Assembly (NCBI GenBank): GCA_977020255.1
Contig: CDROCS010000706.1
Span: 744,001-808,000, forward strand
Direction of reading: 5' to 3'
Length of the DNA: 64,000 nucleotides
Source of the DNA: Obrimoposthia wandeli
Taxonomy: Eukaryota
Shown here: positions 1-64,000 of the stretch, in pieces
Numbering within the stretch: position 1 is the first letter of the stretch
Layout: every line of letters starts with the position of its first letter
Notes under the pieces: generated by a model
Database searches by the model: none
What the model saw: the letters and a program-made list of their open reading frames with translations, nothing else
Told to the model about the DNA's origin: nothing
Translations under genes and position numbers: made by a program

Positions 1-5
1 TCAGT

Positions 6-368
6 TTGAATTTATTAATTAATATATATTCTATTTTGGACGAGATAAGAAAAACCTTAAGAAAACTACTCGGTTCGCGTTTCAATGGAGTCTACAGTCT
101 TGATCACATCCCCTCTTTGACTCGACTAGGTGGATATGTAATCAATACACATTCATCTAATTTGCGTGGTGAACATTGGATTGCAATACATGTTAAAGAA
201 AATGAAATCTTTGTTTTTGACCCCTTTGGGATATATTACCCTTCTAAATTAGTATCTACAGTACTTGACTCTGGAAAGAAAGTACATTTTAGTAAGAAAC
301 ATTATCAAAATGTTTTAACACAGTCATGTGGACAACTCTGTCTGCTTTGGTTAAAGCATAAACAATAG
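6..368 (+). CDS. Adenovirus-type cysteine (maturation) protease of the Polinton, 5'-partial
   Basis: Motifs GVYSLDHIP, INTHSSNLRGEHWIAI (His), VFDPFG (Asp), YQNVLTQSCGQLC (Gln, Cys) in adenain order. The frame is open to the window edge, so the true start is probably upstream. Confidence 0.9.
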   Translation: MNLLINIYSILDEIRKTLRKLLGSRFNGVYSLDHIPSLTRLGGYVINTHSSNLRGEHWIAIHVKENEIFVFDPFGIYYPSKLVSTVLDSGKKVHFSKKHYQNVLTQSCGQLCLLWLKHKQ

Positions 369-405
369 ATATAAACAATATCAAATAAAATGACTGCTAT
401 AAAAA

Positions 406-915
406 ATGTCTGTTTATTTTATTGATTTTGAAGCTTTTATTGATAATAATACTGAATTTGTAATAAAAGAACTATGTATAATGGATGAGGATGCAATCTT
501 CTATCCTAAACATTATGTTTTTAAAATGCTACCCATATGGGATATGATGAATAGAAAATCAAGAAAAATAAATAGATATCTCATTAAGCATTACCATCGA
601 CTAAAACTAGTTGATGGTAATAGTTATTTCAAGATACAAGAAATAACTGAGAAAATAAAACGTTGTTGTGATGTATCCAAATCAATTTTCTATGTTTTGG
701 ATGAAAATAATGGAGCTAAAATAAAGACAATCAATAAATATTTTCCTGAATTTAGAGTGATAAATTACTCGAAAACATTAAAATAATTAAATCCATCAAA
801 TATCAATTGTCCATATATTAAGCATGGCGAGCATTGTGCATACAAGAAATGCTTTGCAGCTAGTTTGGATTATTTAAATATTAATGAAAATTCAACTACT
901 CACATCTTTCAGTAA
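406..915 (+). pseudogene. Conserved Polinton ORF (DEDD-like N-terminus, C-terminal Cys/His cluster) with one premature stop
   Basis: Starts MSVYFIDFEAF...FVIKELCIMD. TAA at 784-786 is followed in frame by LNPSNINCPYIKHGEHCAYKKC... to TAA at 913-915. Confidence 0.65.
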
Positions 916-929
916 ACTATTCTGTTTTA

Positions 930-1000
930 AATGAATCTGATTAGTTTAAATAATGAATGAATCTGATTGGCTTAACACTAGCTCGAAAATAGTATATAAG
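930..1000 (+). promoter_or_regulatory. Putative pPolB promoter (duplicated ATGAATCTGATT motif, inverted CCAAT, TATA box)
   Basis: ATTGG at 966-970 and TATATAAG at 993-1000, about 45 nt upstream of ATG 1047. Confidence 0.5.
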
Positions 1001-1046
1001 CAAGCATCAATCAACAAATAACTGTCTATTATAAACGAAATTGAAA

Positions 1047-3540
1047 ATGGTAAGTTTATTGTTATTTTTCTGCTAATTTATTTCTTTCTAGAATTGCAAT
1101 ATGAACAAACAATTATGCTTTGAGGAGAGTCACAAGGAATGTGACGGAAAAATGAAGAGCTACTTTGGACAGACGTTCAACGGACAACAATTCTACGTAT
1201 GTCCAGTATGTCTCTCCGCGGAGGAGATTGATTGGCCGGAGTTTGTGGCGCGTCATCGTGTCCATATTCGTCATTTCCAGCAACGTGGCAAGAAGGCCAT
1301 CTTCCAGGATAGATCTGCTACTATTTCTCAAGATCGGGTTGCTGATCCAGTTGTTGCTGTTTCGCCAATTGCTGCCCCAATTGCTGTTCCAGTATCTACT
1401 CCAATTTCTGTTCCAGTTACTAGTCCAGTTGCTGTTCCAGTTACTAGTCCAGTTGCTTCACCACCATCTGCTGTACCAATGGTTCCAGTTATGCCTCCTC
1501 CAGTTGGTAGGATCCCCGCGCCGTTACCAGCATCTACCCGCAAGAGAAGTGTTATGCCCACTTCAGGTAGCTCTGTTGCGAAGTTTCCCAAAGTTAATGC
1601 TGTTAAGCGTAAGACTAGTCTTCGGGGCACGATTGAGACATTGTCATTAGATGTTTCTAATGACAATCTCATCGATTTACAAGTTCCTGTATCACTTTTG
1701 ACTAGCTTAAGGGACACAGTCAGCAAGTTTGCGACTTGCAAGGTTCAATTCGGGGTGCGTGTTGAATTTTCCAATATTGGAGAAACACGTGCTTGGAATT
1801 TTTCCAATAGAGGGCTCCCCATAGATGAGGGGTTTATAGATGCGGGGGTAGATGGGATCAACAAGAAGATTGAGAATTATTCTCAAAGTAGCAGTAATTG
1901 GGTAGTGAACCGCTTCCTGGAGATTTCGTTTGTTGTGACTAAAACAACAACAATGAACTATCTCCAGGGGAGTAGTTATATACCTACTCCATCTGAGTTA
2001 GCACTCTCACATTGCGTTATCAATGTGCAGAACTCAAACGCTTTTTGCTTCCTTTACAGTATCTTATCTGTACTTTTCTGCGAAGTATTTCGCTCTAATC
2101 CTCATCGGGTTAATCAATATGATGCCTTTTTGAGTCAATTAGTTTTTGATGAGAATGAGATGCCGATGCGTCTATGTATTATACCGCGATTTGAGAGAAA
2201 GAATCCATCTCTCTCAATCAACGTATTTACATTCAATAGGTTCTCTAATGTGCAAACAGATGGGGATATCTTCAAAAATCCCTATGTGGATGTCATTTAC
2301 AGAACCACAAACCCAGACGCTAAGGCAATCAATCTTCTCCTTTTAGAAAATAATGATAATTTTCATTATGTCGGTATTCCTAAACTCAATAGGCTGCTTA
2401 ATTATAGGAACAGAGGTGTATCTAATCGCATCCAGTGTACTTGGTCCCATAAGTGTCTTCATGGATTCCGGAGACCAATAAGTTACGCCAAACACGTTCC
2501 ACTCTGTAGGATGAATTTAGATCATACAACGCTTTATTCAATGCCTACAGAGAAGCATATTGAGTTTAAGGACTTTTCAAAAACGATTTCTCCACCTTTT
2601 GCTGTTTACGCGGACTTTGAGGCTGTGCTACCGCCGCATGGAATCCACCATCAGATTCAGCTTCCAATCTCGGCCAGTATGCTCATGTCTCCCGTTGCAG
2701 CCACGAGAGGGTACACACATGATTACTCGGTCTTTATCGGAGAATCTTGTGTGGTATCCTTTTTGCAGAAATTAGAGGACTTGGCGAAAGAGGTTGTACT
2801 CCCATGGTATAAGAAGCATGCGATCGAGGTGATGCGACAACTCACACAGGAACAGGTATCGAGTTTCAATGCAGCAAGAATCTGTTACCTGTGTAAGAAG
2901 AAACTCACAAAGAAAGTTCGAGATCACGATCACATGACTAGCGAATACCTGGGAGCTGCACATGCAAAATGCAACTTATCAAGGATAATTAATCGATCTT
3001 TTCCCGTCATTTTTCATAATCTGATGGGTTATGACATGCATCACATATTGAAGCACGTATTGTGCACGTTTCCTGACTGGAATGTCTCTGTTATACCTCA
3101 ATCAACAGAGAAATTCCAGGCTATGATGGTGTATATTGGAGGAGTCTGTATACCTTTCATCGATTCACTTCAATTTTTGAACAGCGGACTTGAAAATCTT
3201 GTGGAAAAACCTGGGTGTGACTCCTCTTACACATTCGGTCTTCCCGCAACATCTGGTGGGAGCCAAGGGAATCTTCCCATACGATATGGCAGTATCAGAG
3301 ACTGCTCTTCGCGCAATCACCAGCTTACCGCCAAAGTGGGATGAAAAGATCAAGCCAGTACAATATGAAATGGCAAAGATGGTCTGGACTCAGAGCGGCT
3401 GCTCATCGCTCTGGGACTATATGCTGGTCTATATGAAGATGGACGTCTACCTTCTAGCAGACGTGTTTACAGCATTCCGGACCAAGGCCATTGCTGACGA
3501 TGGATTGGAGCCACTCAATTTATTCTCCATCCCTGGTTTG
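1047..3540 (+). pseudogene. polB: Protein-primed family B DNA polymerase (pPolB): N-terminal/TP region, 3'-5' exonuclease and endonuclease VII-like insert; frameshifted and truncated before the polymerase motifs
   Basis: Motifs GSSYIPTP..CVINVQN...CFLYSILS, YADFEA (ExoI), CYLC..VRDHDH..YLGAAH.KCN (EndoVII), FHNLMGYD (ExoII), KGIFPYD, DVYLLADVF (ExoIII). +1 frameshift near 3204 joins ORF 1101-3344 to 3190-3561. Similarity ends after FSIPGL. Probable first exon is ATG 1047-1049 with intron 1050-1091. Confidence 0.9.
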
Positions 3541-3936
3541 TATTTTACTAATTTTTTCTAATTTTAGACACTAACACATATATATATATATATACATGTA
3601 TAAGAATAAATGTAGTTCTTGTTACTATTGATTACATAAAGATGCAAGTATTTGCAATATAGATGCAGTACGTGACTGTCTTTGTTAGATAGATATAGGA
3701 ACGTTTAAACATGATTTTCAAATTATATAATACTTTATTTTATAAGTAGATAGTTTAATTTAATTTAATTTAAATAAATTTTTCAAATTATATAATACTT
3801 TATTTTATAAGTAGATAATTTAAATAAATTATAAAACACACACACACGAGATGTCTTTTGGTGAATTTGTGTTATTACCACCTTTAGATAAAAATATATA
3901 TAGATTTGAAGTATGTTACTAAAAATAGAATATTTT

Positions 3937-4345
3937 TGACCTCACCGTGACCTTAAAGTACATTGTCCTCATGACGTCATGACCTTAAGTTGACCTTAAA
4001 GTACATTGACCTTAACTTGACCTTAAAGTACATTGACCTTAACTTGACCTTAACTTGACTTGACCTCATGAGGTCATGACCTACATCTTGTCCTCATCGT
4101 GACCTTAAGTTGACCTCATGAGGTCATGTCCTCATCGTGACCTTAAACTGTGCTCAAGGGGGGGTATGCTCAAAATGTCTTTGTTCTGAAAGACTCACAT
4201 CCCCCTACTTGATGTGTGTCTTTCAGGACAAAGACATTTTTTCCTGAGCATAGGGGGGGTCATGACCTCATGAGGTCATGACCTACATCTTGACCTCACC
4301 GTAACCTCAACTTGACCGTAAAAAATTTTGTCCTCAACTTGACCT
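3937..4345. repeat. Subterminal array of 11-bp-period TGACCT units with perfect palindromes
   Basis: I count 20 exact TGACCT/AGGTCA hexamers. CATGACCTCATGAGGTCATG (4261-4280) is a perfect 20-bp palindrome. TGACGTCA at 3972-3979. Confidence 0.9.
4171..4240. repeat. Inverted repeat (about 30-bp arms) formed by two head-to-head terminus-like sequences
   Basis: AAAATGTCTTTGTTCTGAAAGACTCACATC / GATGTGTGTCTTTCAGGACAAAGACATTTT with 2 mismatches, around the loop CCCCTACTT. Confidence 0.85.
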
Positions 4346-4729
4346 GAGCTTGTCCTCAGGGGGGAGGCTTTGTTCCAGAAGTCACACATCTACCTACTAG
4401 TGCATATTGAGTAATAAGAGTGAGAAGTGTAACTTTAATTGCGTCCGTGTTGAGAATCTGACAAATTAGGAATTACGTGGCATAGTTAACTAAACTTTCA
4501 AGACTATGTAAGCAATGGGGTGGAAAATAGGGTAAAGCATGGCAGTCATTTTTCTCTCCCTAGATTGTTTCAGCAATATCTGAGCCTAATTTCGTTTGAG
4601 CTTCCTCGCATAATTGAGTAAAAGGGCTGGGTCACCCTGTGTCAGACTTGACATATCTATATACGTGTATCAACTAAAATTTAGCGAGTCACACTTTTTT
4701 CTTGGTAATACCCATTAAAAAAATTACAG

Positions 4730-6280
4730 TAGTCCACTGGCTGAGTTCATTTATCATTACGGGATCGCTGCTCGTTGGCATCGTACTCATTAGGTACGAT
4801 CGTACTCAGTTTCTTGTCACCATGTCCGTCAGTTGTGTGAACTACTTCGTGGCCATTCTCGTCACCATCTTCTATCTGCTGAAACTACAGCATCACACGT
4901 TACCGCGTCGCAGTATATTTGCAGGTCAGTACAAATATCAGTACCTGATCAAAATGAATGTTGTGCTCTTAAAGCCGGATCAGTTAAAATATAGAGATGA
5001 TAGTACAATAAGACTTATCAATACAGTTAAAACATAATCTTTCAATCGAATTCAAGCATACGATTAAAAATTAAAGATCAGTTCTTACATACAAACATAC
5101 ATTCTGGAAAAGAAAAGTGTGTGCCTTTAATTTATTTTACTATAAGACACAAATACAAAGTCATTAGTACTATTAAAAATGAATAATATGAAAGAAATAT
5201 GAAAATATATCCCAGAGCCATTTGAAAGGATGTTCCATTTCATTTTATAAATTTCTGATCGTTAAGAAAGGTATTTTTAATGAATTTTAACTTTTGTAAG
5301 TTTAAATGAGCTGCTTAATCAAGAATACATTGCGAATCTAATCAAAAATACTGACTTTGAAAAATTGTACTCAATCCACTATAATGATTCTACTCACAGT
5401 GGCAATTTTGTGATTCATAGTATTAATAAAGCATATTTCCCCACAAAACTAACTGAAATCAAACTAGAGAATTGCAAAATGAAGAAGTAAAATGAACAAG
5501 AAATAACGAAATCGAGATTACAGGAAGTACAACTAGAATATTAAATCTGAAAGATATTACGGAAGACTTAAAAATAAACAAAAAATTGCAATTGATCTGA
5601 GTAAATAAATTTTAATATTTTTCGTTACTTTTTGTTGTTTTTTAAACATATTCCAGCAAAATTTTCCTATTTAGGATAAATTCCGATTAATGAAATGTAC
5701 ATTCAGCATATTCATTTTGATTAGATATAGCTTCGACAGTAAATGTAATCATGATTATAATTGAAATTGAAACAGCTCCAATCTTCTTCCAGAACGAAGG
5801 TCATACATGTGGTTCAGCACTGACAGCGTCATTATCTCAATCGGCTTGCTGAGCTACATGGTCAGTGCAATAGCCGATCTACAGATGGTTGTGGAGTGCC
5901 ACATCGGTGTGACGAATTGCACCGACCGCTTCAGTGCTTATCTTTACCCAGTAAGGGCCTCTTTTGAGCTATTACAGGGTATCTCACAAGGTATGCTTCT
6001 GCTCATCTTCACAGAGATAGACAAAACACTCTGGACAATCCTGCCGGACAATTCTACCATCGGCAAACTTCTCAGTCCACTGCATTTTCTGATCCTTTTT
6101 AATATTGTCGCTGGAATCTGCAACATCATCAATATCGACTTTTTATCTCTCCGGCCAAACAATGACATTATTTTGAACCAACTGTTTCGAGAAACCGACT
6201 ACATGCTAACTGTCGCTTGCTGCATTATTTTCAGATTACACAGTGTCTATTTGATTGCAAAATTTATCGTTGTTAAATGA
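4730..6280 (+). CDS. Otopetrin-like multi-pass membrane protein, 3' exons 4730-4924 and 5793-6280
   Basis: Phase-compatible GT/AG junction (GCA G|GT...CAG|AA CGA). Several hydrophobic helices. The C-terminal CCIIFRLHSVYL resembles the otopetrin IFYRFHS signature. 5' exons not located. Confidence 0.55.
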
Positions 6281-6629
6281 CAAAATGCAAACTCTATGAA
6301 AATCTTCTTTTTCTCCCTTTTAATATGGCTTGTAATACATGTTTAAGATTTTTATTTTATAGTATAACCAAATTCAAGGCTCATTTTTTGAATCCGAAAA
6401 ATACTGTATCTATCTGTCATTTCTATGTTTATTTACAATTAGATTATATGCACATTTAGATTAAGAATAAACTACCTATGCACATTGTTATTTGAAAATT
6501 ATGTAAATACAGTTTAAAGCGAAACGTTATTGAATATACAACAAACACAGATTTATTAGATACTAACGTTAAAGACACATTATAACAGATGACACGTTGT
6601 AATACAGGCTTTGTGTTTTATTTAAAAGT

Positions 6630-7518
6630 TTTGTTTTCTGATTATGTGGAGAAAAAAATGGTTAAAACTGAATAACCCAGACAGGCTACTGATGCCACCA
6701 CTGCATATAAAACTGGGTCTAATCAAACTGTTTGTAAAAGCCCTTGATTGTGAGTCTGTAGCATTTGCTCATCTACAAAAACATTTTCCAAAACTATCTA
6801 CAGCAAAAGTAAAGGCTGGCATGTTTGTTGGACCTCAGGTGAGAAAACTAAGAAATTATGAGGATTTCATTACAATGTTGAGTTCTGCTGAAAAAGACGC
6901 TTGGATTGGTGAAAAATGTGGTGAAAACCTTTCTTGGAAATAGAAAGCCTGAGAATTATGACTATTTGGTTGAAATAATGCTCTCTAGTTATCAGCCAAT
7001 TGGATGTCATAGGTCTTTAAAGATGCGTATGTTGCATGCTCTTTTAGACCATTTTGTGTATAATATGGGTTCAATTTCAGAAGAGCAAGGTGAACGTTTT
7101 CACCACGACTTACAAAAGTTTGAAGAACGCTATATTGGTCAGTACTCTGAGAGTGTGATTGGTGATTATATTTGGAGCCTTGAGTGGGAAGTTGAAGATC
7201 CGGTTAACAAAAGAAATTCCAGAAAAACCCAACATTTTTAGACATTTTCAATTTATACATTCTTTGACTATAACTATTATATTTTTTGTAGGTATAATTG
7301 AATAATAATATTAGTTTATGCCTAGTTACAGTTGTTATTTCGTTCAAATTTCCCTTTGTTCGTATAAAGTTTTGCAAGGGTAAATAAAATATATAAATCT
7401 TTATGGTCTGACCCCCAAACTGAACTTTGAGCTGCAAGATTATGATTTTGCAATGTTTTTTCACTTAATGAATCAGGAAATAACAGTTATTTTTCAGAGG
7501 GGAATTTGTTACACTGTG
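6630..7518 (+). mobile_element. Chapaev3-like (CMC/RAG1-related) DNA transposon, 5'-truncated, frameshifted transposase C-terminus plus right end
   Basis: PPLHIKLGLIKLFVKAL...FVGPQVRKL, then SLKMRMLHALLDHF..NMGSISEEQGERFHHD...E.RY.G. Right end ...AATTTGTTACACTGTG followed by TAA, fitting CAC..GTG termini and a TWA target site. Confidence 0.7.
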
Positions 7519-9405
7519 TAATTATCAAGCTCGGACTTCGGTTTGGATTTCAGGAGTAGATTTATTGAATTTTCTCACTTTTGTTTAAATATTTATGGTT
7601 TTACAAATAAAGTAATCCTGTAAAGCATAATTTTAGTGAACTTATATTAATATCATTATAAAAAAAAATTAATATATCCCGTTTTGAAGAAATAAATTAA
7701 AATGAAAGAAACACAAAGGTTATAAGTGTTTATTGTAATAAGAAATTTTTATACAGAAATGAAACGAAAATCATTTATCCATTTAAATCAAGAGGACGAT
7801 TGTCTACAATATCGACGACTGTACTTGTAGCACTCTTTGAAAGAACTCCCTCCTTGTTGAAATCTTCCACATTGTTCTTTTGTGTAGTCCTCCCATGTTT
7901 TCTCAGAATTAATCCAAGTGACCGTGAAGGACGGGCTGTTTCAGCGAAATTCGATCGAAAGGTACTAAATGAATTAAGTTACATACATTGTCTAGACTGC
8001 GGATGAGTAACCTTCAACCCACACCGTTCTTTGACAGGAACACACAATATAACTTGTGAAGGTGAGAAAAATTGTTTTGGTGAATAATTTTTAGTTTTGC
8101 ATGCTATTTGTATTGACACCTGAGTTTAAGAAATGCAATGAAGCTGATGGACGAGGAGGTTTTAATGACATATTTCAGTGAAATAGTTTTTGTTATGATA
8201 AGTATAAATCAGGTTTGTCTTATTTAATGTAAAGAAGTGATAGATTTGAAAGAAAGAAACTTGGAGGGTTACTAAAGAATCCGTCAATCTACAGAATTTA
8301 ATAAAAATTAAGTTTTCATAGGTATGCCATTTTAAATACCTAAAAATAATAATTTTGTTATACAATTTAATGATGATTAATGCATAACTTTACTAAGAAA
8401 ATTGTAAATATACGAATAGTAATATATAGTGTCGGTACTAAATCAAAGGAACAGAGTCCCCGGGAGGGAGTCTCTCTTCCATTGAGTTAGTATTGACACT
8501 ATATGCCTCAAAATATGTTAATATATGATGATTTTTAAATCCATTCAAACAATATTCGAAATCATGCGATAAATTCAATTCATCACATCAGATTAAGTAG
8601 AAAGGCATACATGCAGCAACGAGAGGGAAGAAATAACGACTTTTGTCAAGCTACAGTAGCGTTATCTACAGTGAAGTGCAAAATTACGTACATCGCATAT
8701 TTATCTGAGCTCTTATAACAATCCTATTACATACTATGAAGATGATTGGCTCTGCATTGTCTTTCCTTCGATTCATCAAATACTGAATTTTCTTAGCTGT
8801 TTTTAATGCTCTACGCTTATTTCAGTATTTCTCCCCTTTCTATGTATCTTCAAACAAGCGACTGTGTCCTTATGAAAGCAATAGAGTAGGTTGCGAATGT
8901 TCTTGAACTTTTTAAAGCCAAACAATTTGGCCTGTCATTTGATGGGATGTAAAATGAAGCAGCAGCAGAATTTATGCAAATCTTATCGAGGCACCAAGAA
9001 CAAACAATCGTCAGACCCAGCATTTAAATACCTTCACTGGTACACTGAAAGTACATTATCGATTTATTGTTCAGACTTGATTTCACAGTTGAAAGATCGA
9101 TTGTGCACAGAAGTGCCAAAAGTGAAGGTATAAAATCTTGTGCTTTCCCTGTTAGACAATGTGACACTTGAAATTTGGGGGAAATATAATTCCTCGTAAG
9201 TAGGTGGATGTGTCCGGTCTAATCCACACCCCCCTCCCCCCTGTCCTTTAAAACCGTGCATATGTGTGTAGTGAAATTTCGTGTAGGTGTGTGGAGTGAA
9301 ATTTCACTCCACACACATGCACGGTTTTAAAGGACAAGGGGGTAAGGAACCCCCTCCCTAAAACTTTTTCGCCCCTATCGGCGCGAATGGCTCGGGACTG
9401 ACATT

Positions 9406-9636
9406 GGTCACAGACTAGTCCTGCGATGTAAGGATATCTCGCTCTCATATAGGTCACAGACTAATCCTGCGATGTACGGATATCTCGCTCTCATATAGGT
9501 CACAGACTAGTTCTGCGATGTACAGATATCTCGCTCTCATTTATGTCACACACTAGCCCTGCAATGTACAGATATCTCGCTCTCATATAGGTCACAGACT
9601 AGCCCTGCGATGTACGGATGTCTCGCTCTCACACCA
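9406..9636 (+). repeat. 46-bp tandem repeat (about 5 copies, runs into a gap)
   Basis: Unit GGTCACAGACTAGTCCTGCGATGTACGGATATCTCGCTCTCATATA. Mirrored at 15487-15651. Confidence 0.95.
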
Positions 9637-10056
9637 NNNNNNNNNNNNNNNNNNNNNNNNNNNNNNNNNNNNNNNNNNNNNNNNNNNNNNNNNNNNNNNN
9701 NNNNNNNNNNNNNNNNNNNNNNNNNNNNNNNNNNNNNNNNNNNNNNNNNNNNNNNNNNNNNNNNNNNNNNNNNNNNNNNNNNNNNNNNNNNNNNNNNNNN
9801 NNNNNNNNNNNNNNNNNNNNNNNNNNNNNNNNNNNNNNNNNNNNNNNNNNNNNNNNNNNNNNNNNNNNNNNNNNNNNNNNNNNNNNNNNNNNNNNNNNNN
9901 NNNNNNNNNNNNNNNNNNNNNNNNNNNNNNNNNNNNNNNNNNNNNNNNNNNNNNNNNNNNNNNNNNNNNNNNNNNNNNNNNNNNNNNNNNNNNNNNNNNN
10001 NNNNNNNNNNNNNNNNNNNNNNNNNNNNNNNNNNNNNNNNNNNNNNNNNNNNNNNN

Positions 10057-10200
10057 ACTCCACACCACACCACACCACACCACACCACACCACACCACAC
10101 CACACCACACCATGCCACACCACCGAAACTCCACACCACACCATACCACACCACGCCACACCACCGAAACACCACGCCACACCACAAACAACACCACCGA
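10057..10200 (+). repeat. (CACCA)n pentamer microsatellite
   Basis: Read directly from the sequence. Mirrored as (TGGTG)n at about 15295-15355. Confidence 0.95.
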
Positions 10201-10749
10201 AACACTCCACCTACCGTCCGCCCCTTCGGGGCGGGCTCCATTCTCGTGAAAATAACTACAAAAACATGCGCTACAGTATCACTTTACCTCACAACTATAC
10301 ATGTAAACGACCCGTGTCATACCCAAAACCCTAACATACACCGCACGCCCCTTTGGGGCGGGCTTCATTCTTGATCTACAGGCACGAAAAAACATTACAA
10401 AAAATAAATTATTTGAATAAGACGCAATTTTTTTTGCGCCAAATTTAAAATTTTCAACATGCTTTTTAAACAAAAAAATAAAAAATTTAAAATTGGCTTT
10501 TAAACAAAAAAATTATTTAAAAATTAAAATAAAATTGTTTACAAAATTTTTATAGTTTAAAAATAAAATTTCCAACATAATTTTTTACAACAACTTTTAT
10601 AGTTTAAAAAAATAATTTTACACAGAACTTTTATACTTTAGAATTTTAAACTTAAAAAAAGACGAATTGGGTACAAATATTTATTAAACCAAAGAGAAAA
10701 TTAGGTACAATAAATTTGTGACATACAAATTCAAACATACAAAAAACAA

Positions 10750-11218
10750 TTATTCAAGTGAAAAATCATCTGGATATCTATGATGTCCGTAGACAACTGA
10801 CCGGTTTTTCTCTACCCATTTTCTCTCATCGTCATTGCTACTCAATGCGATCTTACTCATATTTACGGTATAGAACTGATGATTAATTGAACTAATGCGT
10901 TGTTGTTGCACTCGTTCACTAACCCCACTATCATATGCAGCTAAATAATTCGCATGGCGTAGCACAGTCTGCTTAAGGCTAATTCCCTTTGCTCTCATCT
11001 GGGACTTTCCGTCTATAGTTTCTAAGCTATATGATTTGGAGCGTAAAAATACCCATTGCTTATATCTACATTGCTTACTCTCATCCTTAAACTTGCCTAT
11101 CGCAGTATTGGCTAAAGGATGGTTTATAGAAAATTTTGATGTGTCTAATAATCCATCTGAAATCATTGCAGACAACAGTGTAGCTTGCACGTATACATTA
11201 TGACACTTTAGAAAAAAA
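10750..11218 (-). pseudogene. polB: pPolB C-terminal fragment (left arm)
   Basis: FFLKCHNV...LLDTSKF..NHPL...IGKFKDE...LRSKSYS...RAKGIS...SKIALSSNDDER...YGH. This is the thumb region downstream of the YxDTDS motif, which is missing. Confidence 0.85.
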
Positions 11219-14200
11219 TTCTAATTTGGATATAAAAAGTTCGATTTTTAATCATTTTATGTTTATGGATTTTAGAATACATGTTTCGTGTATATTTCAG
11301 AATAATGTAAATTAAGATGCAAAGTTGAATCTTAGATCAAGGATTTTAGTTGACAAATGAATTTACTGTGTAATTTTTCTGAATAATGTAAATTTCGAAT
11401 TGGAAAGTTCGATTTTCAGTCAATTTATAGATTAGAAGATACATTTACTAAGGATTTTCAGAATAATGCAAATTATAATGCAAATAATTGATCATTTTTC
11501 AATGAATTTACCCATATTTCTATAAATTTTCTTTGATTTTAGTTTAAGGACAAAATTACCTTCAGAATAATAAGTTGTATTTACTGACGATTCTTATGTG
11601 CCAGCGCGTCAATAAAGTTTTCATGGTTTCTTANNNNNNNNNNNNNNNNNNNNNNNNNNNNNNNNNNNNNNNNNNNNNNNNNNNNNNNNNNNNNNNNNNN
11701 NNNNNNNNNNNNNNNNNNNNNNNNNNNNNNNNNNNNNNNNNNNNNNNNNNNNNNNNNNNNNNNNNNNNNNNNNNNNNNNNNNNNNNNNNNNNNNNNNNNN
11801 NNNNNNNNNNNNNNNNNNNNNNTTGTTTCTTTAAGTTTTCCTTAATACCTATTGACTTATAAGCAGCTATTTTCAACTATAAAATCAATAATTGGGAATA
11901 TGCCCACTAATCGTTATTACTCAATATCTAACCTAAACCTCTAACTTCTAATACTCTAGTTCTAATATTCTAATTCTAACACTAACATCATTTTCCAAAA
12001 TATATGCGAAAAATTTATAAGAAGATGGTAAAAGTTTGAATAATATCTCTGATTTTGTAAAAATTGTCTTCGTTATGACCGAAATATGAGTAAAATACTT
12101 ATGATTAATTTTTGGTATAACTCGCTTGAAGCACTATAAAGCTGAAATTCAATATGATCGCTTATATCATAATCTTAAATGACCGGAATTTTGATAAAAT
12201 ACGATTTCACTACAGTTTTAGAACAGTAGTCTTATTTCCGTTCTAAACCACCTAAATATCTTCTAACTCACATTAAATTTCCTTTCAAAGTAAAATATAT
12301 CCTATATTTTTTCTTCTGAATCCTACTAACCTTATATACATCGCTTTTATTTTCATTCAATCTAGCTATCTAGGCTATATTTACCAAAACCTCCTAAACA
12401 TCCCTTCTAAACCCTTCAAAGCTTTAATCTGAACCATCTAAACATCATCGTTAAATTTCCCTCTAAATTCATCTAATTTCTTCTTCTGAAACCTCTTGAA
12501 CTCCCTGTTAAATCTCCCTCTAAATTCCTTTAATTTCTTCTGAAACCTCCCCATATAAATTCTCCTCTGAACCAATTTAAGTTATATTTCCTCTTCTGAA
12601 ACCTCTTGAAATATCCGTTAAATCCTCCTTTTATCTCCTTTAAGGTTATATTTTCTTTGGAACCCTTTAATTTCCCCTATGAACCAATTTTAATTTCTTT
12701 TTTCTGAAACTTCCTAAATACTCCTTTTAAATACTTCTCTAAACGCCTTTTAAGGCTATATTTTCTGATACCTCCTAAACATTCATGCTAAATCTTTTCA
12801 AATCTATAATATATCTTCTGAAACCTCTTGAACACTTTTTCAATTTGTCTTTTATAACCATTCTATGCATTAATATTTCTTCTTTAACCTTCTAAATACG
12901 TCGTAAATTTCCTCTTCTATGTAATAAATTATTTTATAAACTTCCTAAATTCCATTCCTAAATCACTTCATAATCCAATCTAGGCTATATTTTTGAGACC
13001 TCCTAAAAGTATCGTTAATTTCTCCTCTGAACCGCTACTTATCTTTCTATGTATTAATTACTCTTCTAGAGAACCTTTTGAACAAATCATGAGTTTCTCT
13101 TCTAAAACTCTATCCATTATTTTCTATTCTTAAACCTTATAAACACTCATGTCATATCTCATCTAAATGTAACAAATCTCATGCATCTTCTTAATTTATC
13201 TTATAGAACCTTTTATGTATATGATGTCTTTACTAAACCGATTTATTTGAAGTAATAAATCGACTGGTTGTTGATGTTTGAAAATAAGTTTCCATAATAT
13301 TGATAACATCAATAAGCTTGTAGAGTTTTGCAAGAATTTTCTTGTTTGATATATCGATCAATGAAAAATTCTGTTTTGAGAATATAGTTATCAATAGACT
13401 CAAGTAATATGAATAAATTATGACTGAGATAAATACATACTCTAAACATTATTGAATAAATTATATCAATAAATGATACTTGAAAATAATTTTAGGTTTA
13501 AATGAATCGAAAGAGAGAATATAATTTAATCCATTTCTAGTCCTGATGTAATAATTTCTAAACAAAATGTTCCAATATAGTATCGATAATTTAATTAATT
13601 ATTTATTACATAGATTAATTTCCTTAAATAAGCTAATCTTCAAACAATATTCTTTGAAACTAATCATTTTTAGTAACAAAACTTTTACAGATTCTTTTAC
13701 AAAAAAACATTTTTAAAAGAAAGTAGAGAACATTTTAGATTAAATGAATTATTTTGAAATTTAATAAAATTCTTAGTTAAAGATGCAGATTAATAATATA
13801 CTCTTGATCGTAAATTGACTAATTGATCAAAGTAATCTCTCTAATTATCCGTATAATTGTCCGTAATAAACTCTCACTTATTGATCATTATATACTCTCT
13901 TCAAATTATATTTTTATTACACGGAGGAATCCTTTAAATATGTTGAAGAGAAATGCAATTAGTGCATCTACCATATAAGAAACCATGAAAACTTTATTGA
14001 CGCGCTGGCACATAAGAATCGTCAGTAAATACAACTTATTATTCTGAAGGTAATTTTGTCCTTAAACTAAAATCAAAGAAAATTTATAGAAATATGGGTA
14101 AATTCATTGAAAAATGATCAATTATTTGCATTATAATTTGCATTATTCTGAAAATCCTTAGTAAATGTATCTTCTAATCTATAAATTGACTGAAAATCGA

Positions 14201-14391
14201 ACTTTCCAATTCGAAATTTACATTATTCAGAAAAATTACACAGTAAATTCATTTGTCAACTAAAATCCTTGATCTAAGATTCAACTTTGCATCTTAATTT
14301 ACATTATTCTGAAATATACACGAAACATGTATTCTAAAATCCATAAACATAAAATGATTAAAAATCGAACTTTTTATATCCAAATTAGAAT

Positions 14392-14861
14392 TTTTTTCTA
14401 AAGTGTCATAATGTATACGTGCAAGCTACACTGTTGTCTGCAATGATTTCAGATGGATTATTAGACACATCAAAATTTTCTATAAACCATCCTTTAGCCA
14501 ATACTGCGATAGGCAAGTTTAAGGATGAGAGTAAGCAATGTAGATATATAAGCAATGGGTATTTTTACGCTCCAAATCATATAGCTTAGAAACTATAGAC
14601 GGAAAGTCCCAGATGAGAGCAAAGGGAATTAGCCTTAAGCAGACTGTGCTACACCATGCGAATTATTTAGCTGCATATGATAGTGGGGTTAGTGAACGAG
14701 TGCAACAACAACGCATTAGTTCAATTAATCATCAGTTCTATACCGTAAATATGAGTAAGATCGCATTGAGTAGCAATGACGATGAGAGAAAATGGGTAGA
14801 GAAAAACCGGTCAGTTGTCTACGGACATCATAGATATCCAGATGATTTTTCACTTGAATAA
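14392..14861 (+). pseudogene. polB: pPolB C-terminal fragment (right arm) with 2-nt frameshift
   Basis: Near-identical reverse complement of 10750-11218, with AGATATATAAGC instead of AGATATAAGC near 14545. Confidence 0.85.
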
Positions 14862-15486
14862 TTGTTTTTTGTATGTTTGAATTTGTATGTCACAAATTTA
14901 TTGTACCTAATTTTCTCTTTGGTTTAATAAATATTTGTACCCAATTCGTCTTTTTCTAAGTTTAAAATTCTAAAGTATAAAAGTTCTGTGTAAAATTATT
15001 TTTTTAAACTATAAAAGTTGTTGTAAAAAATTATGTTGGAAATTTTAAATTTGGCGCAAAAAAAATTGCGTCTTATTCAAATAATTTATTTTTTGTAATG
15101 TTTTTTCGTGCCTGTAGATCAAGAATGAAGCCCGCCCCAAAGGGGCGTGCGGTGTATGTTAGGGTTTTGGGTATGACACGGGTCGTTTACATGTATAGTT
15201 GTGAGGTAAAGTGATACTGTAGCGCATGTTTTTGTAGTTATTTTCACGAGAATGGAGCCCGCCCCAAAGGGGCGGACGGTGGGTGGAGTGTTTCGGTGGT
15301 GTTGTTTGTGGTGTTTCGGTGGTGTGGCGTGGTGTGGTATGGTGTGGTGTGGAGTNNNNNNNNNNNNNNNNNNNNNNNNNNNNNNNNNNNNNNNNNNNNN
15401 NNNNNNNNNNNNNNNNNNNNNNNNNNNNNNNNNNNNNNNNNNNNNNNNNNNNNNNNNNNNNNNNNNNNNNNNNNNNNNNNNNNNNN

Positions 15487-15651
15487 GTACATCGCAGGGC
15501 TAGTCTGTGACCTATATGAGAGCGAGATATCTGTACATCGCAGGACTAGTCTGTGACCTATATGAGAGCGAGATATCCATACATTGCAGGACTAGTCTGT
15601 GACCTATATGAGAGCGAGATATCCGTACATCGCAGGACTAGTCTGTGACCA
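15487..15651 (-). repeat. 46-bp tandem repeat, inverted copy
   Basis: Reverse complement of the 9406-9636 unit. Confidence 0.95.
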
Positions 15652-16873
15652 ATGTCAGTCCCGAGCCCTTCGCACCGACAGGCGCGAAAAATTTGTAGGG
15701 GGGGGGGGTTAACCCCCCATCCTGTCCTTTAAAACCGTGCATGTGTGTGGATGTAATGTCGAAGCTGTATACAAAATTTAAATTAGCCAATCAGCAATGG
15801 TTCAGTCTGTATCTTCTATCTCTAGGGAGCTGTCAAAGTACGTTATAGTCTTTTCCGAAAGATCCCTTTAAATCTAAAGGTGCTTTTGACTATAGATGGT
15901 TCCATTGCTACCATTGAATGAAGTTTTAGCAGTCTTTGGCTTATGTGTGTTGTAGTTTACATAGATATATTTAAAACAGCATTTTAATTATATATTAAAC
16001 GAATCTTTTTAAAAAGGCATTGATGGGTGGCATGTTTAATTTTCTTTGTGCATTCTGTTGGTTAATTATAATTCGGATGGTTTACTTTCATTTCATTGTA
16101 TCATAGTTCAAACAAATATTTGCTACATTTTGACTATGTGCGTTTTATAAACCAATTGCATACTTTTTAAATAAATGTTTGATAAAATCAGTAACTGACA
16201 ATTGAAAGTGCGTAATACTCATTCAGAAACTCCACATAACATCATACATATTTAAGAAATCAACCCATTACACGCAAAAATGAAAAATTCCTATTTCAAA
16301 TACACATAAATCAGCCATTTATAAATGAGAAAGAAAATTTTAAAGATGCCATACTCATTTAATCTAATCGATTGTAATTTAACATTTTCCAAATCTGACT
16401 CGTCGTCGTTGTGATTATTTTCTTTTGTAGCTTGAAGTAAAGTCAAAATGCTTTTTTCAATAAATTTTTCCAACACAATCTAACCATAGTTTCGAATTGA
16501 ATGAATTTGTTCTTTGTTGTATATCTTTGGATTCTCTACTATGAACACAATTAAAAGCAATTCAGATCACAGCTTCAAACTCTGAAGATGACCTTTAAGT
16601 ACGCTTGTCATTCATTCCAGCTAGATTAGGGAATTTATCCCTAGACAAATTCAAGCTATATTCAGAATTTCCTATCCTAATTTTTCATTCTCATATCAGT
16701 TTTTCATGGGGTAAAAATATTTAATAAAAACACTGAAATATTGCCTGAAACATTGTTGCCAGAAACTGTAAAGAGCATTCCCTCGGCGACCAATGAGGAG
16801 CACCAACGGGAGAGTGTTCGTGACAGCGAGTGTGTATATCAGGAGCTGTTTTTGGGGTCTACTGCAGCCAAAG

Positions 16874-17185
16874 ATGAACACTGTTATGTTTCTGCTGCTG
16901 ATTCTAGCAGCTGTATCGGCTGCTAGTTCCGAGGTCTTTTGGCGGTTTTTTCTGCCCATCCCACCAGCATGGGACCCGGTCACAACTGCATCAGCCTCAC
17001 TAACCGCCTCATCCAAGATTTCCTGTGCCTTCATGTGCTTCGAGAATGTCTGCTGCTCTAGCTTCTTCTATGACTCCGACCGAAAACTGTGCTCCTTCTT
17101 CTGTGATGCCATCCAGGACTTGATCTGCGGTAGTGACTCCCGTATTATCCACGTCCTCTCCACCGCGCTATCCAGATCTCTGCAG
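16874..17185 (+). CDS. First exon of a secreted protein: signal peptide plus PAN/Apple-like Cys domain
   Basis: MNTVMFLLLILAAVSAAS signal peptide; SKISCAFMCFENVCCSSFFYDSDRKLCSF matches the PAN-type C-x3-C...C-x-SF-x-Y...C pattern. Locally GC-rich. Ends CAG|GT in phase 0. Confidence 0.6.
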
Positions 17186-19204
17186 GTCTGGCAGTGTGGT
17201 TATACATTAAAAACTTTTGAAGAACTTGGCAGTAATTCTAGTCGGGTCGCAAATTGCTGGCGAAATTATAACTAAATTTACTAAGAATATTAAAAAAATA
17301 GATGATGTAAAACATAAGAAATCTGAAAGGAACAATATCTATCTATATAACATACATTCAAACTGACATGAAAATACAACACAAAAATTAATCGAAAACT
17401 CCAATATAGAGATATGTAGATAGTGTGTGAAAAATTACAAAGCATACATTCAAGCTCACGAAAAACAGTGCAGTACCATTTGTATTGATAAAATACTTCA
17501 TCAATAAAATCAAATATATATAATTAAAACTACATTAATAATATTTTAAAACATCTACAAAATTAAATTGATTTTAAATTATTGTATTAAACGTCGAAGT
17601 GTTCTGATGGTAAGAATAAGTAAGTTAATGGGATAAAAATATTTTATTTCATAAATTTGGTCGAAAAAATTGTAACTGATGATGGTTTTTATATTCAATT
17701 TTGTCTCAGATTGCGGGTTTTTAAATACAATGTAACATGTCTTCACAAGTTATTGCGGCTTTCAAAATTATTTTTGTCCGGCTGCGTTCGATGGATCAGC
17801 TGATGTCGGGGAATGACTAGAAGAAGTGGAGCTGAATACAGATTTCATCGGATTAAAAAACATAGTCCAGGTCCTCTCGTTGAGAATGTTAGGAATGGCA
17901 CCGCAGGTTTACCGGACAGTGGATACCAACGAAAAGAAGGGGGAAATATCAAGAAACTTATTGAATATAAAGTTATGAGTCATGCAAAGAATTCAAAGCT
18001 AGATGTTGGATGCCTTCAGAAACAGTCGAAGCATTTCAGACTCCTCTCAAACATCTTGATTGGGCAACAGGAATCTCACAGTATTACCCAGATCAGCGGA
18101 AAATGATTATTATTACCGAAAACTCGCGTAGCCCGCTACCGAGAGTGCACATGAGCAAACAGCGAGGGAGTTCAAACAGAACCAATAAAAACATCAAATA
18201 TAACGCCTGTTTAGTTATGTTGTAAGCTTTGAAAATTGTTTCTCAATCTATCAATAAAAATATAATTCTAATTAGATCTTTTAGAATTTCTGTCAAATAA
18301 TTTATTACAAACATGTATCAAAAATATATCTAAAACATGGAATCTACATCCTTCATAACTAATGTAAGGGTTCTGTCTTTTAAATTGTGTCGCCACTTTA
18401 GTTAAATTACCCGTATTAGTCGATGTAGTGTCACATATTTCAACTTCAATTTTATTTAAAAATTATATTTTTTAACAATTTTCATTATTGCTTTTATCGT
18501 TCGGTAATGTTTTTAATCCTATTAGTTTTTAAAACATTTTCCAGTTAAGCATACTGCAAGTATCTCTAAGTGTATTTCATCGTAACCTTTCATTATATTA
18601 CTTTCAAATTGTAGACATAAATAACTATTGTAATTATTATTTTTTTTCAATTCATTTAACTTTTTTTTAGTTTTTTAAAATTCTATAAACAGCTTTTTGT
18701 TAACCACTAACTGATGGTGTTGATAATTCAGCTCTCCTAATAAAGTTTATTGTAGACATGAATATTCATTGTGGCTGTGGGGTGGTTACTCTGTTAGTTT
18801 AGTTACTATAAATCGTTTTTTAGATTACATTTTCTGCTTCCTTTTGTAATTTTATTTTTTGTGCTGGTACATGTTTTAATTAATTGTAATTAATATTTTT
18901 TTCAATTCATTTAACTTTTTTTTAGTTTTTTTAAATTCTATAAACAGCTTTTCGTTAACCACTAACTGATGGTGTTGATAATTCAGCTCTCCTAATAAAG
19001 TTAGAGCTTTTCAAGTTGATAAACCTGTAGAAATTATACCCTTGGCAATTGATGTACATGTTATCTTATCGATTTATTGGACTGGTGGTAAATAATCATG
19101 TTGTGTGCCATCTCTATTTAATTAATTTTCATCTGATGATTCATATTCAAACGAGGATAATAAGAAACCAATAAGTACAGAATTATTACAGAATTTACTA
19201 TGAC

Positions 19205-19725
19205 TTTTTTCATTCAGCAAACGGTCAAATATTGAGGCAGTTTCGTACTATACGAGATTATATCCAAATAACTCTCAAAGATAGAATATACAATAATTGG
19301 GTGGATGTTCTACCAGAATGTATGCTTAATTCTACATATCAAAAGTCAATTGGTACAACTCCAGCAGAAGTTGTATTTGGAAAAAGATTTTTAAAAGAAT
19401 GTATACCGAAAATACGTGATGAAGGCCAAGATATAATCAATGATACGAAAAGAATATTTAAAGTTGGAGATATCGTTTTAGTCAAAATATATGTGAGACT
19501 GAAAGATGATGATAGATACGACGGACCAAGAACTGTAGTTAAACAAAAACATGAAAGAAATTTTGAAAAAATTGTGATAAAAAATAAGAAACGGTAAAAA
19601 ATATCGTTATTTCAACTCGAAGGTGGTAGGCAAGAAGTGATGTGACTGAGTGAATCAAAGCTACGAGACAAAAAGTTTGAGCCATAAAAAACACAAAGAG
19701 AACGAGACATAAAAAGGGGATAGAA
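19205..19725 (+). mobile_element. Ty3/Gypsy relic: integrase C-terminus and polypurine tract
   Basis: NGQ..RQFRTIRD...W.DVLP...LNSTYQKSIGTTPAEVVFG...FKVGDIVLVK...RYDGP (GPY/F-like). AAAAAGGGGA at 19711-19720. Confidence 0.75.
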
Positions 19726-19734
19726 ACACACAAT

Positions 19735-21903
19735 TTATGTCACTGCTTGATGCATAGTTAGCGACAGCAGCACTCCATAGTCCTCTGTTCTTCTGGCATT
19801 GGTAGCTCTCGATCTTGTTGGCGCATCAGCTGGATTGTGCTCGGTTCGCACAAATTGCACCTTGATCCTTTTTAAAGTAGCCATCATCTGTACAGCTATT
19901 AGAGTCCACCAGTGTTGGACTTTGGCAGGTATTCTCCTATTTCGAATACTCCAAACTAGCGCTAGGTTATCGCATAGGATAATGTCTCCCGTAGTCGCTT
20001 TCCACATAGCTAATAACACTGCTCGTGCTTCTTGCAAATATATATTTTCCTCTTTCAATTTTGCAGTAAGTTCAATCTGAAAAGGTTGCGTCTTGGTTAC
20101 TGCTACTGTAGATTTGGTAGCATCTGTTGCCCAAACTTGTCCTGCTGTCTTTTTCCACTTCCATGTGGCAGCATACTTTTTAAGATTGTAATAACAAATC
20201 TTTCTTAAGTCGGACTTCATATAATTTGCCACATATGGCCACTTGAGCACATTACTTACGTAATTTAGATATCCAATTGCGTCATCAGTGAACTCTTCTT
20301 TTTCTATGATGTCATCTGCAGTGTGCCACTTCTGCTTGCTAATGCTGACCTCCTGTCTTTTGAGATCAATGATCATGCCACAATACTCGATTTTTGCAAT
20401 AGGCTTCAATTGTGATTTCTTCCAGTTAATTTGAAGACCCCATGTCCTGAAAAAGTTAGAGATTTCACTCCACACAGGGGCATTTGGCTTTGCCACGATG
20501 AGAATATCATCAATGTGGACATGTGCCAAGTCAACTATCCATCTATCTTTTAATTGTTGCAAGATTCTCGAGATTGTCCATTGTAGAATGGCTGGGCTTT
20601 GTCGAAGGCCCATTGGAAGACGCGTAAAGCGGTAATACTGATTGTCGTTCCAAAAGTTGGTGAGATGCCTTGCTGCTTGTCTAATTTTTACCTGATAGAA
20701 GGCTCCTTTGAGGTCAATTCTAATGGCCAATCTATCATTAGGCAGAAGCTGTAATTTGTTGGCCAAATTTGGAATTCTCATGTGCAACTGCGGCAAGTGT
20801 GGCGTCAAATGCTTGAAGTCCACAATTAATCTTCTGAGACTAGAATTTGCTTTGGGCACCATTCTCACTTGGGAGCAAAATGGTCCTTTAGTAGACTTTT
20901 CTATGATTCCTGCTTTAAATAGAGCGTGAACACATGCATTGATGTGTTGCTTCTCTTCTGTTGGCACATTATATCTCTTTCTTTGTCTGGAGGCCTTGAT
21001 TGAGGCGAAGGGCGCATAACCCTTGGTAGCCATCATACTCATTCTTCCATCGAGATCTACATCACTATAGTCATCCGGCATCTGAAGGGTCTGAGAAGGC
21101 ATACTATCATAATACTCCTGTTGGAGTTTCTCTTGAGCCATTTTAACTTTGCGGGTTTCATGAAAAGTGATCCAACCACTTGAGTCATTGTTCATGACTT
21201 TTCTGGCTTCAGTTGCTCTTCCTTCTTCTAAAATATTTCTATTACCAGCTTGTGGTAGCGTATTGCCATTGGAATTGAAGTAATCATCTATAACATCTCG
21301 AGTTAGGACTGGTAAAGGTTGTCTATTAAAGACATCGGCCGACATAATACTGACTAACATATAGTCGCGCCACCAGTGAACGTAAAACGGATCACTGTGG
21401 GAGGCTAGCGCCTCGAGTAAACGGCGGGCGTCCAAGGCCTCTGCGCGAGTAGTTACCTCTACCACGTGGGAAAGGTCGAGACTTGGCAGCTGCTGCTGCT
21501 TTCCTGGCTTGATAGCGAGAGATCTCTTCTGGGGTGATATCTGTGATACGAGCAAGGTTTGACGCTTTGGCCTCCGTTGCTGCCCATCCAATGGTGACTG
21601 AGCTAAATAACATTGCTGCTCGCTCGGCGAGGTGCTCCTCGATGGTGAAGTAGTCGTGGAGTTTGAGCAAATCGTGGACACGCAGCAGAGATTCGAACTC
21701 ATGCCACGATCTTCTGTCCTTGTCAAGGAGGAGCTTGCTAAGCTCTGCTCTGCTATCTCCTTCCAAGAGCTCTTGTTTCCGCTGCTGCGGTGTTTCTGCG
21801 CGTGGCAGGTCGTATTGACGTGGTGGCACACTGGCCTTGGCTCTCTGTTCGGTTTCGATCCTGTCAAGTCTTTGCATGATGTCTCGTAACGTAGGTTCGG
21901 CAT
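19735..21903 (-). CDS. Reverse transcriptase-RNase H polyprotein (alternative start ATG 21360)
   Basis: RT: ALFKAGIIEKS...VPK...RLIVDF, IDLKGAFYQV, RLPMGLRQSP, HIDDILI, IEYCGMIID. RNase H: ATDAT, NIYLQEARA, LCDN, HNPADAPTR. Confidence 0.9.
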   Translation of the reverse strand: MPNLRYETSCKDLTGSKPNREPRPVCHHVNTTCHAQKHRSSGNKSSWKEIAEQSLASSSLTRTEDRGMSSNLCCVSTICSNSTTTSPSRSTSPSEQQCYLAQSPLDGQQRRPKRQTLLVSQISPQKRSLAIKPGKQQQLPSLDLSHVVEVTTRAEALDARRLLEALASHSDPFYVHWWRDYMLVSIMSADVFNRQPLPVLTRDVIDDYFNSNGNTLPQAGNRNILEEGRATEARKVMNNDSSGWITFHETRKVKMAQEKLQQEYYDSMPSQTLQMPDDYSDVDLDGRMSMMATKGYAPFASIKASRQRKRYNVPTEEKQHINACVHALFKAGIIEKSTKGPFCSQVRMVPKANSSLRRLIVDFKHLTPHLPQLHMRIPNLANKLQLLPNDRLAIRIDLKGAFYQVKIRQAARHLTNFWNDNQYYRFTRLPMGLRQSPAILQWTISRILQQLKDRWIVDLAHVHIDDILIVAKPNAPVWSEISNFFRTWGLQINWKKSQLKPIAKIEYCGMIIDLKRQEVSISKQKWHTADDIIEKEEFTDDAIGYLNYVSNVLKWPYVANYMKSDLRKICYYNLKKYAATWKWKKTAGQVWATDATKSTVAVTKTQPFQIELTAKLKEENIYLQEARAVLLAMWKATTGDIILCDNLALVWSIRNRRIPAKVQHWWTLIAVQMMATLKRIKVQFVRTEHNPADAPTRSRATNARRTEDYGVLLSLTMHQAVT

Positions 21904-22087
21904 CTTCTGGCATATGGGATTGTTGCACTGAATTTTCGTAATCCACCGACTTTGATCTCAGGTTATAACGTTCCGTCTTCTCGAATTGCAATTCTTCTTC
22001 ACTAAAATACTCAGGGTCGTCAGTTATTTCGGACCACGACAGAGGTTTCTGTGCTGATTTATATGATGAGTATAGGTCTGTGAACAA
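21392..22087 (-). CDS. Core/gag-like protein with Arg/Gly-rich basic C-terminal tail
   Basis: Helical body with GWAA motif and tail SRPFPRGRGNYSRRGLGRPPFTRG. First ATG at 21913, but the frame is open upstream to about 22206. Confidence 0.65.
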   Translation of the reverse strand: MFTDLYSSYKSAQKPLSWSEITDDPEYFSEEELQFEKTERYNLRSKSVDYENSVQQSHMPEDAEPTLRDIMQRLDRIETEQRAKASVPPRQYDLPRAETPQQRKQELLEGDSRAELSKLLLDKDRRSWHEFESLLRVHDLLKLHDYFTIEEHLAERAAMLFSSVTIGWAATEAKASNLARITDITPEEISRYQARKAAAAAKSRPFPRGRGNYSRRGLGRPPFTRGASLPQ

Positions 22088-22964
22088 ATCGAGGCCGTCT
22101 TCTTCGTCTTCTTGGAAATATTTACCTTGCGACGTGTTGAGGGCTATCCAGGTACTCGCACAAGTGTGAGTAAGTAGATTATCTAAATCTCCTCTTCGTG
22201 GTAATATTTACCAAAAAATAACTTCAAATTTTATAAAAAAACTTTGAAATTTAGAAAAAATTATCTTAATTTTACAAAATAAGACTGGCTATTTTATTCA
22301 GTTATAAACTGCTGATGTACAATAACTAATTTTAGACTGACTATCGATTTATAACTTTAAAATATTTCTTTGTAAATTTTTACGAATATTTAAAATTTCC
22401 ATAAACGAACTGCTATGTTTTGAATCTTTACTTCATTTCTAGTATCTATTAATTTATTTTAAAATTTTCATTTTTATACATCAGATTTTTAATGAACATA
22501 AATATATCTTTGTCCATAGTTCATAAAGTTCACTGGCAACTCTATTAATCATTTTGCATCTTTTAGTTGCACAATTTATATTTTGTAAATAATGATATCG
22601 ACCCAATACAACATAAACTGTTGGGATCCTTGATATTGATATTAGACTTTCCGACACAATAACTTCCATTTGAATAATTTCTAAAATTCAAGTGATTTTT
22701 AAAATATTAGCCATTGATATAGTCACTATATTATAGTGGATCTATATCTAAATATTTACTGAAAAACTTTCTTCTCCAATTTTAAAAAGAAGTTTCTTCT
22801 ACAATATTTTGATAGCTCATACTTTAAGTAGCACCAAAAACAACATTTTAATTTAATAATATACGTGTACTTTTAAACAAAAGTAGACGATTTAATTTAA
22901 ATAACTTTTGATTTTCTATATGATTTACATACGTTTATTTAAAAATAATAGAAAATTATACAAA

Positions 22965-23218
22965 AAATTAAAAACAGTTTATTGAATGTGTTATAGAATG
23001 TCAAAATCTTTGTGTATCTAGAAGAAACGTTTCATTTTCTTAGACCGGAAAGTTTTATTTGCTTTCTTTTTTGTTACATTTGGACAAATAAAAGCAATAA
23101 AGATTTAGATCACACCATTGTTGAAATTTCCATTTGCGTTATTTGCCTCTTTTCATACTAATAATGTTTGTTAACGAAATTCGTAGCTGTAAGCGATAAC
23201 CGACAGCAGTTAATAAGT
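22965..23218 (+). repeat. Interspersed repeat, copy 1 (copy 2 at about 26893-27130)
   Basis: Shared block AAAACAGTTTATTGAATGTGTTA...GACCGGAAAGTTTTATTTGC...GACAGCAGTTAATAAGTT. Confidence 0.85.
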
Positions 23219-24249
23219 TTTTTAAATAAAATTTTTAAGCTATTAAAGTTTTTTAAAACTTAAATATTTCATAAACAATTATATTTTATTATTATCTTTT
23301 CAAATATTTACATTAAATTTTCAATTTCAAACGGATAATACAAGCTTCATATTATAAATTGATATTTAAGTTTGACTTTGATTCTTTGATTTTCATATAA
23401 ATAAAATAACATCAAATATGTGTAACATTTCAGAGTAAAGGCATTGAGTATATATTTCTTGAAATTGATAATTAAAAGAATTCAAATGTTTTCAGGATGT
23501 TTTGTCTGTATGATTATTTATTATATGTTTTCTTAGATATCTTCGAGAAAATTAAATCTCAGACACTACTTTTGGTTAAATTCTGAAGTATAGCTATTTT
23601 AATATTGATTACACGTGATACGCACTTAAGTTCGTTTTAGAGTCAAGTGTTTTGATAGAAATAGAAACCAATGAATACAATTTTAAAAATAGTTAGTAAT
23701 TTAAATTCTAACTCATAAATTAAAGTGTACGATTAGGAAAAAATAAGAATGCTGATAGCATGTACAAAGAAATAAAATCCGTTTCAAATAAAAAAAGAGA
23801 ATCGAAGAATGGATGGATACAAGTACGGAAAATGTAATTCACGATGTAAATATTTTCATAATAAAATTACATGTTTTCATCTATTGGGGTTTTCTAAATA
23901 CTGAATTCTGTGTATAACATTCTTAAATTCGTATATTTTAAATAATAGATGTTGTGAAATAGGATGAAGGAAAATAATTATTTCAGTTATCAAATAATTC
24001 AAGTTTTCCCTGACACTCATATATTTTAAAATGATATTTGAGTTAAATTTAAGCTAGACGAATAGGTGATTTGTGATGAAAAATTTACAAGAATAACACA
24101 AATTACTTGACGTATTGGAAAATTAGCATTGATGTATTTATCTTATAAAATGAAATCATAACAAAAAGTTGAGATAAATTTGAATTTTATCGAGGTAAAT
24201 TCTATTTGAAATTGTATTAAAGTTAGATTATAAATAATTTTATTTAACA

Positions 24250-25396
24250 GTGATATTGCATTAAAGTGCATTTATGTCAAAAAGTACATTATGGAACGAT
24301 TGGCTAACATTTGTAATTGACAAATTTCGAATTATGCCTTATGGAGAGTACTTGGATGTTACTTCAGTCATTACAACAGTCCATTTATATTGAAGTTGTA
24401 TTTGATTCTCCCAATCAACAACTTAATTTGTAGAATTATTATTTGGTTGAGTTTTCTCACAACCGTTTGACGGTAAAATCAAGTAAAGGCATAGGTCTGA
24501 TCCGAATGAATCCCCGATAGTGTAGAATAACCATACCACTTTACTAGATTTCGTTTATCTTTATGACATACTTTAAATCTAATGATATTTTGAATTTTAA
24601 ATATCTGAGGTTCGTCAATAACTTGTAATTCTGCTTCATAGTTATGTAATAATAAACTCAAAATATCCTATTTGCAATAATTTGTTTAGAATTTCATATT
24701 TAAACCTGTATAATATAAATTGCATTGTGGAATCTAACTCTTGAATCGTGTCTATGATAGAAAACATAATTTAAAAATTTACCAGTCATGATTTCATATT
24801 CAAAATCAATAATAAAATACATTGATTTTTATTTTGAATGAACATGTAGAGATTTTTTGTTGTTGTGTTGTTTCATAGGTTTATCAAGTCAAAGACAATT
24901 TGATAATATACCTGGACAATATATACAAGTTTCCACATCATATTTTATTAAAGACGAAAGCCTGAAAAATCCTGACTTTGCTAATGATACTAATCCAACG
25001 TAATTTTAACGTAATGATACTAGTCTAGTCTATTCGTCTTTAGAATCTCTAAATCTTTAAAACGAAAATAAATTTCTTTCCCTGAAAAATTATACAAAAA
25101 TCTTATTAATTTATATTTCATCTACACTATTATCACAAAAAATAAACACCGCTAAAAAACGTTTTTTATACTATCAGAAGAAAGTATGGTTTTTGATCAT
25201 TGAGAGGCATTATTTCAATTTTTATTTATTTTTATTTATGTCCTTTTTATTTATTTTTTTAATTCTCCTCTTTTTGGATACTCACATGCACATAATTTCA
25301 CTTTAGACACATATACACATGCACAAAATTCATTCTCATATGTACGGTTTTAAAAGACTGACAGGGAGCAGATTAGATTAGCTACATCCACCTACT
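24250..25396 (-). mobile_element. Degenerate Polinton relic C (terminus, integrase chromodomain end, start of next ORF)
   Basis: Terminus AGTAGGTGGATGT on minus at 25396, homologous to 9199. YEAELQVIDEPQIFKIQNII...LVKWYGY resembles the Polinton integrase C-terminus. It is followed by NNSTN*VVDWENQIQLQYKWTVVMTE, similar to a conserved Polinton structural ORF. Confidence 0.55.
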
Positions 25397-26892
25397 CAAG
25401 GGCATGATATAAAATTTGTAAACACACTGACATGGTTTACGGCGTTGAAAAGGTAAGGGAATTATGTCATTATAACAAAACCTTTGTAAAATTGTTGCAA
25501 TCTTCATAATTCACAACACACACTCCCTTTTAAAAAGTTTGGATTCAACTAATGAAATCGTCAGCCAATAAGATTTAAGCAAGCAATTATATACTTTAAG
25601 TTGATGAATCTAAATTATGAGTAAATCAAGAAACATTAAAACGTCTAATCTGATAGACAATATGGCTTTATGAATGAAATTTTCAAAAAGATTAATAGTT
25701 TTCGTCATTGTTGGCAACTGTATAAATATTCGTGGAAAGCTCAAATTTTTCAAATACCATGACTTTGTACTGACAAGTTTCGTACCGGTCTCAAATATAT
25801 ATATTAGATATGTAAATACAAGGATAGAAGATAAATTCAACTAGCCAACAGAAGCATATTTGGAAAACTAGAGAAGAACTTATATAGGAGAGCAATATAT
25901 AGTTATTTGAATTTAAATAAACATTTAAATAAAAATAAATTAAAAAATTAAATAATTTCTTTTATAATTATTTTTTTATTTAAGTTAAAAACATTTTAAA
26001 AAATCGAGAATATTATCTCAATTTAATAACATCATCAAAATCCAGTTTCTCTCAAAAATATGTATCAAATTGAATTTCTCCTGAGTAAAAACCCAATAAA
26101 TAGTATAGAAAAGTGCACTTTGCAGCTCATCAGCTAAGACCACGTGTCAGAATAGTGAAGAATATTGAAATATGTAAGCTGTATAGCGTATGGTGTTCGG
26201 TAGAAGTTAACGGGGATCTAGAAAAAGATACATCCTAGTTGAGAAAGGATGAATATAAATGTCGGTGAGCTTAATAAATTGGGAAAAATCTATATTATGT
26301 TTTTACTCGAGTTCTGAGGGAATCTCTTGTCTACTGTAAGTATAAATGACACAAACATACTTAATCATCAAAGAAAACATCGACTTAGAGTTGATTGAAC
26401 AGCATATTCAATAACATATCCGTATGTTTATATTTAAAACATGAAGTCAGGATCAAACTCAAAATGCACCAATAGAAAGCGAAAATAGAAAAATCTAATT
26501 TTTTATAATATTTCTATCAGAATGCCGATGTAGAAATTTGGAATGTCAAATCATAAATTAGCAACAACAACAAAAAATTAGTTAACTAAGCAAAAATAAT
26601 AAAATAAATGGTTCATATTTCCGCAATCTTTCAATAAAATAAGTTTCCATTACAAAATGTCGCGTTTTCCATGTTGAAAAATATTTATTAAATTTATTTA
26701 AAAATGACAATAATTATATAATTATCAATTCACTTTTATTTAAAATGTCGTTTCGTTTGAATTGGTGCTCCAATAGGGCTAATGTGAGGTACTTGAGCAC
26801 TTGGAGCTTATTTTGTAAAATATCATTCAAATTGAATTCGTAAATCATTATTTCAAATATATATTTAAATGTACAAAGGTTCATTTAAAAGC

Positions 26893-27130
26893 ACAAAAAC
26901 AGTTTATTGAATGTGTTAAAGATTGTCAAAACGTGTAAAACGCTTCATTTTCTAAGACCGGAAAGTTTTATTTGCTTTCTTTTTTGTTACATTTGGACAA
27001 ATAAAAACAATAAAGATTTAGACCACACCATTGTTGAAATTTCCATTTGTGTTATTTGCCTCTTTTCATACTAACATTGTTTGTTAAAGAAATTCGTAGC
27101 TGAAGGCGATGACCGACAGCAGTTAATAAG
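26893..27130 (+). repeat. Interspersed repeat, copy 2
   Basis: Homologous to 22965-23218. Confidence 0.85.
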
Positions 27131-27195
27131 TTGTCCCGAATCCCAGATTTTTCGTTTAAAATATGTCAAAATTTATGTTTGGAAGAAAATTATTT

Positions 27196-27267
27196 GCCGT
27201 ATTTGGGGATTGAACCACGGGTTTCACTACTTACAAGTTGTGCATTCTATCACTGAACTATCAGGGC
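27196..27267 (-). repeat. tRNA-derived degenerate sequence (SINE-like or pseudo-tRNA)
   Basis: A-box-like TAGTTCAGTGATAGAA, loop CTTGTAA, B-box-like GGTTCAATCC. Homologous to 50703-50774 including flanks. Confidence 0.6.
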
Positions 27268-28012
27268 TCGTACTCTCTCACGATAACCCAACTAAGAATT
27301 TGTATTTGTCGGTAATTAATTTTTATCGTATAATTATATTATCAATTTGATGTAATAAACCAACATGGATTGTTGAATGAACAATACACCCAATCAAATT
27401 GTTTATCACAGATATAATTTTAACATCAACGAACCCTTAAAGATAGGGCAAAATAAAGAAATATTCATGACCAAAGAGCTTCAAAAATGCAAAATAGAAA
27501 CTGTTTGGATCATTCTAATGAAATAAATGTGACAAAATTAAAAGTCAAAGAGCGTTTTTGTAGTCTTATCTCCAAACAAGTCCTATTCTCTTAAACTTAT
27601 TTAGAAAAATATTTTACGCGTTTGTAGTATTCTCATAAGTTTTGATAGTATTCTTACTTCAAGTCCTCTTCCACAATCAGAGCCACGTTAGTCTAGATCG
27701 TGCGTAGTTCGATCCGTTCTGACTTGTCCACTCATCTTCTTTCGCATGTCTGCTACTTTTTATTTGACCTCTTTTTGAGATGAATTTTCCGCGTCGATGA
27801 ATTTGTCCTGGAATTTTCGCTAATTTATGAAATTTAAATATTTAATTATTAAATGTTATTTTAATTTATATTTTGCGATAAGTATATATTTATTATGTCA
27901 ACTGAATTTATATTGTTATTTTCTTACAATTGTTTATTCAGTTTAATTCTGTTTTCAATCACTAAACCAAACGTATTTATAAATGACGAATGACGGCTTT
28001 TTTACCTTTTAG

Positions 28013-28579
28013 ATTCCTCCCATTCGACCAATACTTTTGGACAGAGTCAAATTTATTCGGAGTGTTGGTAAAGGCTCAATATTCAAATATTCCAATAAAA
28101 ATCTGGAAACAATTGTTGAGGATGATGACGGCAATCCGCTGATTATAGCGGGTTATTTTGGCCTTTCCAGGATGATTATTATGCCTAAATATGAATTCAT
28201 GTCAAATTTCGAAGAATTTTCCAATAAAAATGCCAAGTTCAGCGAAAATGTCATGCTCTGGCTATCGAGGAACCAATGTTCGGACGCGTTTTCCTGTATT
28301 TCGGAGCTCGACACTGCTCCCACCTACTATGGTAAAGATTACAAAGTGATTCGATTCAACTCGAACAAATTTCCGACTGAGTCTACAGAATTCTTGCAGC
28401 GATTCTGTCGATATAGACGGGGATTCATCATGGGTGGTACGTACTGGCATCATTTATCGACAATAGAGGCTAGAATGATGAGCTTACTTGGGGTTTGCTC
28501 CAGTGGCTACACAAATCAAACCGAATTCAGGATATCTTCTCAGAAGCAGTTGCCAATCACATCGATTCCTATGTGTTGA
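28013..28579 (+). CDS. Terminal exon encoding a TCAF/FAM115 N-terminal-like domain
   Basis: Acceptor CTTTTAG at 28012, phase 0. PLIIAGYFGLSRMII...ENVMLWL and FLQRFCRYRRGFIMGGTYW resemble TCAF IAA..YGRGR.VV...NAV.WL and FV..GGGL.IGG.AW. Confidence 0.45.
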   Translation: MPPIRPILLDRVKFIRSVGKGSIFKYSNKNLETIVEDDDGNPLIIAGYFGLSRMIIMPKYEFMSNFEEFSNKNAKFSENVMLWLSRNQCSDAFSCISELDTAPTYYGKDYKVIRFNSNKFPTESTEFLQRFCRYRRGFIMGGTYWHHLSTIEARMMSLLGVCSSGYTNQTEFRISSQKQLPITSIPMC

Positions 28580-30013
28580 AAACTTCTGTAGCCTTCAGTG
28601 ACTTTGTATGAAATAAACACTATTTAAATAGAGTATTCAGTCGTTTATTTCACTCTGTCTCTCCTTTCCTTTTTTAGTTGGATGAAATATTTCATAACAT
28701 ATCATTTTGTTTTCAATAATACAGATATCACTATGATGTTTAGCAAATATAATCGATAGCATAACCATGTTAAGACAGATAAAGGCATGTACCCCCTTAA
28801 ATAATGGCAATAGTCAATTTATAAATTGATTACATTAAATAATAATTTTTAAACCAAATTTGCTTAACAATATCTGTGAAAGAGTAAATATCTAAAATGA
28901 AGTTCTACTACAGTTGTTTCTGCGTTCATCGTCGAAATAAAACACAAAAATGACCCCACAATTTTTATTAAATAAAAACTCACGCACGCTGGGTTTTTTT
29001 CTTCTTTCACAACAATTCAAATTTTCACCCTATTTTTTCAATTCATTCTTTTAAACAAAATCTATCTTTTTTGTCACTTCTTTTAACATAATTATTATTA
29101 TTATGTTAACACACGCACACAACTCTAAAAACATCCGATCTCATGTCCGAACATTCCCCTTCCCCTTGTTCAAACCCGATCTCCTGGTTTATCAACCTAT
29201 TCTGTTCACTCGCTTCCACCTTCAACGGACACATCTTTACTACCGGTCTCACACACTCATTCCCTCCTACATTTACTACACAGCTCCTGACTTCTGCTTA
29301 CTTATTCGCTCTTAATTCCCATATTTTCCCGACAAGCCAGACTCCCTGCTCATTCTTCTTGTCTAGTACCCACACAAGTTGTCCCTCACTCAACGGGTTT
29401 TCTTTTCGTTTCCACTTACTTCTCCTAATCCAGGTGGGTATCATCTCACTCATCCATCTTTTCCACACATGACTAACGATCTCTTGTATTCTACACCACC
29501 GATGGCCGAGTTCTCCGTCCCCCATTAATGCTGTCTCATTCCCCAAACCTTCTTCTCTTCCACTCACCATGAAATCTTTTGGTCTTAACGGTAATTCTTC
29601 CTTGCTATATGCAGACCGAAAAGTGATTAGTCGAGAGCTCAGCAGTTCCTCAACTTCAACAAATACTGCTCTCAGCTCTTCATCACTTATATCAGAATTT
29701 ATCAACACCATCCCAATCGCTTCTTAGCGCTCTTCATCAAACTTTCAAACACTCCCCCAAAGTGTGGCGCGGCTGGTGGGTTAAATATCCAACGAATCTC
29801 TTCCCGTTCCAACTGCTTTCTCATACTGTAGTCGTCAATTACAATTTCACTTTTTACGTTAGCTGTCCCTTGAAAGTTTGTGCCGTTGTCGGAAATAACC
29901 AACTGCAGCCTACTCCGTTTTCCCATAAATCTCTTTAAAACCCTTATAAACCCGTCCAACTCTAAATTCCAAGCCATCTATAGATGCACCGCCCGTGTTT
30001 GTAAGCATGTAAA

Positions 30014-31637
30014 TGTTAGGATTAGGAAATTAATAAAATTATGAAAAATTAATTATTCATACATTAAAATAAATCCTTGAAAACAAGGTTAAAAATAAAA
30101 TCAAATTTTAAAATAAGAAATTAAAAATTAAATAACAAAATTATCAAAAGTTAAGGACCTTGAAAGGTCGTGTGCAATGCGTTATATATAAGAAAGTTAG
30201 GGCCCCAAGAATCATAAGGACAAAAAGTGAGTCAATTAAAGAAGAGTATAGGATCGACGTATTGTGGGAAAAGTACAGCGGCTCGACTGACTAAGGAAAT
30301 CACTCTCGGAGAATCGCTGCGAGAAACCGTGAGACCAGCCAGCTGACAGCCGTCTCAACAGTCCTCAAGGTAAGTGATGTCTAGACGAGCCATTGGCCTA
30401 ATTGTTTCTTTCCAGATATTCCACTTACGGAAGAAAAAGCTCGGTGTTGGTTGCAGGGGGGAGTTGGAGCTGGATTGGAAATTTAAAAGTGAGAAGCGCT
30501 TGGATTTAAGCCACAAAGTAAGTCTCGTCGATAAAATCCGAGCTCTGCAGAAATTAACGAGAAATCGGAGAAACGAGAAAAACGTCTGAAAAGAAGAAAG
30601 CACTTAGACGGCAGCCACCAAATTCCAGAAGCTCAGGTGAGAAGGAACCAGAATCAGGGAGTTGGATTAATTAATCAATACAATTTTGCAGAAACATAAG
30701 GACCTCAAAAATCGATTCCGAGACTGGAATCCGGAGAGCGATCGCAAGGAGAACCAAGGATATCACACGACACGGAGCAGCTTGAACCGGGACGCATATC
30801 TAGGGCTAGATTCGGTATTGAGAGCGGATCTTGGAGAGAGAATCGGTTGGTTAATAACAATTTTTATCATATATTGCGTTAAAAGAAGTTTTGATAAAGT
30901 ACGAATTTGTCATTGATAAAGTTAAAAGAAGTTTTGATAAAGTACGAATTTGTCAATGATAAAGTTAAAAGAAGTTCTGATAAAGTACGAATTTGTCAAT
31001 GATAAAGTTAAAAGAAGTTTTGATAAAGTACGAATTTGTCATTGATAAAGTTAAAAGAAGTTTTGATAAAGTGTGGAATTTAGAAGACGTGTTAAATTAA
31101 AGTTAGGATATTAAAAGTGTATAATTGTCGCAAATAAATTAACTCTACAAAATATATCAAAATAAACGAACTGCCCATATTTTAGAGTGTTTACTCTGCA
31201 TAAAACCAATAAACTAACTGCCCATATTTTTAGAGTGAGTACTCTCTAAAATCAACAAATTTAACTTGCCCATATTTTTAGAGTAAAAAGACTCTATCGA
31301 ACTAAAAACCCTCAATTAAAATCGATACGCGAAACGTCCCCCCTTGTGTAGAGACTTTGTGAAAAGTATTTAGGATTAGCTGTTGTAATTTTTATAACGT
31401 TTTTTAGAACGTAACTACTGTGTTAAAGAATAAAGATTTCCTACAACTAAACAGCGTTGTTACAGACCCACCACACCTAGACAAAACAAACCTTCAGATA
31501 AGAATTGAGACAGGTAAGCAAAACTTAAGTAGGCCACAAACAACTGCAAGCCCTACTTCTACAGAACTCACGTTGGGGCCCGCCATCAGAGGATCTATAT
31601 CTAAACTCCAAAGTAGTTTCATATAGAAACCCCAACA
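30014..31637. mobile_element. Solo LTR (1.6 kb) inserted in the Pao integrase
   Basis: TGTTAGG...CCCAACA termini, TAAA direct repeats at 30010-30013 and 31638-31641. Homologous, in opposite orientation, to 47329-50019 and 62646 onward. Confidence 0.8.
30878..31072 (+). repeat. 43-bp minisatellite (about 4.5 copies) inside the LTR
   Basis: Unit GTTAAAAGAAGTTTTGATAAAGTACGAATTTGTCATTGATAAA. Confidence 0.95.
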
Positions 31638-34600
31638 TAAATATCGTTTATTTCAAACACGTTCTCTCTCTTGTTTTGTAAAATAAGGTCCCGCAAAATC
31701 CACGCCCACTTTATCAAATGCTCGAAGTGGCGATAAAAATCTGAATATAGGTAATGGTGCCATTTTTGTTATCGTCCCTCGCCCACTCCATCGTTTACAT
31801 TCAAACATTTCATCTGATAATTTCGTATTACCACTCTAGCCTTTTCAATCCACATCTCCCGACTTAATTCACTCAGTATGTGGCTTACTCCGGTTGCATG
31901 TTTCTTGGACTGTTGTACCTTTCTGACAATTAACCACGTCCCCAAACTGTATATTTCTAATATTATCGGACACCATGTCTGTTCGGGAAGTATTTCTGTC
32001 TGAATTATACGGCTATTACTTTTCATTAACCTATCCTCATCTAATATCGGATTTAACCCTTATACTTTCTTTACGTATTTGCTTTCCCCTAGTTAAGGCA
32101 TTAATTTCATCGGAATAATATTCCTGCTGATCTCGCTTTATTATCGCTGATAGTGCATCTTCTAATTTATCTACAGATAATATAACTTTCTCACGTTGGT
32201 CTATCCTGACTCTACAATTATCTACAAAACGCTGTACCCATGCTCGTACTCGTACTAAACGTTTCCAATCTGAGAAGGTATTTGAAATACATCCGTATGC
32301 CCAACATAAGTTTTCATTGTTGATACTTGACCAAAAAACAGGTAGTACGTTTCATCTTCATATTTGAGTGTTTCATTTTTATTCCTTCATTTGGCCACCA
32401 CTCTTTGTCTCTTTTCAAAAACTCAGATCCCTCCCACTAATACTTGGATCAAATCATATCTTCTATATTCATTCCTCTCGATAACAAATCAGCGGTATTC
32501 GTTTGGTAGGAATATAGTGCCATTGACTAGATCTTGTACTTCGTTGAATGTTAAATACTATATTTGTTACAAATGTTTTAAATAACCTATTGTGTTGTTG
32601 TATCCAACTAAGTATAGTCATACTGTCCCTCCAAAATTTAATCTCGCTTATCTCTATATCTAGGACCTTGGCCATCTTCTTTCCCAAATCCAAACCTACA
32701 CATGCTGTCATCCACTCTAATCTAGGTAAACATAGTGTAGATATCGAAATCACTCTTGCTTTTCCCATTACCAGTGTGCTACATACCTCACGTTTCCCTC
32801 GTTCACACGCATACAACATCGCCCCATAGATCATCATTGGAGCATCCACAAAAAGATGATAATCCATCACAGTCGTTTCTTTGTCTTTTAAGCATCACAC
32901 CATTCGAACTTTATCCAATAAATGACACTCATTACTCCAACTGGAATTTGATGCTATCAACTCATCTTCCAATTCTTCATATTAGCCCGCTGTATTCAAC
33001 CTTATATCTTGCATTGATCATTTTCCCTTGAATTGTGAATGCACTGATCATCCCGAACGGATCATAAATTCTCGCTATCAGACTAAGAAAGGTTATTTTT
33101 GTAACTCGATCCAACTTCATTTCTTTAACATAAATTTTAAAAACATCCTACAGTGCATTCCATTTTACTCCTAAGGTTTTTGTTTCCACATCTTCAGTTT
33201 CTTATATCTTCCATTCAATCGCCCTTTCATCACTTTGTACTGTTTCCATCAATTCTTGAATAGTACTCAGCCATTTTCTAGCACTCATTATTGCTGCTGT
33301 CCATAATCTTGTAGTTCCCACCTTAGTTTTATCCCTTGATCAACTGTAGCTACAGAATCAATGATATCATTCATATATGTAGAACATAGAATAGTTTCCG
33401 CGGCTTTTGATGTTTTCTAGAGTTTTCTTGAGTAATTAATTGTGCCAAGTATGGCAATGCATTTAATCCAAACACCAGTATATTAAACTCAAATTTACGT
33501 AACTCACCGTCTTGCCACCACAAAAACCGCAGATATATTTTATCCTCGTATACTTTTATTTGGAGATACATTTCCCGAATATCACATAGTAATGCAATCC
33601 GATGTTTTTAAAATCGTGTTAAGATCGTCACTAGATCACCCTGTAACTTTAGTCCTCCTTCAATCGCATCATTCAGACTCAAATCCCGCACTTTGGCAGT
33701 GACATTAAAAACAATTCGGATCTTTGTCGTGGTCTTATCGCGACGTATAACCGGAAAATGTGGCAATAACCACTTAGTCTCATTTTCCCTTGATTTCGAA
33801 ATCATCGTCATATATCTCATGTCGTCATATATCATCTATGGCTCGGCTATATTCCGTTTTTCCGATTCAAACTTTCCAATAGACTTTTTACCATATCTTT
33901 ACTTTAGCATAACTCTTCTTTCATCGGTGTCCATGGTATCCTCACATGATACTTGCGCCGTCATACACAATCGTGTGTTTCGTTTTCTGGGTCAGTCTTT
34001 CATCTTCGATTGACATTATCGTTTCATTCATACATTCCTCATTAACCCAAAATTTGCAGCATCTTGTTTAATTGTTCGCATTGTGCCAGATACGTTCTTG
34101 CGAAATTCGTTGTATTTCCTCTACTACCATCTATCATTCCCATGCACGTCCAACCCACCGGTGTCAACCGAGCCACCGAATCTTCATCTCTTCCAGAAAC
34201 TTATATAATAACTCGATGCGCTCTCATGCAATCTGTACCTATCAAGACACCAACTTTTGCGATCTCCGTACTTTTTGTGGGAATTGTATATTTCTGAGAT
34301 GCGGCCATTGTCCTGCGAATTTATCCCACTCGTATACTGTCTAGTCACCAGTTACGTTATTTACTGTTAGAGCATCTAATATTAAATTTTCTTTACTGTC
34401 CACACTTTCAACATTCACATTGATTGATGTAGCTCTTATCTCTTGCACCTTCCATCTAACAATTTCCACTGGAACTATCTGTTCTGGTCCCTCTAATCTC
34501 AATGCCTTTGCTACCCAGTTGTTGACATAACTCGTCGTGCTGGCATCATCTAATAGTGCGTTTAACCACACTGTCTTTCCTCGATTTTCCAGAATGACAG

Positions 34601-35879
34601 GAACCGTTCGCAATGTTATTATTTTATCTGGCCTCTTTATTCTAAATACCATTCTTTCATATTGATAAGCTATGATATTATTATTTTTTCAAACCCACAA
34701 AAAAACTTGTCTAAATCTTTTTGTAATTCCTTCCTGTCTTCTTACTCCAACTTAATAGCCATATGCAATCATCGTTTTAACTATTCCTTTATCTTTTTGG
34801 AATAGTCAACATAATTACCCAGTAGGCGGATGTGTCTCCTTTCTCCAGCTTCATATTCACTTCTTTGCCTGTCTAAAATACTCGAATCACTAAATTGCGC
34901 CTTCTCACGAGTTGGGTTTTTATTAAACGCTTTCCCAGCATTCCTTTACTAAAATTCTTCTCTTTGTTACCCTTTGTTTGAAAATTAAAATAATGAAATG
35001 TACTATACGTACATTTCATAATGTGACTCAGCATTCTTGTTGAGTCCCTTTGTTGCTTGTAGAAAAGGATTGGCCAGTACCAGGCCTAATTATTTTATTG
35101 CAATTTAGAGTGCATGTTTTTGTTGTGGTTTGTGATAATAATGTGAAGCTTCAATCTGATCTTTAGTGCAGTGTAAATGTTTAGTAAAGTTTGATTCAGT
35201 GCAGTTTGTAGCAGTATTTTTTGTTGTTATATCGACGTTGAAGAATATATTATTAAAGGCACTTTCGATGGCTTTTAGAAAACAGAATTAGATTCTGAAT
35301 GAGCATGAACGGATGCGTGGAGTTAAAACTAACTTTAATCAACATGCCCGTAAATTCGAAAAGATTTTATGTTTACCTACACAAAAGATGGGCAGATATG
35401 TCGAAGCGATTTAAGAAGTTCTATGTGAAAATATGTGGCTTAGTTCGAGTCGATCAGTAACTTGTGAAAACTGGAACAATGGTGACGTTTACGTGTGCTC
35501 ATAATCTCAAGTTATTGAAATTTAGTGCTGAAGCTCGTTCAACGATGTTAGATGAAGTTGAGGCATGAAGAGTATGGAGAATGAGTTTCAGTTGAGCCAT
35601 AACCAAAGGCTGCAAGATAGTCCCTGTGATTGAAAAGGGGTTGATAGACTGCGAATGTACCAGTCAATGCTGACAGAAATGGTAAACTGGCAATTGCCAG
35701 TGAAAACAGTGCATCAGCAGGCAGCTCTGCGGCACCTGGGGAGGCCGCAGTGTTTCGGTTGGCGTAGCGTTCGTAAACGCACAGCCTTCGAGTTTGGCGA
35801 CAAATACAGGATCCCATGAACATAGACAAATATGTAATAATTCTGATCTGACAGCAAATGGAACTACCGATGTAGTTGA

Positions 35880-36285
35880 CTTAAGTAGACTGGGGATACA
35901 TGGATCGCAATAGTGTAGCTCCGTTATCAGGTTTTGTTTTGAAGCGGCTAAATTCGATCCCAAGGCAGGTTATAAACTCCGAAGATATCACTAATGTTGT
36001 CATGATTTCTGTAAGTGTGGTAGAGGATGAAGCGTACACATATCTTGTTTTGAATCAGCTGAAATCATGCTTTCAAGTTTGTGGATTTAAAGCTCCAGGA
36101 TTTGGAGATAATCGTAAAAATACAATGCAAAATACTTCTATTGATCATATAGTTTTTGGTGCTGGAGCCAGAACTTTCAAGTTGGAAAATGTTCAAAATC
36201 ACGATATTGGCAAAGCACAGACAGTTATTATTACTAAAGACGGTACTTTGGGTAGGGAAGGAAAATACGAAGCAGATATTTTTAT
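35880..36285 (+). pseudogene. HSPD1: Intronless, degenerate HSP60/GroEL apical-domain fragment
   Basis: VEDEAYTYLVLNQLK..FQV..FKAPGFGDNRKN...VFG...LENVQNHDIGK...V.ITKD. Small deletions; equatorial domains absent. Confidence 0.8.
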
Positions 36286-36459
36286 GTGGCTTGTAGTGTA
36301 TTGCACTATTGGTTCCTAATGGGTTAAATTAATTAAAGTAAACAAATTAACTTTATTTGCTAATTACCCGACACAGTGAAAGTCAAACTGATACAGAATT
36401 CTGACGATATAATCACTGTATTCAATACATTTTTAGAATAAAATTGGTAAAACACAGAT

Positions 36460-39400
36460 CTAGGAGACGGTCTCCGCATTTGGCGACTGACTGCGGTGCC
36501 GTTTTTGAATCATCTTGTCTGTGAATGTCGGAGACGGCGCTGCCGGGATCCTCAACTCAGCACGGACCTCGTAGATAGGCTTCTCCCAGTTCTTCTCGAA
36601 GTAGTAGAACATTATGGTGCGGCTTTCGTGTGCCACCTTCAAGGCATACGCGTAGTGGGTCTTGCGGAAGTGCTGCATTTGTCTGCTTGGGAGAAATTTA
36701 GAAGTAACTGATGTTAGTCATACCGTATTCGTTCTATGTATGGTACTGTAAACGAACCAGAATGTGTAGATATGTTTTTCGTGTTTATGATGCTCGTGCT
36801 CACACAACCACGGTCAATTACAGTCAGTGGCCAGCTTATTCCCCAGACCGGAATGTTTTTGAAATTGTGAGGAATATTTATCGAAAAACGAATGATATTT
36901 CTGGAGAATGAGACAATTTGTCTTTTGAAGATGTTCAAATCATTTATACAGCTTTTCCTAAGAGATTAATAAAAGTTATTAGTAAATTTTTGTTGTTGTT
37001 TGATAATAAATAATATTTAATGTGTTTATCAGTTTATAATTTTTTTATAAATTCACATCGCTACAAAATTTTGTTACTCAAAAAAAGAACACTTTTATAT
37101 TTATCAAAAATATTCAAGGTAGCGATAATCTTACAATACTTCATTTGACTTTGATATAACGTTAAAGTATTTGAACTTTATTGAACCAAACCTCTTGTTG
37201 TGCCATTAAAATGTGTCCCTAATTTAAATCGTTACATTGTATATATATATTGGGCAACTCCACCATGTCGACTATGAATTGAAAAAGCTTGCTACAACTT
37301 GACCAACAGTTCTAATTTTGTCCCAATTGCACTGAATTATCAAGATCTGTATGTGCGTGTCACGTGAGTGGTGGTCCACCCACTTGGGACGTAGGCGCAG
37401 AGAGCCGAATAGACCCCCAGCCACACACATGGGCAGGCCGGTCTGGATACCCTCCACCCACTTGACCACGACCTCGCCAAGCATGCTCGTAGGCTGGTCC
37501 AACAACAGGTGGGTGAGGTCGTGTACCTCTCTGTAGCGTTGCATCACATAGGCCAGCACTGGCGAGTCGATGAAAGCCACATCAGTTCGGTCATCACACG
37601 AGTAGCCCTGCATACATTATCATAATAAATCAGCATTAACTAATTTGTAAGTAACAAAATGAAAATTAAATGATTAAGTTTTTTTATTTGTATTAAGAAA
37701 ACATTTTTGACAACAACTTTAGTTAAAATAACGAAATGTATTTAGATTTAGATTCCCTTAACGTCACCTACCGATACCACCGCAACCAAAAAGTTGCAAT
37801 TAAAATATTAGTAGCTTAGATAAAGTGTTCAGCGAATATACAAATTCCTAAATTAGCAATTTAAATATTTTAAATTACTATAAAGAAATCTGATTTCCAA
37901 ATAGTTGCTGTAATTATTCACTGTCAACGCATGTTGATAGAAAATGTGATTTCGTGAAGAAAACAGTGGAAAATAGCTTACAATGGATTGTATTTCATCG
38001 ACTTGCTTTTCTTCTGTAATTTCCGAAAATCTTATTTTAACAGCTCTACACAAATTCAATACGAATTTGATAAGCAGAACTGGCGATGTGGGTAAAATTA
38101 ATTTTAATTAAAACTTTGGTTCTAAAGATATTATGAGGAATTTAAACTCATATACTGTAAAAATGGAAATTTTAAAGAACTTGCCCAGTCTTTTATCAAT
38201 TCAGTTCGCAAATAAGTGATTCGAGGAAGAAATAACATATCCACTGCCGACTAGTAATGCTGCATATCAAATATGTAAATTGCTATTTAGAATTGGATAT
38301 TATATTTTACCACGAAAATCGACATGTCCCATTGAGCATATTTTTGCAAACTGAATTGATAAACGACATGGAACCTAACGTCAAATGACAACACACCAAA
38401 CTTCACCAGCCAAAAAATCCCCGTGCCTAATATATCTTAACTGAACTATGCAACATGCCAAATCTCCTTAAATTCTCCTATTAAAACAGCATATTTAATT
38501 TTTTAAAAATCGTTCTGTAAAATAAATTTTCCTTTTTCTTTAAATTGTGCAAAATATCCATATTGATAAAATAATAAAAATGTAATTTCAGTCAAAAATC
38601 GAAAAGTTTTGTCTAAAAGTTATCCGGAAATGAATTCTAAGTGAACATGTGAGCTTTAGAAATGCTAGATCTAGTAACTTCAACATTGTGTAGATCGAAA
38701 AATATTATTGAAAAACTTGAATGAGTTTCGAACAATCTGATGATGTATCGAAGTCAGGTTTATATTCTCAGACCAGTAAAGCCTCACAGACAACTCTCTA
38801 ATAATAATGTTAAAATCATTTTTCTAAACAGTAAATTCTGGAAAATTATTAGATTATTTTCGCTTACTACAACTCATTCTATGATAAAGGATTGAGCTCT
38901 ACTGGGTTGCTTATATTATCTAGTTCTGTGCAGATATGACGATTTAGTTCTCCTATATACGATGCAAAAGATGTGAAGGAAATTAAAACAAAAAATCAGA
39001 TTTATAAGCTCACATATGAATCCAAAAACTCTACTGAACTCTACTGGGTTGCTTATATTATCTAGTTCTGTGCAGATATGACGATTTAGTTCTCCTATAT
39101 ATGATGCAAAAGATGTAAAGGAAATTAAAACAAAAAAGCAGATTTATAAGCTCACATATGAATCCAAAAACTGGGTGTAGCATCGACCAAGAGTTCCTTC
39201 TGGCAATTTCCGCAAAGCATCGAAATCAACAGTAGATGAACGAATTCGAGGTCGATCCCTGAAAAAAGAAACTATACATTTTCAGAAGAATTTATCATTG
39301 GATATTTGACAACAATAATTGTCAAAGGCTAATTTTCATTTCAGTGCGACGTCATTTGCTAAAAGAATCGTTTACTAAACCATTTAAACTATCCAAGACC

Positions 39401-41086
39401 TAGAAAATTGGTTGTATTAAAGCAATCGTTTTGGTTAATTTTTCTAACTTTTATAAACACTGTATCGCCTTAAAATTCTAAAATAAAACAGAGGTATATT
39501 TTGATTCAGACAGTACAAATAAAATTTAGTAACTGTTAATGTGATTTCTGCACATGATTTCTTGAGCATATTTCTACTCGTATTGGTGACGCCAAAAATA
39601 TTTACTGCAAAGTGGAATCTATCTTTCCCACTTAGATTTCTTCACGAGCCATTTAAGAATCCAGACTTCCACTCCGTAACTCTACTAATTCGTGCCGTAA
39701 AAATAGAAAATACCTTAAAATTGCATAGCCATCGAGATCTTCTTCCATGCGCTTGTAAAGAGTGTCCAGAACCAACGGTGCACTTGTCTCTCCAAATGTC
39801 GATATCATTTCTAGAGAAAGAAAAGCAGTTACTTATAATATTTATATTTTAGTATTTGAATCAAAGAAATTTAGAAAACAAGTTGTATTTTATGAACTCG
39901 GTATGTATACAAACTTGAAAACATTTTAATGAATCAAATCTGAGGTAATGGCACAAAAGAACTTTAAAGTTTATGGCAATATCTCGTTTTAAGTATGTCA
40001 ATTATAAAATTTAAATGAATTTAAATAAAAGAAAACACTGTAAAGAGCCATAAGTAGTCAGTAAATGCATTAAAATTGATTTCAGAAGACATCAAAACGT
40101 TCCTTGCTCAAAGTTGCCGATTTTTAAAGTCTCTTTGAATAATATTTTTTATCATTATTAAATTGGAGTTATTTTAAATATATTTAACGCTAATATAGTA
40201 TTATTGTAGACTGTCCTATTGCATTAATTGGCGATAGAGCAAATTTCCCTATTTAGTACATGATCTGCCCATAATAACAACAGCATTGATGCAACTATTG
40301 AGTGGTTGACATCAGTGACATCTACCAAATTAATATCACTGTTGTAACCAGCAAATACCTTTACCTCGTACCGTAGAGATTGATTATTTTAAATATACAG
40401 GTGAAAATCTGAAGTATCTGAACACAAAATATTACAAATTTATGTAGGTACTGAAGTTTTTTACTCACCTATTTCAAAATTTGTATTCTAAGCAAGGAAT
40501 TCAATCAGAATGTGTTCAATTTGAGTTAATTACATTAGTTACATTACGGAAATGAAATCATTTCATATCAGTTGAAAAAAAAACGATTAAGTACTTTTAA
40601 ATATTCATTCCAGGACATATTCTATAATAAATGCATACTTAAAATTCCCTAACTTCAAAAATATTGTGCCGAAAATAGACAAAATATCAATTATCAAAAA
40701 TTGAATATTCTTCCTGAAATTTAGACAGTTAATTTGTTTAGTATTTTTATAGTATACTCATTTAACGAATTATTTAATTTATTGCTAAAAATTGAAATCA
40801 AGTATAACCTTATTTATTAATAATTTCAGTTTTATAACCTTGTCTCCATGGTTGGAAAAATGAAAGAACTCCGGATCCCAGCATTAATGCTGCTTTTTGT
40901 AATGTTGAAGTCGGAATATGACCAGGATACTTAATTTCGTCATGCTGTTCTTCTGAGTCGTGTCTAACATCAATATGCTCTAATAAATTAGTAAATACTG
41001 CAGCCCTTTTAATTACCTTGATTTATAAAAGTTATAAATCTTTGAGGTAAGATAATTAGTTTCTTGATATTTCTACAAGTAATCAT
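36460..41086 (-). CDS. COQ4: Ubiquinone biosynthesis protein COQ4; exons 41017-41086, 40839-40979, 39714-39810, 39156-39258, 37384-37607, 36460-36682 (285 aa)
   Basis: All junctions are GT/AG and phase-consistent (858 nt). Basic presequence-like N-terminus, [20 protein letters not shown]...[17 protein letters not shown] (HDxxH), [23 protein letters not shown]. Confidence 0.95.
38897..39172. repeat. Local duplication (two 134-bp copies, period 142) including the COQ4 exon-4 donor site
   Basis: 38897-39030 matches 39039-39172. Confidence 0.9.
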
Positions 41087-41450
41087 TCTACAAAAGGATA
41101 TTTTTCAACAACAAATTTTTTCCACAACAAGATATATAACATCGACCTTGATTTTAATAAGAACATGTTTATTACAGGACTCGAGATTTCAGTGTGCAAA
41201 TTTATATTAAAATTAAAACCACATGATTAAATAGATAATGTAGGTAAACATATACAAATATCTCTATAAATAAGCACATTTAATCTATAAAATGCTCAGA
41301 ACCCATCCTGTCCGATTAGTTGATTCCAATAAAAGTATTTGCACTTGATATTTCATAAAACCTACGGAGATATTCTATTCCAACAACGGTTTTACCCTTA
41401 ATTTGACCAAAGATTTAATATATTTTCAGATTTTTGATCATGTAGATCTC

Positions 41451-41870
41451 AAATTATCTCTATAAATATTATAAATATCTCTATAAACTTTATTAGATCA
41501 TGATTAAAATAATATATCTTTTTTATAAGCTGACAATTTTAAAATAATATTAAATGTTTATTTAAATAATTTTATTACATAAAGGTAGTTAAATTATCTC
41601 TATAAATATTATAAATATCTCTATAAACTTTATTAGATCATGATTAAAATAATATATCTTTTTTATAAGCTGACAATTTTAAAATAATATTAAATGTTTA
41701 TTTAAATAATTTTATTACATAAAGGTAGTTAAATTATCTCTATAAATATTATAAATATCTCTATAAACTTTATTAGATCATGATTAAAATAATATATCTT
41801 TTTTATAAGCTGACAATTTTAAAATAATATTAAATGTTTATTTAAATAATTTTATTACATAAAGGTAGTT
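41451..41870. repeat. 140-bp tandem repeat x3 upstream of COQ4
   Basis: AAATTATCTCTATAAATATT... starts at 41451, 41591 and 41731. Confidence 0.95.
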
Positions 41871-42204
41871 AAAAGATAGAGAGCATTTGTTATAAAAAAA
41901 ATAATAAAATTATAATATTAAAATTTTACAAATTTATTATAAAGGCTAATTTCTTTATAATTTTAAAAAGAAAAAATCAGCTTTAATAGTTAATTGTAGT
42001 GTTTTTTAAACATGCCCGTTTGATGTGTATTCTGAAATGTTTAATAATATTACAGTTTCTTACTGCTAATGACAAACTATTGCTATACTTATATGTATCA
42101 ACGTGGTAAAATATTCTCTCTTTGATTATATCTTTGAAATGCTAATATTCGATTAAAGACAATACTTCTAAAATTAATCGAAGCTTGATTTTTACATTCT
42201 AGAT

Positions 42205-42725
42205 CAGTGATGCTCAACCCTTTTTCTGTTGCGGTACACTTTTAACGATTTCAAAATTTGGCGGCACACGAAGAAAACGATAAGTTTAAAAATTATTTAC
42301 TTACCTATAACACACTGCGTAAAATAGTTTATGATAATAATTTTAAATGTGCGAAATAAATTAATATGTACTACAAAAATAACAGTACGTTTATTAAGGG
42401 ATTAATTACAAGTTAATAATAAGAATACTTTTAATGCGAAATTTGAGCTTGATGTTTTTTGATAATTTCATTTATCTTTGGTCGTAAAAAGTTAACAGTT
42501 AAAATAAATAAAATGATACCTTTAAACAAAATAATATTTAAAAACAAATAATGAAATAATTTTAAAAAATTTATGGATTAAATATCTATTCCTGTTAAAA
42601 GAATTTTTATTTAAAAATCATATTATTTAATAATATTAACTTAATTATGTATCTAAAACTTGGCTTTCACTTTTAGAATTTCACGGCACACAAAAGTGCC
42701 GCGGCACAGTGGTTAAGAATCACTG
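42205..42725. mobile_element. hAT (Charlie-like) MITE, 521 bp
   Basis: TIRs CAGTGATGCTCAACC / GGTTAAGAATCACTG. 8-bp TSD TTCTAGAT / TTCTAAAT. Confidence 0.88.
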
Positions 42726-45700
42726 TTCTAAATAAAAAACTCTTTTGTTATATTTTTATTGAAATGCCTATAATATTAATACATATAGTAGTGGCTTAGT
42801 TTAATAAATTTTTTTTTATTTCACTTATTCTTCTTATTTAATACATATTTTAATAAAATAATAAACTTGAGAACCACAGTTTTTGAAATTTTAGATTCGA
42901 TATTTTGCTAATTTATTTGTATTATCGAACTTAAATAGCTTTTTAACTATATTAAATATTTCTAAGCATTTTATAATCCCAAGTCAATGAATTATGTCTT
43001 TATTCATTAACTTTCAGATATCTAATAAACAACATGCTTCTTATTTCATCAATTAAATTTTCTTTTTTCATAAAAAAATTTTAATTACAAAAGTTATTAG
43101 AAGTCAAAATATAAGTTATAATTTTATCACTACCAATAATTTAAAGACCAATAAATTCATGTCAACTTTGTCAACTCAGCAAAGTGGAGAATAAAGCTGG
43201 GGTTTTGTCTGGAGCTAGCCGTCCATGAGTCCTCACCTCAGCCATGAGAGATGAGAAAGCCATGGTTGACCTGAGATTTGTTCAATTGTCAACTCAGCAA
43301 AGGGTAGAATAATGTAAATTTGATAATAAAAATGAATTAAACCAAATAATATATATAAAATATTTCAATTATATAATTATTTTCAATTATAATAATAAAA
43401 GTATTTATTCTAATAATTATTTAAATATTACTTTATGTAAAAGATTTATAATATTTGTTAAAAATATGAATTTTCAATATTTTTGACATGTGAATTTGAA
43501 AATATTAATATTTTTTAAATTATTGCAATATATATTTTAAAGAATTTTTCTATGTTATGAAAATAAAATCGGGTAAAATCATTATAAAGTACTAATTCGT
43601 ATCTGTATTTGAAATTGGCTTTTTTGGTACTATGTATGTTATGTTATACTCAATATATGTATTTATTACAAAAATATTAAGTTTACTAAAAAAAATCTCA
43701 ATATGTCTGTTGGATTCATTAGTAGTCGATTTTTTGAATTTCCATATATTTAAATCAATTGTATATTTTGAATTATATCTATTTCAATTAGGTCTAAAAT
43801 CGTAGCATATGAGTTCTATTTAATTTGTTTGTTTTAATATTTCAACTATATTAGTACGGAAAATACCTAAAATATATTTACAAGTTAATTAATTATAATT
43901 TAAAGATATTTTAGAAGTATAATAGTTTTTAAATAAAACATAATTTATTTATCACAAATGAATTCTATAAAATTATGAAAATGAAATTGTTTTAACATAG
44001 AAAACATTATTAAACATTATTTTTATTAATAAGTCGATAATATAGTTTTAGTATTTTAATAAGAAAAATTACTTCAAGGATATATTTTTAATAATTAAAT
44101 TATTACATTTTGAAAATTTAATTTTTATACTAAAAATATTTCTATATTTTGTTTCATATTTAATTTTAGTGATACATTGTCATGCTTTAATAAACCTACC
44201 AAATTTGTAAAGTTTTTTGGTTGTATTTTATGCAATAGCACTTAATATTTTTTATATTTGCCACTTTTCTGGATAGTTCATTAATTTCTTTTATCATTTA
44301 TTTTAATTGAAGAATTTCTAAATATAGTATATATCATCTGAAAAAAATAAATTTTCAAATTTACAAATTAAAGTACCATATAAAAGCACTTCAAATAATT
44401 TATAATCGTAAATCTAGGGTTAAATCAATTTAAAGGTTTTTCAATTCAAATTAGTCTTTTTTTACGTTTTAGAGTATTAAAACTATAGGGCCTTTACAGA
44501 ATTTATGTTAGTGAAACTATCGATTTTTTATTTAATTGACTATGATTGATTTTTTTATTCTTCTGATCGTTTTTCTAATTCAAGAAACTGGTGCATATTT
44601 TATGCACACACCATTTTTTAGATCCGAATAATAAATAGTGAAAGGTTAATTATTCTGAAAAATAATAACATATTAACAATTAATATGATGACCGGTTAAC
44701 ATAAACTGAATTAAATTGAAGACATTTGAATTTGAAGGGTTGTTTCTTCAAAAAAATAATTTATTATTTACAAAGTTTTGATTATGCATGTAAATTGTCA
44801 TTGTGAACTATTATCATGTAGATTGAAAGGCTATATGGAAAGAAAGTTGCAATCCATATAATGAATTCTTTTGGAAATTATATTGTGATGATCTTAGAAT
44901 ATTATTTTAAAATTGAGTATATAATATATATGATTTGATATTTAATTATTAAAATTTATAATTTTATTTAAGGAATTCCAATTTTTTCACGAATTTTTAT
45001 ATTTTTTTACAATTTTCATACATATCGATATTCTAAAGACAATAAGATATTCGTTGTATGTTTTGAAAATAACAATAAAAATTCAACAGACATTATATTT
45101 ATGAGGTTAATTAATTAAAATTAAATGAAATGAATGAATTTATAATTTTTATTAGGGGTACTCAATTGATTTTAATAAAAAAAGAAATAAAATAATTAGT
45201 TGAATATCTGAAGCAAAATTTTCAAAATCTTAACTAATTAACAAACTGAGTAATTTCATCTGATGACTATAAATTACTTACAGATTAGTCAGACGGGACA
45301 GAGTTACCCTTGTGAGAGTGGAAGTCACTGAAGCAAACGAAAAAACTCGCCAGTGAAAAATTGATCGATGTTTCCCATATCCCAAATATTCATATTGATT
45401 CAAAAGACCGTGCTAAATTAAGAAGTAGACACAATAGCAAATGAAAATTAGTGACGACAGAAAAATGGTGACTACAACCAACTATAAAATTTAGTTATCG
45501 ACTGTCATTACAATGCTGGAAACAATATAAACTAAGATTGAAAATTATTAACTAAAATTTTCATCAACCGAACGACATTCTTCTCAATCAAAAAGTAAAC
45601 ATTTGCTACAGCCGAATCACGTGGAAATAGAAAATATTTAATTGAAAATTAAAATTGGATATTTTATTCGATTTCATCATGTAATGAATTGTTTAAACTA

Positions 45701-47328
45701 CAACTTAAACACAATGCTTACGATCAAACACGATATAAGCCAAGAAATATTATTACAATATACGATTTAATAAAAACAGTAACAATAATATATTTAATAC
45801 AGAGCTAATATCTAATAAAACTATATGGTTTATTTCTTAAAGGGACTTCCTGTTTCCATTTTTCTACATAATATTTTAATAATACTTTTGAAATTTTTAG
45901 AGTTTTAGGCATTTTCATATATGTAGTCATATATAAGGTTATTAAAACGAAAATCAAAACAAATATAAAAAATACTTATGGTTCTAAAATAAAGTTCCTT
46001 GATAATTTGCTAAAAAACTTTCTTCATAAAACCACAAATTATTGCAAAATCAAATCTAATACACGAAAAATGACACAAAAATTGGACTAATAAATCTTTT
46101 ATGAATAAATTATTACTTGAACATGAATATATCTTTAGATATAAAGCATTATTAAGTGCAATTCTTTTTTTGTTGGAATCATCTGCTATGTTGCAAAACG
46201 TTTCCTGTAATTTATAATTTTAAATATCTATATTGAATTTACTTTTTTAGTCATCTGTTTGTAATTTAGACTAAACATTTTTACCGGTAAAACTCGAGTC
46301 CTGATCTATTTAAATTGTTAAAAAATACTAATAATGTTTTCTAAAAAATATAATGTTTAATAAAATCCACAAAAAATATGATCCAAATAGATTTTAATAT
46401 GTTTTTTTAAAGTTACAGTGACAGTCAACAGCATTATTTTGTTTCATTTTTATAATGATAATATTGTTAAAATATTAGTTCTGGACAAAAAATATTGAAA
46501 AACAAACTTATTTTTATTCTTAATATTATTTGACGTTGTGCAGGATTTGTTACGAAATCTATTAATTTTTAAATAATCTATAAATTTTTATCCATATAAA
46601 AAATAAGCAGTCACAATTTTAAATGTTAAAAATGATGGTGTAGTAGTATTTCAATCTGTTTGAAAAATATAATGATGTATGGCTAAAATATTTATATTAA
46701 TTATATTTTTTTAAACATACATTATTTACCATTTTACTATGTTTTGTATTGAAAACTTAAAGAAACTTTAACTTATAATTTTATAAAATGAATTATTGTT
46801 AAATTAATAATAACATAAATATTTGCCAATTCGGAATTTGTCATTAATGCTTGCACCTGTAATTCAGCACAGATAAAGAAATTAATCATTCATTGGCTTA
46901 AAATTAGTCAATTTACACTTTTTTAATAATTAGGTCAACGAAAATTTGTGACAGATTCTCAGCTTAATTGCTATCATAATTGTGTGAACTGCTGTGTAGT
47001 ACACTTGAAGTTCGATACGCCTATGGCGTGACAATGTAACAGTCTTCGGCGTCAAAAAATTGATTGACTGAACTTTGAAAATCAAAGATATTCACTAATT
47101 CTCATTTTTATGACAATTATAATTCTAGTTTGGGCTGAATAGGCAGTCAATTTAGCGTTTTTTTAAGATTGATTACTGTTTATTTTAGGTTTTGATTTTC
47201 ATAAATTATTATATGCAATAAAAGTTTCGTTTTTATTTAGTTTATAACTACCTGTTAACCTACCTGTATAAATCATAATCATTTACATATAAATTTTGTT
47301 AAAATAATTGAGTGGAGGATTGCAGATT

Positions 47329-50019
47329 TGTTGGGGTTTCTATATGAAACTTATAGATCCTCTTGAATGTGGAGGGCCCCAACGTGAATTCTTATAGAAG
47401 CAGGTCTTAAAGTTGGTCGTGGCCTACTTAATGTTATGGTTGCCTGTCTCAATGCTTATCTGAAGGTGTTTGTTTTTGATGTCTCTTAATCTGAAGGGCT
47501 CAAAACAATGCGTTCTAAGGTAGGAAATCGTTTATTGTTAACACACTAGATTAAACAAAACAATACGTTTACGTACGTATTTTCTAAAAAGTTGTAGTAA
47601 AATTCCTAAGACTTCTGTAAGTCTATACACAAGTGGGGATGAACCACGTATCGATTTTACGTTAAGGTCGGTTAGTTTATTTGAGTCTTTACTCTAATTT
47701 GTGGATAAGCTCAAGGGTACAGATTTTGAAGAGCTGGTTGCTCTAAATAGGGAATGAATTTAGAAAGCTTGTCGCTCTAATATGGGTGATTGGTTGGTCG
47801 CTAGAGTCTTTGTTCTAATACGGGTAAGGCGAAGGTTATGGATTCCTTTAGGCGACTTATATTTATTCGCAACTATATCTAATTCTTTTATTGTTTACGC
47901 AATTTTATAAAATCAAATTATTCTAGTTTTCAGAAAATCAATATTTTTACTATCTCAGTAATTTCAAAATCAATATCTTTAAATTTCGTAGTTTAATTCA
48001 ATATCTTCAATAATTCATAGTTTAATTCAATATCTTCAATAATTCGTAGTTTAATTCAATATCTTCAATAATTCGTAGTTTAATTCAATATCTTCAATAA
48101 TTCGTAGTTTAATTCAATATCTTTAATATTTCGTAGTTTAATTCAATATCTTCAATAATTCGTAGTTTAATTCAATATCTTTAATATTTCGTAGTTTAAT
48201 TCAATATCTTCAATAATTCGTAGTTTAATTCAATATCTTTAATATTTCGTAGTTTAATTCAATATCTTCAATAATTCGTAGTTTAATTCAATATCTTCAA
48301 TAATTCGTAGTTTAATTCAATATCTTCAATAATTCGTAGTTTAATTCAATATCTTTAATATTTCGTAGTTTAATTCAATATCTTCAATAATTCGTAGTTT
48401 AATTCAATATCTTTAATATTTCGTAGTTTAATTCAATATCTTCAATAATTCGTAGTTTAATTCAATATCTTTAATATTTCGTAGTTTAATTCAATATCTT
48501 CAATAATTCGTAGTTTAATTCAATATCTTCAATAATTCGTAGTTTAATTCAATATCTTCAATAATTCGTAGTTTAATTCAATATCTTCAATAATTCGTAG
48601 TTTAATTCAATATCTTCAATAATTCGTAGTTTAATTCAATATCTTCAATAATTCGTAGTTTAATTCAATATCTTCAATAATTCGTAGTTTAATTCAATAT
48701 CTTTAATATTTCGTAGTTTAATTCAATATCTTCAATAATTCGTAGTTTAATTCAATATCTTCAATAATTCGTAGTTTAATTCAATATCTTCAATAATTCG
48801 TAGTTTAATTCAATATCTTTAATATTTCGTAGTTTAATTCAATATCTTCAATAATTCGTAGTTTAATTCAATATCTTCAATAATTCGTAGTTTAATTCAA
48901 TATCTTCAATAATTCGTAGTTTAATTCAATATCTTTAATATTTCGTAGTTTAATTCAATATCTTCAATAATTCGTAGTTTAATTCAATATCTTTAATATT
49001 TCGTAGTTTAATTCAATATCTTCAATAATTCGTAGTTTAATTCAATATCTTTAATATTTCGTAGTTTAATTCAATATCTTCAATAATTCGTAGTTTAATT
49101 CAATATCTTCAATAATTCGTAGTTTAATTCAATATCTTTAATATTTCGTAGTTTAATTCAATATCTTCAATAATTCGTAGTTTAATTCAATATCTTTAAT
49201 ATTTCGTAGTTTAATTCAATATCTTCAATAATTCGTAGTTTAATTCAATATCTTCAATAATTCGTACAATTTAAACCTCTCGTCTCACCTATTTGACTCA
49301 AACAGATATCTCCGCGAGGTGATTCCGATCTTCCGCTGAGAATTGGCCTTTACTGAGAACGATCACTGATGTCTCTGCGAGAATTGGCCTGGTTTGAGAA
49401 TTACGAGAATTGGGCTGAGTCGAGAATTGGGCTGAGTTGAGAATTGGGCTGAGTTGAGAACTACGATTTTCTTCTTCTCAAGTTGGAATCTCCTTTTTGG
49501 CCGAGATCACTGCTTTCCTGTTGATTTCTCTACTACTAATTAAAAAACGAATTAGACTTATATAGTCTACCTGTTTGCTGTGACTTGGCTGTCAATCACT
49601 TATGTTGGCAATGGATTTCTTCTGGACAGCTGTAATTCCTATGTAGGTTTCTGTCAATCAGTTTCTCCTTGGCAGCTGTAATTCCTATGTAGGTTTCTGT
49701 CAATCAGTTGACTTAATCGAGATCCTGTTACCGAGTAAGTGATTTGATCGATAATTATAACTTACGGTTTCTGACTTCTTGTACTTTAATTTTCTTTGGG
49801 TATTTTGTTCTCTGGCCCTTTTTGTTTGATTTTAACTTTAATATATACTCACGCATTACACACGACCTTCGTGGTCCTCTAATATTTATTTACTATCTAA
49901 ACTCAACAATTTTAATTTTGATATAAAATTTATTTAATTCTAACCTTGCTTTCAAGGATTTTCATTTTACTATAAAATCAATTAATTATTTAATTTGTTT
50001 CCAAAACCTAAACCTAACA
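47329..50019. mobile_element. Solo LTR (2.7 kb) of the same family as 30014-31637
   Basis: TGTTGGGG...CCTAACA termini, 4-bp TSD GATT on both sides, no coding sequence. Confidence 0.85.
47965..49266 (+). repeat. 29-bp minisatellite (about 44 copies, two interspersed variants) inside the LTR
   Basis: ATCTTCAATAATTCGTAGTTTAATTCAAT and ATCTTTAATATTTCGTAGTTTAATTCAAT. No unique spacers. Confidence 0.95.
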
Positions 50020-50169
50020 GATTTATACTATATAGGGTGTTAATGTTAATGTTATTTTATTAGTTCTAGGTCATTGCGTTGACTTTGGTCGGGCCAAACC
50101 TCCAGAGGCGAATCCGGTCCCCTGATGATTGATCAGTATTTTTGACTAGAACGGGATCCGGCTTATGTA

Positions 50170-50520
50170 TGGGCATATCCTGAATTTTTTGAAAGGGGGT
50201 TGAATTTCTAATTGCTAGGGATTTCTATCTGACAAAACCAAAATTATTAAAACACAATATTAAAAATACAAAAATTGTAACAATTACTGTCCATAATTAT
50301 AAATAATGCTCCATGATAATTCACAACACCAAAATTCAAACTTAAAAATTAAGTTACAATGTCAATCAGTTTCACTTTTGTTGGATGAAATCTTGCAAAC
50401 ATAACAATGATTTCAATACAGAAAGTCTTTTGGAATGTGCATTAAAGCGAGACCATTTAAGCGGCATTGTCCCATAGTTGTTCTAGTATGAAATTTATGC
50501 TCTTCAAGGCACTAGTGGGG
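50170..50520 (-). mobile_element. hAT transposase C-terminal (dimerisation domain) relic
   Basis: SALKSI / RTTMGQCRLNGLALMHIPKD / FARFHPTKVKLI across frameshifts. Confidence 0.65.
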
Positions 50521-50702
50521 GCCTGCGTCTTGGCTTTAGCTTAGGTTTTAACCCGTTACTTACTTCCATATTTTAACAATGTGATTTTTTATTAGATTTA
50601 TATTGTCTGATAACAATAAGCCAGTATCAGTCAATCAATTCATATTAAAGAAATATTTTTTAAATCTCTTATGATTATTTGTGTTAGATACGAGAAAATA
50701 TT

Positions 50703-50774
50703 GCCGCGACCGGGAATCGAACCACAGATCTCACTACTTGCAAGTCACGCATTTTTTCACTAAACTGTATCGGC
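50703..50774 (-). repeat. tRNA-derived degenerate sequence (Ala-like TGC loop)
   Basis: GACTTGCAAGT stem-loop and B-box GGTTCGATTCC, but poor acceptor and D stems. Homologous to 27196-27267. Confidence 0.6.
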
Positions 50775-51275
50775 TCGTAATCTCTTTCGATAACCCAACT
50801 AAGAATTTCTGAAGAAGAATTTTGCACTTATAATTGTTGGTAATTTAATTTTATCACCTATTTATCTTTATATAAATCATGGAGTAGAAGGTTAAAGATG
50901 ATTTTTTTAATAATTTTTAAGTAGAGTAATTATTTTTTCGTCTAGTTTTGATAAAATATCAGTAAACTCCATGGATTAGAATGTTCTTGAATGCTGAGAA
51001 TAAGTTAAGGTCTATAGGATAACGTCATAACTGAAGATCTACTAACATTCCAATAAATTATTTTGTAACCATACAGGGGTTTCAGGATTAATAAAAATAT
51101 TATCTAAGGAAATGTTATTTAGAAAATCAAAGCTGAAAAATAGAAAAGCCACATAGAAAAATTACATTTACACATAAAATCAATATAGAAGAAACAATTC
51201 CTTTAGAAAACAGAATGAACAATATTAAAAAGGATAGAGATGAGATGCAACAAATATGGTTTGCGATAACGACAA

Positions 51276-54200
51276 TTAATCGTAGTTAGAGTTGATAGTT
51301 TTTTCGATCCAGTGGCGGAAGTGACTGACTCGAGAAAAAATACCGGGAAATTTTTTCGGTTCATATATATGTGCGGCTGAGACAACCCCCGCCAATTTCT
51401 GCGTGTTTCCGTCTGTGCATACGAGAGGACCTCCACTGTCACCCTGGAAATAGATAGTCGAGATTTAATGGACAATAATATTGGAAATTGAGTCACAGAG
51501 TCTCAAACAGAGCACTATAAATATTTGAACAAAAGCGTGTTTCACTAACCCTAATTCAGACCTTCATAAAAGAACAAAGGGATGCGTTCTTCGTAAAACG
51601 TTATTTTCACTGTGTTTATTAGTCTTAGAGCAATTTTATCAATTTCACTCTTAGAACAATTTTATCAAAATGTGAAAATATATAAATAAGATTGATAATT
51701 TCCCTATAGTACACTACTAGAAAGTAGACACTCAATAATAGCCTTTGTCTCAACTTCATCAGTCTCCTGTAAGCTTACTTATAAAATCCATTGTGCATAC
51801 CTATTCGCTTATCCAACTATTTTCGTAATAAACTCTTCTCTATAACCTTAAATTTTATACTGATTTCAAATAAATTAATTAAATTTGATTTAATTAAAAC
51901 AAAATTAATTAAAATAATGTGGTCATTTGAATTAACTCAATTTAACCTTAAATTGTATACTGATTTCAAATAAATTACTTAAATTCGTTTTCATTAAAAC
52001 AAATTTGAATTTGGTGTTTAATTAAATTTGAGTTATATGAAAGCTGCTTTCGCAGATATGTCACTCTGGATTAGCAGGTCACCATCTCACTCTATGATAT
52101 TATTTATAGTCAATAAGATAATAAATTGACAAAAGAAAGTGCGTATGTGTATGTATGTTTGAAAATTCAATATAAGGATATATATATAATAAGATATATT
52201 TTATACTAGGTATGTGTGTGTTTATAATAAATAAGATGAGAAATAATAATGAAATCAGTATATGATTATACTCAATTTTGATTGGTTAATGCTATTGATT
52301 GTTTAAAGACAAAAGAAACTTAAAGATTTATTTACAACCTTATATTTTCTACTTAACGTTTTAAATTTCCAAATTAAGTTTATGAGACCTGCTTTCGCAG
52401 ATATGTCACCCTGAATTACTAGGTCACTATCTCACTCTATGTTTATGAATTTTATTAATAGTCAATAAGTTAATAAAATATTTATTCAAATAGATCATGT
52501 ACACAAGTAAATTCATTATATAATTGTTAATCCGGTATTCTTTCTTTGTGAAGGTGAATTGTTTTGAGATCTACTACAGCTATAATGCATTTAAAATTTT
52601 ACTTATAAAAATATCTTTATGATGTTCGAATAAATCCATAAGTAGTTCAATAATGAATTCTGATGTAACATATAAATTAAAATATTTTTCCATATAATTA
52701 TCGAAATTTTCATGTGGTAAATTGATTTTCAATGCACATAGCATATCGACCTAACTATATTTGATACTCATTTGAAAAGTAATGAAATCAGTTTATGTTT
52801 AAACTCTATACCCAATTTTGATTTAAAACAAATGCTTTAGAATCTTCCTTTTTTAATTATTTTATAGTTTGTAATGTATAATATTTATTTCACCTTACAT
52901 TTGCTAAATTATTTTTATTTGATGATTAAGTTAGAAAATTGTTAAATTGACAGTGATTTCTTCAAATACTTTTAAATATTTATGCTGTAGTGCTTTGAAT
53001 CAATTAGAATTCTTTCCCGTGTTACAATTTTTCTTATATTACAATTTTTGTTGTCTATATTTACCTATTTAGCCTAGGTTACGATTATAATACACTAAAA
53101 ATGTCCACTTTCTCACATTTATGAATTGTTTTAAAGAAATATAAATATGTTAATATTAAAATGTATACTTCACCTTGCAAATAATATAAATATTAAATTG
53201 AGACAGGCTAGATCTGAAAAGCAAACGGAATTCGTGAAATGTGAGAAAGGGGACATTAAAAGAGAGTTTTGAGACAAATTGGGACTTATAGTAGATGGAT
53301 CAGGAAATGGTTTATCAAATCCTGAAATTACTGTTGCCATATTTAAAATTGCCATATCAATAATTCGAAGATTTCACACAGTTTTGATATTTTTAATTAT
53401 ATTATTTGCTCAATATTTTATTTAATGGTCACCTCCTCATATCCAACTACACTATTCTTGGAATGTTAATCGAAGAAGCTCAACGCCGAAATAAAGATTT
53501 TTAAACAAATTGAGAAACATTTCCCGGAAATTTCACACGAAAAGACCAACATTGACCTGTTTAATAGACTCTTCTTTTTTCTGATTCCTATTTTGCCTCT
53601 GTTAGTAAACAGAAATATATCTCCAAATGCAATTTCACAGTGTTTTGAACTCCATGGACTCTGAAATTTAACATGTCGGCAAACAATTTCATTTTTAATA
53701 ATTTTTTTTTCTCTGGGTTTCGTAATCTTACTTTGATAACTACTTTCGAGAATTATCTTAGTGCTTTTATTCTGTTCATACGAATATTTAAAATGGATTA
53801 CTAAGTAAATTGCGAATAAACTTAATTTTTTAATAAATTTCAACTGTATCTATAATTAAGGCTTATATATAATTTTGGTCGAACAGAAATTGTTTATATT
53901 ATTCCAATAATGCTAAAGGAGGATATTAAAGAATTGTCTTGTTTGAATTAGTATCTGGCTAATATTTTATAGTCATTTCCGTAAAATAAATTTGGTAACC
54001 AAAATAGGAATTTTGTCCACATTTAATCCACCTGAGTAACAAAGTACAGTTGTATGCGTCATATTTGTGCTGTGTTCTCACCGGACAAATACCGACATTT
54101 TGGTCGTAATAACCAGCACAAAACTCCTGAGAGACAGTCAGGTTGATATCAGCTCGGAAGACAGTGCGACAGTACTGAGGTGAGATGATGGGCAGCATCA

Positions 54201-57200
54201 CGGAGTGGGGCTCGTCCAGAACCGGACCTTTGACCTTGCTGCAACCCCAGCCAATCACCTTGCACATCTACACATCGACTTTCATCGTAATTTCCTCACA
54301 TTTTAGACAGAAATATCTCGAACACCATTATTGATTATAAAATTATGATTTAAGCAGAAACTTAGGTGCATATAAACCACAATCTTTCAGTTTAATCGTA
54401 TTACAGAAACAAACAACATAATCTATTAAATGATATTGTGTAGAAAACTAAGATGAACAGAATATATTCCATATTTTTATGACAATTTCAGAACTAAAAT
54501 TTTTTTCGTTAAGCATTTCATTAGCCATTCAAAATTAATGCTTTGTTTTTAAAAGGCAAAGAAAGTTTATATTATCTCTTGTTATGGACAATATTGAATA
54601 AAAATAATCCGCATCTTAAGATGGGCTGAGGATATATATAGATCACTATTGAGCAATGCAAACATACCACACAATCACACATTCACCAGCATGAAGATTA
54701 CCCAAAGACCCGTGTGTCCGTAAACCCCAATTTACACAATCTATTACATTCCTTTAAGTTATATTCTTTGAACAACATTCAACTATGTAAATTTTTGTGA
54801 AAAGAAAATTTATATAAACTTAGTGAAGCATAAACATCTGAATTATTTAAAAAGTGCAAAAATCAATCAATATAAGACTAACCAAGTTAAAATGTAATAT
54901 TAACAGATATGGCATTAGTACTTAAAGGGTTAATTAAATATAACAGTTTAAGCGTACAAACATTTACATTACGTTAAATTATAAATATTCAGTAAAGGAA
55001 TTACATATTTATTACATAATTAATAAAAGTGGGCCGCGACATTTTTTTCTTTGGGAGTATAAAATAAATCAATTTTTGAGGAAAAATTCAGGTGCTATTT
55101 ATAGTACGAAATTTTGGAGTTCTTCGGCTAATATTAACCTACTTCTCATCACAGTACACACATGATGACTGGCAATCTGCAATTTAAAAATTGCAACACT
55201 CCATTCACCCCACCTTCAAACACATACACCACGATGACTGAACTCATCTTTCCATAACTTCAATGATCCAATCACTGCACCAATTGCAAATTCTAAACTG
55301 GATCGATTTAGATTACTGACCCTAGTTGTCACTGAGATCAGCCAGCGTCAACTGAAACAAAAAAAGCAAGACACGAAATAGTAATGGCCAAATAGTAGCC
55401 TTTTATTATTTACACTTCTAAGTGCGTAATCAACGACTGCTCCAAATTGATTAGACATAAATAATCTCTCTCCTACATTGTTCCAGTAAAAAGTGCCTTG
55501 AGAAAATATTTTTATTACAAATCTTTATCTCAGAATTAAAGATCAACCCGCAATGACAAACCTGATTGTCCAGAGGCCATGATTGATTTACTTTCGGATA
55601 ATCAGCCAAGGCCATTATTCTGGAGGTCTTCAGATCGATCTTTTCAGCCAGTTTGATGAGTGCAATGTCATATTCAAGATTCCCTGATGGGAGAATCATA
55701 AATTAAAAACAACAAACAATGATGTTGGCAACTCAAAACTGCATTTGTTAAAACATTATCATAAATTTTGTTGATAAATTTAGAGCCCGTAAGTACAAAA
55801 AATTAATCTTTAAAATATTTTTATGACAAATTAGTGATCAAAAATTTGAAAGGGTCATTGAATAGTAAGTTAAGTTTAGATTATTTTGAGATGTAAATTG
55901 TATACGTTTTATTCAATATTTCAAGATACAAGGAATTGAGTTGCAATGTGACTCTATTTTCTGGGGAAAATTCAATCAAGTGGACGTTGTAGGTTTTTAT
56001 TTCAACCTATTTTGCTATTCTACAATTTTCGTACAATTTGTGAGAATGTGTTTTAGTCGATAAAAAGGATAATCATCCAGACGAATTAACTTAACATACG
56101 AAAGTCTGTAAAATCCACTCACTGTCATAGCATCGACAATTGTACAAGATCACAACCAGTTTCTGACCAGCATTGACTTTGTCATAATAAACAAACACAT
56201 AATACGATATGGCTGTGTGCACGAAAGCTTGACATTTTCTGAAAATAATTCTACTTGTTTGTATTTGTAGCTCATGAAGAAATTTGGTTGTGTGTTAAAA
56301 ATTGAAACTAATGCATATTTGATGAAATGGATAAAGTTTGGGTAATTGAAAATATATTGTTGGTATTCTTAAATTTATGTTTCGAAACACTCACGATAGT
56401 CTTGTAGATATCTCCCAAAATTATCACCGAACTTAGTACTATATTTCTGATACAAAGTGTAAATTGATTTGGTTAAATTTAATAGGATATTTCATTACAA
56501 GTGAATTATTCATTAAAAACATTACAAGCTATGTATTTTGGGTGCATAATGATTTGAGAGACTTTGTAGTAGGTTTTCTTATTTGATCCAGCGATAAAGT
56601 GGTTCCACAGATTCATGATTGTCTCCGTGATGCTGGGCTAAAACAATTGGTTGGATACTGTCAGATTTTTGAGAAGATGACATTTTTTTAAAATTACATA
56701 CTTTAAATGAAAATAAGTTAAACATTTTTGTAAAATTTAAATTAATTTTAAAAAAAAATTAAAATATAAAACTATTTGTATGGAATTCAGTAACTGCTAT
56801 TTCAAAGTAGTTATTCTCTCAAAATTTACAATTTACAAGTGAAACTTTCATTGAACTGTTATATTTCGATTTTAATACACTAATATATTTACAACTACTT
56901 GCAACTATTAGTAAAACGTATTTACCTGAAGTTTCCGTACAGAGAGCCTAACTTTCCAATCTTCTGGATCTAATAAACTGAAATAACGGTCAAGGCAACC
57001 ACGATATTCGAATACAAACCTACCTGACAATCTCTTGAAACATTGTACGATTGCTGTTGTAATTGTCTGAGCTTTCGCTTGCAGCGAATTGGATATTATT
57101 AAATCCATTATAGCGTGGTATATTGAAGTACGAATCGTTATCTGCACAAAAAATAATACTACAGAAAAAAAAGTAAATATCACATTAACTAGTAAATATT

Positions 57201-57748
57201 TATTCATATCAAACAATAATCACAAAATGGTACTTATTTCAGAATTCATGGCGTAACGTAATGAAGCATTTAGGTTAGAAGTATCCATCAATACCCCACT
57301 TATACGATTGTGGATTGTCATTATTTTGTCATTGCATGAAGCATTCCAAGAGTTTAGGTAAGTTTTTCCCAATAATTACTTTTTAAATTCTGGTGTTTAT
57401 TTGAATTCCGAATCGCGGGTAACTCACTGTTAAGAGCAATGGCTTCCTCGCCCAGGCCTTGTTCCTCAAGGTCGTAGTCGCTGCTGCCGTCATCTCTGAA
57501 ATCATTCCTGGAGTCTGGCCACCGCTCTTCAGGATCAAACTCCTCAACCCCACTGAAGCAGTGAGCAGCAGTGACGATCCACTGGTCAGCAACGATGGTG
57601 CCACTGCAGTAAACCTTGCGGTAGTCGCCCCACAGGCGCAGATGGTCCCACTCGTAGCCGTGTGAGCCGATCAGCGCAGCCAGGAAGCTTGTGTCACCGG
57701 AGGTATCTGCTTGTCCGCCAATAACGCGCTTCACTCGAGCCAGGCCGC
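51276..57748 (-). CDS. S1 (trypsin-fold) serine protease; exons 57428-57748, 57024-57141, 56926-56977, 56526-56637, 55562-55683, 54082-54267, 51276-51443; putative upstream exon ending at 58928
   Basis: RVKR|VIGG activation site, TAAHC (His), YDIALIKL (Asp), IGWG, FCAG, GDSGGPLVC (Ser). All junctions GT/AG and phase-consistent. Confidence 0.92.
53150..53700 (+). mobile_element. Transib transposase relic in the last intron of the protease
   Basis: IKREF*DKLGLIVD.SGNG.SN, then LGML.EEAQ.RNKDF and TNIDLFNRLL.SD.Y, matching Transib/RAG1-like C-terminal blocks. Confidence 0.7.
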
Positions 57749-60700
57749 CTGACAAATGCGCAGAAATTATAAAACATCCTGACTATCAAATTTGAAGTAC
57801 TTTTATGGAGCAAATTTAGATGAATTTTTACTTATATAAAAAAAATTAATAATCTAGTTCATGCTAATCATAAAGAAGACGGCTCCAATATGTGTGATGA
57901 TATTCAGAAAATTTTAATACCCTTATCATTTTGGATTAAAGATGAATATTTTGGATAGTCGGGAAATTTTCAAAAACAAAAATTCTTGTCGAATAAGTTA
58001 CAAAGTGCTTCTAAGTTGTCCTCATGAAGTGTTATTGATGTCACAAAATTTCCTTGAATTTGGTAAACCCTTTTCGTGTTTCATTTGCATGACAAAGTGA
58101 AAGTTTGCACAAAAAAGTGGTTTGTTACCACATCACTGTTGCAGATCATCTTTAAAATATGGGAGAGATTTAGGAAAGTAGAGCAGAGGTGTATATATGT
58201 ATATTGAGCAGAAAATACATCTGAATATCATCACGTGATTCGCTACTTTCTCGCTTTCGACAATGGAAAGTGCTTGATCATCCGCTCTATTCACGAGACC
58301 TTGCATGTTTGACATTTTCCTACCTCGTGATTTTTCTCGCACTTTTTGTTTAAAGTATCAAGATGAGGTGGAAATCAGCAATTGGCTGGAAAAGTGGTTT
58401 ACTACAAAATATGCCTATTTTTATCGATATGATATGAAAGAGAAGCATTAAAATAACTTAAACCCATCAGTAGAAATAGGACTCAACCTACATATACATA
58501 TTTTACATCTGTTTTGAACTGTCACTGTATTTTTCGTGTAACGAATTGTTCTATTTATTTTTGATAAACTAAATTATTTAATTGGAATAAATATTTCTAA
58601 CAAATTATTTTTTGTATCTTAGATAATTGGTTAATTTGAATAATATAAAAATTGGATATATAAGAAGACAAATCATTGTTAATTTTCAAGGACACATTTA
58701 GTAATCATTAGATTGAGACACATACACATAAACTAAATTAAAAACTGATTGCTAATATAAGATAAAACAAATAATTGTTAATTGTGAGTAATATTTATAT
58801 CGGTTGATGAATGTAAACGTTTCAGAGTTACTTCGTGATAATAGTCTTTATTGTCAATATTCTGGTTTAGGACCTCAAGCCATATTATGAAATGGGAAAA
58901 TTAGTCCCGTGCACATAAAAGCCTTACCATCGACTCCAGTATTGAGTAGATTCAAGAAAGAGGCCCACAGCACCGAGGCGAATAGTGTAGAGCCGATATA
59001 ATTCATGAAGTCTAATCCGAATAGAGAAAATGGAGATTGACTGAAGATGTAACTGATCTGAGGTTGGTTGCGATCAGATGGTCTATGCGGTGACGCACTT
59101 GACCTATATCCGATTATGTAGTATGTTGATAAGTCTATGTCACGTCGTGGTTGACTTGGGATTGAGCCAATAGTATTTGCTTGATGTGGACGCTCAGTCA
59201 GTACCAGTCGACTAGTTATAACATTACAAATCTAATTAGACTAAATATCGCCGTTGTAAAAACAAGTCAGAAATTATTTAATATAAGAATCAGACGCAAT
59301 AACACATAATGAAACTTACCAATAGAATCTGTATCTAACATAAATCAATGATGTCATGAAAACTGTTTAATTACTTACTACAAGTAGTAAAAATGACACA
59401 AACACGGGCAGAAAAATATGAGTGTACACACAATTAAACTTTTTAGACAGATGACTGATTTGAGGGCCAATACTATCAGCGTTACTAATCACTTACGGGA
59501 GCCTTTCACTATTTCCATTTAGTGATTCCAACTCCAGAGTTTTTGTAACATAATTTATCTACATCTGACAGGAGTTGTATAGATAGAACACGTGTTGTAC
59601 TGATGAAAAAATTTTAATTGTTTATAACATCGACATAATCGAAAAATATTATTATTTATTTAAACATTTTTTCTGTTCCATTTAAAAGTGATGTAGCATA
59701 TGTTCAAACGAAAAAATCAGTCATTCAACGACATTTTGCAATTGTCTGACTTTCCTTTTCTATACGTCCTTTGGATGCTTTCCTTTTTGCAGTACTACAT
59801 TCAAAAACGTTGTCGACTTTTATATATGCTACAACTGCTCATTTCGAAAAAAAACATTACTATGAAACATCTCAATATATTCCTGATACATTTAAAAGAA
59901 TCGTATTATTAAAGAAAATTAATGAATTCAACACACACTAAATTTATATACAGAAAGTAAAAGTTCAATATAAAAGCACGTATTTTCTCCTTTCACTACT
60001 CTTATATAACAAAATAAAATCGATAGACTGGGCTTGTTGTTTAGTGATATTTTATGAAAACTTAAATAATCGTTAATTTAAAAGAATGACAAATAGAATA
60101 AAAGTGCAAAAGCGTTGTTTCCAAAATATGTGAAAGCACCTGGGTATCTTCCTACTTTGGCCCCCCTTCAAAATTGTCCTGGATATAGTTTCAATATTTA
60201 GCAAACAAATTTATATATTTATTAAATTCTGCTATTGATGGGGTTTTCTTTCAAACTCTAGAATCCTCGTATGGAGGCTCACAGTGTGCATGCTGTAGAG
60301 TTAGGGCTTACAAATGGATGTGGCCTACTTATGCTAGTCTCTGAAGCTTTTTGTGATATGTTAATGAGTTGTGTGCAAAATAAACGTAAAATCCCTAAAC
60401 CGGTTAGGCCGAATGTGAAATAAATTCAAAAATAGTTTGGCAAAGCCAAGACCCGAAAATATGCAAAATTAATCCGAACTTAATCAGTGCTGACAGAAAC
60501 CTTCTGAATATGTCAGGACTTAGGCTAGCGTCTCACAAATTAATTCTCAGTCTCAAATTGTAGTTTAATTTCTCTAGATTAGCGTTAACCCAATGGTGAA
60601 GTGATACTAAAAACAGTGTTATGAAAAGTCTTAGACGTTTTCGATTTGAATATTTGTATTCTATTACAAGGTTAACACCTATTAAAACATAAAAATATAT

Positions 60701-60942
60701 ATGTACGTAGCATAACCTTACAACTCTTTGAGGACCTTAGGGTTGGCTATTTCTTCAAAATATTATGTTATACTAGTCAAATTCGATATTAACTCAATTG
60801 AATATTTACTCAATTCGATAGTTATTAAATTCGATATTTAAATTCGATATTCACAGCTTTCGATAAGCAACTTGAGGTTTCCTTGATCTGTTTTCTAGAA
60901 TAATGTGATTTAATCAATAAAATCAGCGTTATATATACGCTT

Positions 60943-61130
60943 ACCGATTAGTTCAGTCCAGATGTTTGTCGGTTCTCGTTCGCAATGCCTGATACTGTTA
61001 TGACGAGATCGCGATGTTTACCGATTAGTTACGTCTGGATGTTTATCGGTTCTTGATCGCAATGCCTGATGCTGTTATGACGAGATCGCGATGTTTAACG
61101 ATTAGTTACATCTGGATGGTTATCAGTTCT
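60943..61130 (+). repeat. About 76-bp tandem repeat (2.5 copies)
   Basis: TTACCGATTAGTT...GCAATGCCTGAT.CTGTTATGACGAGATCGCGATGT repeated. Confidence 0.8.
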
Positions 61131-62645
61131 CTCTCGATGTGATAATTGCTGCGATATTCACTAAACCAAACACTGTGAATTTCCACGGATTTTCATTATT
61201 CTTTTGATTGCTTTATTTCTTTCACAGCATTTTTTCCACCGTTTCTCCTTTACTTAAAGACTCACTTTCATGACATTTCAAAGTCTTAATTTATTGCTTA
61301 GTTTTTTTTAATTGAATGTAATTATTTTAAAAATCTCTAATCTTCACTTAAAAGATTAATCATTTACTATTAAAAATACTTATTTTAATATTGTAAATTC
61401 ATTTTTTCTTATTCTAAGAAACTCGTATATCTGGACAGTTTATGGAAAGTATTTTTGAGTAAAATAAATTTTTCATTTTTGTTTTTGTTTTGCTTTTCTA
61501 TTTCAAACTGAAACTACTTTCTCGTGATTGTTTTTCATTGCCCTAAACAACTTCGATATAAATTATTTTCAGTCAGTATTCCAGCTTATTAATGAAATCG
61601 CTTGCAATTTTGTTTTAAAGTCAACTGAGGTTCCTTTGGTTATTGATCAATGTCAGTGTTGGGCTTAATTTAAATATTAAAAATGATTTTATATAATTAT
61701 TACAATATAATTTTTATTATTTACAACAAAACAAAAATGGTCAGGGGGCCAACTATTTTGAGATTTCATGATAAGTTTTAACAACAACAAGAAACAATAG
61801 TAAACATAGAAATAGCACAAATAAAAAATCAATCACCTGTATAACTTTTCGAAGGAGGTCCGCACGATGTCCAGTAAGAATTTTAATGACTCCATTCCCA
61901 AAAACCAGGATTTTTATACTCTTTTAAATTCCATTAGGTGCCCGGGCCTTCCTGTCGGGGCTTTTGATTTTGATTAATTTAATCTAAATGGGATTTGGTC
62001 CTTTAGATAATTTGCCCACTTAGGTTCCATCGGGTAACCCGTTAGTAGGTGTGTTTGCCTGTTAGTATTGTAAAGTTTTATGTACTTTCTTATACTATAG
62101 GACTTTCTTACCCAAAGGTGGAATTTTTTAATGAACCGTACATTTTTCAATTGGAAATAATTTATGCTTTAAAATAATGTTTTGTTCATTTATTTGCGAC
62201 TTTTAGATGTCTAGAAATTCTTCTTTAAAGTTTAATTAATTAACGTTTTAATGAACAAAATTCACATTTTTGTGGATTTTTCTTAATACGAAGGTTGAAA
62301 TACTTTCAAGCATACATGAAATAAATCGATATTTCATTCTAGTTTATGTGTAGTTCAGATTTTGATCTAAGACTTTTCTTTAAAAAGTTATTCGTAAAAA
62401 GGTGAATTTTACACAAAATTAATTAATCTTTTAAAACTATTATTTTTTATTGTGGGTCACTACATAACATTTTAATAAGTATTTTGGTATAAACATTATG
62501 CATAACTTAAGTAATTGTTATTTATTTGCTTTTAAATTTTTTTCAAGTATAGTAATTTAAATATTTGCTATTTTAATGTTTTTTTTTAATTTAACTCTAA
62601 CACCAGTATTGAATTCCTTTTTATTTGTAAGAAATCTAACTATTT

Positions 62646-64000
62646 TGTTGGGGTTTCTATATGAGACTTATATAGATCCTCTTGTGTGCAGAGGGCCCCA
62701 ACGTGAGTTCTAATAGAAGCAGGTCTTAAAGTTGGTCGTGGCCTACTTAGTGTTATGGTTGCCTGTCTCAATTGCTTATCTGAAGGTGTTTGTTTTGATG
62801 TCTCTTAATCTGAAGGGTTTAAAACAACGTTTTCTAATGTAGGAAATCGTTTATTGTTAACACACTAGACTAAACACAACAATACGTTTACGTACGTATT
62901 TTCTAAAAAGTTACAGTAAAAGTTCCTAAGACTTCTGTAAGTCTCTACACAAGTGGGGATGAACCACGTATCGGTTTTACGATTATGTTTGTTTTAGTCA
63001 CTAGAGTCTTTACTCTAAAATTAGGGATTGATTTTAGAGAGCTGTTGCTCTAAAGTTTAAGTAGCCTAAAAAGCTGAAGCTCTAAAACAGAGAATGAATT
63101 TAGGGAGCTTGTTGCTCTAAAACTGTGCTGATTCGAACTTTAGCTTCAATATTGATGTTCACTTAAGTTTAGATTCCCTTACGAGACAATAGGTATACTT
63201 TATCAAAATTCCTGAAATCCTTTTTTAAAACAATAGATTTACTATATCGAGATTAATTTCGTTTTCCAAAATTTCCGTTTACTTTATTTAGATTTCAAAA
63301 TTCAAAATATCTTACGATTTCAAAATTCAAATATCTTATTATTTCAAAAATGTCTTCACGACAACAGATTACTTTATTCAAAATATATTACGATTTCAAA
63401 ATTCCAATATCTTATTATTTCAAAATGTCTTCCCGACAACAGATTACTTTATTCAAAATATATTACGATTTCAAAATTCCAATATCTTATTATTTCAAAA
63501 TGTCTTCACGACAACAGATTACTTTATTCAAAATATATTACGATTTCAAAATTCAAATATCTTATTATTTCAAAAATGTCTTCACGACAACAGATTACTT
63601 TATTCAAAATATATTACGATTTCAAAATTCCAATATCTTATTATTTCAAAAATGTCTTCACGACAACAGATTACTTTATTCAAAATATATTACGATTTCA
63701 AAATTCCAATATCTTATTATTTCAAAAATGTCTTCACGACAACAGATTACTTTATTCAAAATATATTACGATTTCAAAATTCCAATATCTTATTATTTCA
63801 AAATGTCTTCACGACAACAGATTACTTTATTCAAAATATATTACGATTTCAAAATTCCAATATCTTATTATTTCAAAATGTCTTCACGACAACAGATTAC
63901 TTTATTCAAAATATATTACGATTTCAAAATTCCAATATCTTATTATTTCAAAAATGTCTTCACGACAACAGATTACTTTATTCAAAATATATTACGATTT
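62646..64000. mobile_element. Third copy of the LTR family, running off the window end
   Basis: TGTTGGGGTTTCTATATGA... collinear with 47329 onward for about 400 bp. Confidence 0.85.
63290..64000 (+). repeat. 75-76-bp minisatellite inside LTR copy 3
   Basis: Unit TTCAAAATATATTACGATTTCAAAATTCCAATATCTTATTATTTCAAAA(A)TGTCTTCACGACAACAGATTACTTTA. Confidence 0.95.

Follow-up and report, generated by a model that had tools for sequence, protein, structure and literature searches.

Polinton/Maverick elements carry the end motif (AGT)2//(ACT)2, their TIRs have a mean length of 402 bp, and Polinton particles have not been observed (PMC8097293). The parts of that paper that deal with TIRs, promoters and tandem repeats leave factor-binding arrays unmentioned. 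How the transcription of animal Polintons is controlled is a question that end promoters using host factors would address. Viral analogues of such control regions are the adenovirus ITR, the cytomegalovirus MIE enhancer and the parvovirus hairpins. The enhancers of hepatitis B virus use host receptors and CREB (PMC7077322). Receptor sites and CREs in viruses are already known, and a dense array at Polinton ends that varies with the host lineage is new as far as we searched. No paper describing receptor-site arrays at Polinton ends was found in the full-text literature, which covered few subscription papers and no Repbase Reports.

We analysed a stretch of 64,000 nucleotides from Obrimoposthia wandeli (the window), in which an array of TGACCT/AGGTCA hexamers lies at 3937..4345. 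The array is the right terminal region of a defective Polinton (element 1) and lies 40-460 bp inside the right end of this element at 4398. The initial annotation had assigned it to a Polinton terminal region, and the protease and pPolB upstream, together with the end motif at 4398, bear this out. Thirteen of the last 14 bases at 4398 match the left end of a second element (element 2, at 9199), the end motif is also common to a third relic end at 25396, and 5 of 6 bases agree with the published end motif. Like the Polinton/Maverick TIRs treated in the relevant parts of PMC8097293, element 1 has an AGT-type end, non-coding DNA spanning a few hundred bases at its terminus, and pPolB and protease genes, whereas its end reads AGTAGG, not AGTAGT. 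Element 1 extends past the window start, and the window does not include its left end or its target-site duplication.

A pPolB-alignment scan of genome contigs yielded 49 loci (L001-L049), all in MAG assemblies. Bacterial and archaeal MAG assemblies were found to contain contigs with eukaryote-type Polinton polymerases, some with introns and probably mis-binned, and we regard most of the DNA in the 49 loci as coming from eukaryotic elements that were binned with prokaryotes. In element 1, an adenain-type protease on the plus strand (3..368), open at the window start, matched Peptidase_C5 at E 4.4e-4, below the Pfam cut-off. The same segment was matched by tblastn from the L010 protease (E 4e-22), which itself matched Peptidase_C5 at E 1.3e-7. 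It is followed by a small conserved Polinton ORF of 126 aa (406..786, +) with no Pfam family and a match to an L010 ORF (E 1e-21). The pPolB (1101..3560, +) carries an endonuclease-VII-like insert, and its matches to DNA_pol_B_2 (E 5.9e-4) and Endonuclease_7 (E 0.025) are both weak. This gene is broken: the frame changes in 3170-3340, the sequence is cut off near 3560, the polymerase half is missing, and only the N-terminal two thirds, residues 77-822 of P0001 (1286 residues), are spanned. Its best matches, mostly full-length pPolBs, are 42-45% identical. The polymerase would be Alpha-type by the PF03175 criterion (described in part of PMC8502044), for which the relative P0004 scores E 2.9e-28. 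The region 931-1100 is promoter-like for pPolB itself, with CCAAT at 966 and TATATAA at 993, and contains no receptor sites; a possible ATG-only first exon is followed by a 42-bp intron (1050-1091). The rve integrase and other ORFs of L017 gave no tblastn match within the window.

Read outward, the non-coding part of element 1 consists of an AT-rich spacer, array A, G7, a hairpin, G7, array B, G6 and the terminal 34 bp. The spacer (3561..3936, unstranded) contains a 65-bp duplication (3704-3830). A TATA-like run on the minus strand (3890-3903), about 33 bp inside the array, is a weak call in AT-rich DNA, and no ORF of 50 aa lies downstream of this inward run in element 1. Array A (3937..4157, -) is made of inward TRAGGWCA octamers with 11- and 16-bp periods, with ER4 pairs at 4061 and 4111 and an IR0 pair at 4071. 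The CRE/half-site composite CATGACGTCATGACCTT (3970..3986, +) has an exact 17-bp match, twice, in locus L030. Array B (4257..4358, -) is a duplicate of 4061-4162 with 79% identity over 102 bp, and its perfect 26-bp palindrome at 4258-4283 has the arrangement IR0-ER4-IR0. The G6 run and right terminus (4359..4398, -) read AGTAGGTAG inward.

Between the two arrays, the G7-hairpin-G7 segment (4158..4259, unstranded) contains an 88-bp hairpin (4165-4252) in which 30 bp of arms are 93% complementary; the fold of 4140-4420 gave z = -7.0. The initial annotation had overlooked this hairpin and also an inner sequence resembling the terminus (to 4209), in which the left arm and loop of the hairpin end. 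The right arm is an inverted copy of this inner sequence and, likewise inverted, matches the true end. No Rfam model matched at gathering score, and the 9 matches at E up to 1 were all miRNA models far below their cut-offs. The hairpin of element 2 folded with z = -11.2, and CCTAC, part of the end motif, lies in the loop of both window hairpins. Inner inverted terminus-like copies are found at 4165-4252 and 9236-9342 in the window and at 172-210 and 575-617 in L030. The hairpin with its inner copy of the terminus has counterparts in element 2 and L030 and suggests that template switching or fold-back takes place at the ends; the inner copies may reflect fold-back replication, by which the array could be flipped.

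By direct count the array holds 17 TGACCT and 3 AGGTCA, 20 exact hexamers in all, with AGGTCATGACCT at 4071 and 4273, TGACCTCATGAGGTCA at 4061, 4111 and 4263 and a single TGACGTCA at 3972, and these counts and positions agree with those given originally. The hexamers are also enriched over shuffled sequence: in 5000 dinucleotide shuffles of the array the mean was 0.69 hexamers and the maximum 5. Outside the array the window has 20 TGACCT/AGGTCA hexamers per ~63 kb, and a scan of the window at 409 bp turned up no further hexamer, among those with two or more G/C and at least three different bases, at the density of the array. TRF and repeat scans identified duplications of 11, 16, 27 and 202 bp, and the copies are not independent. 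Because the copies are products of duplication, the shuffle test demonstrates a repeat, not a function. No second copy of the array was found in the window, and 3930-4400 had no match in the phage and plasmid collections.

Twenty-five plus-strand units were listed by hand; of the 24 intervals between them, 12 measure 11 bp and 9 measure 16 bp. The complete set of array pairs with gaps up to 12 comprises DR5 (nine), DR10 (nine), DR6 (two), ER4 (three), IR0 (four), IR11 (one) and IR12 (two); at gaps of 0-12 there was no DR4, DR1, DR2, IR1 or IR3. The 5-nt spacer and 11-bp period of the original description are thus real features of the array. Positions 1-6 of the units are conserved except for T/A at position 3, a pattern biased by the choice of units. 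Position 7 is C/T in 22 units, position 8 is A in 23 (unbiased, though inflated by shared descent), and positions 9-11 are variable. This conservation at positions 1-8 indicates that the array unit is the octamer TGWCCTYA (TRAGGWCA), which is present in 22 of the 27 core sites of the array. Elsewhere in the window, 6 of 38 TGWCCT sites have the octamer extension, and the TGTCCT variant within the array always keeps the CA extension.

The initial annotation had interpreted the DR5 pairs as a retinoic-acid-type element. This interpretation was not supported: the window sites fit a TR octamer with ER4 and IR0, and the gaps of the related L030 array are irregular, none being 5. TR half-sites tolerate A at the W position, and the window array has the extended half-site TRAGG(T/A)CA together with IR0 and ER4, and lacks DR4. 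All ten bases of the TRANSFAC T3R_01 thyroid-receptor consensus, TRAGGTCACG (from a table in PMC9145723), are matched by 3 array sites. By SELEX, THRA prefers IR0 and ER4 and THRB prefers DR4 (from part of PMC10345098). Flatworms possess TRs, and Schistosoma TRa bound half-site, DR0-5 and Pal0 probes as monomer/homodimer without spacing preference; Schistosoma RXR1 (SmRXR1) also shifts such probes (from part of PMC2045677). The octamer, the ER4/IR0 pairs and the binding by Schistosoma TRa make a TR-type receptor the best candidate, and from the motifs we would give TR in particular an even chance of being the binder of the window array. RXR or COUP-TF on IR0 is possible. We know of no established ligand for the TR of this invertebrate. 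Against TR, DR4 is missing from the array, though in mammalian TR-bound chromatin it is the enriched arrangement and ER6 and IR0 are not enriched, according to the part of PMC9249314 that also gives the half-site form NNRGGNCA. The FTZ-F1/NR5A motif YCAAGGYCR fits 0 of the 27 core sites in the window, and none fits NR4A.

A dense array was found in one of the 49 loci, L030, a Polinton of beetle type; a candidate end is visible in only 7 of them. The L030 array contains 11 exact TGACCT in 420 bp (3000 shuffles: mean 0.75, maximum 5) and lies between AGTAGT (172) and a TATA box located ~80 bp before the first pPolB exon; its two CREs are followed by the TATA box and the pPolB ATG. The L030 pPolB is 28% identical to the window pPolB, its best named match is Sitophilus (69%), and in a quick tree of 39 rows it fell in an insect clade far from the window pPolB. 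The two arrays matched by blastn at 63 of 81 bases (E 4e-8) and have the exact 17-mer in common (L030 positions 240 and 431), a shared length attained in 2 of 3000 spacer-shuffled controls. The initial annotation had proposed to compare hexamer with spacer conservation among copies. In this comparison, confined to the internal duplicates and L030, hexamer columns were better conserved than spacer columns between window and L030 (p 0.013 and 0.0003), whereas tests within the window were mixed (p 0.15/0.006 and 0.06/0.29) and partly circular, as the units were picked by their hexamer. The proposal of host nuclear-receptor and CRE sites was therefore supported as to the half-sites and the CRE composite, which are shared with a distant element while the spacers diverge, and not as to the DR5 type.

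Ten of the 14 L030 sites fit the FTZ-F1/NR5A motif YCAAGGYCR (given in part of PMC7239656). Their gaps are all different, and TRF did not report the array as a tandem repeat. ERR is an alternative receptor for TCAAGGTCA. A similar arrangement was seen by eye at the end of Polinton-2_TC of Tribolium, with 6 exact and 2 near YCAAGGYCR sites in ~230 bases; both forms allowed by this motif, GAC and GGC, are represented, and no CRE was seen in its last 270 bases. Like the window, Polinton-2_TC and L030 have extended AGGTCA-type sites clustered at most ~450 bp from an AGTAG end, and L030 also shares with it the 17-bp CRE composite and an inverted terminus-like sequence inside the array. Unlike the window, both have FTZ-F1-type sites (YCAAGGYCR, not TRAGGWCA), irregular spacing and no ER4. 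The likeness between window and L030 may be by descent or by convergence; convergence would be easy because the CRE is one base from the AGGTCA of the ER4+IR0 module. In L030 the module is directed toward the TATA, in the window away from the putative one, and fold-back or template switching could, we infer, be the cause of this opposite orientation.

Eleven hand-picked candidate ends were surveyed, 4 in the window and 7 in the loci, the latter called by hexamer in non-coding DNA; some hosts of the loci may be protists. Dense arrays were present in 2 ends, 1-3 exact half-sites in 4 and none in 5. The CRE occurred in 3 of the 11 ends and was absent in 8; of 625 background windows taken from the loci, 5 contained it. 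The count of TGACGTCA is 1 in the window, 2 in L030, 2 in L017, 3 in Polinton-2_NV and 3 in Polinton-2A_NV. The exact 17-bp match in L030 and the CREs in other ends speak against the window CRE being a chance one-base variant. The end of L017 (39-300), a locus with pPolB and an rve integrase, contains AGTAGT, C13, an AP-1 site, one TCAAGGTCA, TATA and two CREs; here TCAAGGTCA overlaps an E-box. A C-run lies 30-46 bases from the end in 5 of the 11 candidate ends.

Among the 12 Polinton records of the PMC8504770 supplement, the readable ends are those of 2_TC (3'), 2_NV (both) and 2A_NV (5'). In the Nematostella elements Polinton-2_NV and 2A_NV we saw by eye CCAAT boxes, a TATA-like box and, in each of the two, three perfect CREs. 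Their terminal regions resemble the window in the perfect CREs and the inward TATA-like box, and differ in having CCAAT boxes in place of exact AGGTCA half-sites, of which none was seen by eye. A TGACCTTGA/TCAAGGTC pair is also found in this supplement in a section on a DNA transposon that is not a Polinton. Other Polinton loci have unrelated tandem repeats in their non-coding parts, the inverted repeat of L012 has no array, and L034, with the second-highest relaxed motif density (8), proved to be a coding repeat.

Element 2 (9199-15751) belongs to the same pPolB subfamily and the same genome. It is a palindromic defective form with inverted arms of ~2.4 kb. Of pPolB, each arm retains no more than the final 150 codons, in outward orientation; (CCACA)n and a 46-bp repeat are also present, a hairpin with 45-bp arms lies at the left end, and the right end is cut at 15751. 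The 46-bp repeat has one TAGGTCA per unit, and element 2 has no TR octamer and no CRE. For that repeated TAGGTCA, element 2 is only partly a clean negative control. The third, decayed Polinton end (25283-25396) resembles element 2, and ~900 bp inside it (24348-24488) there is a weak protein fragment matching an L010 ORF, possibly a minor capsid protein.

Beyond the Polinton remains, the window contains two phase-compatible exons of a host gene for a multi-pass membrane protein (~4730-4924 and 5792-6280, +). From one short motif this protein may be otopetrin-like, an identity that neither Pfam nor Atlas confirmed. A host COQ4 exon (a 77-residue piece) has its best named matches in trematodes (73-77%), with Macrostomum and Artemia at 71%; from this single piece the host is probably a flatworm. 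Further mobile-element relics lie at 6626-7238, 19735-22207 and 29300-34700: a transposase fragment that has no Pfam match and is presumably Chapaev-like, a reverse-transcriptase ORF (RVT_1, E 6e-19) and pieces that we take from their translation to be BEL/Pao-like. Satellite arrays with 29-, 76- and 140-bp units occupy 47970-49266, 63300-64000 and 41451-41873.

The array at the element 1 terminus is probably a promoter/enhancer of the Polinton terminal region that would be bound by host nuclear receptors and CREB/ATF, a reading drawn from the motifs, their end position and their recurrence in distant Polintons. Its terminal position also suits an element-encoded protein, in which case the zinc fingers at the pPolB N terminus, the terminal protein or the integrase would bind the repeats at a replication origin, and their resemblance to receptor sites would be incidental. 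The array is at most 460 bp from the terminus, a strong hairpin and an inner copy resembling the terminus lie next to it, inverted terminus-like sequences flank the arrays of both window and L030, and C2H2 fingers are present in the L030 and L017 pPolBs. We consider such a binder unlikely: the core hexamer and 17-bp module are kept between elements whose pPolBs share only 28% identity, the flanks change to two published host receptor motifs, down to the C/T degeneracy of YCAAGGYCR, and the CRE, CCAAT and TATA of other ends are plain host promoter parts. NFI and Oct-1 assist at adenovirus origins, and host receptors might likewise bind to aid replication initiation or recombination at the end, not transcription. 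The position at the very end, the helical phasing of 11 + 16 bp and the missing ORF after the inward TATA-like run of element 1 are in keeping with that role. It is nonetheless improbable, given that the L030 array stands directly before TATA and the pPolB start and that the L017 and Nematostella ends have promoter anatomy. The initial annotation had left the choice between transcription and a replication origin; a promoter/enhancer is the better supported because the L030, L017 and Nematostella clusters adjoin a TATA near the first gene, and the origin is less supported. The two roles could hold together.

A neutral minisatellite, in which slippage near the end amplified a seed with a chance TGACCT, would account for the clear duplications of 11, 16, 27 and 202 bp, and the unrelated tandem repeats of other Polinton loci and the different repeat of element 2 are in line with it. 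The same core at the same place in three unrelated Polintons (window, L030 and Polinton-2_TC) makes this unlikely, as does L030, where the motif is kept although the gaps are irregular and no tandem repeat is reported. That the host membrane-protein gene next to element 1 has co-opted the array as an enhancer, a possibility which the initial annotation had also raised, is very improbable. The first visible exon is ~330 bp from the element 1 end; that exon begins at a splice acceptor, however, so element 1 may be intronic, and the same design in other Polintons predates this insertion.

Under the preferred promoter/enhancer reading, host nuclear receptors would load on the repeated extended half-sites (octamers) and CREB/ATF on the CRE, and jointly they would drive inward transcription of the element genes when and where these factors are active. 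Placed in the left repeat, this sequence would drive the first gene. The receptor sites may have been amplified by slippage under selection in some lineages, and ligand control of the transcriptional effect would be a further expectation. In defective element 1 the array may now be idle. Against this reading, no more than 2 of the 11 candidate ends and 1 of the 49 loci have a dense array, the copies arose by tandem duplication, and a single family copy was examined. The absence of TR octamers and CRE from element 2, the mixed tests within the window, the missing DR4, the opposite orientation of the module in L030 and the TGACCTTGA/TCAAGGTC pair outside Polintons also count against it. The sites fit a TR-type protein in this probable flatworm and FTZ-F1/NR5A in beetle Polintons. 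More tentatively, and with the chances somewhat against it, animal Polintons may share a conserved switch at their termini, composed of end motif, C-run, half-sites, CRE and TATA, whose receptor specificity is re-tuned per host lineage.

If Polinton ends are host-factor promoters with lineage-tuned arrays, the host factor, tissue and stage would be predictable for each family, and each insertion would drop a dense cluster of receptor sites beside host genes. The array could serve as a natural probe of invertebrate TR binding. Should the lineage-tuned switch be true, Polinton expression and mobilisation would be timed by the endocrine or developmental state of the host, candidate triggers would be at hand for endogenous viruses with unexplained activation, and the little-understood flatworm TR would have a natural high-density target.

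Among known systems, thyroid hormone response elements (TRpal/IR0, ER4 and the TRAGGTCA monomer) share the octamer, IR0 and ER4 with the window array, which differs in having no DR4, in its 22 sites in 420 bp and in its place in an invertebrate mobile element. Hepatitis B virus, as described in part of PMC7077322, resembles the window in that the control region of a small DNA virus genome contains a CRE together with receptor half-sites. Viral enhancers carry a few sites, whereas those of the window array are tandemly amplified in the terminus of an integrated element and apparently vary with the host lineage.

What the first reader, a model, noticed from the sequence alone, without database searches (positions are those of the whole stretch)
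19735..22212. Uninterrupted hepadnavirus-like (HEART/nackednavirus-type) reverse-transcribing element with no integration enzyme
Seen: about 2.5 kb with a core/gag-like ORF ending in an Arg-rich tail, overlapped in another frame by a 722-codon RT-RNase H ORF. Neither ORF has a stop or frameshift, while neighbouring TEs are decayed. No aspartic protease, DDE integrase, tyrosine recombinase, endonuclease, LTR or envelope ORF is visible. Known: hepadnaviral RNase H reads DAT...IHTAE...DN...NPADDPSR, whereas DIRS reads DAS...IN.LE...DN...N..AD.LSR. This element reads DAT...IYLQE...DN...NPADAPTR. HALFKAGII, just before the RT, also resembles the hepadnaviral T3 motif HTLWKAGIL, although LTR elements have a similar stretch. 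Inference: an endogenised non-enveloped hepadna-like virus or retroelement in an invertebrate, with about 150 aa ahead of the RT as a candidate terminal-protein domain.
Basis: partly seen in the sequence, partly recalled or inferred. Interest (0 to 1): 0.88.

Follow-up and report, generated by a model that had tools for sequence, protein, structure and literature searches.

The report
Intact hepadnavirus-like (HEART-type) genomic insertion
A 2.6-kb insertion in an AT-rich animal genome carries two unbroken genes, a capsid-like one and a reverse transcriptase/RNase H, and belongs to the little-known HEART group, retroelements thought to be the nearest non-viral relatives of hepatitis-B-type viruses.

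Summary
On the minus strand, 19604-22212 is a GC-richer block (0.44 against 0.25-0.32). It holds a 271-codon open frame with an Arg-rich tail. A 722-codon RT-RNase H ORF overlaps that frame for 170 codons. Neither has a stop or frameshift. No protease, integrase, tyrosine recombinase, methyltransferase, envelope gene, LTR or ITR was found.

The polymerase belongs to a distinct family of RT-RNase-H-only proteins. Family scores are RT 189-233 bits and RNase H 45-122 bits. DIRS-like controls score 153-170 and 18-24; Ty3/gypsy scores 126-130 and at most 27. Several members pass Pfam's threshold for the hepadnaviral polymerase C-terminal domain; the window's copy falls just short (19.4 against 22.4 bits). 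RT motifs match published tick HEART sequences by eye, not the motifs shared by hepadna-, nackedna- and proto-nackednaviruses.

ORF1 has homologues upstream of the polymerase in eight related loci. Three relatives are complete 2.9-3.8-kb two-gene units that close on themselves or repeat in tandem.

The truncated-DIRS reading is rejected. A terminal-protein domain, epsilon and a hepadnaviral capsid fold remain unshown.

Verdict: a new, unusually intact member of a known but poorly sampled kind.

The parts
19604..22212 (-). The whole element as integrated (2609 bp)
   Evidence: GC-richer block, 0.35-0.63 per 100 nt against 0.16-0.32 outside. The edge is sharp at 22205-22212 and softer at 19600-19735. 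The bounds were sharpened using a candidate 8-bp flanking repeat, which is weak evidence.
21392..22207 (-). ORF1 open frame, 271 codons plus stop: core/gag-like protein. The first ATG is at 21913, so the true start is probably missing.
   Evidence: The 98 codons ahead of the first ATG are open at chance 2e-3. No Pfam or PDB sequence match.
21503..21790 (-). Conserved helical domain of ORF1 (aa 140-235 of the open frame)
   Evidence: Aligns with the ORF upstream of the polymerase in L001, L003, L005, L006 and L007, with invariant E170, R196 and W208. A profile of it finds the upstream ORFs of L008 (E 4e-7) and L004 (E 1.4e-5), which were not in the seed.
21395..21502 (-). Basic Arg-rich C-terminal tail of ORF1
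   Evidence: Basic tails also end the ORF1s of L003, L005 and L007.
19735..21903 (-). ORF2: P-like polymerase, 722 aa, unbroken
   Evidence: AF2 with a 34-sequence alignment gives pLDDT about 90 over aa 280-700. All catalytic residues are present: RT D397, D465, D466; RNase H D594, E625, D645, D693.
21394..21903 (-). N-terminal 170 codons of ORF2, overprinted on ORF1 in another frame
   Evidence: The frame is open over the overlap at chance 5e-4. Predicted disordered, pLDDT 31-42. The same nesting occurs in L003 and L006.
20878..21393 (-). Pre-RT region (aa 171-342), function unknown.
   Evidence: Low confidence, a few helices. Similarity to relatives starts only at about aa 229-265. No conserved Tyr. 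No PF00242 hit.
20368..20877 (-). Reverse transcriptase domain (Pfam RVT_1, aa 343-512). The box before the DD reads H, not Y.
   Evidence: H in 21 and Y in 11 of 34 family members.
19798..20145 (-). RNase H domain (aa 587-702)
   Evidence: PF00336 DNA_pol_viral_C at 19.4 bits against a cut-off of 22.4. Relatives reach 24.5-51.6 bits. The family RNase H profile gives 110 bits. The ORF ends 17 aa later.
19604..19734 (-). 3' untranslated tail, pyrimidine-rich, no poly(A)
   Evidence: No stable fold, z +0.93. No Rfam match.
22213..22220 (.). Candidate 8-bp flanking direct repeat; its partner is at 19596-19603
   Evidence: It is A-rich, and several equal matches occur nearby, so it may well be chance.
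22190..22212 (-). 23-nt stretch at the extreme 5' end, repeated (20 of 23 bases) at 22104-22126
   Evidence: BLAST E 0.49 against the window, so not significant. Unexplained.

Best explanation
This is one nearly full-length integrated DNA copy of a HEART-type (hepadnavirus-like) reverse-transcribing element.

Shown:
- The unit is a two-gene module. ORF1 is a helical protein with a basic nucleic-acid-binding tail. ORF2 is a polymerase with a long pre-RT region, an RT and an RNase H, and it stops right after the RNase H.
- All catalytic residues are present.
- No integration, protease or envelope gene exists, and there are no terminal repeats.
- The first two ATGs lie 10 nt apart, one in each frame. 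The first has C at -3 and the second has A at -3.
- Relatives include complete 2.9-3.8-kb two-gene units that close on themselves or repeat in tandem.

Inferred:
- One transcript would yield both proteins by leaky scanning.
- ORF1 protein would package that RNA together with the polymerase. Reverse transcription would give unintegrated DNA, as in hepadna-type viruses.
- Having no integrase, the element would enter the chromosome only by accident, through host end-joining of a linear DNA form.
- The copy starts inside or at the 5' end of ORF1 and stops about 130 nt after the polymerase. Any promoter in the short non-coding stretch of the unit is therefore cut away from the genes, and the copy is probably not autonomous.
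- The unbroken frames and the foreign base composition point to a recent arrival.
For: ORFs and overlap.

Domains.

A distinct family:
- The top HMMER hits are 450-730-aa RT-RNase-H-only proteins.
- Their ORFs end 0-69 aa after the RNase H.
- Family RT profile: 189-233 bits for family loci, 153-170 for DIRS-like proteins, 126-130 for gypsy, and 38-141 for 47 generic metagenome loci.
- Family RNase H profile: 45-122 bits against at most 27.

Link to hepadnaviral polymerase:
- PF00336 matches 17 of 34 relatives, best E 1.1e-13, and four pass the curated cut-off.
- None of 5 DIRS-like controls matches it.
- HBV Protein P has the second-highest query-normalised TM-score in BFVD.

HEART-like motifs, by eye against the published alignment: set against the proto-nackednavirus, nackednavirus and hepadnavirus motifs.

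ORF1 is a conserved partner of the polymerase.

Relatives that close on themselves:
- L005: a 2933-bp unit repeated 1.8 times at 99.96% identity.
- L006: an exact 30-nt terminal overlap.
- L001/L002: permuted ends.

Another integrated relative in AT-rich DNA: L009.

Composition.
Against: - The window's own PF00336 score is below the cut-off.
- My trees are crude neighbour-joining trees with weak support: family against outgroups 144 of 300; window with P0009 134 of 300.
- In the RT-only tree, DIRS-like sequences fall inside the same 75-member clade. They are also the next-best scorers on the family RT profile.
- No HEART or hepadnaviral sequence could be placed in a computation, so the HEART assignment rests on by-eye motif agreement.
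- The ORF1 fold is unresolved.
- No epsilon-like RNA, direct-repeat pair or terminal redundancy was found.
- No terminal-protein signal was found.
- Copy number in the host genome is unknown.
- A possible 8-bp target duplication would fit staggered-cut insertion better than end-joining.
- The closest relatives share only 37-40% identity.
Confidence: 0.55

Rival explanations
1. It is a HEART-type genomic retroelement that multiplies within the germline genome by a regular but unknown insertion route. That route might use another element's or the host's nicking activity. It would not be a one-off capture of an episomal form.
For: HEART elements are described as retroelements whose mobilisation is unresolved (PMC12440569). 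A candidate 8-bp flanking repeat exists. Relatives sit in eukaryote-type contigs among other TEs: P0011, L004 and L009.
Against: There is only one copy in 64 kb. The flanking repeat is A-rich and at chance level. There is no poly(A) tail or terminal repeat. ORF1 lacks its start, which suits a broken-off linear copy.
Confidence: 0.25
2. It is a co-opted host gene pair. An old insertion would have been kept intact by selection for a host function.
For: Both frames are unbroken while neighbouring TEs are fragments. A meeting report mentions HEARTs in wasps in a possibly symbiotic role (PMC6282271).
Against: GC is 0.44 inside AT-rich DNA, which suggests little time for the element to drift toward the host composition. 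ORF1 has no start at the head of its frame. No orthologue or expression data are at hand.
Confidence: 0.08
3. It is a truncated DIRS/Ngaro-type element that has lost its tyrosine recombinase and terminal repeats.
For: DIRS-like RTs are the next nearest on the family RT profile, at 153-170 bits. They fall in the same broad non-gypsy clade in the RT-only tree. A foreign TE fragment abuts the 3' end.
Against: - A recombinase from a bona fide DIRS-like locus (L058) detects the recombinase remnant in L057 (E 2e-5) but nothing in the window or in nine family loci. The methyltransferase query gives the same result.
- The polymerase ends 17 aa after the RNase H, as in the family. DIRS-like polymerases run on for 148-189 aa.
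- DIRS-like RNase H domains score only 18-24 bits on the family profile.
- Complete family units of 2.9-3.8 kb have no room for a recombinase.
Confidence: 0.05
4. It is an assembly chimera or contaminant. Episomal or foreign viral DNA would have been joined into the host scaffold by the assembler.
For: The composition steps are sharp. Relatives occur as free small contigs in metagenomes.
Against: There are no N runs at either junction; the gaps are elsewhere. The copy is less than one unit and starts inside ORF1. L009 shows the same kind of block inside AT-rich DNA in an independent assembly.
Confidence: 0.05
5. It is the internal remnant of a Ty3/gypsy or BEL/Pao LTR retrotransposon.
For: The best solved-structure sequence hits are Ty3, CaMV and MLV RTs. 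LTR-element debris is nearby.
Against: There is no protease, integrase or LTR. No gypsy-type RNase H domain is present; gypsy proteins found by the same search carry PF17917 and PF17919. Gypsy RTs score 126-130 bits on the family profile against 231 for the window.
Confidence: 0.02

Closest known systems
HEART, hepadnavirus-like retroelements (Gong & Han 2018, Mol Biol Evol 35:2254; Ixodes tick sequences in the supplements of PMC12691608)
   Same: Integrated in an invertebrate-type genome. RT-RNase H polymerase without protease or integrase. Three RT motif positions agree by eye with the published HEART rows, including one HEART row with H in the box before the DD/DN. No known means of insertion.
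   Different: Published HEARTs are few and often carry mutated conserved RT residues (PMC12440569). This copy has every catalytic residue and both frames open. Its partner ORF1 and its relatives that close on themselves are not features I could find described for HEART. The original paper is not in the library.
Proto-nackednaviruses: Pliego virus, Toolik virus and rotifer-associated lineages (PMC11551314, PMC12691608)
   Same: A two-gene C plus P layout, no envelope gene, and units of about 3-3.5 kb. Overlapping frames. A core protein detectable only by structure or secondary structure.
   Different: All five published lineages share RT motifs with hepadna- and nackednaviruses that this family lacks (against 117). 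Epsilon and the direct-repeat pair are reported for them but were not found here. None of my related loci appears in that paper's lists.
Hepadnaviridae and nackednaviruses (Blubervirales)
   Same: An RNase H domain of the PF00336 type at family level. A long pre-RT region of about 260-330 aa. A capsid-like protein with an Arg-rich tail. Polymerase and core frames overlap, with separate start codons. No integrase.
   Different: No detectable terminal protein, epsilon or direct repeats. No envelope or X gene. Different RT motifs. Here the overlap covers almost all of the translatable ORF1.
DIRS/Ngaro/PAT tyrosine-recombinase retrotransposons
   Same: The next nearest RTs by profile score. No DDE integrase or protease. 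A gag-like first ORF.
   Different: No recombinase, methyltransferase or terminal repeats. The RNase H is of a different type.
Ty3/gypsy and Caulimoviridae reverse transcriptases
   Same: The general RT-RNase H fold. The best solved structural matches are CaMV and Ty3 RT, E about 1e-19.
   Different: No protease, integrase, movement protein or LTR. A different RNase H family in Pfam.

Membership tests
HEART (hepadnavirus-like retroelements) | RT groups with HEART and Blubervirales, not with Ortervirales or DIRS, in a phylogeny | tested here: inconclusive
   No HEART sequence could be fed to the tools. NJ on RT plus RNase H separates 37 family members from 2 DIRS-like and 1 gypsy sequence in 144 of 300 replicates. 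Profile scores show clear gaps.
HEART (hepadnavirus-like retroelements) | RT motif signature of the published HEART rows | tested here: met
   A by-eye comparison of three motif windows of the window and family with the Ixodes HEART rows in the paper's supplementary alignment. This is not a statistical test.
HEART (hepadnavirus-like retroelements) | Polymerase with RT and hepadnavirus-type RNase H, and no protease or integrase | tested here: met
   The window's own PF00336 score (19.4) is under the cut-off (22.4); four relatives pass it.
HEART (hepadnavirus-like retroelements) | Integrated in an invertebrate genome | tested here: met
   Contiguous with AT-rich DNA that holds BEL/Pao debris, a Polinton-like polB ORF and a trypsin-like exon. 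The host species is not known to me.
Blubervirales (Hepadnaviridae, nackednaviruses, proto-nackednaviruses) | Terminal-protein domain with a priming tyrosine ahead of the RT | tested here: inconclusive
   No PF00242 match. No conserved Tyr in 23 aligned pre-RT regions; the one conserved aromatic column is mostly Phe. Model confidence is below 50.
Blubervirales (Hepadnaviridae, nackednaviruses, proto-nackednaviruses) | Epsilon stem-loop and the DR1/DR2 direct repeats | tested here: inconclusive
   No Rfam match at E up to 10. The 5' 313 nt fold no better than shuffles, z +0.55. The only short repeat is not significant. Published work says epsilon in the proto-nackednaviruses cannot be found by similarity, so absence here proves little.
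Blubervirales (Hepadnaviridae, nackednaviruses, proto-nackednaviruses) | Core protein with the hepadnaviral capsid fold | tested here: inconclusive
   No Pfam or PDB sequence hit for seven ORF1s or their profile. The AF2 model has pLDDT 45, is all-helical, and gives no fold match.
Blubervirales (Hepadnaviridae, nackednaviruses, proto-nackednaviruses) | RT motifs conserved across all three groups in the published alignment | tested here: not met
   The window and its family differ at the motif after the first conserved Asp region and in the box before the DD.
Blubervirales (Hepadnaviridae, nackednaviruses, proto-nackednaviruses) | Small circular episomal genome of about 3-3.5 kb | not testable with these tools
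   The window copy is integrated. Relatives L005, L006 and L001/L002 are circular or tandem units of 2933, 3775 and about 3565 bp.
DIRS/Ngaro/PAT | Tyrosine recombinase ORF | tested here: not met
   Pfam on the ORFs. A tblastn search with the recombinase of control locus L058 finds L057 but not the window or the family loci.
DIRS/Ngaro/PAT | Methyltransferase domain after the RNase H (DIRS1-like) | tested here: not met
   The ORF ends 17 aa after the RNase H. There is no methyltransferase similarity.
DIRS/Ngaro/PAT | Split direct or inverted terminal repeats | tested here: not met
LTR retrotransposons (Ty3/gypsy, BEL/Pao) | LTRs, aspartic protease and DDE integrase | tested here: not met

The most novel reading that the evidence does not exclude
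The window's element and its relatives form a HEART-like lineage that is not merely fossil. It would include present-day episomal, circular two-gene genomes: non-enveloped reverse-transcribing agents of invertebrates. These would be distinct from proto-nackednaviruses and marked by an H in place of Y in the RT catalytic box. This copy would be a very recent germline capture of such an agent, with every catalytic residue still in place.
Probability: 0.3. Interest if true: 0.8.

Novelty: new member of a known kind. Interest (0 to 1): 0.6.

Why it matters
HEART elements are held to be the retroelement stock from which hepatitis-B-type viruses arose. Published examples are few and damaged, and nobody knows how they move.

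An unbroken copy with its capsid-like partner gene gives clean sequence for phylogeny and structure prediction. Relatives that look like free 3-kb circles bear directly on whether this lineage is a transposon, a virus, or both.

The H-for-Y catalytic box shared by two thirds of the family is an unusual RT trait and worth a specialist's look.

Tried and rejected
- The word-indexed protein search was too insensitive. It gave one relative and otherwise gypsy proteins, and only two ORF1 relatives.
- The exact-protein look-up of ORF2 found nothing, so the source genome is not in that collection.
- The IMG/VR scan with ORF2 found nothing.
- The metagenome scan with A5 gave 47 loci, all generic RTs outside the family.
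- Fold searches of the ORF2 model (BFVD, PDB) hit every reverse-transcribing group and do not discriminate.
- The ORF1 model was too poor to search; that search returned noise.
- PDB profile searches with ORF1 and with the RNase H gave no useful hits.
- Rfam and RNA folding gave no epsilon. The microRNA-like hits in L001 come from a palindromic contig end.
- A first Biopython tree run timed out.
- The 23-nt repeat at the 5' end and the 8-bp flanking repeat are at chance level.
- The Gong & Han 2018 paper is not in the library.

Consensus lines printed by the alignment tools were not used. Virus rows in the paper's supplementary alignments were only read by eye at three motif positions, and none were copied into any tool.
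Full report
**What is there**

On the minus strand, ORF2 runs 19735-21903. It is 722 codons from its ATG, in a 740-codon open frame. At the local base composition such a frame is open by chance with probability 8e-20.

A second frame is open from 22207 to 21395, 271 codons. It ends in a basic tail with 8 Arg in the last 40 residues.

The two frames overlap for 170 codons. The polymerase frame stays open across that overlap at chance 5e-4.

The first ATG of the block (21913) is in the ORF1 frame, with C at -3. The second (21903) opens ORF2, with A at -3.

ORF1 has no ATG in its first 98 codons, yet that stretch is open at chance 2e-3. ORF1s in relatives are 255-312 aa. The copy therefore most likely lacks the true start of ORF1.

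GC is 0.44 across 20-22 kb, against 0.25-0.32 on either side. The step is sharp at 22205-22212.

Neither frame contains a stop or a frameshift.

**What is absent**

- Pfam gives RVT_1 (E 6e-19), a sub-threshold match to PF00336, the hepadnaviral polymerase C-terminal domain (19.4 bits against a cut-off of 22.4), and one further weak match (DUF1543, E 0.02), which I take as chance.
- NCBIfam gives nothing.
- No protease, DDE integrase, tyrosine recombinase, endonuclease or envelope gene is present.
- No LTR or ITR lies within 16-26 kb.
- No second copy is in the window.
- The abutting plus-strand ORF 19232-19597 looks like the tail of an LTR-element integrase. It belongs to another, decayed element.

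**The family**

A full HMMER scan of 1.84 billion representative proteins gave 9 hits below 1e-30. The top tier is made of 450-730-aa proteins that hold only RT and RNase H, at 22-37% identity to the window.

Profiles built from this tier separate it cleanly from everything else the same searches returned.

| Group | Family RT profile (bits) | Family RNase H profile (bits) |
|---|---|---|
| Family loci | 189-233 | 45-122 |
| DIRS-like proteins | 153-170 | 18-24 |
| Ty3/gypsy | 126-130 | at most 27 |
| 47 generic metagenome loci | 38-141 | 15-22 in five loci; none reported in the rest |

Family polymerases stop 0-69 aa after the RNase H. The window's polymerase has every catalytic residue: RT D397, D465 and D466; RNase H D594, E625, D645 and D693.

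The residue in front of the catalytic DD is H in the window. The same is true of 21 of 34 family members; 11 have Y. It is a family trait, not damage.

**DIRS test**

Six second-tier hits carry a methyltransferase after the RNase H.

One of them, P0155 in L058, is followed by a 264-aa Phage_integrase ORF. It is therefore a true DIRS-like element. Its recombinase detects a remnant in L057 (E 2e-5). It detects nothing in the window or in nine family loci, and the methyltransferase query behaves the same way.

None of the five DIRS-like proteins scanned one by one matches PF00336.

In a neighbour-joining tree on RT plus RNase H, the 37 family sequences split from the DIRS-like and gypsy outgroups in 144 of 300 replicates. 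In the RT-only tree the DIRS-like sequences sit in the same broad non-gypsy clade. So DIRS is the nearest outgroup I sampled, but the window is not a truncated DIRS element.

**Link to hepadna-type viruses and to HEART**

PF00336 matches 17 of 34 relatives, best E 1.1e-13. P0037, P0008, P0010 and P0159 pass the curated cut-off.

Fold searches with a good ORF2 model (pLDDT about 90 over aa 280-700) hit caulimo-, foamy-, retro- and hepadnaviral polymerases alike. HBV Protein P has the second-highest query-normalised TM-score (0.43). This does not discriminate between the groups.

The literature defines three relevant groups:
- HEART, retroelements related to Blubervirales, with an unresolved means of moving and often with damaged RT motifs.
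- Proto-nackednaviruses, 3.2-3.5-kb circular C plus P genomes.
- Nackednaviruses and hepadnaviruses.

I read the published RT alignment by eye. Hepadna-, nackedna- and all five proto-nackednavirus lineages share motifs that the window's family lacks. The Ixodes HEART rows agree with the family at the three motif windows I compared, and one HEART row has H before the D-D/N.

I could not put HEART sequences into a computation, so this assignment is by inspection.

**ORF1**

Its C-terminal half aligns with the ORF upstream of the polymerase in L001, L003, L005, L006 and L007, with three invariant residues and a basic tail. A profile of that half finds the upstream ORFs of L008 (E 4e-7) and L004 (E 1.4e-5), which were not in the seed.

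The two genes are therefore a conserved pair.

No Pfam or PDB sequence match exists for any ORF1. The AF2 model is all-helical but unreliable (pLDDT 45) and finds no fold. The hepadnaviral capsid fold is untested, not refuted.

**Pre-RT region and cis elements**

About 320 aa precede the RT. The first 170 are overprinted on ORF1 and predicted disordered. The rest has a few low-confidence helices.

Relatives also have 234-328 aa ahead of the RT; P0019, with 631, is the exception. Little of this region is conserved and it has no conserved Tyr.

No Rfam family matches, including any epsilon model. The termini fold no better than shuffled sequence. There is no terminal redundancy.

**Forms of the relatives**

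- L005 is a 2933-bp unit present 1.8 times at 99.96% identity.
- L006 has an exact 30-nt end overlap, giving a 3775-bp circle. Thirty is k-1 if that Logan contig was built with k=31; the k value is my recollection, not a tool result.
- L001 and L002, from two samples, have permuted ends that imply a unit of about 3565 bp.
- In L003 and L006 the polymerase frame is open across the ORF1 frame, as in the window.
- L009 (40% identity), L004 and the contig of P0011 are integrated copies in eukaryote-type DNA. In L009 the polymerase is cut short after the RT, and no family-type RNase H is detectable.

**Most likely working**

Shown: a two-gene capsid-plus-polymerase module with intact active sites, no means of integration, and relatives that exist as closed or tandem units.

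Inferred:
- Both proteins are translated from one RNA by leaky scanning.
- That RNA is packaged and reverse-transcribed into unintegrated DNA.
- A linear form is joined into the chromosome by host repair.

The copy begins at or inside the head of ORF1 and ends about 130 nt past the polymerase. At 2609 bp it is about nine tenths of the smallest complete unit seen. Any promoter in the short non-coding part of the unit is therefore separated from the genes.

A candidate 8-bp flanking repeat would argue for staggered-cut insertion instead, but it is A-rich and at chance level.

**Novelty and standing**

HEART has been known since 2018, so this is a new member of a known kind.

What stands out is its intactness, the conserved ORF1 partner, the H-for-Y catalytic box, and relatives that look episomal. 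None of these relatives appears in the proto-nackednavirus paper's lists.

I stopped and used it nowhere. The consensus lines that the tools print were not used.

Noticed in passing
L005:1-5335; L006:1-3805; L001 and L002: Relatives of the element are complete two-gene units that close on themselves or repeat in tandem. L005 is a 2933-bp unit repeated 1.8 times at 99.96% identity. L006 has an exact 30-nt terminal overlap, giving 3775 bp. L001/L002 have permuted ends, giving about 3565 bp. Their RT motifs are HEART-like, not proto-nackednavirus-like. They may be undescribed episomal agents.
   Followed up: partly
window 20368-20877 (RT) and alignment A1: The residue before the catalytic DD is His in 21 of 34 family members and Tyr in 11. 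This is an unusual RT catalytic box that seems to be a lineage trait.
   Followed up: partly
window 9300-11633 and 13976-15750: A large near-perfect inverted repeat, with arm segments of 573 nt at 100% and 522 nt at 98%. It has 46-nt tandem arrays at its outer ends in opposite orientation and three N gaps. It is either a foldback element or an assembly artefact.
   Followed up: partly
window 1101-3344 (+): An intact 747-aa ORF with a weak match to organellar/viral type-B DNA polymerase (Pfam E 5.9e-4) and no PDB sequence hit. It may be a Polinton/Maverick-like element.
   Followed up: partly
window 19232-19597 (+): A 121-codon fragment that looks like the C-terminal tail of an LTR-element integrase. 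It abuts the 3' end of the element on the other strand. It has no Pfam hit.
   Followed up: partly
window 29298-29711 (-) and 32469-32870 (-): BEL/Pao retrotransposon debris (DUF5641 and Peptidase_A17), in a region of strong negative GC skew at 28-34 kb.
   Followed up: no
window 57354-57755 (-): An ORF fragment with a trypsin-domain match (E 6.8e-7), probably an exon of a host serine protease gene.
   Followed up: no
window 47970-49266; 63300-64000; 41451-41873: Satellite arrays: a 29-nt unit repeated about 45 times, a 76-nt unit repeated about 9 times and running off the window end, and a 140-nt unit repeated 3 times at 100% identity.
   Followed up: no
L058:659-4800: A bona fide DIRS-like element from a metagenome: an RT-RNase H-methyltransferase polymerase followed by a 264-aa tyrosine recombinase. 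It was used here as the positive control.
   Followed up: yes
L001:1-229: The contig end is a 229-nt palindrome that draws spurious plant microRNA matches from Rfam. It is most likely an assembly artefact.
   Followed up: no
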